A stretch of 64,000 nt of DNA from Marsupella aquatica (Eukaryota; Plantae; Marchantiophyta), in the NCBI GenBank assembly GCA_973895155.1, contig OZ316899.1, positions 6,823,241-6,887,240 on the forward strand, in the 5' to 3' direction. This document shows, piece by piece, positions 1-64,000 of this stretch. The translations under genes were made by a program, and so were the position numbers. How positions within the stretch are numbered: position 1 is the stretch's first letter; the number at the start of each line of letters is the position of its first letter. The notes under the pieces were generated by a model. The model was given only the letters and a program-made list of their open reading frames with translations. It was not told where the DNA came from and made no database searches.

Positions 1-1965
1 ACAAGAGACAGAAATACCAAGGATGTTGGGAAGGGTAGAGAAGCAGGTACAGGCCGACTGTAGTTATTCCTGGCAACAATAGGGTACTCAAAGTACCATG
101 CACACTGGGCAGGAAGGATCCCAAGTCTCACATACTCAAGGCGCAACCTCTCTGCCTTGCGTGCAAGTCGCACATGTTCAGCATTGCGGGTGCTCACCAT
201 AACTGTTGCTTTTGTTCAGATGTCTTGTGTTCACGTCCTCTGACGTCCTTTGATCAGCAAGGTGAGCAGGAGCTGTACTTGCCTCACCAACAACAACCAA
301 CCTGAACTTATCAGTTCCCACTCACTGTGTCATTCCCTTGATTCCAACTAGAGGTCATAGTATAAACTTAGCATGAAACACTCCTAATCAACAATGTTGC
401 AAACTACAATGTCCAGAAACATTGAAAGTCTCTGCCTGCAATGAGCAACAGAGAGGTAGTTCACTGCTTGCAAGAGTGACTGAGCAGGAGTGTAGGCAGA
501 CTGGCATTCAGTTGGCACAACTATATTGTGCATCAGCACAAAAGCTCTTATAAACATGATATGCATGAAACTCGTCGATAAAATAGAAGGAAACTAAACA
601 GTGGATGCAAAACAAAGCAAATTACAGCATAGGTCGGCACAGGAAGTGGCCCGCAGCACTCAGTCGAACTTCATAACCAAAGTACAGACTGTGTACACAA
701 TAAGGAGCTTCCTAAAAAAGAGGCGGGTGGCAGAAAGGTCACTTGACAAAATGAAGATGGGATGAAAAAACTGCCTCCAAGCTCAATACATGTGACCAAG
801 TATATATTCAAAGACGATCCCCAACAGAGCAGAAGACAATATGATCCCAATTACTATGTTCTATCCATAACTACACGATCTGAAAAATGTTATGAGCAGA
901 CATGAAGAAGCCAGCAAAATAGAGGAAACAGAGCAAAACAGAGCATGGATCGAGAAAATGAACAACATCTAGTTCTTACGCAAGAAACTCAGTGACAGCA
1001 AACAAATTCACTAGCCCCAGGAAGTGAAAAGCAAATGAGTACCAAGCCAACCAACTAAGACTGACTATGAAATGCAAGTGACATCATTTCAACCAAAAAA
1101 AAAAATAAAGCACTTAGGCAACATTAATATAGAAGTGTAGTGGAATTATCTCATGCGAACGATCATACTTGGTTCTACCTGAGGTGTACAGGCATACTGC
1201 CCTCAGGTAGAATGTGTATGCCCGCACATACACATGAGGATCCCCAACAAAGCATACAACAATATGATCTGAGTTCCCAATTACTCTGTTCTGTCTATAC
1301 CTATGTTCATCAAAAAATGTTATGAGCAGACATTGAGAAGCTAGCAAAACAGAGGAGCCAATCGAAGCCAAAATATTACATTGCAGGTTGAATACATCAG
1401 TCACTGCCAAGAATGTATGCATGAAACAAACATGAAGGTATCGAATATGTATATGCATTACAGACTTTCATGCTAGATAGTGGCCAAAGTTAAAATGAAC
1501 TAGTTTTGACTTTATGACTCTCAGAATGAAAATATTTTATTTCAGAATTATATTCTATTTCAGAATGGGTTCAACTCTGTGGATTGTGAACTGTCTCACT
1601 TGGAATTCCACTATTTGGGCTATCTAAGAATGCAGTTCAAAGGACATACAGTGCAAGACAGTTAGAGATCATGTCTTCATTCCGACGTCCAATTGGACAT
1701 TTTATGTCACAAACTGCGCAAGCAATGAAGTCCATGGAATTTTCTCAAAAATGCAGCTTCTGTTGTTGGTAAAAGCAACTATGAGTTTCCTATTGAGTGC
1801 CCCCGATGCACAATACTACCAGAGGCCCACTTTAGACTACGATGGCTGTCATTACTTATTGGGAACTTGGATGCATATATATTGAAATGCTTCGCAGAGT
1901 GTTCCGACCACAGGCAAACCTAACATCAATCTCAACATTCAATCCCGTCTCAAAATTGATTTAGA
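1..1965. repeat. Internal segment of a sister CACTA copy (the insertion target); direct repeat of 22026-24209
   Basis: 1-1965 aligns by eye at high identity to 22026-24209 (e.g. gagacagaaataccaaggatgttgggaaggg ... ttgatttaga). The second copy has an extra ~230 bp near 23410-23630. Confidence 0.9.
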
Positions 1966-2250
1966 CACTAGTAGAAACCGGGGTATTTCGTGACCAGACC
2001 ACTTGTGACTGGGGTGACCACGCAAGTGCAACCTTTGAACATCAATCTTATTTTTGAGACGCCACAAGACTTGATAGTCATCAGTAGTCATGTATATGAC
2101 TACTTAAGACAATTGAACTTTTTAAAAATCTTGCTCTATTGAATGAGTCAACATAAGACTATGGCCAATAGTAAGCCAAGTCCAATTTAGTCAACAAAAT
2201 TGACTTGTCCATTCATTTTCATTGTGGCCACTGAACACTTTTAAAAATAA
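1966..2250 (+). repeat. CACTA terminal inverted repeat (inferred 5' end) and subterminal repeats
   Basis: CACTAGTAGAAACCGGGGT at 1966, followed by many GTGAC/TGACT/AGTCA motifs. Confidence 0.9.
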
Positions 2251-3887
2251 TGTAGTGCCATGTGCCTGGTTAAAGGATATTTACCCGATCCCATACACAT
2301 TCTGAGCCATGGGATTACGCTTTACATAGCCATTGACTGATCTATATGCAAGGGGCATAAGGGTTTGCTAGGGAGGCTTTTTTTGTGGTTTTGTGTTACA
2401 TGAAGTGCAGTTTAGGCCTAGCTAACTCATCCACATGCATGTAACCCTTCCTGCCAAAGTTTAGGGGGGGTTGTATGACATGGGTATGGGGGTTATATCG
2501 ATCTCAAGGGGGAGGGGGTTAATCGGGGGACACGCACCATTGGATGGAGTTGATCGCCACCATCAGGTGCAACTTTTCCGTTCCCGCGTACCATGTAGTC
2601 GCACATCCCATTTAGTCACACATGTCTGAGCTTCGTTCGATTGGGAGACGGGAGAAGGTGCAGACACCAAGGCGGAAGTGCATCCTTGCGGCTGGCTAGG
2701 GTGCGCATTTCCTTCACTTTCCCTCGTAAAACTATGAGCTCATTGTGGTGGTGTGGGTCCCGTATGTAACTTCTCCCATTGCCAACCTTCCATCGCTGCG
2801 TGCTGGACACATTTGAGTCCTTGGGCTGCAAGTAGAGCGCATTTGCAGCTGCGCCAAGGGAGGTGATCACTACTGCTGCGGAAGGAGGGAGTCAGTCGGG
2901 AGTTTCGCTAATGCTGCGGAAGGCACTGCACAAGCTTTACTAATGCGGGACCTGTGTGGGAGGCGTAAAGACTTAGGGTGAAGTCTACTGCAACTATCCT
3001 TCTCTTCCAAGCGTATTGTGAGCTCGAACAATGTCGCAGGATTCCTGAGGTGAAGAGTACAAGCTGCGACCAGTCTCAGGAGCAGCTCCTCAATTGTCCC
3101 GGGCATTGGAGCTTAGTGAACTGTAAGTGCGTGCATACCCTTCCAGCTGCGTCTTTGACTAAGGAGCTCATCAATCTTCTTGGGCATTGGAGTTGAAGTT
3201 ATAGTTGAAGTTCTTGGTGGGCAGGAGAACTGAGCGCACGATGCACATTGGCAGCGACAAGGTCCAGGGACCTTTTTTAGCTGTGAGTAGTGACAGTTTT
3301 CCTTTGGGAGTTGGGAGCTCCTACAAAGGAGGTCAGCTGAACAAGCCTCATTGCTATTGGGAGTTGGCATTGGCAAGGAGGGTGGAGGGAACGGATTGGC
3401 AGCTACAACCTACATTGGAGTTGTTGCGACTAACTCAGGACATTGCAAGAGTGTGTTTCGGGTCAGTTTTTGGTTGAAGAACCGAGAAGAGCCTGCGGTT
3501 TGCCATCAAGGAGCTATAGTTGGAGACCGGCCCTCGTAGCTGCATTCTTCCATCCAGCACATGGGTGAGCGAAAGTCCATTTTTATCTAGATCTCATTGT
3601 TTTTCTCCGACTCGTGCTTTGATCCAATGTATGTATTGCTGCTATGTCACCCTGTCAAGAGAGACTGGACATTGTAGCTACTCATTCTTGATCATGTCAT
3701 CAGGCATAGGACCTCAACTGCGATGGAAAGATTCCACATTCTGTGGGGATTGATAGGACTGTTGTGCCTTGCGACATTGGTCACAGTGTGAGGAAAGGAG
3801 CAAGTTCACAACATTGCAGACGTCCAAGTGGCTCTATGCTTTGCTTTTATCAACCTACGACCGGCCAATTGCGCGCTGCGATTTCAA

Positions 3888-4055
3888 TTTAGGGTGGTAT
3901 TTGGAGCTTCACATTTTCCCCGAACACACAGGTGCCTTCCTCTGTCTCTTCTTCTATAGCTCTGTCTTGTGCTTTCATCGAACCCCTTGCAATCGGATGT
4001 TGAATGTGAAGACAAGACTGATTGTTGACACTATACTGAATGCTAAGCCTCCTCT
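3888..4055 (-). repeat. 168-bp inverted repeat of 24207-24375 (original right flank of the CACTA insertion)
   Basis: The reverse complement reads agaggaggcttagcattca...gtgaagctccaaa.accaccctaaa, matching 24207-24375. Confidence 0.92.
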
Positions 4056-4700
4056 CACTAGTAGAAACCGGGGTGTTTTATGACTAAGTGTTACGACTGC
4101 CCATGACTCCTTGTGACTAAAGTTTGGGGGGTATCAAGCCAGTCGTAATTTTGACATAGAGTCTTATTTAAAGTGACTGAAATCGAGTGGTCATTTATGT
4201 GACTAGGGTTTAAGACACATTTTGTGACTAATAATGACCACATCCGTACTTGGGCATTTTGGGATTAGGAGAAGGTGTAGTCTTATAAATGACTGCAAAG
4301 TAGTCATTTGTATGACTCAAAATGAGGTATGAATTAGTCACAAAGAGTCAGTGAGGAAGAGTAGCCTTTCGCATATATGACTGGTGCTATGGTTCAATAT
4401 CAGAACACAAGTGACTGATTATGACTACCTGGTCTTTAAAGTTTAGAGTGTATGGGCACATTAGTGACCGATGATGACTACAGATGACTAATCATTCTTA
4501 AAAATCTTAAGATTGGGCTAGACTGGTTGGTCTTATTGGGGACCACGATGTAATATATCACTTGATATCTTAATGACCCAAAATGACTCATTAGTCTAGT
4601 TCACGACTGCATTCTTTGACCCTTTTGGTCAAAGATTTTGACCAAAAGGGTGAGGCAATTGCAGCCTGCACATACCACTAGAACCATGACTAATAGTCAA
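4056..4700 (+). repeat. CACTA terminal inverted repeat (inferred 3' end) and subterminal repeat array, including a perfect hairpin at 4619-4651
   Basis: CACTAGTAGAAACCGGGGTGTTTT at 4056; dense TGACT/AGTCA motifs; hairpin acccttttggtcaaa-gat-tttgaccaaaagggt. Confidence 0.9.
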
Positions 4701-4961
4701 CTGAAGCATACAAGCATACATTCAAGTACTCAAGCAAACAAGTACACAAGTCTTACATGAAAACATGAGAGACAACATAGTTCTATTAGAATCTTAGAAC
4801 TCATATTAACTATTGAACACACATGCATAATTTCATACAAACAAAGTTGTCACAACATGATCAGTGGATGATCCAGTGAATCTCAATTCAACTCTGCATT
4901 ATGAAATATCTCGGTAACATTTGGCACCAATCATGCAGTTGTTTGTAAGTTTAGGCTAAAA

Positions 4962-7900
4962 CTACAAACCACACATTTCAGGTGTCCCTATGTATTCTGT
5001 TGGCCACAACACCAAAGAGTTCAAAGCATCTGCAATAGTTGTCTGTGGTGGGTCATCATTCAAATTAGGAACTGGCAAAGGGGTCTTTGGCTTCACAAGC
5101 TTTGTCAACAACACTACAGAATACCCTGTTGGTACTTCTTTGCAATGGAATGTTATCTGCTCTGGGCGCAATTTTCCATACCCTACACACAACTCATTTT
5201 GCTGTGGTGAGAACAATACATACTCAGGATGTGCCTGAGTCTTCAATTCTGCATCAGCTTTACGCTTCTTTGCCGCTGCCACTCTACCACTTGCCCTGGC
5301 CCGACTCTTCACCTTCCAAATAGGTCTCCCAGCAGCTGAAAGCTCTACTTCTACTCCACCATCTGTGGTCACACCCTGTATGTCACCTGCCTGTGATGGA
5401 ATTTGGGTCTCCACCTGGCCCTCTGTTTTGCATCCATTCTCACAGGCTTTGGCAACTTCTATAAACTCTTCATATGGATCCAAACTGGGGGTATTCAGTA
5501 CATTGGTAACCTCTGCAATAACAAAATAGCAAGTCAACAGCCTATCAACATTTTTGCCTTATCTCCAATCATGGAAAAATATAACAAAACACATTTTTTG
5601 TCTCATCTCCAATCATGGAAACATATGAGAAACCTTACCTTCCATTGTTGGGGCCATGGTACCCTCCATTGTATCCCTTTCTGTGGGCTCACCCTCCATT
5701 TGCTGTTCAATGTTACCCTCTGGATTCATCAAATTGGAGTAATGTGGCAGGTCTCTAGAACCTCCATTCCATATTGCATTCATTATACATTTGTATTGGT
5801 CTTCTTGCACACGAATAAGCTTTTGAACATCTTCCTTTAAAGCAGTCAACTCACTTGCCATTTCACTCAATTTCACGGTCACATCATTCTCATGAGACTC
5901 CATACATTTCACACGATCTGATAAATTGCTAAGAGAACATGATCCACCTCCCTGCAAACACATATGTCCAATAGAGTCAATCCATTACATATATGGTCCC
6001 ATTGTTCATGCAAACTATGGAATGTGGAGCAAAAAAAACACTATCTGGTATGAGTACTCACTTGATTTGAAGGATCACTTTGGCCAGATTTCTGTTTTCT
6101 TGCTTTAGCTCTCACCTCTTCTTTTGTAGGGGACTGTCCATTTTGTGCCTTGTGCATACAGCATATTTTCACACATTATTTGCTCGGACACAAAAAAACT
6201 CAAATACACTATAGAAGCTAGGTCTGCCAATCCAACGATTATTCTTACCAGCTGCTCTACTATTGGAGCATTCCCTTTCCTTCCTGTCAAGTTAAGGTTC
6301 CAAACGTTGCCACGTGCATATGCCATCTGGGAGCTCTTACTCTTGCCGGATTCACTCAAGAAGTGATGGACTAGCTTGCTCCATTGAAGAGGATCTGTCA
6401 ATGGGGGAGCAGGCATTCTTTGGTCCTCTCCACCTTCTTGAAACAACACGTGCAATCTCCACCTCTCATTCTTCAGAATTGTCTTTGCATGAGCCTGAAG
6501 ACACTCCATGGCTACTCCATCCGGATGCCCCACATATTTCCATTTTGTGGCTACATTGTCAACAACTTGTTGCCAATCCGCTGGATGCTACTGCACAAAA
6601 TTCACCACACTCAAATCCAGCCATCGCAATATTTCACCTTTCAAGTCAGCCAACCAACGATTCTTCCCTGCAAATGCACTGTTCACCCAACGGTTGCTCC
6701 CAATCTCCACTACTCCTTTCTTGGTTCTGTCAGGTCCTGCATTGCTTTCTGTGGTACTGCTTGGTGTGACAGGTTTAGGATTCGCTGGAACTTTTGTATT
6801 ACCTTTAGTGGACTTCTAATGCCCCCTGCATCATCCCACATCCATGTGACATCATACAATAGTAACATCAATACCTTTGTATATGTCAAATAGTGGATAC
6901 CAATTGCAATTGTTTATTGTTTCATAAGTGTAACTTACTAGATGCTTTGTCAACACTCTATGGATAAGAGGCAGGCTCAACTACCTGTACATCTTCCCCA
7001 CTAGCCAACCAATCAGGCTCTGGCCATTGCTCAGAACCATAGGCTACAGTTGTCCCTTGTCCTGCCTCTACTTCAGGTTCATAGTAAACCTCCTTGTCAG
7101 TTACTCCCCAATCAGGATGGGCAGAATCTGCAGTCACATAATTAAGCACTTTAATTAGGTCTTTAACATCACACTAGCATACCCTTTATTTCCAAAGTAA
7201 TTTACATAAATGCCAGAATTGAAGGGCAATCCCTACTCACATCTCCAATCGTCTCTTGTTGCTCCATACTGCTCAGTATGTTGTGTTGGTCTACCTTGGC
7301 CCCGTGTAATGTGTGGTGGTGGTGGACCCGTAACATACACAACAGTGTGCCCAGCAGGTGGTGGTGGTCCATACCCATCCACTTGTGGGGCTGCTCTCCC
7401 CTGAGAGGGTGCACTGTGTGTTGGTGGTGCTCCATACACCACAGTGTACCCCTTGCTGCGTGGGGTTGCTCTAACCTGACCTGCACCTGTGCTGTGGGTA
7501 TGTGTTGTTGCTCTACTTGCAAAGGAGGGTGGGATGTGCCCATCACGTGGTGCAGCTCCATACACAACAGTGTGACCACCTACACCAACAGTTGTTGTTC
7601 CATACCCACTGCTCTGTTGGGTTTTACCTGGAGGTGGAGGTGGTATGTGCCCAACACGCCCCACTGGTCCGGACCCACGTGCAATGTAATGCACTGTGCT
7701 TTGCCCTCCAGATGTTGTTGTACTGTGCCCACGGCCCATACCCCAAGCAGCAAGTCCACCTCTCTTAGCCTGCAAGAACATATGTGCAAGGACAATAAAC
7801 TTAAAAGAAGTATCTTCCTCTGACTTGCCACACTCACATGAGCCAAACATATCACTACTGTGATACACTACTTCAACACTTCATTACCACAATTTTGCTG

Positions 7901-8388
7901 GGCTCCTCCACAGTACGCTTGCCCTGCCCATATTCTTCATCATCTCCATCGGGCTCCTCCTCTGGATAGTACTCTACATCATCAAATTCCTTATGGTTTT
8001 CACCGGACCCAACATCTTGCCCATCATCTGCAGAATCTGCCATCGATGGAATGTCCTTCACTGCTAGTCTCTCACTGTGTCGCCGAGGTCCACTTGCACT
8101 GTCACTGATGCTTTGCCTAGCCCTTTTCTGCACTACACTTCTCCTGTCTGGGAGCCTGCATGCCATCCAAAAGCAACATCCATTGAACAACTCTAGTAAA
8201 CATAGCTACATTCATTCCAATTAACGAGCAAAGTTTGGATAGGTTCTGTGGATGGTAATTGTTCCCTTACAAAGCGGAAAATCCCTGTCTGAGCTCAGCT
8301 CCCAAAGCTGCCAGCCTCTCATCAACATATGCTGCACGTATCATGGCTTGCTTTTCAGATTCACTCATCTCATCATCATCTTCTTCCA
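4962..8388 (-). pseudogene. TnpA: Multi-exon CACTA TnpA-like gene (PTTA/Transposase_24-like core and Tnp1/DUF8039-like C-terminus), decayed
   Basis: Exon ORFs at 7873-8190, 7233-7868, 6958-7149, 6105-6533 (PAPPLTDPLQWSKLVHHFLSESGKSKSSQMAYAR...TGRKG), 5613-5963 (coiled coil) and 4962-5537 (FHCKEVPTGYSVV...PLPVPN...TTIADALNSLVLWP). Lies downstream of TnpD, as in EnSpm. Exon borders are approximate. Confidence 0.7.
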
Positions 8389-8407
8389 TCCTATTCAATG
8401 ACAAACA

Positions 8408-11400
8408 TTATTGCATACGCATGGTGTCAGGCTTAGCCTCTACAAATGGCTCCTCACCCTCCCAAGCATCCACCCGTGTTAGAGGAACATACTCTGTGCT
8501 TGTCTGAACAGTACCAACGTCTCCAGTATGTGGTTGTTCAAATGCACTATGTCTATCTAAATGGAACTCTAGCTTTGACCCTTCTACCCTACGATTTCTG
8601 GGCTGCTTATGACACACTACCCTCCATCCTGGGTTCTCTTCCACATCCAAGAAGAAGGCCTGCTCCACCTGACTGGGATACACAAAAGGCTGCTCCCATT
8701 CGGGCAACTTGGACTTGAAATTGGCAAGCAGAAAGCCATCCCGGTCTCTTTTCATACTGGCCCTGTTACCACGCCACACTTGTCTTACCCATTCACCCTT
8801 CATCAAAATTACAGGAGTGGATGTGGCTCCATAGTCAAGAAGCCAGATATCACTTAGTTCTCCTACATACCCCATCTGCAACACTCCACTACTTTCATCT
8901 GGGCTCTCATGCTGAAATACACAAATGAGCCCACAATCATATGTTACCCTGGAAGAAGTTGTTTCATCTCTCACTCTATAGTGATTGCCATATGCTGCCA
9001 TCCGTTTGTAAGACTTTACCAGCAACCGTGGAGGATTGGAGAGGAGATAGACATCTGCATCCATATTAGGATGGCTTGCATGATGCTCTCGAACTGTGCA
9101 TCTCAGCCATTCTGACATGCATGGGAATGTGGTAGACGTGCTTGATTGAATAGCCTTCTGTGCCTCGTACTCCCTACACATATAAGTGCATGGATTTAGC
9201 AATCAGAGTACACATTCTATACATATCTGCAATTTAGAAACCAAGGGCAGCAAAGAAAATTGAAAACAAGTTACATACAGGGAGACCAAAGTAGGTACTC
9301 ACTCCAGCCAGGGTTGCATTGCATCAGTGTTTTCCAGAACGTACTGATGAGCCAAGTCTCTAATTTCGATGGTCAGCTTCACTGTGGTTGCAGCACCTTG
9401 TAGGACTTCCCCAGACACCCCTTCTTCTTCATCAGAATTCCATACTCGCCTTGTCACATGCTCATAATCTGCTAGGTACTCTGTGATGTAGCCCAGAGTT
9501 TCATCTTTTATATAACCCCAAGCCATACTTGCCTCTGGCCTATAGTAAGATCTCACATGACCTTTCATCAACTTCATGTACCGCTCCAGGGGGTACAACC
9601 AGCGTGCTGTCACCGGCCCGTACTGGTCTATTTCTTCCACAACATGGATGAGCAGATGAGTCATTACATCAAAGAATGCAGGCGGGAAATATATTTCAAG
9701 ATCGCACAACAATAGTGCCACATCTTTCTTCAATTGGGGAAACTGTGCAGCATCCCACACCTTCACACAAACTCTGCGGAACACATCACTCAGACGCAGT
9801 ATAACTTTACGCACAGGCTCTTGCATGAGGCCCCTCAGGCACAATGGCAGGACTTGTTGCATCATGACATGGTAGTCATGGGTTTTCATACTACCAAATT
9901 GGAATTTGTTATCCTTCACATGCCTCTTGAATGCACTAGCATAATCCGTGGGAGCTCGGAGTGAACTCAACCTTGATAAAAAGGTCTGCCACTCTGTGTA
10001 TGTGCAACAATATGGTGCTTGGTACTTCAAAAACACGTTTGCCTTGCTCTGGTGTGATGTAAGCCAAAGGTTGAATTCCCCTGTCCTGTAGATCCATACG
10101 TACAGAGCCCGTGTCCTTTTCTCCACTCAAAAATTGGAGTAGACTCTCGCATATGTTCTTCTCTATGTGCATAACATCAATATTATGTTTGTTTGGATCA
10201 AACTCTTGCAACTCCAAAACATCAAGCAGTGAGCAAATCTCAATCTTCATAATACATACATACTAACTACTTCATACAATCTAACAACTAAATTGACTGA
10301 ATCACATATATGGGTTGTTGGGGAGAGGAGCTTACTCGCCAATACTCCAGCTGCAAGTCCAAAATGGACTGTCATTTCACACCATACAACCTTGCAGGAT
10401 CCCGTACTCCATCCTCTGCTCCTCCATCTGCATCATACTGTGCCTTGGCAGCCCCCCAAGAACTTATTTGCTCCTTCTTCACTCGAGGTTGGGGACTGCG
10501 GAGCTCCGTGCGCTTGTTAAAATGTGCTATAAGATTGGGTCTATGTCTGTAAGGGTGATCAAAGGGCAGAAATTGACGGTGACCCTTTATTTGATACACT
10601 TCAAGGACTTTGAATAGTCACTTGTCACATGGGGGCCACATCTTGTGCAAGCTAAATATCCTTTCCCAACCTGGCCTGCAATCATGCTATGGGCAGGGTA
10701 ATCTGCAATAGTCAACATTACAATAGCTCTAAGCAAGAATGGATTGGCTTCACCAATCCTCTGCAGCATATCATATGTGAGCACTCCAATGTACCATAGC
10801 TTTCTCAGTTCCTCTACTAGAGGAGCGAGATACACATCTATATTGGCTGCAACAGCACTGTCTGGCCCTAGAATCAACAATGCCAACATTACAAAGAACC
10901 GCTTTGTAGTCAACCATGGGGGAAGGTTGTAATTCAAAAGGGTTACAGGCCAACAAGAGTACGCATTGTTCTTCTTGCCAAATGGGTTCACCCCATCCAA
11001 TGATAACCCAAGCCTAACATTCCTTGTCTCCCTAGCAAACTCAGGATACGCATCATCAATCAACTTCCATTGCTTTGAATCTCCAGCATGGCGTTGTAGC
11101 CCATCTCAACTTTTGTTCTTAGCTGCCCATGTCATCAACTCTGATATGGCACGGCTCCTGAACATTCTCTGCAGTCTGGGAATTATAGGAAAGTGACGGA
11201 GCACTTTTGCAGGTTGCTTGGACTTCCCATTGTTCCGGTACCTGTGCTTCCCACATGTAGGGCATGTCAACTTCTTCTGATGTTTGTTTCTGAAAAGAAC
11301 ATGCCCATCAGGACAGACATGTATTGACTCATAGTTCAGCCCAAGTTTTGATATCAGTCTCTTTGCCTCGTACATGTTTTTTGGCACTAGATTACCTCCT

Positions 11401-11907
11401 GGCAGCACTATTTTCTGCAAGAAGGCCAGAACCTCGGACACAAAGATGTTTGGCACATTGTGGTTCCTGGAAAACATCCTGCACCATTTGCTGAACATTG
11501 ATCCCTTCGTTTGTAGGCTGCTGAAGGACTTCGGACCCACCCAGTTGAGTCATCACATCTGCCAACCCACCAGTGAAGAACTGGTCTTGCCTTGCACTAT
11601 TTGCATTCTCAAAGTCAGCCCTCCATTCCTCATCTGAAGAATCAGCCTCATTCGGATCGTTTGTAACACGCCAACGAGGGTGTCTCCCATGAATCTGCCT
11701 CAAGACTCTGGTGTGGGAGCCATTGCATTGAGTGCAAGGACATCTCATTCATGAACTTGGACCTGACCGTGCCACTTTGGCCTGTTCCCAATTCCAGAGC
11801 TTCTGGTCGTGTTGGGAAACCCTCATTGGATGATGTAGAGGCAACCTGGCAGATGTTGGATGGGTCCAAGGGGGAGGGTGACCTATGGACACTCTTCTAG
11901 ACTCCAT
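8408..11907 (-). pseudogene. TnpD: CACTA TnpD transposase (Transposase_21, DUF4218 and DUF4216 regions) with stops, frameshifts and introns
   Basis: Motifs YESIHVCPDGHVLFR, KVLRHFPIIPRLQRMF, RNVRLGLSLDGVNPF, SCWPVTLLNYNLPPW, IDVMHIEKNICESLL, MKTHDYHVMMQQVLP, FPPAFFDVMTHLLIH, WLYPLERYM and PFVYPSQVEQAFF. In-frame TGA at ~11106 and ~10372; frameshifts near 10590 and 10100. Confidence 0.93.
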
Positions 11908-11967
11908 CTTAGAGTTCAGAACACAGGCACTCAGATTTAATTGTCATTTCATTATGAAAGTGGAAAA

Positions 11968-12165
11968 TGTTGTAATAGACAACTAAAGGAACGCTCAAAG
12001 ATACTCCAACAAGATAAGATCCATTACTATTGATGAGGGGATATATATATCCCCTTGGTTACATGGTAGGCAAATGCCCTTATACTGGTCCTATGGTTAG
12101 GAGTTCTCATACTATGGTTAAGGGTTCTCGCCCTATGGTTAAGGGGTAAACTAGGGTTTACAACA
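11968..12165 (-). repeat. Copia 3' LTR
   Basis: tgttgtaatagac...gtttacaaca, identical by eye to 17644-17841; contains the palindrome aggggatatatatatcccct. Confidence 0.97.
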
Positions 12166-12669
12166 CTCCCCCTTGGTTAGTTTATGGAGGAGCATAAAGT
12201 AACCACATCTCTTGAACCTAGGGTATAATCCGGTTTAGGGGTCCACCTGTGTGATGTAGCCTCATTAAAACCTCGCCGCTTTCTTCTCGAGGAAAGAGTG
12301 CTACCATCACTTATATAGGTGGTTTCCCATATCTAATGTCCTGGTTAAGCCTTTTTGCCATGTCTTAGTTAGTGTTAATCGTATGTGCTAAGTGGGGTTA
12401 TGTGAATGTTCCTAATGGGTGTCTAGTCTCCCCCTCAGCTCGTTGCCTGGTGTGCGCCTCGTGTTGTTCTTCATGTCGTTTTGCGTATTGCGCTTCGCTT
12501 CGTGTTGTGCTTTGGGTTAGTGAGGCCAAGTCGGGCGTTTTTGCGTTGGTTTGCGTTGTTTCACGTCGGGGATGTGGTGTGGCGCTCGCCGAGTGTGGTG
12601 GTCGGGCATCTGGAGGCGGCTTCATCGGGCGACAGCTTCGTCGTTGGGTAATCCTTTCGAGCTTCAGTG

Positions 12670-15600
12670 TTATGAGGTGGGCTTGATCGTGGACAATCTG
12701 CTCATGCCTATGCCTTCGAGGTGCGCTCTGTGCAATCCGGCTGGTAGTGGTTTCGTAAACATGTCTGCTCGATTGTCCTGAGATTTGATCCATGCAACAT
12801 TGATACTTTTCCCTTGTTGTTCTTGCGTGAAGAAATACTTGGGGTCAATATGCTTGGTCCTCTCGGTCTTCAGGATTCCGTTGGTTATCTGGTCGATACA
12901 CGCCTTATTGTCTTCGTAGATTGTGGTTGGCTCTGTTATCTGTGGTTTACCGGTGCTGGACCTAATATGATTGATAATGCTTCGTAGCCATACAGCTTCT
13001 CTGCACGCCTCGTATAACGCTATGATTTCCGAGTGGTTGGATGACGTTGTGGTCATCGTTTGCTTTGAACTTCGCCAAGATATTGCTGTCGTCCCCTGTA
13101 AGAACACGTACCCAGTCTGTGATTTGGAGTCCTGGGGGTCCGACAGGTAGCCGGCATCAGTGTAACCGGTAAGCGTATCGGGGCTATTCTTAGGAAAGAA
13201 TAGTCCAAGGTCGATCGTCCCTTGTAGGTATCTCATGATCCTCTTGATGCCGTTCCAATGCCTGATGGTGGGCTGTGCGCTGTGTCTCGCTAAGAGACTG
13301 ACGGCGAACGATATGTCAGGTCTCGTCTGGTTCGCTAGATACATAAGGGCGCCCACCGCTGATAGGTACGGTTTTTCTGATCCCAGTATGGGTTCGTCTT
13401 CTTGGCGCTTCCGAAACATATCTTTGATCGGGTCTAGAGATCTGAGTTCCATCGGGGTGGAGACAGGGTAGGATTTCTGCATGTTGAATTGATGAAGTAT
13501 CTTCTGCGTGTATGTCGATTGGTAAAGGAATATGCCTGTTTCTAAGTGTTCGATCTGCAGGCCTAGGCAGTGGTTGGGTCTTCCAAGGTCCTTCATCTCG
13601 AAGACTCCTTTCAGTGTATGTATTGTGTCTTTCATCATCTGTTTAGTCCCGAATAAGTTCACATCGTCCACGTACAGTGCTAGTATCAGGACTTCGTCCA
13701 TATGCTTTTTGATGAAGATGCAGGGGGCCAGTCCGCTATTTGTAAATCCGAGGGCGAGCATCTCTGTCTGGAATTTCTGATACCAGATTCTGCCGCTCTG
13801 TTTAAGTCCGTTGATGGAACGTAACACTTGGACTGTAAGTTTTGTTGTTAATTTCTTTCCTCTGGTATGCATTGCCTGTGTATTTCCACTTTGCATCAAG
13901 AGGGCCTTTGTATCCCCATCAGGTATTATTTGGCTGATGCCCTTTTTAATCTCTGTATTCAGGTTCTGGGACGTCTCCCCCTGAATGTGCTGCTTGACCC
14001 TCTCTATCAGTTCCGGGGGGGCATTCATGTATATCTCAGTATCGAGTGTGCCGTAAAGGTACGCGGTTACCACGTCCATAAGGTTATTAACCAGTTTATG
14101 GTGGACTGAATGTGCTGTGAGATAGCGATATGTAGTAGCGTCCATTACTGGTGAGTATGTTAAATCGTAGTCCCTGCCCGGGATTTGTGTGTAGCCTTTG
14201 GCTACTAGCCGGGCTCGATATCTTACTACTATGCCTTTCTCATTTCGTTTTTTCAAGAATGTAAATCGAGAGTCGGTGTAATGTGTACCTGGTAATGCCA
14301 TTTTAAATGGTCCGAATACTTGTCGCTTGATGAGGGCGTCCATCTCGGTATGTATTGCTGCTTGCCACTTTGGCCAATCTGGTTGTTTCTTTGCCTCGTT
14401 TATAGTGAGCGGATCAGGAATATCGTTGGTGATTTCCTGTATTACGTTATAGGCAAATTGTTCATCAATTTGGGTTGTCGGTCGTTTATATATGTTACCT
14501 GTTTGCATGTATGTGATTGACATTTCCTCGTTTTCTTCGCTCAGTGGGTCGTTTTGATTTATCGCTGTCACGTTAAGTGTGATCGCTGGTTCCAGCGCGG
14601 GTGTACCCAAGTTTGCTGCTGGAGTTTTACGTTGGCGAGGCTGGGAGTCCTTGATCCCTGGTGGTCTGCCTCGCTTTGCTCTGGGGGCTGTTACATTGGC
14701 CGGTGTCGAGGAGGTTTGTACTCGCGATGGCGCATTAGTTGCTAAGTTGTGGGATCTTGTGACATTTGCAGCGTCGTTAAATGAGTCTGGAATCTTTTCG
14801 AGCATTTCATGTAGGTGGAGAAGTCTTCTGACTTCTTCGTCTGCCTGCTTGGTTCTGGGGTCATTTCTGTTTTGGTCTGCTTTCCAATTTATGGGCATTT
14901 TCGTTGTGTCCTTGGATTGTGTTGATGCTGTATTCGTGAGCTGTGGGAATTGATCTTCATAAAAATGGCAGTCCTGATGTCTTGCCTTGAACAGGTCTGC
15001 CGTAGTCGGTTCAAGGTATCTAATGATCGAAGTAGAGTCAAACCCAACATAGATACCTGCATTCCGTTGGGGTCCGAGTTTTGTTCTCTTTGGTCCTAAG
15101 ATAGGCACCATTACCTGGCATCCGAAAATGCATAGGTGGGACAGGTCCGGTGGTATGCCGAACGCCAGGTGGTATGGTGTCTTAGAGTTATATGCTGACG
15201 GTCTATATTGGATTAGTGCAGCTGCGTGAAGGATGGCATGTCCCCATGCTGATGTGGGTAAGTTTGACTTCATTAACAGTGGTCTTGCCACCATTTGAAG
15301 TCTCTTAATAACCGACTCAGCTATACCGTTCTGAAAATGAACGTGGGGAACTGGATATTGAGTATCGATGCCCGCTGCCCAGCAAAAGTCGTCGAATGTT
15401 CTTGATGTGAACTCGCCAGCTCCATCTACTCTTAATCTTCTTGTAGGATACTCTGGGAACTGTGCTCTTAATTTAAGAATATGTGCTAAGATCCGCGCAA
15501 ATGCCAAGTTGCGGGTAGATAGCAATGAAATCTGCAGCCATTTAGTTGATGAGTCGATGATTACCAGGAAATATTTGAAAGGGCCGCTCAGGGGGTCTAT

Positions 15601-17397
15601 AGGTCCGCAGATATCTGCATTGATCTGCTCTAGGAACTGTGGTATTGAAAATATTGTTTTTGGTATTGATGGTCGTATGGTCATTTTTCCTTGTGAGCAC
15701 GCTATGCAGGCTGTTTTTACCTTTGGCTTGACTGTCTTGGGGATTCCTTTGGAGTCCCTTATAATCCTGTTGTACATAGTGGTACCCGGGTGGCCCAGTC
15801 GACAGTGCCAGATGTATGTCATATCCTCTGATTCTTGGTGTATATGGAATGTTTGGATACTGGTTGCGTATAGGCCTGGGGGGATCAATGCAAATGTTTC
15901 TTTAATGGATGGCTTACCCTGTATGTCTTGTATGATCTGTAATGTCTCTGTTTTGCCCTGAGTATTCGTGCGCAGTTGGAGGTTATTGGATCTGATATCC
16001 TGGAAGCTGATGAGGTTTCGGGTTGCTTTCGGGGCATAAATTGCTGACTTCACGGTGATTTTAGTTCCTCCTGGTAGTATAAATGTGGCTCGTCCTTTGC
16101 CTTCTTCTATATGATTAAGTCCTGCTATGGTGGTGATAGCGCGGGATGATGGGGTGATGGCCTCGAAATACTTGCTGTGTTTTAAGATAGTATGTGAGGT
16201 TCCGCTGTCGATGATGCCCGTATCGGGGTCGTCTAATGTCGGGTATTTCCAGTCAGTAAGAGAGGTATGTACTTCTATCTGTTCTTGTGTTTCTTCTCTC
16301 TGAGAGGCAATCAATTCTTCTTCTATCTCCATATAATGTCCTTGGGGGTTTTGTCTGGACTTATTTCTGTCGTTTATGTATCTGTGGGCCTCTTGTTCTG
16401 TGGCTGCACATGCGTTTCTAATGTGGCCAATTTTGCCACATCGGTAACACATTTTCTGGGAATTGTTTGCAGTGTCGTATTGGTTGCTTCGTCCTCTTCC
16501 TCTATTATTCATGGTGCCTCTGCGCCACGTGTTATTGGATCCGGAGGGTCGGTTATAAGGTTTGCCTTGTCCTCTGAATTGATTTCTCCCGCCCCTGAAT
16601 TGGTTTCTTCCGCCTCTGAATTGAGTTCGTCCGCCCCGGTAATTTCCTCGTTGTTTGTCTTCATAATTGGTGTAGTGGGTTTCAGGTCGATGTGGTGGGG
16701 GGTCTGATCCTGCTGGGCGCTTTCTGGCGTTTTGCAAGGCCACGATCTGTTGCTTCTCTTCCACAAGTAAGTGAGCAATCAGATCTGAGTACTTAGTGAA
16801 ACGCATGTTCCTATATTGTGTACCTAATGTGATATTAGATTCAGGGAATGTCGATAGTGTCTTATCGATTCTATCTATGTCATTTATTGGATGTCCACAC
16901 ATTTCTAATTGAGATGTAATTCTGCACAGTGCGCTATTGTAATTGGCAATTGTGGTGTGGTCCATGACGCGCAGGTTATGCCAATCCCTTCTTGCCTCTG
17001 GGAGCCATATCTCCCTCATATGATCAAATCGGGCTTTGAGGAGATCCCATAGTTTTCTTGGATTAATTTCGTTCATATACTCATTCTTTAGTTGAGGGGT
17101 TAGATGTTGCCTGAGTAGAAACGCTGCCTTAGCCTTTTGTTTGAGCGTGACATCGATGTCGGTATCTAAGGTGTCTTCAAGGTCTTGTGATGTAAAGTAA
17201 GTTTCGACATCTGTGATCCACGTCAAATAGTTGGATCCGTCGACTTTAAGTGCTGGCCATAATAATTTTTCGACTGTATTCATTATTCGGGATGTCAGTT
17301 GATTTAAGAACTTTGGTGAAGATTGAATCGAGTGAAGTATCTCGATTGTACAATTGACCGGTTGGAAGCTTGTATATGGAGCTGAGGGAGCTTGCAA
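12670..17397 (-). CDS. Copia Gag-Pol polyprotein (Gag, CCHC knuckle, protease, integrase, RT, RNase H); likely ATG start at 17283
   Basis: CYRCGKIGHIRNAC knuckle; IIDSGTSHT protease; WHCRLGHPG...CIAC and ADICGPI...RVDGAGEF...AE integrase; RARLVAKGYTQ, GLKQSGRIWY and LYVDD RT; GYTDAGY, YEDNKACI and RADMFTK RNase H. Confidence 0.97.
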   Translation of the reverse strand: MQAPSAPYTSFQPVNCTIEILHSIQSSPKFLNQLTSRIMNTVEKLLWPALKVDGSNYLTWITDVETYFTSQDLEDTLDTDIDVTLKQKAKAAFLLRQHLTPQLKNEYMNEINPRKLWDLLKARFDHMREIWLPEARRDWHNLRVMDHTTIANYNSALCRITSQLEMCGHPINDIDRIDKTLSTFPESNITLGTQYRNMRFTKYSDLIAHLLVEEKQQIVALQNARKRPAGSDPPPHRPETHYTNYEDKQRGNYRGGRTQFRGGRNQFRGGRNQFRGQGKPYNRPSGSNNTWRRGTMNNRGRGRSNQYDTANNSQKMCYRCGKIGHIRNACAATEQEAHRYINDRNKSRQNPQGHYMEIEEELIASQREETQEQIEVHTSLTDWKYPTLDDPDTGIIDSGTSHTILKHSKYFEAITPSSRAITTIAGLNHIEEGKGRATFILPGGTKITVKSAIYAPKATRNLISFQDIRSNNLQLRTNTQGKTETLQIIQDIQGKPSIKETFALIPPGLYATSIQTFHIHQESEDMTYIWHCRLGHPGTTMYNRIIRDSKGIPKTVKPKVKTACIACSQGKMTIRPSIPKTIFSIPQFLEQINADICGPIDPLSGPFKYFLVIIDSSTKWLQISLLSTRNLAFARILAHILKLRAQFPEYPTRRLRVDGAGEFTSRTFDDFCWAAGIDTQYPVPHVHFQNGIAESVIKRLQMVARPLLMKSNLPTSAWGHAILHAAALIQYRPSAYNSKTPYHLAFGIPPDLSHLCIFGCQVMVPILGPKRTKLGPQRNAGIYVGFDSTSIIRYLEPTTADLFKARHQDCHFYEDQFPQLTNTASTQSKDTTKMPINWKADQNRNDPRTKQADEEVRRLLHLHEMLEKIPDSFNDAANVTRSHNLATNAPSRVQTSSTPANVTAPRAKRGRPPGIKDSQPRQRKTPAANLGTPALEPAITLNVTAINQNDPLSEENEEMSITYMQTGNIYKRPTTQIDEQFAYNVIQEITNDIPDPLTINEAKKQPDWPKWQAAIHTEMDALIKRQVFGPFKMALPGTHYTDSRFTFLKKRNEKGIVVRYRARLVAKGYTQIPGRDYDLTYSPVMDATTYRYLTAHSVHHKLVNNLMDVVTAYLYGTLDTEIYMNAPPELIERVKQHIQGETSQNLNTEIKKGISQIIPDGDTKALLMQSGNTQAMHTRGKKLTTKLTVQVLRSINGLKQSGRIWYQKFQTEMLALGFTNSGLAPCIFIKKHMDEVLILALYVDDVNLFGTKQMMKDTIHTLKGVFEMKDLGRPNHCLGLQIEHLETGIFLYQSTYTQKILHQFNMQKSYPVSTPMELRSLDPIKDMFRKRQEDEPILGSEKPYLSAVGALMYLANQTRPDISFAVSLLARHSAQPTIRHWNGIKRIMRYLQGTIDLGLFFPKNSPDTLTGYTDAGYLSDPQDSKSQTGYVFLQGTTAISWRSSKQTMTTTSSNHSEIIALYEACREAVWLRSIINHIRSSTGKPQITEPTTIYEDNKACIDQITNGILKTERTKHIDPKYFFTQEQQGKSINVAWIKSQDNRADMFTKPLPAGLHRAHLEGIGMSRLSTIKPTS

Positions 17398-17629
17398 TCA
17401 TGCCAATAAAGTATTAGTCCTTTGGACTCTCGATATGCTGGTCCCGAATTGATGCTCTATGTGAAATTTCGTGTTTTGTAAAAAAAATTCAACTCTGAGG
17501 CAAAAGAATGGAGACCAAGAAAAAAAAACGGTTATGGCAGTTTCTAAAAAAAATGCCACTTTACGAGCATTCTCCTCGTGTAAAACTCGATTGCATCTGC
17601 TTGAAAAAAAATGATTTTTAGAGACTGGC

Positions 17630-17643
17630 TCGTGCTGATAACG
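17630..17643 (-). promoter_or_regulatory. Copia primer-binding site, half-tRNA (Ile anticodon-arm) type
   Basis: The minus strand reads CGTTATCAGCACGA directly after the 5' LTR, with no TGG. It is complementary to the tRNA-Ile anticodon arm UCGUGCU(I)AUAACG as I recall it. Confidence 0.7.
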
Positions 17644-17841
17644 TGTTGTAATAGACAACTAAAGGAACGCTCAAAGATACTCCAACAAGATAAGATCCAT
17701 TACTATTGATGAGGGGATATATATATCCCCTTGGTTACATGGTAGGCAAATGCCCTTATACTGGTCCTATGGTTAGGAGTTCTCATACTATGGTTAAGGG
17801 TTCTCGCCCTATGGTTAAGGGGTAAACTAGGGTTTACAACA
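17644..17841 (-). repeat. Copia 5' LTR
   Basis: Identical to 11968-12165. Confidence 0.97.
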
Positions 17842-18202
17842 GAAAATACATTTCTTGTATAGCTGTGTTCCGATGTTCACACAATCTACCAAAACATATG
17901 ACATGATACAGTGTAATAAATCATGCATAGACTTTCTACAACCACCAAAAAACAAACAAGAAAGGTTCCTGAATTGTGTACCTATTCTCAGGTCACACTG
18001 TAACAAAATTCCTAACTGTCTCAGGGTGTCACCTCCTTCGCTGTCCTCACTTATACTGCCTCAGTCTGCAATGGCCAACCAAGCACGTACATCCATGACC
18101 ATATCAGAGTCCAATCACCTATAGTCATAGACAAACGTGCTTGGCGTGAGGGCAGTATGAGATCTCCTCACGTTATTACCAGAGTTCATCTGGATACCCA
18201 CC

Positions 18203-18778
18203 CTATTCTCGATGGTAGTCACACCTGAGGTACACTGGCATGTATATCAGGTCATCAAAGAGTATGCCCTGGGCATACCAGGGTGGGGTTCGATCTGTGC
18301 CTCCAAGAAGTGGTTCTAATGCCCTCCACTGGGGGGAGCTAGCTACCAAGTCCCTCCATTGTGTGCTAATTAGTCTATATTTGCAAATGTCTTGTGCATT
18401 TGACCACAGAAGAATTCTGGGCCACACATCTGACAGCATTATATCATCTGGCAAACCAGGCAACAAGGAAATCCCCACAACATTATGCTCTTCTATTTCA
18501 TCTGCTGAAAAATAAGATTCATCGTCTCTTGCATCCTCAGGCGGTGCCAAAATATGTTTCAACACCAACCCATGCAGGAGAGTCCAAACAGTGGCCAGCC
18601 ATGTGGCAACCCACAGGAGGAACCTACATAGCGCCTGGTGATGTAGGAAAGGCAACATACCCACCAAAGTCTGCCGCCAAGATTTGAGCCCACCCCCAGT
18701 AAGTTTACAGTGACACCCCCAGGCAGCAGGAAACAACAATCCGCCAACAGTAAAATAAGTCCAACTGCAACCAACCAT
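18203..18778 (-). CDS. CACTA cargo: F-box-like protein with N-terminal hydrophobic segment(s); C-terminus probably decayed
   Basis: LLPGLPDDIMLSDVWPRI...CKYRLISTQWRDLV matches the plant F-box pattern (LPGLPDD...R.VS..W..LV). The hydrophobic stretch FLLWVATWLATVWTLLHGLVL lies upstream. Confidence 0.65.
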   Translation of the reverse strand: MVGCSWTYFTVGGLLFPAAWGCHCKLTGGGLKSWRQTLVGMLPFLHHQALCRFLLWVATWLATVWTLLHGLVLKHILAPPEDARDDESYFSADEIEEHNVVGISLLPGLPDDIMLSDVWPRILLWSNAQDICKYRLISTQWRDLVASSPQWRALEPLLGGTDRTPPWYAQGILFDDLIYMPVYLRCDYHRE

Positions 18779-18869
18779 AACAAGCTACGTTAGTTCAAAT
18801 ATCACATTTATTTAAAAGATGTGATTTGTACAAAAAGCTTGTCTCAAAACTGATGCTACTATGTACTCC

Positions 18870-19742
18870 TCACTCTGATTCAGAATCGCTAATAACCCCT
18901 TCCTCACTTGTTGTCACATAGTTTTCACTATGAGGATCCTGACCCTTCCGTGGCCAGGCCTCAAAAAGATCATAGTCCATTGGGTTTTGACGCTTCCCAG
19001 CTGCTACTGATTCCACAAGCCAAGCATATGAAACCACAAACACATTATGGGACATGACATAAAAGTGAATGTCACCCTTCCCAAACTTGCGGCAGGCTTT
19101 GGGATATGACTTAGTAATGACATGAGTGGTGTCCTCTGTTATATTCTCCTCCACTGTCCCACCTAGGTCAAGCACTATGGACTTGTACACTTTGCACTTA
19201 ACCTCTCCAATTCCCGCCTCCACAAAGACCATGCTCAGCCCTTTCAGAATGGGGGTTGGTTGCTTCATCTCCTCAGCCAACATACTCTTCAGCCTTCTTG
19301 AGCTTTGTCCTTTGTTGAGTACAGGTCCATATTGGACATCAGCAAGCCGTGCCTTTGCTTCCCAGACTTCTTGTTCAGCCCAAGCTGATGCAGTAGCTTC
19401 TTCATCCTCCCACAGTTCATATTGCTCAGTATCCTGTACAATCTGATGTGCTATGGAATCTGTGATCCAAGAGGCCTCAACTACTTTTAGGCCTCGCTCA
19501 GTAATTGCAGAATTCATGTAGGACCATGACCACTTCTTTATCACTGATAGCCATGTCCCTGCAACAACATGTGTAGTCTCTGGAGTGATGTCCTGCACTA
19601 CAGTGCCATGGAGCTCAGAGAATCGTTTCTATACAGTTGGCCAATGCACTTTGGTCAACCCATGCTGGCCATGGACCAAAATGGCTCTGACCCCTGTAAA
19701 CACTGCTGGGTGGTCACACTTTCTACGTTTCCCAGGCTCCAT
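18870..19742 (-). pseudogene. CACTA cargo: tandem BRCT-domain protein (Pol-lambda-like BRCT) with one in-frame TAG at 19629-19631
   Basis: From ATG 19742: MEPGKRRKCDHPAVFTGVRAILV...V*KRFSELHGTVVQDITPETTHVV...VVEASWITDS. Second repeat: LKGLSMVFVEAGI...LGGTVEENITEDTTHVI...VVSYAWLVESVAAGKRQNPMDY. The BRCT GG, THV and W..(D/E)S hallmarks are present. Confidence 0.85.
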
Positions 19743-20328
19743 GTACACACACCCTACGTTATCAGAGTGAATATTGGAAGAATGGGTTCACCTGCCAATA
19801 GAAGGACACCAAAATTCCTGCTTTTTAAGTTGATCTGGTCCACTGTTGCTCAAGTCCAATTTTGATAGGTACAGGGGATATGTGAACAATAAGTACTAGA
19901 CACCTGCACCGATGTAGGACATTGTTTGAGTATATACTAGGAAATCCATATCAAAGGTGAAATGAAGTGCAACCAACTTGTCATGGCCGCACATACATAT
20001 TTTGTTGTAAAGGAGGATACATTCAATGACAAACTTATAGGGCAATTTGATTAATTGCATGCCTGATACTTACAACTTTGAAGTCCTGTTTTAATTTAGC
20101 AGTCTGATGAGAGTGTTTGTGAAAATGACCACTCAGTCTAAATACTTCCAAGAAGGCTTGTAAGGATAAGTTTTTATAGGCATGTACCTAGCCAATAACG
20201 CTAGGGCACAGGATAAGTGCTCCCTATATAAACTCGCCTACCCAACTCCTGTTCAAAATTGGAATCTCTGCAATCTCCAAAAACAGTACATCCACATTAG
20301 GTGTCCTATGCATGTACAATGTTCAGCT

Positions 20329-21009
20329 TCACAGCCAAGATATGTGATCTCTCACAGGAGTGCGCGAGGTAGGATCAATGGCATGGCGATGACAATAAAA
20401 TATCCATCGATCAACACCATGTGCAGAGTGATCATAGATTTCTCTGTCACAAGCATAACCCTGTGCTTGAAAATCTTTCAAGCAATGATAGTGCCACATA
20501 GTGGGACACCTAGCACAGTGGACTATGTCAGCCCAGTACTCATCATCATGCTCACCACATGCCTTGCACCTATGAAGTGGGCAAGCTGTGGCATGAGCAG
20601 GCAAACACTCAAAACAGAAAAACCTCACACAAAAACGGTCTGGACATTTCCTAACATCCGGTGCAGCATCAATAGAGCCCTCATAGGACCCCAACTTCCC
20701 ACATTGTGCACACTTAGCCTGCTTCTCCAAACAATCAGTGCACATCTAGTCTCCCTGGTGTGTTGACAGGAGGCCCACCCCTGGACAGTTGTTTTCTGCA
20801 GCAAGGTGAGACTCTGGGTTGAGGTGGAAATGCCTCATGCAAGGGCCCTCACAGATGACCAAGCTCCCACCATCGTCACAAATGGCACAACAATGAGCTG
20901 CCTTCTGGAAAATCTGACTTGCAGAGAAGTTAGTAACATGTGGCCCAGGTACACCTGTGTTGCTCACCTCTATCACACGCTTTTTTGTTGGAATTTTGGG
21001 GCGTGCCAT
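20329..21009 (-). pseudogene. CACTA cargo: EDM2-like tandem PHD-finger cassette with one in-frame TAG at 20746-20748
   Basis: Read through the stop: MARPKIPTKKR...CAICDDGGSLVICEGPCMRHFH...*MCTDC...CAQCGKLGS...CPLHRCKAC...CARCPTMWHYHCL...IFYCHRHAIDPTSRTPVRDHISW. This is co-linear with the EDM2 PHD region as I recall it (CAICDNGG..CCEG.CLRSFH ... CPLHKC..C ... CRRCPKSYHRKCL ... IYC..HEID..L.TPVRDH). Confidence 0.85.
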
Positions 21010-21775
21010 ACCTACGCATGAGACAGACAGTACAATTAAGTAGATGGTACAGGCAATACATTTTGGCAGACTGTACAGACAATGTATTTTAGCAAACTTC
21101 ACAGAAAGTAAAATTTAGCATTTAAGGTACAAAGGCATTAACTACTGCAATGAATTGCAATGCCCACACAAGGATGCAGAGCAGACATACTTTTGGTTTG
21201 TTGAGCCCACACACAAAATTGAACCCCTAGTACAATTGCTCCACCAACACCTCAAATTCGTGGATGTGATTCACCAAAAGAGATCTGCAACAACATTTCA
21301 TGCATTTGAATCACATACAATAGTCATCACATGAAAAATAGGCATTTTTCCAACAAGATTGGGATCAAGCAGTGTGATGAGGGTTGTACTTTATACATCC
21401 TATATAGGCTATGATAGTGAGACAAATAAGTCATACGTGTAAGGGATGTGTCATACGTGTTAGGGATGTTTGCAGGTTATCGCATGGCCCATTAATTCTG
21501 TCATAGAATGTTACAATGTTGGTCAAGTTAAAGTAGACATTAAAGCAGTCTTTGAATGGAGAATTTAAAGAGAGCTTGCTTAATTCTTACATTAGAATAT
21601 TCCACTTAGTGCACCCAAAATAGGATAAGTTATATACTCTGGACCCTAAACACTTTACCCAAAATTGCTCATACTTCAAAATTTTAAATTAATATCCTTG
21701 GTGCTTAAGTCAGAGCATTAAGTGTGAGGTCATTCCACTATGGTCTGTGCATACGGGGTGACAAACTGTGCTCCT

Positions 21776-22225
21776 CTACAGCGTGTGATCCAAACATGTG
21801 TAGACACCAAAAGCACCAGTGGTGGGGTCTGGGAGGCCAGAACAAGTGACATCGCCAGGCACACTACAGGATGGCGAGTGGTTCCAGATGATACATTGTG
21901 CTCTATGCAAAAATCGACATCCAAGAGAACGGTCATCCAACTCTGGGCCAGATGCCCGACAGGCAGGACAGTCATATTGGCAACTGTGTACACACCCTTG
22001 GGCCCTAATTTGTGGCGGGTCATGTACGAGAGACAGAAATACCAAGGATGTTGGGAAGGGTGGAGAAGTAGGTACAGGCCGGCTGTAGTTATTCCTGGCA
22101 ACAACAGGGTACTCAAAGTACCATGCAGACTGGGCAGGAAGGATCCCAAGTCTGACATACTCAAGGCACAACCTCTCTGCCTTGCGTGCAAGCCGCACAT
22201 GTTCAGCATTGTGGGTGCTCACCAT
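21776..22225 (-). CDS. CACTA cargo: Cys/His-rich ORF of unknown function, probably decayed
   Basis: GCVHSCQYDCPAC...CRFLHRAQC...C; co-oriented with the other cargo ORFs; its 5' part is conserved in the sister copy at 1-200. Confidence 0.4.
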   Translation of the reverse strand: MVSTHNAEHVRLARKAERLCLEYVRLGILPAQSAWYFEYPVVARNNYSRPVPTSPPFPTSLVFLSLVHDPPQIRAQGCVHSCQYDCPACRASGPELDDRSLGCRFLHRAQCIIWNHSPSCSVPGDVTCSGLPDPTTGAFGVYTCLDHTL

Positions 22226-24209
22226 AACTGTTGCTTTTGTTCAGATGTCTTGTGTTCACGTCCTCCAACGTCCTTTGATCAGCAAGGTGAGCAGGAGCTG
22301 TACTTGCCTCACCAACAACAACCAACCTGAACTTATCAATTCCCACTCACTGTGTCATTCCCTTGGTTCCAACTAGAGGTCATAGTATAAACATAGCATG
22401 AAACACTCCTAATGAACAATGTTGCAAAGTACAATATCCAGAAAGACTGAAAGTCTCACCCTGCAGTGAGCAACAGAGAGGTAGTTCACTGCTTGCAAGA
22501 GTGAACTGAGTAGGAGTGTAGGCAGACTGGCATTCAGTTGGCACAACTATATTGTGCATCAGCACAAAAGCTCTTATGAACATGATATGCATGAAACTCG
22601 TCGATAAAATAGAAGGAAACTAAAGAGTGGATGCAAAACAAAGCAAATTACAGCACAGGTCGGCACAGGAAGTGGCCCGCAGCACTCAGTCAAACTTCAT
22701 AACCAAAGTACAGACTGTGTTCACAATAAGGAGCTTCCTAAAAAAGAGGCGGGTGGCAGAAAGGTCACTTGACAAAATGAAGATGGGATGAAAAAACTGC
22801 CGCCAAGCTCAATACATGTGACCAAATATATATTCAAAGAGGATCCCCAACAGAGCAGAAGACACTATGATCCCAATTACTATGTTCTATCCATAACTAC
22901 ACGATCTGAAAAATGTTATGAGCAGACATGAAGAAGCCAGCAAAATAGAGGAAACAGAGCAAAACAGAGCATGGATCGAGAAAATGAACAACATCTAGTT
23001 CTTACGCAAGAAACTCAGTGACAGCAAACAAATTCACTAGCCCCAGGAAGTGAAAAGCAAATGAGTACCAAGCCAACCAACTAAGACTGACTATGAAATG
23101 CAAGTGACATCATTTCAACCAAAAAATACAATAAAGCACTTAGGCAACATTAATATAGAAGTGTAGTGGAATTATATCATGCGACAGATAGTACTTGGTT
23201 CTACCTAAGGTGTACAGGCATACTGCCCTCAGGTAGAATGTGTATGCAGTTACATACACATGAGGATCCCCAACAAAGCACACAACAATATGATCTGAAT
23301 TCCCAATTACTCTGTTCTGTCCATACCTATGTTCATCAAAAAATGTTATGAGCAGACATTGAGAAGCTAGCAAAATAGAGGAGCCAATCGAAGCCAAAAT
23401 ACTACATTCAAATACAAGCTCACAAATAGGACTGAATTAGAACTCTTGCCTTTTTGCACTCCACCTGCACCAAAATGAAGTCTTAATACCAGGGACACAA
23501 AGAACACAAAACAAATGCCTGAGCACATTCAAAGACAAAGTGATTCATGAATAGCACATTCAAAGACAGAGCGGAAAGAATTGAAAAAACCTGAGTGCAA
23601 CAATTGTTCACACACGCACGGGACATTGGAGGTTGAATACAGCAGTCACCGCCAAGAATGTATGCATGAAACAGACATGAAGATATCGAATATGCATATG
23701 CATTCCAGACTTTCATGCCAGACAGTGGCGAAAGTTAAAATGAACTAGTTTTGACTTTATGACTCTCAGAATGAAAATATTTTATTTCAGAATTATATTC
23801 TATTTCAGAATTGGTTCAACTCTGTGGATTGTGAACTGTCCCACTTGGAATTCCACTATTTGGGCTATCTAAGAATGCAGTTCAAAGGACATACAGTGCA
23901 AGACAGTTAGAGATCATGTCTTCATTCCGACGTCCAATTGGACATTTTATGTCACAAACTGCGCATGCAATGAAGTCCATGGAATTGTCTCAAAAATGCA
24001 GCTTTTGTTGTTGGTAAAAGCAACTACAAGTTTCCTATTGAGTGCCCCCGACGCACAATACTACCAGAGGCCCACTTTAGACTGCAATGGCTGTCATTAC
24101 TTATTGGGAACTCGGATGCATATATGTTGAAATGCTTCGCAGAGTGTTCCGACCACAAAAAACCTAACATCAATCTCAACATTCAGTCCTGTCTCAGAAT
24201 TGATTTAGA
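22026..24209. repeat. Internal CACTA segment, direct repeat of 1-1965
   Basis: See 1-1965. Ends at the uninterrupted AGA target site (24207-24209). Confidence 0.9.
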
Positions 24210-26376
24210 GGAGGCTTAGCATTCAATACAGTGTCAACAATCAGTCTTGTCTTCACATTCAACATCCGATTGCAAGGGGCTTTGATGAAAGCACAAGACA
24301 GAGCTATAGAAGAAGAGACAGAGGAAGGCACCTGTGTGTTCGGGGAAAATGTGAAGCTCCAAAGACCACCCTAAACTCTCCAAGATGTAGGGTCGATGTA
24401 GGTGGCAAGTAGAAGCTCACAAGCCAAATATTGGGCGAATGTGGGCTCCAATTGTACTGTAGTGTGTCATGGCTCTGCTCCTGCCTCCTATAGCTTAGAA
24501 TGGGCCGGGGGTTACCAAACAACTGTTATTCTATTGAAATTGGCTACAGAGAACTCTTGTCTTTCTACACTCCACCTGCACCAAAGTGAAGTCTTAGTAC
24601 CAGTGAGACCAAGAACACAAAAGGAAGGGGCACATTCAAAGACAAAGTGATTCATACCACATTCAAAGACAAAGCGGAAAGAATTGGAAAAACCAGAGTG
24701 AAAGAATTGCGAATGAATATCTGTTCACACTGTATGCACGGGATCTTACATTTAGGGTGACTCTATTTGCAAAAGCCATAAAACAGAGAAACAAAGACCA
24801 GAAAACAAAGAAACAGAGACCAGAAAACAGAGAAACAAATTAAGCATGCATCGCTGAAACGTAAAAACTTCACAGTGTATCATTTCTCTAAACAAAGGGC
24901 CACATACTCTGGTCTCTATAGAGAAAGCAAATCCAGCTACGATGAGAAGATTGGTACAGAACAGGAGAGAAAAGGGAGACCAGAACAAGTATTTAAAATT
25001 AGAACAAGAAGACTGGCAATTTAAGGAACCCTAGGGAGCCTATTGCATTTGAATCACATACAGGACCCTAGCATACTCATAGTGGGGCACTAGATACTGG
25101 GCAAACTCAAGGTAATGGTCAGAATGAAACTAGAAAGGTCTTGAAGTTGCCAGGTCCCGCAGTTGCCAGGTCCCGCCTCGTTCCTCTTGCACTTTGCAGA
25201 AAACAAGATGCAGAAAACTAACCTATAGCTCCAACCGGCTGTAGTTGACTGAGCTGCAGCAAGTTATGAAGACAGGTCGTCCCCAGTGGCACCTTGTCCC
25301 TGCCTTTAGCTCGTCCTTCACCGCAAGTCTTAGAGCTGCTCAGCAAACACAGCAGCTCGGCACCACAGCTAATAGATGGCTAAATAATGGGATCATGTGC
25401 AAAGGGAAATGAGCCATGAAGCGAAGGGAAGCGATCAGTTCCGGCACCCAATAGCTGAAATGACCTCACTGACAGTTGGCATCTATGCAGATAGATCGAG
25501 GTCTTGTCACTAAGTTAGACACAATTTATGGTGAGAGTGTGAGTGTGAGTGTGAGGTTCCAGAGAAGGCTAAAGGACCTCTGCAATGCAAAATGTGGTGC
25601 GAATGGAGCCGCGAGGTGAACAATAAGTTGGTGATAAAACCGGGCAGCATACATAACACCAGACCAAAGACACAAATGACCAAACCAAAAGACGCTTTCA
25701 CCAACAATGCATATTCAGGACATGAGTGAATGGAAAGAAGCAAGAGAGATACAGGGATTACAAAAAAAGACTAGGCCCTCATCTGTCCAGACTTCTGTAG
25801 GACTCCACTAACTCCATTGTCCTTCTCAGATCCCCAAGAAGTCCATGAAGCAACGAAGAACCTGGGCAATGTGACGTAAGGACAGTAGCAACAGTACATA
25901 CACATAAGAATGAAAGGCTGGTTCGGGGCAGCACAAGCAAGCAATGCGACCCCCTTTCACTCACCATCCCATGACCAATGATAACGGATGAAAAACTGAA
26001 CCTGAAATCTGGGTCGCGCGTTCGACCTGAAAGTGGTCAGCTCCAAGGCTACCTACCTACCCCTTCATTGCTCCGCAGCTGAGCTCAATGAAGTATAGAA
26101 AGTGGGTGAGGATCCCGTCATAGTTCAGCTCCTGTGCCCTCATGGCATTTGAAACAAAAAGAGCCAAAACCAATGCAGAACCTCAGTAGGATGAACGACT
26201 CCCCGACAGAGACTAGTCCCTTCTCTCCGGCAGCTCACAAATCCACAATTGCAATGGTTCTGCTCAGTCAGCCAAGAACACCCTAAAATCTACGAAAACA
26301 ATGGGCGACAGAGGAGTTTGTAAGTGATTCTCACTTGAAATTCCGCCAGCTGAATCTTCCTTGTTAGAAGGTCTGC

Positions 26377-26905
26377 TAACTCCGCAGAATGACTCCCGGA
26401 TGATTAGAGCAACGTAAGTGGCAGAGCTCACTCCCTCTGAATGTCTCTACTCATCAAAGAGTAGAGCTCCTCCCACCTTTGACCTCCCCAACTCCCCAAA
26501 GGTCAGTGGCATCTGCGCAGTCACCTCCTTCGCACACTGCAATCGCTTCAAATCCCTCCTCCTAAAGCGCACAATGTTATGCCCAAGCGCGATCAGGTGG
26601 CAGAGTCGACAACAAATTGAGAAAGAGTAACTCGGGAGCAAAGTGATTCAGAGCAGGTGGCTCTTGGTAACTCCGCAGAATGACTAGTAGATGATTAGGG
26701 CAGCGTAAGGACAGAGCTCACTCCCTCTGAATGTCTCTACTCATCATCGAGTAGAGCTCGTCCCACCTTCGACCTCCCCAACTCCCCAAAGGTCAGTGGC
26801 ATCTACGCAAACGAAGCGGGAGCACACCGCAATCGCTTCAATTCCCTCCTCCTAAAGCGCAAAATGTTATGCCCAAGCGCAATCAAGTGGCAGAATCGAC
26901 AGCAG
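26377..26905. repeat. Diverged tandem duplication, ~290-bp period, 2 copies
   Basis: taactccgcagaatgact...gttatgcccaagcgc...cgac occurs at ~26377 and again at ~26668. Confidence 0.85.
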
Positions 26906-26999
26906 CAAACCAAAGATCTTTGGTTCTTAGCCCTAAACACCCCGGTTTCTGCTGCTGTGATTACAACATGCAACCCCGCCTATGCTGCTATAACAAATT

Positions 27000-29900
27000 C
27001 TGACGCGCGGCTCTTTGGGAGCTTGATTATGACTGTACCCAATTCCACCTCCACTAATTTGGAGTGTGAACCTGGGGACTCTTTGCCTGTGCCAGAAGTT
27101 TGACCTTTTGTTGAACTCCTGCCCCCCCACCAAGAGAGTATCCCTCGTATTATTCAAGACTTACAAGCGACAAACCTTTCCCTGAGTTCCCACCCACCGC
27201 ATGAGCTGGATGGAACTTCTGAGGAAAAGGACGAGATGGAAGATGAGGCCTTTGCGTTGGATCTACCCTCGGACATGGAAGTGTCTGAGTATGAAGGCTT
27301 TATCTCACGCACAACTATTAAGAAGGACAGGGCTAGGAAATTGGCTCGGTGCTCCCCTCCGGAGGATAGGAAAAAGGAGAAGGGGAAGAAAAAGGCTAAG
27401 AACCAAAGATCCTTATAGTTTGTGGCTGATTGAAATTGCAGGGCTCCGGAGGAGTGAACCCACTTGGAAGGAGGCTGTCTAGAGACCATGGTGGTGCTGC
27501 GGATGCCACTTCGCTGTCAAGCATGGAACGATCCACCACCCCTAAGAAAGTTTTCTGCAATGGAGATTTGCCTGCCTCCATTTGACACGGCTGCCTTGGC
27601 GCCCCCCCCCCCTCTCCTCCCTAGAATTAATTTTCTTGGGCTGGGTGGTGTGAATTTTCTATGACGGACATGGGACTTTTCAATTTTGCCTCATGGAATG
27701 TTTGTGGTCTTTGCAACCCTATCCGTAAGAATGTGGTCCTTAAATGGGTTTCTTCTGTTTGCCCTTCCCTGGACGCTCTTGCCTTGCAGGAATTGAAAGC
27801 CGACTCCTTCAGATTGGATAATGCTCTCCGCACTATTCTCCCCTCTTACAATTTCTTTTACTCTGCCCCTGAGGAGGGCCGCGGAGGTGCTGCCATTTTG
27901 ATCAACCCGGCTTTCAAAGTAACTTCCAATGGCACTGTTGGGGGAGGTCGTGCTGTGTGGGTACAACTGGAGCATCCGGAGGGCAATTTTGGCTTTCTCA
28001 GCGTGTACGCACCCAACTCCACTGGTGATCGGATCTTGTTGTGGAACGACCTTCTCAACGTGCTGCCCCACAATCAATGGATCATTGGTGGAGATTTCAA
28101 CATGACTGAGAGCCGCTCTGACTCTACGGGCCTGTCCCCTCTTCTTTGGGGCAGGAAATTGGAATTTTGGCGCTTCTTACAAATCCGTTTTGATTAGCCA
28201 GATGTCAGGAATATTTTGGGCTCGGTGTTGGGGTCTCTTTTTACCTGGCACAGGGTTCGCAATGGTAGGCTCTTTCAATCCCGGCTTGACCACTTCTACA
28301 TTAGTGAGAAGGGGCTATGGATTGAAGACATTCTTGAGCTTCAGCATGACGGATCATCTGCCCTCTCGGACCATGATCCTGTTCTCATTTCTTTTCAACT
28401 CACACCCATCCGCCCAGCTGCATCGGGTTGCAAAAGAGCTACCTACTTTAAGGCCAATCCTACGTGCTCAGGGGCACGGGTAATTTGGATTTGTTGGCTG
28501 TTGCTTGGCTGGGGGATTCCGATCCCCCTCTCGACCCCCACCTAAGATTTTCCACTGCCTACCAGAGATTTAGAAGATGCTACATGGACCTATAGTCTAC
28601 TCCGATTCCCACGGAGGCGGAAATGGAAAGATTGAGGAATAAGTTGCGCATTCTAAAAGTGGCAATTATGGAAGACTATTCACCATACACCCTTTTGGAA
28701 TTTCACTCTACTGACGCTTGTGTCCGTGAGGTGGAGTTGGAGGATGCTCACCACTATCAAAGACTGTCTAGAATCAATTGGCTAGGGCATGGAGATGAAC
28801 CATCCAAGTTCTACTTTGCAAAGGTGAAAGCCAAGCGCTCTTATCATCGAGGATGGAGTTTCTTATCATCAAGGATGGAGTTTCTTATCATCGAGGATCG
28901 AGTTTCTTATCATCGAGGATGGAGTTGAGATCCGGGAGGAGAAATTGGTAATACGAGAAGTTCAGAGGTACTATGAGTCACATACTCCCCCACTGTGCAG
29001 ACTTTTCAGGAGTTGACTGAGATGCGGGCTGCTCACCGCAGACTTTAAGAGCATACACATTTTTCCCCTTTGGCGACTGAAAACAAAAGATTAGAGGCAC
29101 TACCATCATTGAAGGAGCTGCATGAGATCCTTTTGATTCTACCCTATGACAAGGCACTTGGTATAGATGGGATGACTGCTGAAGTTCTACGCTCTTGCTG
29201 GGAGTTTATGAAAGCCGACCTCTATGCCATGGTCTGTGATTTCTAGAGGACTGGTCATCTTGCTTCCGGAATCAAGGATGGGGTAATTGGATTCATTCCC
29301 AAAAAAACTGATAAGAGAAGACTTAGAGATTGGAGGCCGTTGACCATGTTAACCATCACGTACAAACTCATTGCCAAACTGCTTGCAGTGAGATTGAAAG
29401 CCCTCCTCTCACAACTGATAGATCCTCAGCAAACCGGCTTAATTCATTCCGAGCCGCCATATTCTTGAGAACATTTTGCTGGCATGGTTGGTGAACGAGT
29501 GGATCAACTTAACTCAAACACCTGCGTTGTTTCTGCAATTTGATTTTGAGAAGACTTTCGATAGGGTCGATCACTCATACATCTGGGAAACTATGAACCT
29601 GCTGGGCCTGAGCTCTCGCTTCATCTTCTTGATAACTTCGATGTTGAGTAATGCTTGTTCTAAGGTCCTGGTGAATGGACTATGGACTGAGAATATTGGC
29701 ATGACCCGTGGGGTGCGACAAGGATGTCCTCTCTCACCTCTACTGTTTGCTATCTCCACACAACCTTTCATGGACTTTTATCATGTTGAAATTGATGCTG
29801 GTCGACTGCAGGGGCTACAAATTGCCCCTTCTTTGAATATTTCCTTTCGCCTTTTTGCTGATGATCTGGGTTTCTTTACCCCTGCCACTGCTGTCGCTGT

Positions 29901-30908
29901 TGATCAGGCTCGGGGAGCTCTTGGCTGCTACAAATCCGCAACGGATGCTAAGATCAATTGGGACAAGTCAACTATTATCCCTCTCTCAGTGAAGGGAATC
30001 CCCCCTTGGCTCCGTGCTACTGGCTGCAGGATTAGCGAGCGAGGTTCTGTTCAGCGCTATCTGGGGGGCCCTTTTGGCTGTGATCTATCTGAGAATCAGC
30101 TGCATGATTTTGTTCTCAACCATATTGGTCCCTGCTTATCTTCTTGGTCTACTCGATTCCTTTCTTTCACTGGGCGTCTGATGCTGCTTTGCATGTTCTC
30201 CAAGCCATCCCGATCTATCATATGATGTTCCTCCGATCTCCTGTCTCCCTCACAAAGAAACTAACAGTTCTTAATCACATCTTCTTGTGAGGCTCTAACC
30301 CGGGCAGGGGTCAAAGAATACCGCTGGTTGCATGGGACAAGATGGCCCGGCCCAGGTGTGAAGGTGGACTTGGCCTAAAGGATTTAAATCCCACTCTGAT
30401 GCTCTGTTAAGCAAATGGTTTACTAGTGCAGCGCTTGACCATCCTGATTCCGAATGGGCCCAGATGCTTGCTGTGAACCTCAATCTAACAAAGTGGCGCA
30501 ACTATAAGACCATTCGTCGTAACTGCTACTCTCTGGCTGACAAGCTGTTACTAAGTACCCCCGATCTTTCGGGAAACTTGACTACACAGGAAGGTCGTGG
30601 AGCTCTTGGGTGCTGGTAAGAGAAAACCTCATTTTCTATCGTGGCGCCCTTGTCATCCCTGGACATTGGGGTATGGAAGATATGTTGAGATGCTTGCTAG
30701 GTTTTTACAACCTGCCTGAATGCACCATAATGGAAGTTATCAAAGCCTATGGGCAACTTGGATTGAGGACTGTGAGAGATCTCTAGTCCCCGGGTGATGA
30801 CTCTTGGAGGAATATTGCAGACCGGCTGTCTCGACTGTGGGGTCTCACTGTCATGGGACGTCAACAATGCTTACTTCTTACTGACACCATTCACAGATCT
30901 CATATTGG
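27000..30908 (+). mobile_element. Decayed L1-clade LINE (ORF1 remnant, APE endonuclease, RT), 3' end truncated
   Basis: FASWNVCGL, LALQELK, SVYAPN, IIGGDFN, SRLDHFY and SDHDPV (endonuclease, 27661-28400); FDFEKTFDRVDH, GVRQGCPLSPLLF, LFADD and RYLG (RT, 29100-30225); many stops and frameshifts. Confidence 0.88.
28839..28926. repeat. 22-bp tandem repeat, 4 copies, inside LINE ORF2
   Basis: tcttatcatcgaggatggagtt repeated four times with single-base variants. Confidence 0.92.
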
Positions 30909-32083
30909 TTGGCTGGGGATCCGAACCACCAGCTCCCGCCCCCTCAGGCTGCTTACGCTTATTCCAGGGACCTTTTACTTTCCTAGCTTCCCCCTCAGAT
31001 CCCTTGCCACCAACCTTGGCCAAGTCCGGCCGGTTATTCACCAACGTAGTGGCCTTGTCGAAGGTGTCAAAAAGCGTTTTGAACTTGTGACCTTTTCTTG
31101 TAACTTTTCCTTGAGCAATGGTGGGAGCTTAACTATAAAGTTGTGAAGCTACGTATGTAGGGTCTCTTGCCCTGCCGGGATACATGCGAATTGGTTTTGG
31201 TAATAAGTAATGAACTTTTGGATATCAACCATGAAGCTCATTTCCATTACACATTTTTGAGCGTGCCGCTCCGGGTACTTGCTGGTGACATGAGCACAGA
31301 GACCCTCAACCAGGTTTCCCAAGTTAACGGCAAGGAGGAGTCCTCTGGCAACTTCTTCCAAGACTTTTACCAAGTCAAGGCATAGTCCTTCAGGTAAGGA
31401 GCGATTGCGGTAGCCCAAGTGGAACGCTTAACGCACGCTTGGAGGTGAATCTCCATCGTGGAGAGCCAACTCAGGAACTTTTGTCCATTTTGCTCATAGG
31501 CCCCGTCGTAAGTTGGAGGAGTTGGTAGCTGGTTCACTTGGAACATACTCCATCCAATTACCATTCCCCCCTTGGGACGCGTCGGACTCTGATTACCCAG
31601 ACTAAGCAAGTACTTAATCTGGGCCCCCTTGTTGTGTTCCAACTGCTCATAAATGAGTTGTTGGTCTTGAGTTAACGGACCCAAACCGTCGTTAGCGGCT
31701 GGGCCCTTGCGGGTTATATGAGGACAGTCCTCCAACCATCTTTCCTTTGCAGGCCACCTATCCTTAGGTTCCTTTGTGGATTTTGGTAACATCCCCACGT
31801 CTTGCGGGCACCATGACCTCTCGGGGCTGAGGCATCACCCGCATTGCCCTGGTTTTGCTTAGTGAAATTATCCACGATGACGTCCGGCTTGACATCATCC
31901 TCTGGTTCCGCTTCCAACCCTCTCAAGGTTGGGATCAGTTCTTCCTCTAGGTCTTGACCCTCTTCCTCTGATTCAATTTCTGCATCATCATAGATGTCGT
32001 CGTTGTCCAACCTGTCTTCTGAAGGATCGGCCACCTCCTTCTCTTTAAGTTGACAGCGCTTTGCACTTGATGTGTTCGCTGGG

Positions 32084-33542
32084 AGTGGTTGACCTTGCCA
32101 CCCAACGCCCTCACCAATCCCAGCACCCATGCCTACGTGCCCCTGGTGCCCGAATGCCTCCACGGAATACCTTGAGCAAGCACCCTAGTGCCCCTAGCAC
32201 CACCAGCGGCCCCTCCCATACAAAGCCGCACTTGCTCACTTACACGACCACTAATCAACGGTCCTCACTATCTGCACAAGCAACCAAGCACCTCGGTAAG
32301 ACAGTAACCGTTCAGGATCTAGAACTCGCCAAGTCTAGTATCCTAACTCAAGCTCAACAGATGGTAAATAGGTCAGCAATAAGTCCTCCCGATGCCATAA
32401 ACCGGAACCAGAACCCACGCCCACTGTTTGTCCAGAACAGCTCCTTCCTTGGGCGCGGCCCGGGTTCCCCCTCGTACCTATCCATCATCAACTGACCGCC
32501 CTGACCCCAAGATATGCTCATGGCCCAAAAGGCGTAGCTTGTCCTAAAGCTTGTCCCAACACGCCGGGACCACAAAGGCCCCGCCTCTAGCAACCAACTC
32601 CCAATTTGCGTCACTGACGGTCTAGGGACCAAGCACTCTCGGAACTCAACCTCCACACCTACTTGGCCTTGCCTCCCCAACGCAAGCTCCCTTGGGAGCG
32701 TTCAGCTTGGCTGCTGTTCGGCAGGATTTGGCAAGCAGACGAGTTAACACCTGCAAACCCTGAGAACCCATGGTGCCCTTAGACCCAGCTGAGCTTGAGA
32801 GCTTTCCAATGCATCCAAGAAGTCCTCCAACGAACTTCCCATTGGGAAGATATCGTCATTTCCGTTTGGCGGTTTCCCTTAGTGTCGCGACCGCCGCGGC
32901 TCACGACTTTGGCTCGCCTTTAGCCCCCAAGGAGATACCACTCCCCTCATATATGCTTCTGGAGACCTGTCGCCCCTGGACCAGCTTTGGTCCCTAAACA
33001 TTTGGCCCCCAACCCGAATCATATCGCGCATAATGGACGTGTCACCAACTGGCAACGCCCATAACTTTGTCGTTAGGCATCTGCAAGCGGAGGGCCTTAG
33101 CCCGTTGTGATCGGGCCGACCTAGTGCTCATGCCTAGGTCCTCAGGTCTCATAGTCGCTTGGAGCCCTTGATCGGCCCAACCCGGATCGGGCCATAACTT
33201 GCGCCCCAAGTGTCCGTTGCCCATGGCGTCAACTCCATGGGCCATCGGCCCAAGAGGAGCTCACACTCAAGCCCTCAGAACTCAAAGTCCATCCGGAGGT
33301 CCGGACGGTTGTCCTTGAGCCTGGCCCATTTCCCCTTGACCCGACCAGCTCCCAGCTAGTCTAAATCCTTAGTGTGTGTGGAGCTTGGCTCCTTGCCTTT
33401 GCTAACGCCACATCTCGTTGCCCACCAGTCTCCCCATGCTAAGTCCTCCCCGGACGACCTATCCGGGCTTGGACATAAGGGAGCTCGGCGTCGGAGTCAG
33501 CGACGCCGGAGCTAAGTGTTAAGGTAGTTGAGTTCCGCGACT
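32084..33542 (-). repeat. Chromovirus A2 3' LTR (1459 bp) with AGT...ACT termini
   Basis: Homologous to 48696-49068 + 61829-62905 and to 48301-48390; bounded by the TSD on one side and the PPT on the other. Confidence 0.88.
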
Positions 33543-35264
33543 TGCACCCCCCCTTAAAAATGGTCACATCCGCATGACCTCAGTAAACGTTCCAACACGC
33601 CTAGACCACTTTGGGCCTTAAAACATTTATGAGATAACAAATGGTTTGCCCATAAGGTTAATGCAAACCAGGTTGGTATGCGCATTCCAGACTTAGGAAA
33701 TTCCAACCTATCCCACTTATCCAAGTAGGATGCCAGTCCAATCGGGTAAGCTAACTCCAAACTCATCGGACCCATTGTTCTCCCCTTGGGGTACTCCCCT
33801 TTGGTTCAAACCAGCCCGCCCACAGATGTAAGGCGGGCACCATCTACTTCCACTCGCAAAAAACAAATTGGCCGCCCAACAACCTCTAGCACCAACGCAA
33901 TCTGACTTTATCCTTAAGAGGCCAAAAGGAGTGAAACTAGGATACAACTCACAAAGGTAGCTACAATTGCCTGTACCAGATCACAACGGTGGTACGCCGC
34001 TTTGCTTACGATAGCTTCCAAGGATCTCTGAGGCATTACCCAAATTTTTTTCCAGTTCCCAAGTACTCTCGGCCTGATCATAGCCAGCCCACTTCACCAA
34101 ATAATCTAAGATTTGCCTTTCCAACTTGCGTTTGTAACGGTGGTCCATAATTGCCTCAAACTTCTCAGCGTCTCCACCAGCATGGCGTCCGGACGCAAGA
34201 CCTGATCCCGGTTGGGATCATCGTCTTTGACAAACTTCTTGAGCCAGATAACATGGTAGCTCTTGCCCACGCCCATTTCCTTGGGTGTTTCCAACACCAC
34301 CAAAACCGGATTATCCTTGTTGGCCCATTGTATGATATGATAGGGCCCCGTATATCTGGGAGTCATCTTCCTACTTATGTTCCCATGGTATTGCTCAGGT
34401 CTCAACTACAACCAGACGCTCTCCCCAATTTCAAAGCTTACCTGCCGTCAATGTTTATCCCCTTGCTCCTTGTACCGACTTTGGGCAAGGGTCATACCCT
34501 TGGTAGCCGCTTCCACAACTAGGCGCCGCTCTTGAATAAAATTGTGTGCTGAAGGAACCTTGCTTTCCGTCCGCCAAGCTTCCGGATTTATAAACCAGGA
34601 GGGCGCCCTTGGCATCCTCCCTGTGGCCAACACAAACGGCGCAAACCCTGTTGCCGAATGCTTGGTCGAGTTATACCTAAACTCGGCCATTGTTAAGTGC
34701 TTTGCCCAATCCTTTTGATTGGCCGTCACAAAGTGATGCAAGTAGTCCTCCACGATACCATTCACTTGTTCTGTTTGGCCATCGGTCTCATGATGATATG
34801 CTGATCCCCTAGTCAGGTCCGTCCCGGATAACCGAAACAACACCTTCCAGAAATGGCCCATGAACTTGGTATTGCGATCGGACAGGATATGCAACGGCAA
34901 TCCCCATTGTCAAACACTAGATCGGCAACCTCTCGGGCCAAAACCATTTTCCTAGTAGGCAAGAAATACGCCATCTTGGAAAAACAATCCACAATTGTTA
35001 AGATGGAGTTACTGCCGTGGGACTCAGGTAACCCAACAATGAAGTCCATGGAGATAGACTCCCATGGAGCCGCAACTACCGGTAAGGGTTGCAGAAGTCC
35101 TCCTTTTGCCCTATAGATTGTTCAGTTCTTTTGGCAGGAGTATCAACTTTGCATGTGGCAAAGGACCGATTGCTTCATGTTCGGCCAATACACATCTCGC
35201 GACATGCTGCAATACGTAGCGGCTTGTCCTCCATGCCCTCCCTAGGGCGAGTCATGGTACTTTT

Positions 35265-37178
35265 TGTAGAGTAGGGTTTAGAGTAAGAGTAACTATTCTT
35301 CTCTTTAAAATCCTAGATTCGTTCCCATTAAGAGTTTGTGAGACCTTAAAGATTGTGTTACGATACTTTGAGTACTTTTGAGTAATAAACTCAGGTTACA
35401 AGCCTTATTAACATGCTTAGGTTTATGGAAGGAATTCTATGATACTTCCATGAAAGGTATGACGTTTGTATCGTCCATAGTGCAATCAAAAGGGGATAAA
35501 AAGTGTTAAACAAAACCAAAAGCCAGCGGCATGAAAACTGATAGAAAGCGAGTTATAGATGGAAATACACCCTATCACTACATAGCAACTTATGGCCAGC
35601 GGTAGTACATTAAGAATCATCGGTGTAAAAACTCATGTAAAACTGATGCCTACATATCCTCTTCAAACCAGCCATCTTAGAAATTTATAAAAGATTAGTA
35701 TAAGATAGTCCGTATTGATTTTCTGACCTATGTCAAAGCAAGGTGGTACTAATCACTCCGAACCAACTTATTCTTTTATTCAATCCATCAGATTGTTCTT
35801 TTGGATCTATGCAATTTATGGAATTCTAGTGGTGAATTTGTATCAGCTCCTCATTGAATATAAGAGCTCTATAGTCAACACGAATCAATAGACTTTTGCA
35901 TGATCTCATGCATGCATTTCCAGTCAGCCTACGGGTCAACCAAGCATTACTAGTCACATCAAACAGCTTCTTCCAGTAAAGGATAATCGCACACTAATGT
36001 TGAATCACAAATCATAGATTACCAAAAACTAGAGTATACTTCTCATTGCTTAATTACTTCAAAGAGAAGCCAGGAGACTTAAGGTTGAAAGATAATTTCA
36101 TGAAAGTCATATTAAGCCTAAGTCTAAGGTTCAAGGAGGAAACTCTCTCTCTTATATAGAAGAGAGATCCCCTTGAGAAAACACTTATGAAAAGACATGC
36201 CTTTTCATTATATCAAAACTAATCAGGTTTACTAGGTAAAAATAACTAAACTATGTGAAAGAGGAGAGCATATCTCTTCCTTCATTTCTTACAAAACATG
36301 GAAAATGGTCAAAACAAAGGCTAAAAACATATTTCCGGTTCAACCTCCTTTGGAAATAAAAGCAGAATCCGGTTCATTGGTGTAGGTAAAATGTAGGAGT
36401 GCAAGAGTAATCACAATGATGATGGAATCTCTTCATCTTCAAATGAATGGGTACATCTTTTCATAGTATCCTTTCATACTTAGTTAACCATTTTGATTGG
36501 TCAAGGTCCATTGCCATGGATCATACTTCCTATTGGTCCAGAGTTATCTTGAAGGTCTTATATGGAAGTGTCGCTTCAAAATCTTCATTACATTCTTTGT
36601 TCGGAAATCTCGGATATCTCTTGGTTGCACCGGTTGGAGTCTCATAATATTAAGTGGGTCATTTCGAATCCATTTTCAGACTTCTTTATATACATCTTAA
36701 CCGCCTTGGAAAGAGCTTTCCAACACACTTTACAGATCTTGATTTCAATAAATGGTTTGAGTGTTATGGTCAATTTACTATCGGGTGGTATGTTCAAGCC
36801 GGTTCAGTTTCCGGTTCAACCGGGTTCTCGCCGGTTCAACCTCCTTTGGTCTCTTGGTTAGACTATGAGTCTATTCTAAACTTATGGTTTTACTCTTCAG
36901 ATCTTTGGTGTGATGTCATTCTCTCATAAAAATATCTCGGATTGAAAACATCGGGAAGTCTTCCAAATGGATTAGGGAGGTTGAACCAGTTTTTGCCATT
37001 TTGAACTAGCCTCAATGTTTTCGACTAAAATTTAGAACACAATGATTTCTAGTTAAGCTTCCTTAATTGTCTCAAAGTTGCATTGGATGTCTCTAAAGTA
37101 GGATTATAAACATTTAAACAGTAAAAATTTCAAGACTTTTCTTCTTTTCTCTCTTTAAGAAATAAGTACCATCTCACA
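35265..37178. mobile_element. AT-rich solo LTR (1914 bp) of an unrelated family, inserted in A2 pol
   Basis: TGTAGAG...CTCACA ends; 5-bp TSD CTTTT (35260-35264, 37179-37183); the flanks rejoin as in the A3 copy near 63120-63170; no coding motifs. Confidence 0.85.
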
Positions 37179-40100
37179 CTTTTGCAGAACCTCTGACCTT
37201 AGAGACTCTGGTATGTACACACACCTCTGCTTGTATCGCCATAGCTGAACATTATGCGTCGTATCCAACCCCAATGACATGTGCCTTACCTTGCCTTGGC
37301 TACCCCCATTGCTTTGTCATTCCTTAGCTAACCTGTTATCCCCATACGCCGTGACCAGAACCTTTGGCCACTCGGATTCAAGCATCGTGATCCCATTGAC
37401 ACGATGATGGTCCTTACGCGATAACGCGTCAACGTGTTTGTCTTCCCAGGAACGTGACGGACTTTGAAATCAAAATCCGCCAAGAACATCTGCCAACGCA
37501 TTTCCTTGGGGTTCAGCCTTGGCTTAGAACTAAAGTACCCAGGCGGCGAGCTATCTGTGTGGATTACCACTTTGGGACCGTTCTTAAGGTAAATCTCCCA
37601 CTTCTTCAATGCATAGATCACAACATACATTTCCCTTTCCAGTGTGATCCAATGATTTTCCAACTTACACGACTCAAAGGCCACAGGACGCCCATTTTGG
37701 TGAAGACAGGCGCCAATAGCATAATCACTTGCGTCTGTCCAAATCTTGAACGGCTTCCCCATCTCAGGTAACTTTAGAACCGGCGGCGTTATCATCAACC
37801 GCTTAAGTTTTAGGAATGCTAACTCACAATCATGTGTCCACACAAACACTTTGTTTTTCAACGTTAGCATGTTTAGGGGCCTCACAATCCTTGCATAGTC
37901 TATCATGTATCTCCGATAGAACCCCGTAAATCCTAAGAAGGCTCTAACTTGCCTTACATTGGACGGGCGCTCCCATTCTTTGATCTCCTTAAGCTTGTCC
38001 TGACTAGGCGTAATCCATTCCGGGGTAAAGGTATGGCCAAGGAACTGAATCTAGTTCATCGCAAACTTGCACATGCTAGGTTTAGCAAAGAGACAAGCCT
38101 TACAAAGGCGAGAGAACACTTCTCTGAGCAACTGCTCATGTTCCTCCAACATTTTCAAGTAGATTAGGATGTCGTCAATAAAGACGACCACTCCTTGGTC
38201 CAACAAATCATGAAAGATGGTATTCATCATCTTCATGAACATTGCGGTTGCATTACACAACCCAAACGGCATAACCAAAAACTCATAGGATCCAAACCTT
38301 GTGCGCATCGCGGTCTTATACTTGTCTCCCTTAGCCATGCGGATCTGGTAATACCCAGACCGCAAGTCCACATTTGAAAACTTCCTAGCCCCTGAGAGGC
38401 AATCGAAGAGGTCATCCATATGAGGTAACGGGTACTTGTTCTTTACCGTCTGCTTATTGAGGCCCCAATAATCTGCGCACAATCTCAAAGTACCATCCTT
38501 TTTGGACACAAACAGCGCGGGCGCCCCATAAGGACTCTTACTGGGACAAATGAACCCTTGGTCGATCAACTCTTCCAAGGCGTTCTTCAACATCATTCAT
38601 TTGTTCAGGTTCAAACGATAAGGAGCTTTAGCTTGAGGAGCCAACTCAACTTGGTGATCCACTTCTCACCGCGGGGGTAAATGTTTAGGTAGCTTCTGCG
38701 AGAGCATATCATTGAATTCCTCTAAAATTTCAGGAATTTGGCCGCAGGTAGGCCCAACCTTAGCTGACTTAACCTTTGGCTGCAAAGCAGCCTCCTTAAC
38801 TGGGTGGAGATGAAAGAAGAAACATTCATGTCCACCCTTGAAATCTTTCCACCATTGCTTCGCCGATACACACGGAGACAACCACGACACTTTACTTACT
38901 TTGAGAACTATTTCTTTATTTTTTGTAACTTCATGTACAACGATGGGCTCACCGCCCTTATTGGGAAAATGAAGCACCTCATCCCCCAGTTTCAAGGTAA
39001 CATTGTGCTTTCTAAGATAACCTACCGAGAAAATGAAGTCTACGGCTAGAGTGTCTAGAACATAGAACATCTCTTGATTAACAAAATTTTGTTGTTCGCC
39101 TATGACCTCTACCCCAAAGTCTATGTACCACTCTTGACACTATCCCTTTTGTGTTGTTGGCAAACTTGCACACTAATGGGTGTAGCAACTCTTGCACGTC
39201 CACCCCAAGACGTGCCACCGCCTGCCCGCTTATGAAGCAGGCGGTCGCGCCTGTATCCACCAAAGCAACACTCAGATTACCGTTAGAAGTGACATTAACA
39301 AAAATCAGTTTTTCAGGATCCATTGTCTTAACCTTAGGTATCTTCTCTCGCAACAACACCTTCTCTCCGGCAAGAACATCCCCTACAGGGACCTGTCAGC
39401 TACTAAGGGTTCGGTTAGAGCGATACTTACCTTAATGCTCTTCTGCCCTCCATCTCCGCTTGGCTTGCCACCTTTTGTGGAACAATCCTTACTTTGATGG
39501 CCCATGGACCCACACGTGAAGCACAAACCTTCTGCTCGCCTCTGCTCCATGAGTGCCTGCTTCTTTGCTTTCTGCGCCGATGAGGTTCCTTTCTTGAAGT
39601 TGCCGGCCTTCCGGTTTTGCTTAGCTTCTCCATCCTGGGGCTGGGGGTCCAAACCACCGGCCCCCGCCCCCTCCGGTTGTTTACGCTTATTCCCGGGACC
39701 TTTTGCTTTCCCAGCTTCCCCCTCGGATCCCTTGCCACCCACCTTCGCCAAGTCCGGTCTGTTATTCACCAACGTAGTGGCCTTGTCAAAAGCGTCAGAA
39801 AGCATTTTGAACTCATGACGCTTTCCTGTAACTTTCCCTGAGCAGCGGTGGGAGCTTCACTATAAAGTTGTGAAGCTGTGTATGTAGGGTCTCCTGCCTG
39901 CCGGGATACACGCCAACTGGTTTTGGTAATAAGTGATGAACTTTTGGATATCACCCCTGAAGCTCATCTCCGTTACACATTTCTGAGCGTGGGTACTTTG
40001 TGGTGACATGAGCACGGGTACTTTGTGGTGACATGAGCACGGAGTCCCTCAACCAGGTTTTCCCAAGTTAATGGCAAGGAAGAGTCTTCCCTTGACTTCT

Positions 40101-41505
40101 TCCATGACTTGTACCAAGTCAAGGCATAGTCCTTTAGGTAAGGAGCGGCTGCGGTAGCCCAAGCGGATCGCTCAATGCACGCCTGGAGATGAATCTCCAT
40201 CGTGGAGAGCCAACTCAGGAACTTTTGTCCACTTTGCTCATAGGCCCCGTCGTAAGTTGGAGGAGTTGGTAGTTAGTTCACTTGGAACATACTCCGTCCA
40301 ACTACCATTCCCCCCTCAGGACGGAGGTGTTTACAAAAGACAGCAAATAGGAAACAAGATTTAATAACAGAAACTGGTAACAGGAAGAAACACTGGTAAC
40401 AGGAAAATGGGTGGAATTTTTTTTTGAATTCTTTTTTTTTGACAGTTCGGCTGCCATGTCTTCTTTGTCTTGCTTGTAACGTTTGTCTAGGAAAGTTGAC
40501 CCGTTGTCGCGAGGACTGAAAGTTAGGGGCTCCTCGGGCAAACTGCGCGGTTTTGGCTGCGATTGGGATAGGCAACAAGCACTTTTTGGAGCAAACTCTC
40601 ACTCCTTTATATTTTTTACTTTTCTCACAAAGGTTACAATAGGTGCCCTCGAGTAAGCTTGCTCGCAAGAGTCTGGTAGCTGGCCCTACGGTGGGCCGCT
40701 ACCTCTAACTTGTCGAGTAGAACTCCTTGAGTGACTAACTACTCAAAATCTGATGGAAAAACTATCCTCCTTAGCTCACAAAACCAAAACTCGACTAGCT
40801 ACTCCACTAGTCTAAAACAGCTCACACGGAACTCGGGCCTGGACCAACAAGGCTCCAAACTTGAGAAATCCCCGCCTGGATCAAAAACTCCACACCTAGA
40901 TCCAAAACTTGCCCAGAACTCCAAAACCGCCGCACAACAATCGAGTTCCGCAGAACGGAGCGGAACTCACAGAACGCAACTCAACAGATCTCAATAGACA
41001 ATCGCCAACCTCAATGAGCCGAGGCTCAAGTCTTAAGTAGCATTGGAAACCCAACCATCCAGCCTGAGCCAGCTGCCATCAGCGAGGCTCATCCAAACTC
41101 CAAGCCTGGTGACTCACCCAAACACCAACCTGGTGACGATGAGTCACCCAATCACCAAACCTCAATCCATTCAACCAAGCAGCCCCTCCAAGTCAGCATG
41201 CACGCAACCCAACCGGGAGGCCTCGCCCATCATCCCCTATAAAAGCCATTCTTGAGCCAAAATCTTTCGGCATGATATCCTCCCCCAGTAAACCGGAGCA
41301 GCCTCCGGTCTACTCCAATCATCAGATTTCCTCTAAGTCTGAGTCCGAACTTGAGCCATGCGCCTGGACCACTTCCTCCTCAAGAAACTCAAACCCAAAG
41401 CCTTCAGACTCAGCCTTAGGCACTCCACTTTCCAGAAACTCGAAGTCCAACTCATCCAAATCAGAACCAATCAAGCCACTTTCAAAACTCAAGTCCAACG
41501 GATGC

Positions 41506-41802
41506 CTCTGGGGTTTCACTTCCACAAAAATGGCATATCATGTGCGACGAAGGATAGGGTCATTTTATTGGTTGTAAGGGAAGACTTAAGAATTTTTGTA
41601 GAAGAACAATAGGGTCTTTTAAATTCAATTTTGAGACTTATAAGAACATTAGGGCCTTTTTAATCCAATTTTTGGAATATTCCAAGAATATTCCAACTTT
41701 ATAGGGGTTAAAAAATAATATTTTTTTCTTACATTTTAGGGGGTCCAAGGCCTAAAAACGTCGCAGGTGATGGGGAGGTCCCCATGTAGTGAGACCCCCA
41801 AG
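41506..41802. mobile_element. MITE / non-autonomous DNA transposon (297 bp) with 8-bp TSD (hAT-like)
   Basis: TSD ACGGATGC (41498-41505, 41803-41810); imperfect TIRs ctctggggtttcact / agtgagacccccaag; AT-rich interior that is absent from the related element C. Confidence 0.8.
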
Positions 41803-44800
41803 ACGGATGCACCTGGACCAGTGCCTTGTCTTCAAATTCACTCAAGTCGGAAGTTGAGTCCATTCCCTTCTCGGTCCTCCTCTTGAAGATCTTCACCCTT
41901 TTCCCTGCGTAAGGTACTTGGTGAACTGTTCCATCCAACTCCCGAATAGTGTAGGTGGCATTTGCATGAACAACAACCACCACATACGGACCTTGCCACC
42001 TCCGAGAAAACTTGTTTTGGCTCAAGTGTTGCTCGTGCAACTTACTTTCGTAAACCAGAACCCAATCTCCTTCCTTAGCCAAGATAGGCTTCAACCGATG
42101 AGTCCTGTCGAACCTGCCCTTGTTCCTTAACCTCGCCATCTTCAATTGCTTCCGAGCCACCTCAATCTTCGCGGGTAACAAGTTGAAGTGTTTGATCCTT
42201 CGAGCCAGCAACTCCTCTCTCGAAACTTCATCTTTCCATCCAATCAGTCGCCAGCTGCAAACATCTTCCTCGAGTGGCATCATTGGCAAGTGCCCAGTAA
42301 GTAGCTCAACCGGAACGTATCCGGTCACTGAGCTACAAGTCATCCAATCCGCTAATAGAGCAAGTGGAGACTCGACCACCTACCCAAGTCCCCATCACAA
42401 GCCTTACCCAAAGCGCTCACAATCTGGATGTGCCCCCTTTCAGATTTCCCATTGCATTCCGGATTGTAACTCGAAGTCAGCTTCAGTTATGCGATATTGG
42501 TCAAAAACCTCTTGCGCTTCCTTGGAGCTGAGCTCCCCCCTATCAGCTCTGATCCTTGTAAAGCACCCATGCCTTGCAATGATATCCTCAAGTATGAACT
42601 GGCAAACGGCAGCAATAGTGTTCGAAACCAACGCTCTCCCTTCCACATAAGAAGACAAGTTTTCTCTCGCCAAAACCAAGTATCTCGCCCCATTGCTCTC
42701 TCTCGGCATGTACACCACATCAACAGCTCATTGAAAGTGTAGAGCCATGGGGTAAGTCGGAACCAATCCATCCCTATGTCGGATCCTTGAGTAAAACTGG
42801 CAAATCTCGCAAGTCTTGACATAGTCTCGAACGACCAAGTATAAACCTGGCCACCAGTACAGCTTCTGAACCCTCTCGTAAGTTGAATGCACCCCTTTGT
42901 GCCCAGCCATTCAGCATCATGGCACTCTTTGAGAATTTGGTCTTTCTCATCCTTAGTATCCACAACCCTCTGCAACAACTGACTTGGGTCCTTATGCCTT
43001 TGCCACAAGTAGCCCTCCCTCAATAGGAACTTGTAAGATCTTTTCCGGATCTTGACAAACTCCTGGTAACTCCACTCTGGTTGCTTCTCCAAAGTGCTAA
43101 TATAACGCCCGATATGCAGCAACTCTCACAAGTAGAGTTCTTCCTTGAACTCGAGACTTCCAACACTTTTGGTTCCGGTCATCTCGCCAACTCTCGTTGC
43201 TACCTCATTTCCGAATCTCGCCCTTGACAGCATGTTGGCAACCGGATTATCCTTTCCCGCAATGTGACTTAGCTCAGGGTTGAACATCCAAATGAAAGCA
43301 ATCCACCTGAGCATCGCTATGTCAGGCATCTCACAATTCGCAATCTCCCCAACAACGATTGACAATCAGTCTCAACCACCACCGGCGCCCCAATCAAATA
43401 GTTCCTCTCCTGATGGAGTGCCACTTTGGCACCCCAAAGCTCCCTCTTAACTTGGGCATATCTCCTTTGCCTTTCCGTAAAAAAATGTGCCCCAAATCTG
43501 ATCGCATACCTTTCCCCATTCTCATCATCTTGCCCAACAATTCACCCGACTGCAAACAGACTCGCATCAATAGTCATGATCAGTTGTCGCCCGCTCTCAT
43601 AGTCCACAGCTCAGAGAACTGGTGGGCTCATGAGAGCACTCTTAAGCTTAGCCATTGCTTCACTATGCTTGGGTAGCCATCTCCACTTAACCTTTTTCCT
43701 CAACAGCTCATAGAGCAGGTCCGCCAGGTGCGAGAAGTGAGGGATCCAGATCTTGTAAAAGAAACAAGCACCCAAAAACCTCCAAACTTCCGGCACCGAT
43801 TCACAATCCTTCATCTTGCTAATAGCTCTCACCTTATCCATGTTTGGCTTCCTTCCATAAGATCCGCACATTTTCCCAACAACTTTCACCTCTTTCATCC
43901 CGAATTCAGACTTCTCCCTCGAAAGAGTGACTCCCACATCAATCAGCTTCTTGAGAACTGCCTTAACATCAGCAATGTGATCCCACACAAACTGCCGGAT
44001 CCCATCACTCCTCAAGGTCTCATCCTTCCTTTCAGCCAAGCACCCCTTTATCGGGACATCATCAATGAACGGTCTTGCTTTTTCCGGAATGAACGGCTCC
44101 AAGATTTTACTCATCGCATTTTGCATGTGCGCTACTGAGTTTTTCGCCCCTTGAGGAAGAGTGCACATCCTCAAGAGGCCTAGCGGGGTCCTCATAGTCG
44201 TAATGTCTTGTCTCTCTTGTGCCAATTGGAACTGGTCGTAACCCAAAAACAAATCACCCATGGAGTAGATTGCCCTCCCAGCAAACTCCTCCGCAAACTC
44301 ATCCATGAGTGGCCCAACTCCCACATTCCTGATGGTCACCTTGTTTGGAGGTTGCATATCCTGAATGAACCTCAAGCTCCCATTCTTCTTTCTCATTGTA
44401 AACCATCTATTTGAGTAGGGAGCATCAGACCTCTCGAGAATCATAGCACTCAGCTTGTCCTTAAGCAGTTCTGCAAGCTTCGGAGCTAAAGCCCGCGGAA
44501 CCAAAATCGGTTTCAGATCCCACGGAACATGAGGGACAGTAAAGATGACCATCAGTGTCACCTTACTTGGATTTGCACAACCAATCTCCTCAATCAAAAA
44601 CGAGAATGCCTTGCCATGCTCCATTATCATCTTTCAAAATGCCACTTGCTCCACCTCCGTAAGTAACCCATCCGAACCAATCTTAAGCTTCACCAAACTC
44701 TCTTGAGTAAACTTATGCCCTATCCGATCAGTTGGCCTCAACCTTGGTTCCAATCTTGCTCGATCCATAACCTCCATCGCATCGTCCGGCAAAGGTATCA

Positions 44801-45634
44801 CCGCCGGCCTCACCTTCTTATCGACCATCTTGTATTTGGTACTCGAGTATACAAGCACGGCCATAGATGAGTACTGCCTTTCCAACTCCTTCTCCAGCTT
44901 GTCCCTTCCCAAGTTAGACTCCGCACATTTGAGTGGCTCATCCTCTCCATTATCCATCATGTTTTCCCCTTCACAAGGAGCTAAGGAACGAGCACTCCGC
45001 CGATCCACTCTTTTCAGCAAAGTGCCAAGTCATTTTCCGGACCTAGACCAGAGTCGGCACTCTCAGTCCTCAACCCTTTCCTATTCCTCTCGTTTCCACG
45101 TAAAATAGCCAGAAATTGAACCACCTCTTTCCCATCTTTGCTCCAAACCTTCACCATGAAGGTAGTATCGTCCAGAACCTTTGTCTCCATCCTCCATTCA
45201 GTGATGAACGGCATGCCCAGTATCACCGGAAACGACAAGTGCTCATGAACAAAAATGTTACAAGCCTGCTTGACATTCCCGAACTTCACCATCACATTGG
45301 GACATCCGCCCCAAAGATAGTCCTTCATCAAACTCATCGAGTTCACACTCCAAAGCAACTCATTATCCACCGGCCAATTCCCCTTTTGAAACACCTTTGG
45401 ATCCATCAAGTTGATCTCCAAGCCAGTATCAATGAGCGCCCGCACCTTGCCTTCCATTCCTTCCAACTGGCACTCGCTCTCCGGACTTGCTCGAGCCCAG
45501 TATCCATCTCGGTAAGCATAATTGTTTCCTTTCATTGAGCCCATGACATGAATGGTCCTGGATTGTGCGGTAATGCCTTCTCGCTCTTTCCCTTCAGTCG
45601 GGTCCCTGTTTGCCATAGACTCAGCTTTGCTTCC

Positions 45635-45770
45635 AATTCCCATGAGCTCCTTTTCCGTATCGAAGAACTCATCGTCCAAGTCCATGAGCTCCTCTTCTGC
45701 ATCAAAGAACTCATCGTCCAAGTCCATGAGCTCCTCTTCCGCATCAAAGAACTCATCGTCCATCAGCTCC
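45635..45770 (-). repeat. In-frame 42-bp tandem repeat, ~3 copies, encoding ELMDLDDEFFDAEE
   Basis: ORF 45014-45958 contains ELMDDEFFDAEEELMDLDDEFFDAEEELMDLDDEFFDTEKELM. Confidence 0.85.
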
Positions 45771-48700
45771 CCTCCAAGGGACTTGATCCTCTTTGGCATC
45801 CCCAAGCCTGACTCTTCGAGGCCAGCAAACTTGCTTCTTGAACCCATGGACACCCCAACAGTGTAAGTTTGGAAACTCCCTATTTCCGTCTCGCCAGCCT
45901 CCCCCATCAACGTGTGAGGGCCCTCTTTGTAAATCCGTTTCCTCTTGGATCTCTCCAAGATCGCCCTCCTAGATCTCCCGCCTCATGCTGCCAAAGAACT
46001 TGGCATTGGTAAACCCTTGAGCCTGTTGGCTCCAGAACTTCTCAGCTACAACCTTCGGGTACATAGCCTGGTCAACATCCCTGCCAAGCACCCAGCCCGG
46101 ATCCTTCCTGATCGGTTTCCCTTTCTCCAGTTCTTTCTCACTCATTTCCTCTTCTTCGAACCTAACCCTTCTTTCCTTGTCTCGAGTATCCCGCCTCTCT
46201 CGTTCCCCTGATTGAGACAGTGTCATCCTTGTCGGTTTTCTTCCTTTTTGACTCTATCGAGGCATCCCAACTAGCCCCAACCTTAACCGTTATCGCATTG
46301 ATCAGCACCGAGTCACTCCATCCGGATCTCTCTTGCATTAAATCCGCCAAGTGCTTGTAAAACTTGTCCGTTTCCGTCACGGGGCCATCCAACTCCACAT
46401 TGTAAACATTCGCTTCCAGGTGCAAAGAGGACACCTCTTTGATTCGCTTCTCAACCAAAGCCTTCATGCCTCCCTTGTTGGAGTTGAATGGAATCGGCTC
46501 CTCAGTATCGGCAAACGATATCTTTTTTTGACCAACTTCACCGATGAACTTGATCAACCCTTTATCCGCAGCTTCCCTCGGGTCCAGGCACTCCCGTTTG
46601 TCATGCTCTTTGCTGTTGCACCACATGCATGGCCAACTCTGCAACTCTCACTTCCGCTCGGGAGCACTTGCAACCCTTGGTTTTGGATTCTCGACCGCAT
46701 GTGCCGCCAAGATCTTCAGGTTCTGCATCATTTCCGCGAGATCATCCACCGATGGTTTGATCTCATCCTTTGCTGGTTCTCGCTTCCCTTTTCTCAATAT
46801 CGGTTCCGACGGCCTTAGGTCAAGAGTGGTAGCCTCCTTGTCCAGCTCTTGCCGCCGATGTCGATTGCTCACTTTCGATACTGCTTTCTCAACTTGGTTC
46901 AAGTCGTTAGACAAGGTAACTCTCGAAGGTTCCAACAGCTCCATTGTGTTCTCAAGCTCCTCTCAAAGGTCCTCATCTGCTGCCCTCAAGAAGAGCGTCG
47001 AGCGCTGCAACTCAATGATCCCCACATCCCGCTTCGGTAACTGAGACACCCTTCTCTTGAACTCCCTTAGGAGCTCTTGCGGCCCCTTCAACTTCTTGTT
47101 CATTCACCCAATCCAAGAAGGTAGCCTGTGTGACCCGATCAGCATCCTCCGCTTGGAACTCCTCTTTCATCTTCTGGTTGAAATCATCCCAGCCCTCAGC
47201 TCACTCAACAATGGTCCGCACCGTAGAACTCAACTCCTTCTCAACCAGCACCACAAACTCTTTCACCGCCGTCCCTTCGTCCAACTTGTAGACAACTGCT
47301 TCTGTCAAGTAAGACTTAAGGTAGCTTGTCACATTTCTCCCATCAAACTGCCCATTCTCCTTCAGAACCTCTGGGAGACACCGAGTAGTTCTATTCACTT
47401 CCCTGTTCGCCCTTTCCGCCTCAAGCTCTTCCTTCCTTATGGTTCTCATCATCAACATGATGATGCTTGAGATCCGATCGACTTCATCATAGTCACCCAT
47501 CTCATCCAATCGCCCCAGGGAATCCCCAGTATGGTCGCCAATGTCGCAAGGACTTAAAGTTAGGGGCTCCTCGGGCAAACTGCGCGTTTATGGCTGCGAT
47601 TGGGACAATCGACAAGCACTTTCCAGAGCAAACTCTTTTTTACTTTTCTCACAAAGGTTACAATGGGTGCCTCAAGTAAGCTTGCCCACAAGAGTCTGGT
47701 AGTTGGCCCTACGGCGGGCTGCTACCTCTTACTTGTCGAGCTGAACTCCTCAAGTGACTATCTACTCAAAATCTGACGGAAAAACTCTCCTCCTTAGCTC
47801 ACAAAACCAAAATTTGACTAGCTACTCCACTAGTCTAAAACAACTCTCACGGAACTTGGGTCTGGACCAACAAGGCTCCAAACTCGAGAAATCCCCGCCT
47901 AGATCAAAAACTCCACACCTGGATCCAACACTCGCACAGAACTCCAAAACCGCCGCACAACAGTCAAGTTCCGCAGAACGGAGTGGAACTCACAGAATGC
48001 AACTCAACACATCTCAATAGACAACCGCCAACCTCAATGAGCCGAGGCTCAAGTCTTAAGTAGCATCGGAAACCCAACCATCCAGCCTAAGCCAGCTACC
48101 ATCAGCGAGGCTCATCCAAACCCCAAGCCTGGTGACTCACCCAAACACCAAACTTGGTGACGATAGTCACCCAATCACCAAACCTCAATCCATCCAACCA
48201 AGCAGCCCCTCTGAGTCAGCATGCACGCAACCCAACCAGGAGGCCTTGCCCATCATTCCCTATAAAAGCCATTCCTGAGCCAAAATCTTTTGGCATGACA
48301 ACGGCCTATCCGGGCCTGGACCATAAGGGAGCTCGGCGTCGGAGTCAGCGATGCCGGAGCTAAGTGTTAAGGTAGTCAAGTTCCGCAACTCTGGGGCGGT
48401 CGACGGTTTGGCCGCCACGTCTTTGTTGTCCTGCTTGTAACGTTGGTCTAGGGAAGTCAACCTGTCCTCCTTCTATTCTTCTTGAACTTGGGCTCTCCTT
48501 TTGGTGGGGGAAGCCTGTTTACCACTCTTTGATCAAGTGTTTTTTGCCATGTCCCCATCAACCAAATCTGCCCGCAGTCAACCCGTTGAGCACGTTGAAG
48601 CACTGAGTCTCCGCAAAAATCCGTTAAGATTTTTGGATTCCGACCTAGCACAACCCCGGCCCAGTGTCTATGCCAACAATGGCTCTGATACCACAAGTGG

Positions 48701-51700
48701 TGGACCTTGCCGCCCATTGCCCTCACCAATCCTAGCACTCACACCCCTAGTGCCCAAACGCCTCCATGGAATACCTTGAGCAAGAAATCTAGTGCCCCTT
48801 GCACCGCCAGCGGCCCCTCCCACACAAAGCCGCATTTACTCTCCAACCTGACCGCTACTCAATAGTCCTTACTGTCTGCACAAGCAACCAAGCATCGCGG
48901 TAAGCAACCCTTTAGGATCTAGAACTTGCCAAGTCTAGCATCCTAACTCAAGCTCAACAGACATTGGTAAATAGGTCAGCAATAGGTCCTCCCGATGCCA
49001 TAAGTTGGAACCAGAACCCACGCCCACTGTTTGTCCAGAACAGCTCCTTCCTTGGGCATGGCCCGGGGTCCCTTGGGCAGGTCACTCGTGAAAGTCTGAT
49101 CTCTAACCCTTCAACGGGCTACTATCTATCTTCCATCGAGCTATCGTCCTCTCAAAGGCTATCAAGTCGGAAAATCCATGAAATCCAATGCCTGAAGTGC
49201 TCAAGCTCAGAATCTCATAGCTCGCATCGCCAACAATCCAACACTCAGGCTTGCTGGTCCGCAATTGGTAGCACCTCAAACCTCAATCCAAATCTCCATA
49301 AATGATCAAATCCCTTGGACTGAGCCAAAGCCCAGGCCTCAAATACGCCTCAAAAGCAGCATCCCCGCCCAACGAGTCACCGCCAGGTGGGTTCAGAACT
49401 CAAAAGCCAGACTCTTGGTCGCCAAAAGACAAACCAACAGCCCTTCGCATTCCAATCGCAACCAACTCCCAACTCCTTAGCTTCTGCATGCCCAAAACTC
49501 ATCAGAAACAAAACACCAATCGTCACTCAGAGTTGAGCTCAAAGTCAAAATGATTCGACTCCTTAGCACTCGCAACTCATTGAAAACGGAACACCAATCG
49601 ACTCTCAGAGTTGGGCTTGAAGTCAAAACAATTTGACTCCAAAGGTTTCGTAGCTCACCGAATACGGAACACCAACCGACTTCCTCATCCCTGGTCTCGG
49701 TACTGAAATGGTTCGTCATGACATTCTCCCCCAATAAACCTGAGCAGCCTCCGATCTGCTCCACTTTACTCAAATTCATCTAAGTCTGAACCAAAATCAA
49801 AACTCAAACTTATCTCATGCGCCTGGACCACTTTTCCTTCAAGAAATTCAAAATCCAAGTACTCAGAATCTGCTTCAGTTTTTCTCTTTCTTCCTCTAGA
49901 ACTTAAACTTTTTGAACCTGTCTGAACTCCCTTCTCTTTGGCCAAACTTGAGTCTAAGTCCTTTGAATGCGCCTGGACCAGCGCCTCATCTTCATTTTTG
50001 CTCAAGTTGGAACTTGAGTCCATTCCTTTATCAGTTCTTCTCTTAAAGACTTTCACTCTTTTCCCTACATAAGGTACTTGGTGAATAGTCCCATCCAACT
50101 CTCGAATCGTATAGGTAGCATTCGGGTGAACAGTCACCACTACATATGGACCTTGCCACCTTCAAGCAAACTTGTTTTGGCTCAAGTGTTGCTCGTCCAA
50201 CTTGCTCTCGTAAATCAAAACCCAATCTCCTTTCTTAACCAAAACCGGCCTCAAACGACGAGTCCTATTGAACCTTGCCTTGTTCCTTAGCCTCACCATT
50301 TTCAATTGCTTCCGAGCCACTTTGATCTTTGCAGGTAACAGTCCAAAATGCTCGATCCTTCGAGCTAGCAACTCTTCTCTCAAAACTTTGTCTTTCCACC
50401 CAATCAATTGCCAACTACAAATGTCCTCCTTAAGAGGCATCATCGGCAAATGTCCAGTAAGCAACTCAGCAGGAACATATTCAGTAACATATCTGCAAGT
50501 CATCCAATCAGCCAGCAAGGCAAGTGGAAGAAGACTTGACCACCTACCAAGATCCCCATCACAGGCCTTCGCCAATGCACTAATGATCTGAATATAACCT
50601 CGTTCAGATTTCCCATTGCCTTTCGGATTGTAACTTGAAGTAAGCTTCAACTTGATTCGGTACTGATCAAAAAATCCTGAGCTTCCTTGGAGCTCAACTC
50701 CCCCCTAGCAGCTCTCATCCTTGTAAAACACCCATGTCTCGCAATGATATCCTCCAAAATGAACTGGCAAACAGCAGCGATTGTACTGGTAACCAAAGCT
50801 CTCCCTTCAATGTAAGAAGACAAGTCTTCTCTCGCCAAAACCAAGTATCTCGCCCCATTGCTTTCTCTTGGCATGTACACCACATCAATTGCCCACTGAA
50901 AATGTAGTGCCACCGGGTAAGTTGGAACCAACCCATCTCTATGTCGGATCCTCGAATAGAACTGGCAGACTTCACAAGTCTCCACATAATCCCGAACGCT
51001 CAAGTACAAACCAGGCCACCAGTAAAGCTTCCTGATTCTGTCATAAGTCGCTTGAACCCCTCTGTGTCCAGCAACTTCCGCATCATGACTCTCCTTGAGA
51101 ATTCGGTCTTTCTCTGCCTTTGTTCCAACAACTCTTTGAAGTAATAGTCCTGGTTCCTTCAACCTTCGCCACAAGTAACCCTCTTTCAACAGGAACTTGT
51201 AAGACCTCTTTTGAATTCTCACAAACTCTTTGTAATCCCACTCTGGTTGCTTCTCCAGAGTATTGATATACCTTCCAACATCCAGCAACTCTCCCAAATA
51301 GAGTTCCTCCTTAACCTCTAACTTTCCATTAGCTTCAGAACTGGCCGCCCTACTCACTCGAGAGCCTCAACCTCATTTCCAAACCTGGCTCTCGAAAGCA
51401 TGTCAGCAACCGGGTTATCCTTTCCAGCTATATGACTCAACTCAGGGTCAAACATTCAAATGAAAGCAATCCATCTAAGCATTGCTATATCTGGCATATT
51501 GCAGTTCGCTATCATTCCCAGTACCAATTGACAATCAGTCTCAATCACCACTGGGGATCCGATCAGGTAATTCCTCTCTTGATGGAGCGCCACTTCACTT
51601 GGGCATATCTCCTTTGTCTCTCCGTAAAGATCTCAGCCCCAAATCTAATCGCATACCTTTCGCCTTTCTCATCGTCCTGCCCAATAGCCCATCCAACCGC

Positions 51701-53099
51701 GAATGGCTTGCATCAACGGTAACTACCAATGGTCTCCCGCACTCATAATCTGCAGGTTGAAGCACCGGAGGGCTCATGAGAGCACTCTTCAACCTCAACA
51801 TTGCCTCACTGTGCTCAGGTAACCATCGCCACTTAACTCATTTTCTCAGTAACTCATAGAGCGGATCTGCAAGGTGCGAGAAATGAGGAATCCAGATCTT
51901 GTAAAACACACAAGCACCCAGAAACCTTCAAACTTTTGGCACCGACTCGCAATCCTTCATCTTACTTATAGCCATCACTTAGCTTATCCATGTTTGGCTT
52001 CCACCCATAAGCTCCGCACATCTGACCAACAACCTTCACCTCTTTCATTCCAAACTCAGATTTCTCCCCCGAAAGAGTAAGTCCAACCTCAATCGGTTTC
52101 CCAAGAATGGCCTTGACATCAACAATGTGGTCCCACACAAACTTCCGGATCCCATCACTCCTCAAGGTCTCATCCTTAGTCTCATCCAAGCATCTCTTAA
52201 TTGGAACATCATCCATGAATGGTCTCGCCTTTTCTGGAATGAACGGTTCTAGAACTTTACTCATCGCATTCTGCATATGTGCCACTAAGTTAGTCGCCCC
52301 TTACAGAAGAGTGCACATCCGCAAGAGCCCCAAAGGAGTCCTCATAGTTGTTATGTCCCAACTTTCCTACGACAATTGGAACTGATCATAACCCGAAAAC
52401 AGATCACCCATTGAGTAGATTGCCCTCCCGACAAACTCCTCAGAAAATTCATCCACGAGTGGTCCTACTTCCACATTCCTAATCGTCACTTTGTTCAGCG
52501 GCTGCATGTCTTGGATGAACCTCAAACTCCCATTCTTTTTCCAAACCGTAAACCATCTGTTCAAATATGGAGCATCCAATCTCTCAAGAATCCCAGCACT
52601 TAGTTTTTCCTTCAATAGTTCCGCCAGCTTTGGAGCCAAAGCCCGCAGAATGGCAATCGGCTTCAGATCCCATGGAACATGCGGGACAGTGAAGATGACC
52701 ATCGGTGTCACGTTACTTGGATCCGCACAACCAATCTCATCAATCAAGAACGAGAAAGCTTTGCCATGCTCCATAATCATCCTTCAAATGCTTCCTGTTC
52801 CAACTCAGTAAGCAACCCATCAAAACCAATTCTGAGTCTTGCTAGACTCTCCTGGGTAAACTTATGCCCTATTCAACCTTTGGGTCTCAATCTCGGCTCC
52901 AATCTGGCTTGTTCCATCACCTCCATCGCATTATCCGGCAAAGGTATCGCTGCAGGTCTCACCTTGGTAATGGTAATGGTAATGTATTATAAGCTCCGGG
53001 ACCATGAAAGTCAAAGGAGCTGCCACAAAAAGTAAAGTACAATGCAATCAAAGAAAAGAGCAACCAAAAGAGATTGCTCAGAAGAGGACAACTATGTCC

Positions 53100-56000
53100 T
53101 CAAAGAAACTATGGACCTAGAGAGCCTTGAAAGATTTTCCAAACCTATTCTCCTTTCCCTATCCACCGCAAAGATATATCTTCCAAGTTGCTGAGGGGGC
53201 AGACCAAACAATGCATACAAATCTTTCACCAAGATTTGAGATGCCATCCTAACCCCCTCATAAAACTTGCAAGCAATGAATACATGATATTCATTCTCTA
53301 TACTAGAGCTATCACATAGTTGACAAACCCTCTTTTTCCTGTCAATATCCTTCCATCTCCCTTGTTCTACTTCAAGGTGGTGTGAGCTTAGTCTATACTG
53401 AGCAATAAGTTGTCTAAGTTGTACTGAGATAGTGCTAGATAAGTATCTTGTTCTCGATATTTCTTCATGGGGTTCACATCTCTCATGTAATATTGCTGCC
53501 GTGGGCTAGGTTCATGCCAAAGTTTGTGCAAAGCCTTTTGCTCAAGTTTTGCTCTTAGCTTGGTTGGGTGTGTTGGCCATTCATGTTCAGGAAAATCCCA
53601 AGCATGGGCCCACCTGCACACATCTGCATACCACCCTTTAGCTGAAGATGAGCGCAAGGCATGAAAAGGAAATCTGTTTTCCTCCAACTCTCTTACACGC
53701 ATGATGTATTTGAGTGTGTGGAAGAGTGCCTCCACCTCCAAAGGAAACAAGCCTGCCTCTGCAAGTGTAAGTGCATATGGGGTTTGTGACTTGATCCCAA
53801 GCTCCATCTCAAGAAATAGCTTTTGCAGCCCCTCAATCTGTTGCCACCCAGATTTAGACACACCTGCTCCCCAAATTGGTGCTCCATAAAGAATGACTGG
53901 TTTCACCAAAGCTCCAAAGAGATGTTTCCTTAACCTCCAAGTGTGTAGACCAGCTCTTTTGCATTTGTTCATGAATGCATAAAAAGCTCTGTACCCATTG
54001 GCAGCCCTAGATTTTACACATGAGGCCCAACTCAAGTTTTGAGAGAACTCCACCCCAAGGTATTTGTAGGTCCTCACAAATTCCACCAGATTCCCTTGGA
54101 AGTAGAGCTCTGGATTTTGTCGTGTGCCAATGCCCAAACACTTGGTCTTCTTGAGGTTGACTACCATCCCTGTTGCTTGACAAAACTCCTCCAAGGCATT
54201 GAGATGTCTTTGCAAAGCTTCTTGAGCATGAGCAAGTAGGACCACATCATCTGCAAATATAAGAAGTTGGAGGACAAACCTACCCAATTGAGTGCCAACT
54301 CCACCATGCTCCTCCAAAATGTTGTGTAGCTGATCAATGAAGATGCCAAAGAGAGTTGGTGAGAGAGGACAACCTTGGATCACCCCAAGAGTGCTCCAGA
54401 TTTCTTCAGAGGTTTCCTTTGAAAGTTTGATGCGCACTTCTTGGTACAATTTAGAAACAGCCAACCTGAGCTCTTCAGGCACTTCCAACTCCACCATCCT
54501 ATCCCAAAGCTTGGATCGGGAAACTTTGTCAAAGGCCTTGGAGAAGTCCACAAACAAGCAAAATAATGGTTTATGTGGAGATTTGGCCTTTTCACACAAC
54601 ACCCTCAAGCAGAGAATGTGATCCATAGTGCTGAATTCTCTCCTAAAACTTGCTTGTGAAGGTGCCCTTTTCATCTCACTCTCCAACCAAGAGCTTAATC
54701 TGGCTTCAAGTAGTCCTCCCAAAACTTTAGCAAAAGTATTGCCTACCATGATGGTTCTGTAGTTGTGCACATCGTCCTTGTTGCCTGCCTTGAAGATAGG
54801 CACCACTCTTCTGGTCATCCAAGCTTTAGGTAAACCTAAAGCCATTGCTTGATTCAGCTCATGCACCAAGTTTGTTAGTAAAGAGGGTCCTCCCCACAAA
54901 AGAAGCTCCAAGTTCAGGCCCAACAGATCTTTAGCTTTCCCATGTTGCATGTGGGAAAGATGCACCTTCACCTCCCTCTCTGTAAACTGAATGGTGTCCC
55001 CAAGGGGCAAAGGCATGCCACTAGCATCTGGAAAGAAATACAAGGATGTGACATAGGTTACCAGGTCCTGGTGATCCAAGGGGGGAGTAGTCTTGCCTGA
55101 TTGCATTCTCTCCCAAAAACGTTTTGGATGTTTGATGAACTCCTCACATAGTGATTGTTGATGACTCTTCAAGAAGCACCTCTTCTTGTGTTTGATGAAG
55201 TTCTTGTACATAGTGAATGCCAAAAGTCTCTTTTCCCCTGAATGTGATCTTGCTTGCATCCTTGCTCTAGCACAATCCTCGTCAAACCAAGCCTTCATGT
55301 TTTGCTTTCTAGGGGGTTTGGTGGAGAAAGTAGAGGCTGCTGCTTGTGCTATGACTTCTGAGAGCTCAATCTGATCATCCAGGGTATGGAGAAGATGTTC
55401 AAAGTTGGCTTTGAAGATGACTTCTCTATCAGGGTCTAGAAACAGAGGTTTGGGTACTGGCTTTCTATGCACTTTGTTTGGGATTGTGGTCAGGTCAAGA
55501 TGGAACAACAAAGGCAAGTGTGAAGACTCTGGTTGTTGATCAAGTATTTGAAAGTCAACCACTCTAGTGGCAGAGGTAGGTGAGGCAAGAAGGTAATCAA
55601 TGGTACTACATCCTTGTTTAGATCTAAAAGTGTAACCAGATGATTGGGGAAATCTCTCAAGCCCATTCAATATTCTTAGATTACAAGAAGCTCCCAAATG
55701 CAAAAAGTGACGTGTCATGTCATTTGTTCTGGTGTCAAGAGCCTCTCTCACCCAAGGTATCTCTTCACTACATGATGACCAAGGTAAAGTTCCTAAGTCC
55801 TCACTTTCAGTAAATTGTTCATTAGATACCCTGGCATTAAAGTCCCCCACTATCCATGTCTCCCCTAGTGGTGATATATCATGAATGTACTTTACTTTTT
55901 GTGGCAGCTCCTTTGACTTTCATGGTCCCGGAGCTTATAATACATTACCATTACCATTACCATTACCACTTGGATTAACCTATGAAATGGATAATGTGCA

Positions 56001-56374
56001 TCAGCAATTCCCATCTTATAGACATTCATATTAAGGGGAGCAAAGTAGGTGACAATCAGAAATGATGGAGTACCTCTGGTATGAAGTCTCACCACCATGA
56101 ACTGCTTGCTGGGATCTTCATGTTCAATAGAGGTGATGTGTTGAAGTTGATTCTTGGTGTAGACAGCAATGCCTCCAAACCCTCTTCCCCGTGTGGTCTT
56201 CTTCTCATTGAAGATGGATTGTATGCAAGTAAAGCCTTTAATGCTAGGTAGAGCATTTCCCTCATATTCCCAAGTCTCCGTGAAAAGCAAGATGTCAAAA
56301 TTCTCAAACAAAGGTTCCCCTCCAATTGCTGTTTCTATGGAAAGTCCTGAAACATTCCATGCCATGACTCTCAA
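53100..56374 (-). pseudogene. LINE ORF2 (APE endonuclease, RT, C-terminal Cys/His motif), disrupted by an 80-bp insertion and a late frameshift
   Basis: MAWNVSGL, LFTETW and GGIAVY (55892-56374); GDFNAR, STIDY, FVDFSKAFDKV, GVIQGCPLSPTLF, IFADD and YKYLG (53388-55850); frameshift near 53440. Confidence 0.92.
55887..55966 (+). mobile_element. 80-bp 5'-truncated copy of the same LINE's 3' end, inserted antisense into its own endonuclease domain
   Basis: Reverse complement of 52966-53040, including the (CATTAC)4 tail. Removing it restores ...LIQV-IHDISPLGETWIVGDFNAR. Confidence 0.92.
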
Positions 56375-56386
56375 GGTCCCAATCCA

Positions 56387-57157
56387 TCATTTAGAAACAA
56401 CTCTCTTCTTATTGGTAACAACAGCTTGTCCATTGCGCAAGTAGGCTACCAATCCTTGGTCTTTGGCTACCCTCACCTTCTCAAGCTCAATTTTCCTTGC
56501 TTGGACTTGTGTGGGAGTCAGATCATCATCCAACCAAATCCTTAGCCCTTTAAGCATGCTCCTGTTAGCCATCACTCTAGCTTTCTCGGATTCAGCTGCA
56601 AACTTCACCAAGATTGGACGTGGAAGGTCCCCCTTCCTTTGCCCAATCCTATATGCTTGCAAAATGATAGGGTCATGCACTTTCATCTGAGATTGGAAGA
56701 ATGAAATTGCTACCTTCTTGGTGTCTTCCTTCTCCTCCTCAACAAGGCCTGATATTTTGCAGTTGCTGACTCTTGCATGCTGGTTCTTGTGTTCTTCCTC
56801 TAGTGCTCTCCTCTCCTCCTCCTTGGCTTGGACAAATTCCATATGTGATTGTTTTGCAGCCTGTGCAAAGGTTTTGAGCTTCTCCTCAATCTCCCCTACA
56901 GCCTCATGTATCACTGATTTCTCTGGGCATATACTCTTCTCCATGTCTCCAAAACACGATGCAAGCAATGAGAGTTGCTTACCATTCTCCTGAGTTTGAG
57001 ATCGAAGATCACTAATCAACCTCTTTTGCTTGACATTCTCATTCTTTAGCTCCGTCACCTCCTTGCTGAGTGTGGTAATCTCAATTGCGGAGTTTTCAGC
57101 CACAACTAAGATTTTCTCAAGCAAAGCCTTGAGATGGGCAATCTCCTCCGTTGCCAT
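56387..57157 (-). CDS. LINE ORF1 (coiled coil plus RRM-like domain)
   Basis: MATEEIAHLK... coiled coil; KISGLVE...AYRIG...PRPILVKF...IWLDDDLT motif typical of LINE ORF1 proteins; frame is open. Confidence 0.85.
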   Translation of the reverse strand: MATEEIAHLKALLEKILVVAENSAIEITTLSKEVTELKNENVKQKRLISDLRSQTQENGKQLSLLASCFGDMEKSICPEKSVIHEAVGEIEEKLKTFAQAAKQSHMEFVQAKEEERRALEEEHKNQHARVSNCKISGLVEEEKEDTKKVAISFFQSQMKVHDPIILQAYRIGQRKGDLPRPILVKFAAESEKARVMANRSMLKGLRIWLDDDLTPTQVQARKIELEKVRVAKDQGLVAYLRNGQAVVTNKKRVVSK

Positions 57158-57164
57158 CACAAAG

Positions 57165-58274
57165 CTTTGCCAGTGATACACTCTCGCTGTTTGCAACACT
57201 CTGCCAAAATCTGAGCTCAAACCGCAGCCGATTGCCCTTCCAACTCGAAGTGAAATTTCGCCCCAAGCTCAGAATCCCGAAACTGGACACGTAGCAGATC
57301 GTGCATGCTAAAGTGCATACCAAACGATGTCGATTGCAGCTCTAACTTTGCCAGTGATACATTCTCGCTGTTTCCAATGCTCTGGCAAAGTCTGAGCTTA
57401 AACCGCAGCCAATTTCCCTTCCAACTCGAAGTGAAATTTCGCCCCAAGCTCAGAATTGCGGAACTGGAGACGTAACAGATCGTGCATGCTAAAGTGCATA
57501 TCAAACAATGTCGGTTGCAGCTCTAACTTTGCCAGTGATACATTATTGCTGTTTCCAATGCTCTGGAAAACTCTGAGCTCAAACCGCAGCCGATTGCCTT
57601 TCCAACTCGAAGTGAAATTTCGCCCCAAGCTCAGAATCGCGAAACTAGAGACATAGCAGATCGCGCATGCTAAAGTGCATACCAAACGATGTCGGTTGCA
57701 GCGCTAACTTTGCCAGTGATACATTCTCGCTGTTTCCAATGCTCTGGCAAAGTCTGAGCTTAAACTGCAACCGATTGCCCTTCCAACTCGAAGTGAAATT
57801 TCGCCCCAAGCTCAAAATCCCAAAACTGGACACGTAGTAGATCGTGCATGCTAAAGTGCATACCAAACGATGTCGGTTGCAGCTCTAACTTTGCCAGTGA
57901 TACACTCTCGCTGTTTGCAACACTCTGGCAAAATCTGAGCTCAAACCGCAGCCGATTGCCCTTCCAACTCGAAGTGAAATTTCGCCCCGAGCTCAGAATC
58001 GCAAAACTGGAGACATAGCAGATCGCGCATGCTAAAGTGCATACCAAACGATGTCGGTTGCAGCTCTAACTTTGCCAATGATACATTCTCGCTGTTTCCA
58101 ATGCTCTGGAAAAGTCTGAGCTTAAACCGCAGCCGATTGCCCTTCCAACTCGAAGTGAAATTTCGCCCCAAGCTCAGAATCGCGAAACTAGAGACGTAGC
58201 AGATCGCGCATGCTAAAGTGCATACCAAACGATGTCGGTTGCAGCGCTAACTTTGCCAATGATACATTCTCGCT
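57165..58274 (-). repeat. ~6 tandem 181-bp monomers forming the LINE 5' UTR
   Basis: ctttgccagtgatacattctcgctgttt...ttccaactcgaagtgaaatttcgccccaagctcagaat...gcatgctaaagtgcataccaaacgatgtcg recurs every 181 bp, inside the TSD-bounded element and directly upstream of ORF1. Confidence 0.93.
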
Positions 58275-61200
58275 AAACCTTCTTGTCAACGGTCTTGTAC
58301 TTTGTGTTTGAATGGACAATCTCAGAGACGAGCAAGTACTGATACTCACTCAACTCTATCTCCATCTTCCCACTTTCCAAGTTGGAAACCACACTCTCGA
58401 GTGGCTCGTCACATCCAGTTTCCACCAAAACCCCTTCCAAACTCTCATCATCATCAAGCTCGTTAGACTCGGCCAAAGTCTGACTTGTTTCTTTCACATA
58501 TCTCTTATGCCGCCCGATCATCTCACTCCCACCAACATAGGTAACTTTGCTAGTTCGAGTGCAACCTACAAGCAAACTGGAAAAACACTTGTTATCTTGT
58601 GGAGCCAAAACACAAGCACTCCACTGGTCCACAAACTTCAGCGGAGCACAAACCCATTTCCCTGTTCTCTTTCCTCGTTAGAGTTCCTCTCGACCTCAAT
58701 CTTTGGCTCTCGCAATTCCTTCCGGTTTTGCACATTTCCAGGGAACACAACAGGGAACTGCACCACCTGGATCCCATCGCTACTCCAAATCTTCACCATG
58801 TAAGGAGTATCATCAAGTACCTTGGTCTCCATTCTCAACGCAGTTATGAATGGCATGCCCAAAATGACTGGGAATGACAACAGCTCATGAACAAAAATAT
58901 TACAAGGTTGGGCCACATTCCCAAACTTCACAACAACATCAGGACAGCCACCCCAAAGGAAATCCCTCATGGAACTCACAAAATTCACAGCCCAAACCAA
59001 CTCCTTCTCAATCATCCATTGCCCCTTTTCATAAACACTCTTAGACATCAAGTTAATCTTAGAACCTGAGTCAAACAAGGCCCTCACTTTGCCTTTCATT
59101 CCCCTTATTTTGCACTCGCCTTCTGGACAAGCCCTTGCCCAGTGCCCATCTCGGTAAGAGAAACCTTCCTTCGTCGTTCCAAAGCCTACAAACAACCTTA
59201 CTAGGACCTCAGCTGCTCGGCTTTCGACTCTGACCACGAGCCTATTGTTGAGCGCAATTCCGACTTCGTTCTTTCCAACCTCTTCTTCAAATTCCTCATT
59301 CAATCCTCAAACTCATCATCAATTTCCGCATCATCAATGGTCGCATAAGTCCAAAATCCACCCAAGTCCAACCCTCGGGCCTCCCCCATCAAGGTATGAG
59401 GTCCCTCTTTGTATATCCGTTTTCTCTTTGACCTCTCCAAAATGGCTTCCTGGATCTCTCGCTTCATGCTCCCAAATAGGGCAGCATTGGAAAACCCTTG
59501 AGCCTGTTGACTCCAAAACTTTTCGGCCACCATTTTTGGATACATGGCCTGATCCAAATCCCTTCCGAGCACCCAACCCGAATCCTTCCTAATCGGCTTT
59601 TCAGCAGCCAGTTGCTTCTCAATGTCCTTGTCCTCTTTGAACCTAACCTTTCTCTCCCTTTTGCGAGTTTCCCGTCTTTCTCGTTCCCCTGATTGCAACG
59701 GGGTATCATCCTCATCAGTTTTCCTCCGTTTAGAGTTTGGTTCTATGTTGCTCCTACTTCGACTATAATCATATTGATCAGAACCGGGTCCTCCCATCCC
59801 GACTTCTTTCGAACACAATCCGCCAATCTCTGGTAATACTCATCCGACTCGATCACAGGGCCATCTAACTCGATATTATAAACATTCGCTTTTGCATGTG
59901 AAGAGGATGCCTCTCCACTTCTCTTACCAGCCCGCCTCTCGGCCAATGCCTTCATCCCTCCCTTGTTTGAATTGAAGGGAATCGGCTCCTCATTGTCCGG
60001 AAATGATATCTTCTTTTGGCCAATCTCTCCGGTGAACTTTACCAGCCCCTTATCAGCTGCTTCCTTTAGATCCTAGCATTCCCTCTTGTCATGATCCTTA
60101 CTGTTGCACCACATGCATGGCCAGCTCTGGGTCTCTTGCCTCCTCTCGAGGATGCTTCTACCCTTAGGCTTCTCAGCCAAATGTGAAATCAGGATTTTTA
60201 AGTTCTGCATCATCTCCGCAAGATCATCTATTACTGGCAATGCTTCCTCCTTGGCTAGTTCCCGTTTTGCCTTAGTCAACAACGGTTCAGGCACCTTCAG
60301 CTCAAGAGTTGTGGCTTCCCTATCTAACTCTTGCCTCCGGTGCCGATTTCTCACTTTTGACACCGCCTTTTCCACTTGGTTCCAATCATTCGACAACGTC
60401 ACCCTAGTCAGCTTGAGTAGTTCCATTGCATTTTCCAGCTCCTCTCTGAGATCCTCGTCCGCTGCTCTCAAGAAGAGAGTGGAGCGCTGCATCTCAATGA
60501 TCCCAACATCCCTCTTTGGTAACTGGGACACCTTACGCTTGAATTCCCTTAGCAACTCTTGCGGACCCTTCAGCTTCTTATTACGATCATTCACCCAATC
60601 AAGAAACGTGGCTTGAGTGACTCTATCAGCATCCTCAGCCTGGAACTCCTCCTTCATCCTGGAATCAAAATCATCCCAATTCTCAGCCGTGTCAATGATC
60701 AACTTTACCGTAGAGGTTAGTTCTGGCTCCACCAGAACCAGGAACTCCCTCATGGCTATATCCTCATTGAACTTGTAGACAACTGCTTCTGTCAGGTAAC
60801 TCTTCAGGTATTTTGTTACATTCCTTCCATCAAATTGCCCTTTTACTTTCAAAACTTCTTGGAGACAACGAGTCGTTCTGCTCGTATCTTTGTTCTCCTT
60901 CTCAGCTTCAATCTCCTCTTTCCTTATACTCCGCATCATTGTCATGACAATGTGGGAAATCCAATCAATCTCGTCGCTATCACCCATCTTGCCTAATTGC
61001 CCCAAGGTATCCCTAGTATGGTCACCAATGTCGCGTGGACTGAATGCAAGGGTCACCTCGGGAAAACAAATTGTTTTTGGCTGCAATCCAGACAAGTGAT
61101 AGACACAATTTGGGGCCCAAACTCAAACACTTTACTTTCTGAAAATCTCATGATCAATACAATGGGTGCCCTTGGGCGGGTCACTCGTGAAAGTCTGATC

Positions 61201-62905
61201 TCTAACCCTTCGGCGGGCTACTATCTATCTTCCATCGAGCTATCATCCTCTCAAAGGCTATCAAGTCGGAAAATTCACAAAATCCAATGCCTGAAGTGCT
61301 CAACTCAGAACTCAGAATCACATAGCTTGCATTGCCAACAATCCAACACTCAGGCTTGCTGGTCCGCAATCGGTAGCACCTCAAACCTCAACCCAAATCT
61401 CCATAAACGATTGACTCCCCTGGGCTGAGCCAAAGCCCAGGCCTCAAATATGCCTCAGAAGCAACATCCCCGCCCGACAAGTCACCGCCAGGCAGGTTGA
61501 CAACTCAAAAGCCAGACTCTTGGTCGCCAGAAGACGAACCAACAGCCCTTTGCATTCCAATCGCAACCAACTCCCAACTCCTTAGCTTTTGCATGCCCAA
61601 AACTCATCAAAAACAAAACACCAATCATCACTCAGAGTTGAGCTTGAAATCAAAATGATTTGACTCCTCAGCACTCGCAGCTCACTGAAAACGGAACACC
61701 AATCGATTCTCAGAGTTGGGCTTGAAGTCCAAACGATTTGACTCCAAAGCATTTGTAGCTCACCAAATACGGAACACCAACTGACTTCCTCATCCTTGGT
61801 CTTGGTACTGAAACGGTTTGTCACGACACCGCCCTGACCCTAGGACATGCTCATGGCCCAAATAGCGTAGCTTGTCCTAAAGCTTGTTCCAACACGCCGG
61901 GACCAGAATGGCCTTGACTCTAGCAACCAACTCTCGGTTCTTGCCCCACTAATGGTCTAGGGGCCAAGCACCCTTGGAACTCAACCTTCATGCTTACTTG
62001 GCCTTGCCTCCCCAATGCAAGCTCCCTTGGGAGACTGAACGCGGTTTGGCTACTATTTTGGCAGGATTTGGCAAGTGGGCAAGATAACACCCGCAAACCT
62101 CAGGAACCCATGGTTCTCCAAGACCCAGCTATGCTCAGGAGGATGTATCCCTCCTTGAGAGCTTTCCAACGCACCCAAGAAGTCCTCCAACAGACTTCGC
62201 GTCGGGAAGATATTGTCGTTTTTGTTTGGCGCTTTCCCTTAGTGTTGTGATCACCGCGGCTCACAACTTTGGCTCGCCTTTGGCCCCTAGGGAGACACCA
62301 CTCCCCTCATATATGATTCTGGAGACCTTTCACCCCCAAACCAGCTTTGGTCCCTAAACATTTGGCCTCCAACCCGGATCCGATCGCGCATACTAGGCGC
62401 TCCACCAACTGGCAACGCCCATAATTTTCTCGTTAGGCGTCCGCAAGCGGAGTGCCTTACCTTGTTGTGATCAGGTCGACCCAGTGCTCATGCCTAGGCC
62501 CTCAGGTCTCATTGCCGCTTGGGGTCCCCCATTGGCCAAACCCGGATCGGGCCATAACTCACGCCCCAAGCGTCTGTTGCCCATGGTGTAAACTCCATTG
62601 GCCTTGGGCCCAAGAGGAGCTCACACTCAAGCCCTCAAAACTCAAAGTGTGTTTGGGGGCCCGGATGGTCAACCTTGAGTCCGGCCCGTTTCCCCTTGAC
62701 CCAACCAGCTCTCAGCTTGCCTAAGTCCTTAGTGTGTGTCACCAGCTTGGCTCGTTGCCTTTGCTAGTGCCACGTCTCATTGCCCACTAGTCTCCCCATG
62801 CTAAGTCCTCCTCGGATGGCCTATCCGGGCCTGGACCATAAGGGAGCTTGGTGTTGGAGTCAGCGACGCCGGAGCTAAGTGTTAATGTAGTCGTGTTCTA
62901 CGACT

Positions 62906-64000
62906 ATTATTCCGTAGGGACCATCATTGTGTCAATGGGATCACGATGCTCAAATCCAAGTGGCCAAAGGTTCTGGCCAAGGCGTATGGGATGACAGGTT
63001 AGCTAAGGAATGGCAAAGCAATGGGGGTAGCCAAGGCAAGGTAAGGCACGTTTCATTGGGGTTGGATACCGCACATAATGTCTAGTTATGGCAATACAAG
63101 CAGATGCGTATGTACACCCTAGAGTCTCTAAGATAAGAGGTCCTGAAAAAGTAACATGACTTGCCCTAGGGAGGGCATGTCGGTATAATTGCTCGGACAT
63201 GAAGCAATCGGTTCTTTGCCATTGCAAAGTTGTTACTCGTGCAAAAAGAACCAAACGGTCTATAGGGCAAAGGAGGACTTCTGCAACCCTTACCAATAGC
63301 TATGGTCCCATGGGAGTCCATCTCCATGGACTTCATTGTTGCATTACCTGAGTCCCACGGCAGTAACTCCATCTTAACAATCGTAATTCATTTTTCTAAG
63401 ATGGCGTATTTCTTGCTGACTACAAAAATGGTTTCGGCCCAAGAGGTTGCCAATCTAGTGTTTGACAATGTCTTCCAACAATGGGGATTGCCATTGCATA
63501 TCCTGTCTGACCGCGATACCAAGTTCACGGGCCATTTCTGGAAGGCGTTGTTATGGTTATTCAGAACAGACCTTACTGGAGGATCAACGTATCATCACAA
63601 GACAGATGGCCAAATAGAATGGGTGAATGGTATCGTGGAGGACTACTTGCATCACTTTGTGATGGCGAATTAAAAGGATTGGGCAAAGCACTTAACAAGG
63701 CCAAGTTTAGGTATAACTTGACCAAGCGTTTGGCAATGGGGTTGGCGCCGTTTGTGTTGGCCATAGGGAGGACGCCAAGGGCGCCCTCCTAGTTCATAAA
63801 TCTGGAAGCTTGGCGGACAGAAAGCAAGGTTCCTTCTACGGATGATTTTATTTGAGAGTGGCGCCTAGTTGTGGAAGCGAGTACCAAGGGCATGACCCTT
63901 GCCCAAAGTTGGTACAACGAGCAAGGGGATAAACATTGACGCCAAGTAAGCTTTGAAATTGGGGAGAGCATCTGGTTGCAGTTGAGACCTGAACAATACC
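62906..64000 (+). mobile_element. Chromovirus copy A3 integrase region, opposite orientation, decayed; runs off the window
   Basis: PWESISMDFIVALP...ILSDRDTKFTGHFW...HHKTDGQIE; reverse-complement homology to 34400-35260 and 37180-37420. Confidence 0.88.

What the first reader, a model, noticed from the sequence alone, without database searches (positions are those of the whole stretch)
18203..22225. CACTA transposon carrying an accessory cassette (EDM2-type PHD, tandem BRCT, F-box, Cys-rich ORF): candidate anti-silencing or chromatin-targeting system
Seen: four compact, apparently intronless ORFs lie in tandem on the same strand, directly upstream of TnpD and TnpA and inside the reconstructed TIR boundaries. 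Two start with basic NLS-like peptides (MARPKIPTKKR, MEPGKRRK). Each is trimmed to an interaction domain and strongly diverged at protein level while keeping its structural residues. The sister copy at 1-1965 shares the adjoining segment and the 5' part of the Cys-rich ORF, so at least part of this region is family-wide. Known: PHD fingers read histone marks, BRCT domains recruit repair factors, and F-boxes couple to SCF ubiquitin ligases. VANDAL Mutators encode VANC anti-silencing proteins. Inference: these may be element-maintained genes that sense heterochromatin, steer repair or remove host silencing factors, rather than passive Pack-CACTA debris. I know of no description of this combination, but could not search.
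Basis: partly seen in the sequence, partly recalled or inferred. Interest (0 to 1): 0.9.

Follow-up and report, generated by a model that had tools for sequence, protein, structure and literature searches.

The report
CACTA transposon with PHD, BRCT, F-box genes
A decayed copy of a very abundant plant (liverwort-type) cut-and-paste transposon carries, just upstream of its transposase, three extra genes (a histone-tail reader, a twin-BRCT protein and an F-box protein) that related transposons have kept intact under selection, so they belong to the transposon and probably help it deal with host chromatin.

Summary
On the minus strand, directly upstream of a Tnp2-type CACTA transposase, lie an EDM2-like triple-PHD gene (20329-21009), a two-BRCT gene (18870-19742) and an F-box gene (18203-18658/18778). 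The Cys-rich ORF (21776-22225) has no domain and no relative outside this genome.

In this copy the PHD gene, the BRCT gene and the transposase N-terminus each carry one in-frame stop, and a young Copia sits between the F-box gene and the transposase. This copy is dead.

The genes are not debris:
- Intact homologues at 46-87% (PHD) and 55-59% (BRCT) identity occur on other contigs in the same order.
- PHD is followed by the transposase in four lineages, and by BRCT in L001 (where F-box follows) and L007.
- dN/dS is 0.28, 0.44 and 0.49, with bootstrap intervals below 1.
- The stand-alone PHD proteins form one deep clade apart from host EDM2.

The exact TIRs at 1966 and 4056 join the two sides of one AGA target that is uninterrupted at 24207-24209, which points to a transposase-made rearrangement.

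Function (anti-silencing, targeting or repair) is inferred only, and expression was not shown. The scan noted this cassette on other DNA of this genome, and one follow-up reached the same reading. No paper describing it was found.

The parts
1..1965 (-). End of a sister copy: 5' leader segment 'A' plus the first 66 codons of the Cys-rich ORF (1-200). The rest of that copy lies before the window.
   Evidence: 95-96% identical to 22026-23408 and 23623-24209. The ORF is open in the same frame. Earlier scan notes place PHD and BRCT ORFs just before the window start (not checked here).
1966..4055 (+). Segment that starts with an exact CACTA TIR (1966-1984) and a cluster of TGAC-type subterminal motifs (to about 2250) and ends with 'f' (3888-4055). 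It has no coding signal. Read as a 5'-terminal element segment in inverted position.
   Evidence: 3888-4055 is 97% reverse-complementary to 24207-24375.
4056..4800 (-). 3' end of the main copy: exact TIR (4056-4074) and the subterminal motif region.
4962..8190 (-). ORF fragments in the position of TnpA. Identity not verified.
   Evidence: No Pfam family found. Repeated GHTVVYG motif in 7233-7868.
8408..11907 (-). TnpD-type transposase in several ORF pieces. In-frame stop at 11749-11751 before the CPC zinc motif.
   Evidence: Transposase_21 E 9e-50, DUF4218 E 7e-27, DUF4216 E 1e-5. The N-terminus aligns with the Transpos_assoc ORF of L005.
11968..17841 (-). Young Copia retrotransposon inserted into the 5' part of the TnpD unit. 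Not part of the cassette.
   Evidence: 198-bp LTRs 100% identical. TSD GAAAA. Open 1575-aa polyprotein.
18040..18130 (-). Conserved block after the F-box stop. Likely holds the TnpD start codon and splice-like signals.
   Evidence: Nearly identical between the window and L001, although their coding DNA is only about 68% identical.
18203..18778 (-). F-box gene. The conserved Met is at 18658, giving 151 aa. There is no LRR, WD40 or Kelch domain.
   Evidence: PF00646 at 21.6 bits. Homologous ORF in L001 after the BRCT gene, 44-50% identity, dN/dS 0.49.
18870..19742 (-). Two-BRCT gene of 290 codons, with a nonsense codon at 19629-19631 in BRCT1.
   Evidence: Pfam. Intact 294-295 aa homologues P0001 and P0002. 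dN/dS 0.44. Model and fold matches.
20329..21009 (-). Stand-alone EDM2/NSD-type triple-PHD gene of 226 codons. A nonsense codon at 20746-20748 replaces a conserved Trp.
21776..22225 (-). Cys-rich ORF of 149 aa. Coding status unproven.
   Evidence: No Pfam hit and no homologue. The region is covered by very many contigs in two organisms.
22226..24375 (-). Non-coding 5' leader of the main copy (A' to 24209, F' from 24207). It contains the uninterrupted AGA site at 24207-24209 and a 214-bp insertion at 23409-23622.
26922..26959 (-).
   Evidence: 29 of 36 bases match the 4056 end, but the terminal CACTAG is changed, no TSD matches and there is no motif cluster.

Best explanation
The region is the 5' half of a dead copy of an autonomous, very high-copy CACTA (En/Spm) family of a liverwort-type plant genome.

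Gene order, shown. Between the 5' leader and the transposase the family carries three separate genes on the transposase strand, each with its own conserved start and stop:
- a 226-aa protein that is only an EDM2/NSD-type PHD-Zn-PHD histone-H3-tail reader module;
- a ~290-aa protein with two BRCT domains joined by a long linker;
- a ~150-aa F-box protein.

These are selected accessory genes of the element. PHD is the core gene, found next to TnpD in every lineage sampled. BRCT and F-box are additions in a subset of lineages.

Mechanism, inferred. The PHD protein binds a defined H3-tail state and so places the element's proteins on particular chromatin, either its own silenced copies or target sites. 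The F-box protein plugs into host SKP1/SCF to ubiquitinate a host protein there. The BRCT protein binds phosphoproteins of the double-strand-break response at excision or integration sites.

My single most likely reading, at about 0.35, is counter-silencing by removing or displacing a chromatin-bound host factor. Chromatin-guided target choice is about 0.3, and repair steering alone about 0.15.

In this copy the PHD gene, the BRCT gene and TnpD are each broken by a stop, and a Copia has landed in the TnpD unit.
For: - Domains.
- Intact homologues: 220-226 aa (PHD) and 294-295 aa (BRCT).
- Conserved order: L001 runs PHD end, BRCT, F-box, TnpD-start block. L002/L003, L005/L006 and L008 run PHD then a Transpos_assoc ORF. 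L007 runs PHD then a diverged BRCT.
- In the window the F-box stop is about 100 nt from the conserved TnpD start block, and TnpD resumes right after the Copia insertion.
- dN/dS with bootstrap intervals: 0.28 (0.18-0.44), 0.44 (0.32-0.63), 0.49 (0.31-0.79).
- The stand-alone PHDs form one clade (SH-aLRT 99, stem 1.65) apart from about 120 EDM2-like proteins.
- The PHD model has pLDDT 82. Its best fold matches are H3-tail-binding PZP and NSD PHD-C5HCH modules.
- The BRCT model has two BRCT folds.
- Thousands of short contigs cover the cassette in two organisms.
- Earlier scan notes list the same cassette at five or more other places in this genome (these are leads, not tested here).
Against: - No expression evidence. 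No listed run is on record as RNA, and the library type of the Logan contigs is unknown.
- No biochemical function was tested.
- The F-box Pfam score is only just above its cut-off here and is below it in L001.
- The canonical pSer-binding Ser of BRCT1 is not conserved across the three sequences, and the two BRCTs are not predicted to pack together (pTM 0.39).
- The Cys-rich ORF has no support outside this genome.
- No complete copy bounded by TIRs with a TSD was recovered, so 'inside the element' rests on synteny.
- dN/dS of 0.3-0.5 is moderate, and only one or two pairs per gene were available.
Confidence: 0.78

Rival explanations
1. Passive capture (Pack-CACTA). The ORFs are host-gene fragments picked up by one element and amplified with it, with no role for the element.
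For: CACTA elements are known to capture host fragments (established knowledge). The copy in the window has stops in PHD and BRCT. Each ORF is a bare domain.
Against: Open homologues at 46-59% identity keep the same order next to transposases in several lineages. dN/dS intervals are below 1. The PHD genes form a monophyletic deep clade only 35-40% identical to EDM2. The element is autonomous in type.
Confidence: 0.05
2. The ORFs are not separate genes. They are alternative exons of the single En/Spm-style transcription unit and yield fusion isoforms, such as PHD or F-box joined to TnpD or TnpA by splicing.
For: En/Spm makes TnpA and TnpD from one promoter by alternative splicing (established knowledge; also cited in PMC13547354). 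All ORFs share the transposase strand. The conserved block after the F-box stop has acceptor-like and donor-like sites. Earlier scan notes describe a SET exon inside the TnpD unit of other CACTA families of this genome (not tested here).
Against: Each ORF keeps a conserved Met start (MAR.K; MxPGKRRK) and a conserved stop position across 46-59% divergence. The contigs are colinear with the genome, with no sign of splicing.
Confidence: 0.1
3. The cassette is a host gene cluster, or a set of domesticated genes, that only happens to lie beside CACTA remnants. The two local copies arose by segmental duplication.
For: No TIR-to-TIR copy with a TSD was recovered. The exact TIRs at 1966 and 4056 do not enclose the cassette in a simple way. 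The two local copies are adjacent.
Against: The F-box stop lies about 100 nt from the TnpD start block. The same adjacency appears on unrelated contigs from other samples. The contig load is extreme, with thousands of pieces in two organisms. Earlier notes report copies megabases apart.
Confidence: 0.04

Closest known systems
VANC anti-silencing proteins of VANDAL (Mutator-like) transposons of Arabidopsis
   Same: An autonomous DNA transposon carries extra, fast-evolving genes beside the transposase that are kept by the element.
   Different: Different superfamily (CACTA, not MULE). No sequence relation. The proteins here are recognisable host-type modules (PHD, BRCT, F-box). No demethylation or anti-silencing activity is shown.
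Host EDM2 (ENHANCED DOWNY MILDEW 2) PHD module
   Same: Same three NSD-type PHD Pfam families. EDM2 proteins are the nearest long relatives, at 35-40% identity over the module.
   Different: EDM2 is about 1200-1300 aa with the module at about residues 220-430. The transposon protein is the module alone, with a basic H3-like N-terminus. It sits in a separate deep clade.
PZP (PHD-Zn knuckle-PHD) and NSD PHD5-C5HCH histone H3-tail readers (BRPF1, JADE1, AF10, NSD1-3)
   Same: Best structural matches of the predicted model: Foldseek probability 0.96-1.0, and TM-score normalised to the target 0.56-0.64 for the NSD tandems.
   Different: Sequence identity is 18-24%. Whole-module TM-scores are low (0.20-0.29 on the query), so the domain arrangement may differ. 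Peptide binding is untested.
Viral and bacterial F-box effectors (polerovirus P0, nanovirus Clink, Agrobacterium VirF)
   Same: A genetic parasite encodes a small F-box protein without a classical substrate domain in order to hijack host SCF. This is analogy from established knowledge only.
   Different: No homology was tested or found, and there is no PDB sequence match at all. The target is unknown.
Other accessory genes of DNA transposons: ULP1/Peptidase_C48 in MULE/CACTA, TET/JBP in fungal KDZ/CACTA-like elements, SET genes noted by this scan in CACTA of the same genome
   Same: Chromatin or protein-modification modules carried next to the transposase (PMC12973397 and PMC12730594; scan notes).
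   Different: Different domains. Here there is a reader, a phospho-binding scaffold and a ubiquitin-ligase adaptor rather than an enzyme.

Membership tests
CACTA / En-Spm superfamily | Terminal inverted repeat beginning CACTA | tested here: met
   Exact 19-nt CACTAGTAGAAACCGGGGT at 1966 and 4056; none expected by chance.
CACTA / En-Spm superfamily | 3-bp target site duplication | tested here: met
   AGA (TCT on the other strand) flanks both TIR ends, and the same site is single and uninterrupted at 24207-24209. The two ends are not in the simple inverted arrangement.
CACTA / En-Spm superfamily | Tnp2/TnpD-type transposase | tested here: met
   Transposase_21 E 9e-50, DUF4218 and DUF4216. The N-terminus is homologous to the Transpos_assoc ORF of L005.
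CACTA / En-Spm superfamily | Subterminal repeat clusters | tested here: met
   TGAC-type motifs are enriched only at 1966-2250 and 4056-4800.
CACTA / En-Spm superfamily | Second protein TnpA | tested here: inconclusive
   ORFs lie in the expected place, but none has a Pfam family.
EDM2 orthologue | Composite NSD-type PHD module | tested here: met
   PF23011, PF22908 and PF23004. Named EDM2 proteins are among the hits.
EDM2 orthologue | Full-length architecture of about 1200-1300 aa and placement within the EDM2 clade | tested here: not met
   The proteins are 220-226 aa and stand alone. They form a separate clade with SH-aLRT 99.
BRCA1-type tandem BRCT (phosphopeptide-binding pair) | Two BRCT folds | tested here: met
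   Pfam reports two stretches. The model has two BRCT folds, and Foldseek gives E about 1e-11 to Rad4/TopBP1/BRCA1 pairs.
BRCA1-type tandem BRCT (phosphopeptide-binding pair) | Short linker with tight head-to-tail packing, and a conserved Ser/Gly/Lys phosphate pocket | tested here: inconclusive
   The linker is about 55 residues and of low confidence, and pTM is 0.39. The position of the pocket Ser reads H, P or S in the three sequences.
Pol lambda / family X polymerase BRCT | Specific sequence relation to Pol X BRCT domains | tested here: not met
   The best PDB sequence match is the TdT BRCT at E 0.06, which is not significant. The fold matches are generic.
F-box protein (SCF substrate adaptor) | F-box motif | tested here: met
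   PF00646 at 21.6 bits against a cut-off of 20.5 in the window, and 17.2 bits in L001. The LPxx...W.R.LV pattern is conserved in both.
F-box protein (SCF substrate adaptor) | SKP1 binding and a substrate-recognition domain | not testable with these tools
   No LRR, WD40 or Kelch domain was found. Binding needs an experiment.
Pack-CACTA (passive gene-fragment carrier) | Non-autonomous element; fragments close to their host parents; no selection on them | tested here: not met
   A transposase is present. Identity to EDM2 is 35-40%. dN/dS is 0.28-0.49.
VANC-type anti-silencing system | Element-specific loss of DNA methylation caused by the accessory protein | not testable with these tools
   No methylation or expression data were available. 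There is no sequence relation.

The most novel reading that the evidence does not exclude
A whole lineage of bryophyte CACTA transposons encodes a three-part host-manipulation kit: an H3-tail reader, a BRCT scaffold and an SCF adaptor. The kit would find the element's own heterochromatin and destroy or displace a host silencing or repair factor there. The reader protein also begins with a histone-H3-like tail (MARTKQ / MAR.K). That tail could act as a histone mimic, either as a decoy for host H3 readers and writers or as an autoinhibitory pseudo-ligand for its own PHD fingers.
Probability: 0.25. Interest if true: 0.9.

Novelty: new variant of a known kind. Interest (0 to 1): 0.7.

Why it matters
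Few transposon-encoded counter-defence or targeting factors are known in plants. VANC in VANDAL and a microRNA in a rice CACTA are the usual examples (PMC12973397).

Here a very successful DNA transposon lineage has kept three recognisable host-type interaction modules for a long time: a histone reader, BRCT domains and an F-box. Each has a standard assay (histone-peptide binding, SKP1 binding, partner pull-down). That makes the question of how a plant DNA transposon negotiates with chromatin, ubiquitin and repair pathways directly testable. It also gives a natural stand-alone EDM2-type reader for comparison with host EDM2.

No paper linking CACTA elements with EDM2-type PHD, BRCT or F-box genes was found in four searches.

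Tried and rejected
- Cys-rich ORF: no Pfam family, no relative in the word-indexed search (the full HMMER job was run on PHD only) and none in the fetched loci, and no similarity to the PHD family. The Atlas was busy twice.
It is only a 36-nt terminal-like remnant.
- TnpA: no Pfam hit in six ORFs.
- Pol-lambda origin of the BRCT domains: not supported.
- Self-docking of the H3-like N-terminus: the AF2 model leaves residues 1-28 disordered.
- Identity of the SRR18067xxx project that supplied the homologues: two paper searches were blank, so it is unknown whether those contigs are RNA or DNA.
- Metagenome scan for longer related loci: it gave one 1.5-kb contig only.
- P0001's contig could not be fetched.
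- Read laying depth cannot be read as copy number. I used only where contigs lie, and as a hint that coding blocks recruit more contigs than spacers do.
- The careful tree search did not finish, so the quick IQ-TREE result is reported.
- The 'breaks' near 22404-22425 suggested by loose ends are only diverged variants of the same sequence.
Full report
**1. What is in the window**

The window is a nest of eukaryotic transposons, with GC content of 40-55%. The minus strand between 4056 and about 24400 reads as follows, 5' to 3':
- a non-coding leader (24375 down to 22226);
- a Cys-rich ORF (22225-21776);
- a PHD gene (21009-20329);
- a two-BRCT gene (19742-18870);
- an F-box gene (18778/18658-18203);
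- a short conserved block (18130-18040);
- a Copia retrotransposon, which is a later insertion (17841-11968);
- a Tnp2-type CACTA transposase in pieces (11907-8408);
- unassigned ORFs in the TnpA position (8190-4962);
- a subterminal motif region and an exact CACTA TIR (4800-4056).

Supporting calls are 1, 3-6, 8, 14, 35 and 81.

Pfam results:

| ORF | Pfam family | Score |
|---|---|---|
| F-box | F-box | 21.6 bits, cut-off 20.5 |
| BRCT | BRCT | E 1.7e-13, two stretches |
| PHD | PHD-1st_NSD, PHD_NSD, PHDvar_NSD | |
| Transposase | Transposase_21 | E 9e-50 |
| Transposase | DUF4218 | E 7e-27 |
| Transposase | DUF4216 | E 1e-5 |

The Copia element has identical 198-bp LTRs, a GAAAA target duplication and an open 1575-aa polyprotein. 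It is therefore recent and tells us nothing about the cassette.

**2. State of this copy**

- The PHD reading frame is a single 226-codon ORF cut by TAG at 20746-20748, where all homologues have Trp.
- The BRCT frame is a single 290-codon ORF cut by TAG at 19629-19631, where the homologues have Gln.
- The TnpD N-terminus has TGA at 11749-11751, just before its CPC zinc motif, and the next part is in another frame.

The copy is dead.

**3. Are the genes the element's own?**

*Homologues.* A database search with the BRCT ORF found only two proteins, of 294 and 295 aa, both intact and 59% and 55% identical. The PHD piece found intact proteins of 226, 220 and 225 aa at 87%, 80% and 46% identity.

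*Gene order on the contigs that carry them:*

| Contig(s) | Order |
|---|---|
| L001 | last codons of a PHD ORF, BRCT, F-box, then the same block as window 18040-18130 |
| L007 | PHD, then a very diverged BRCT ORF (23% identity, E 5e-11) |
| L002/L003, L005/L006, L008 | PHD, then 360-650 nt later an ORF with the Transposase-associated zinc motif of CACTA TnpD |

PHD next to TnpD is thus a recurrent architecture in at least four diverged lineages. BRCT and F-box occur in a subset.

*Spacing in the window.* The F-box stop lies about 100 nt from the conserved block, which begins ATG GTC ATG GAT. TnpD coding resumes immediately beyond the Copia insertion. No space is left for an element boundary.

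*Selection.* Pairwise dN/dS (Nei-Gojobori, 300 codon bootstraps):

| Gene | Pair | dN/dS | Bootstrap interval |
|---|---|---|---|
| PHD | window vs L004 | 0.28 | 0.18-0.44 |
| BRCT | window vs L001 | 0.44 | 0.32-0.63 |
| F-box | window vs L001 | 0.49 | 0.31-0.79 |

More distant PHD pairs are saturated. The flanks are less conserved than the coding DNA: 78% and unalignable, against 87% for PHD vs L004. Between the window and L001 only the ORFs and the block after F-box align at all.

*Origin of the PHD module.* An exhaustive HMMER search with the intact PHD protein gave 250 hits. About ten are short stand-alone proteins. Most of the remainder are long proteins matched at about residues 220-430, and those looked up are named ENHANCED DOWNY MILDEW 2. 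There are also liverwort proteins of 692-747 aa. In a quick maximum-likelihood tree of 132 modules, the stand-alone proteins (window, P0003-7, 9, 11, 12) form one clade with SH-aLRT 99 and a stem of 1.65 changes per site, apart from all EDM2-like rows. The careful search did not finish, and the root is arbitrary.

*Abundance.* Laying contigs of four runs on 18250-24249 showed thousands of short contigs at 90-100% identity in two organisms, and fewer in two more. The family is highly repeated and shared by related species.

Together these results exclude near-identical host fragments, a single-locus oddity and neutral evolution.

**4. The Cys-rich ORF**

It has no Pfam family and no homologue in the protein database. 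It has no counterpart upstream of PHD in L005 or the other loci and no similarity to the PHD family.

Both local copies are open over the shared 66 codons, with 6 replacement and 4 silent differences, which says nothing either way. The stretch recruits the most contigs, so it is conserved among genomic copies. That could equally reflect a cis-acting sequence.

I leave its coding status open.

**5. Boundaries**

The exact 19-nt TIR occurs at 1966 and at 4056, both pointing rightwards. Each is followed by a TGAC-motif cluster, but the two have different internal sequence. They are therefore the two unlike ends of the family.

The base triplet left of 1966 is AGA, at the end of segment A. The triplet left of 4056 is TCT, at the end of segment f. 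In the main copy, A' and the reverse complement of f are contiguous and share a single AGA at 24207-24209. Both TIR ends were therefore joined to the two sides of one target with a 3-bp duplication, which is the CACTA hallmark. The arrangement, however, is not a simple insertion.

The most economical reading is a single reversed-ends transposition. The 5' end of the sister copy and the facing 3' end of the main copy would have been inserted together into the AGA site inside the sister copy's leader, inverting 1966-4055. The alternative is two nested insertions into the same site. Either way, A and f are element-internal leader, and the cassette lies inside the element.

One point is unexplained. 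The main copy loses homology to the 5'-terminal segment at 24375.

Its first bases are changed, it has no matching TSD (TCT against ATT or TGA) and it has no motif cluster. The right boundary is unresolved.

**6. What the proteins look like**

*PHD protein.* The AlphaFold model built from 30 sequences has pLDDT 81.7 and pTM 0.76. Residues 1-28 are disordered. The best structural matches are the H3-tail-binding PZP modules of BRPF1, JADE1, AF10 and PHF14, and the NSD1-3 PHD5-C5HCH tandems (probability 0.96-1.0; whole-module TM-scores are low).

*BRCT protein.* The model has two BRCT folds (pLDDT 75-86) separated by a low-confidence linker of about 55 residues, with pTM 0.39. The fold matches are generic BRCT pairs. 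The only PDB sequence hint to a family X polymerase is the TdT BRCT at E 0.06, so 'Pol-lambda-type' is not supported.

*F-box protein.* The F-box pattern is conserved, preceded by a conserved hydrophobic and then an acidic stretch. There is no known substrate domain and no PDB relative.

**7. Mechanism**

Shown: element-linked genes under selection, of reader, BRCT and F-box type.

Inferred from what these domain families do elsewhere: the PHD protein binds a defined H3-tail state, the F-box protein recruits host SCF, and the BRCT protein binds phosphoproteins of the break response.

| Reading | Probability |
|---|---|
| Counter-silencing by removing or displacing a chromatin-bound host factor | about 0.35 |
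| Chromatin-guided target choice | about 0.3 |
| Repair steering alone | about 0.15 |
| Other | the remainder |

No expression data exist here. No run is on record as RNA, and the library type of the SRR18067xxx contigs could not be established.

**8. Comparison with earlier work and novelty**

Transposon accessory genes are a known kind: VANC, MURB, ULP1 and TET/JBP. I found no paper that links CACTA elements with EDM2-type PHD, BRCT or F-box genes.

The scan itself has noted this cassette at five or more other places in the same genome. One follow-up on another piece reached the same conclusion for PHD and BRCT. Other follow-ups call the genome liverwort-type and describe SET genes in other CACTA families. 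I treated these as leads only.

My rating is a new variant of a known kind.

**9. Procedure notes**

- Broken genes were searched as separate pieces or through intact natural homologues.
- For the tree, the window's PHD was read through its stop with X.
- In one script I read the TnpD frames across the Copia insertion site by leaving the Copia out. This was for inspection only, and nothing joined was sent to a search.

Noticed in passing
window 20977-21009 (minus); proteins P0005, P0008, P0016, P0012, P0119, P0131: The stand-alone PHD proteins begin MAR[P/T/C]K. Three begin MARTKQ, MARTKV or MTRTKQ, which are the first residues of histone H3. This may be a histone-tail mimic on a histone-tail reader, or only a basic nuclear-localisation signal.
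   Followed up: partly
window 18040-18130 (minus); L001:2310-2402: A ~90-nt block after the F-box stop is far better conserved between two lineages than their coding DNA. It holds a likely TnpD start codon plus TTGCAG and GTGAGG splice-like sites.
   Followed up: partly
window 1963-1984, 4053-4074, 24195-24222: Two same-direction TIR ends are joined to the two sides of one AGA site that is intact in the neighbouring copy. This is the signature expected of reversed-ends (alternative) transposition, or of repeated insertion into the same site.
   Followed up: partly
window 11968-17841: Apparently young Copia element: identical 198-bp LTRs, TSD GAAAA and an open 1575-aa polyprotein.
   Followed up: partly
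window 26374-26959: A tandem duplication with a period of about 290 bp (87% identity) lies next to a 36-nt CACTA-terminus-like sequence whose first bases read CACAGCAGCAG instead of CACTAGTAG.
   Followed up: partly
window 23409-23622 and 24550-24709: A 214-bp insertion is present in this copy's leader and absent from the sister copy. A related sequence (84.5% over about 168 nt) lies 1 kb away. It is probably a small mobile element.
   Followed up: no
window 57165-58369: Tandem array of six copies with a 181-bp period (72-95% identity).
   Followed up: no
window 7233-7868 (minus): An ORF in the TnpA position has a thrice-repeated GHTVVYG.P motif in a Pro/Gly-rich stretch. No Pfam family matches.
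   Followed up: no
window 27661-30225 (plus): LINE remnant with endonuclease (Exo_endo_phos) and reverse transcriptase (RVT_1) ORFs.
   Followed up: partly
window 34387-35106 and 63269-64000: Inverted repeats of several hundred bases, 88-89% complementary, lie 28-29 kb apart and bracket a block of minus-strand ORFs with internal 8-13 kb direct repeats.
   Followed up: no
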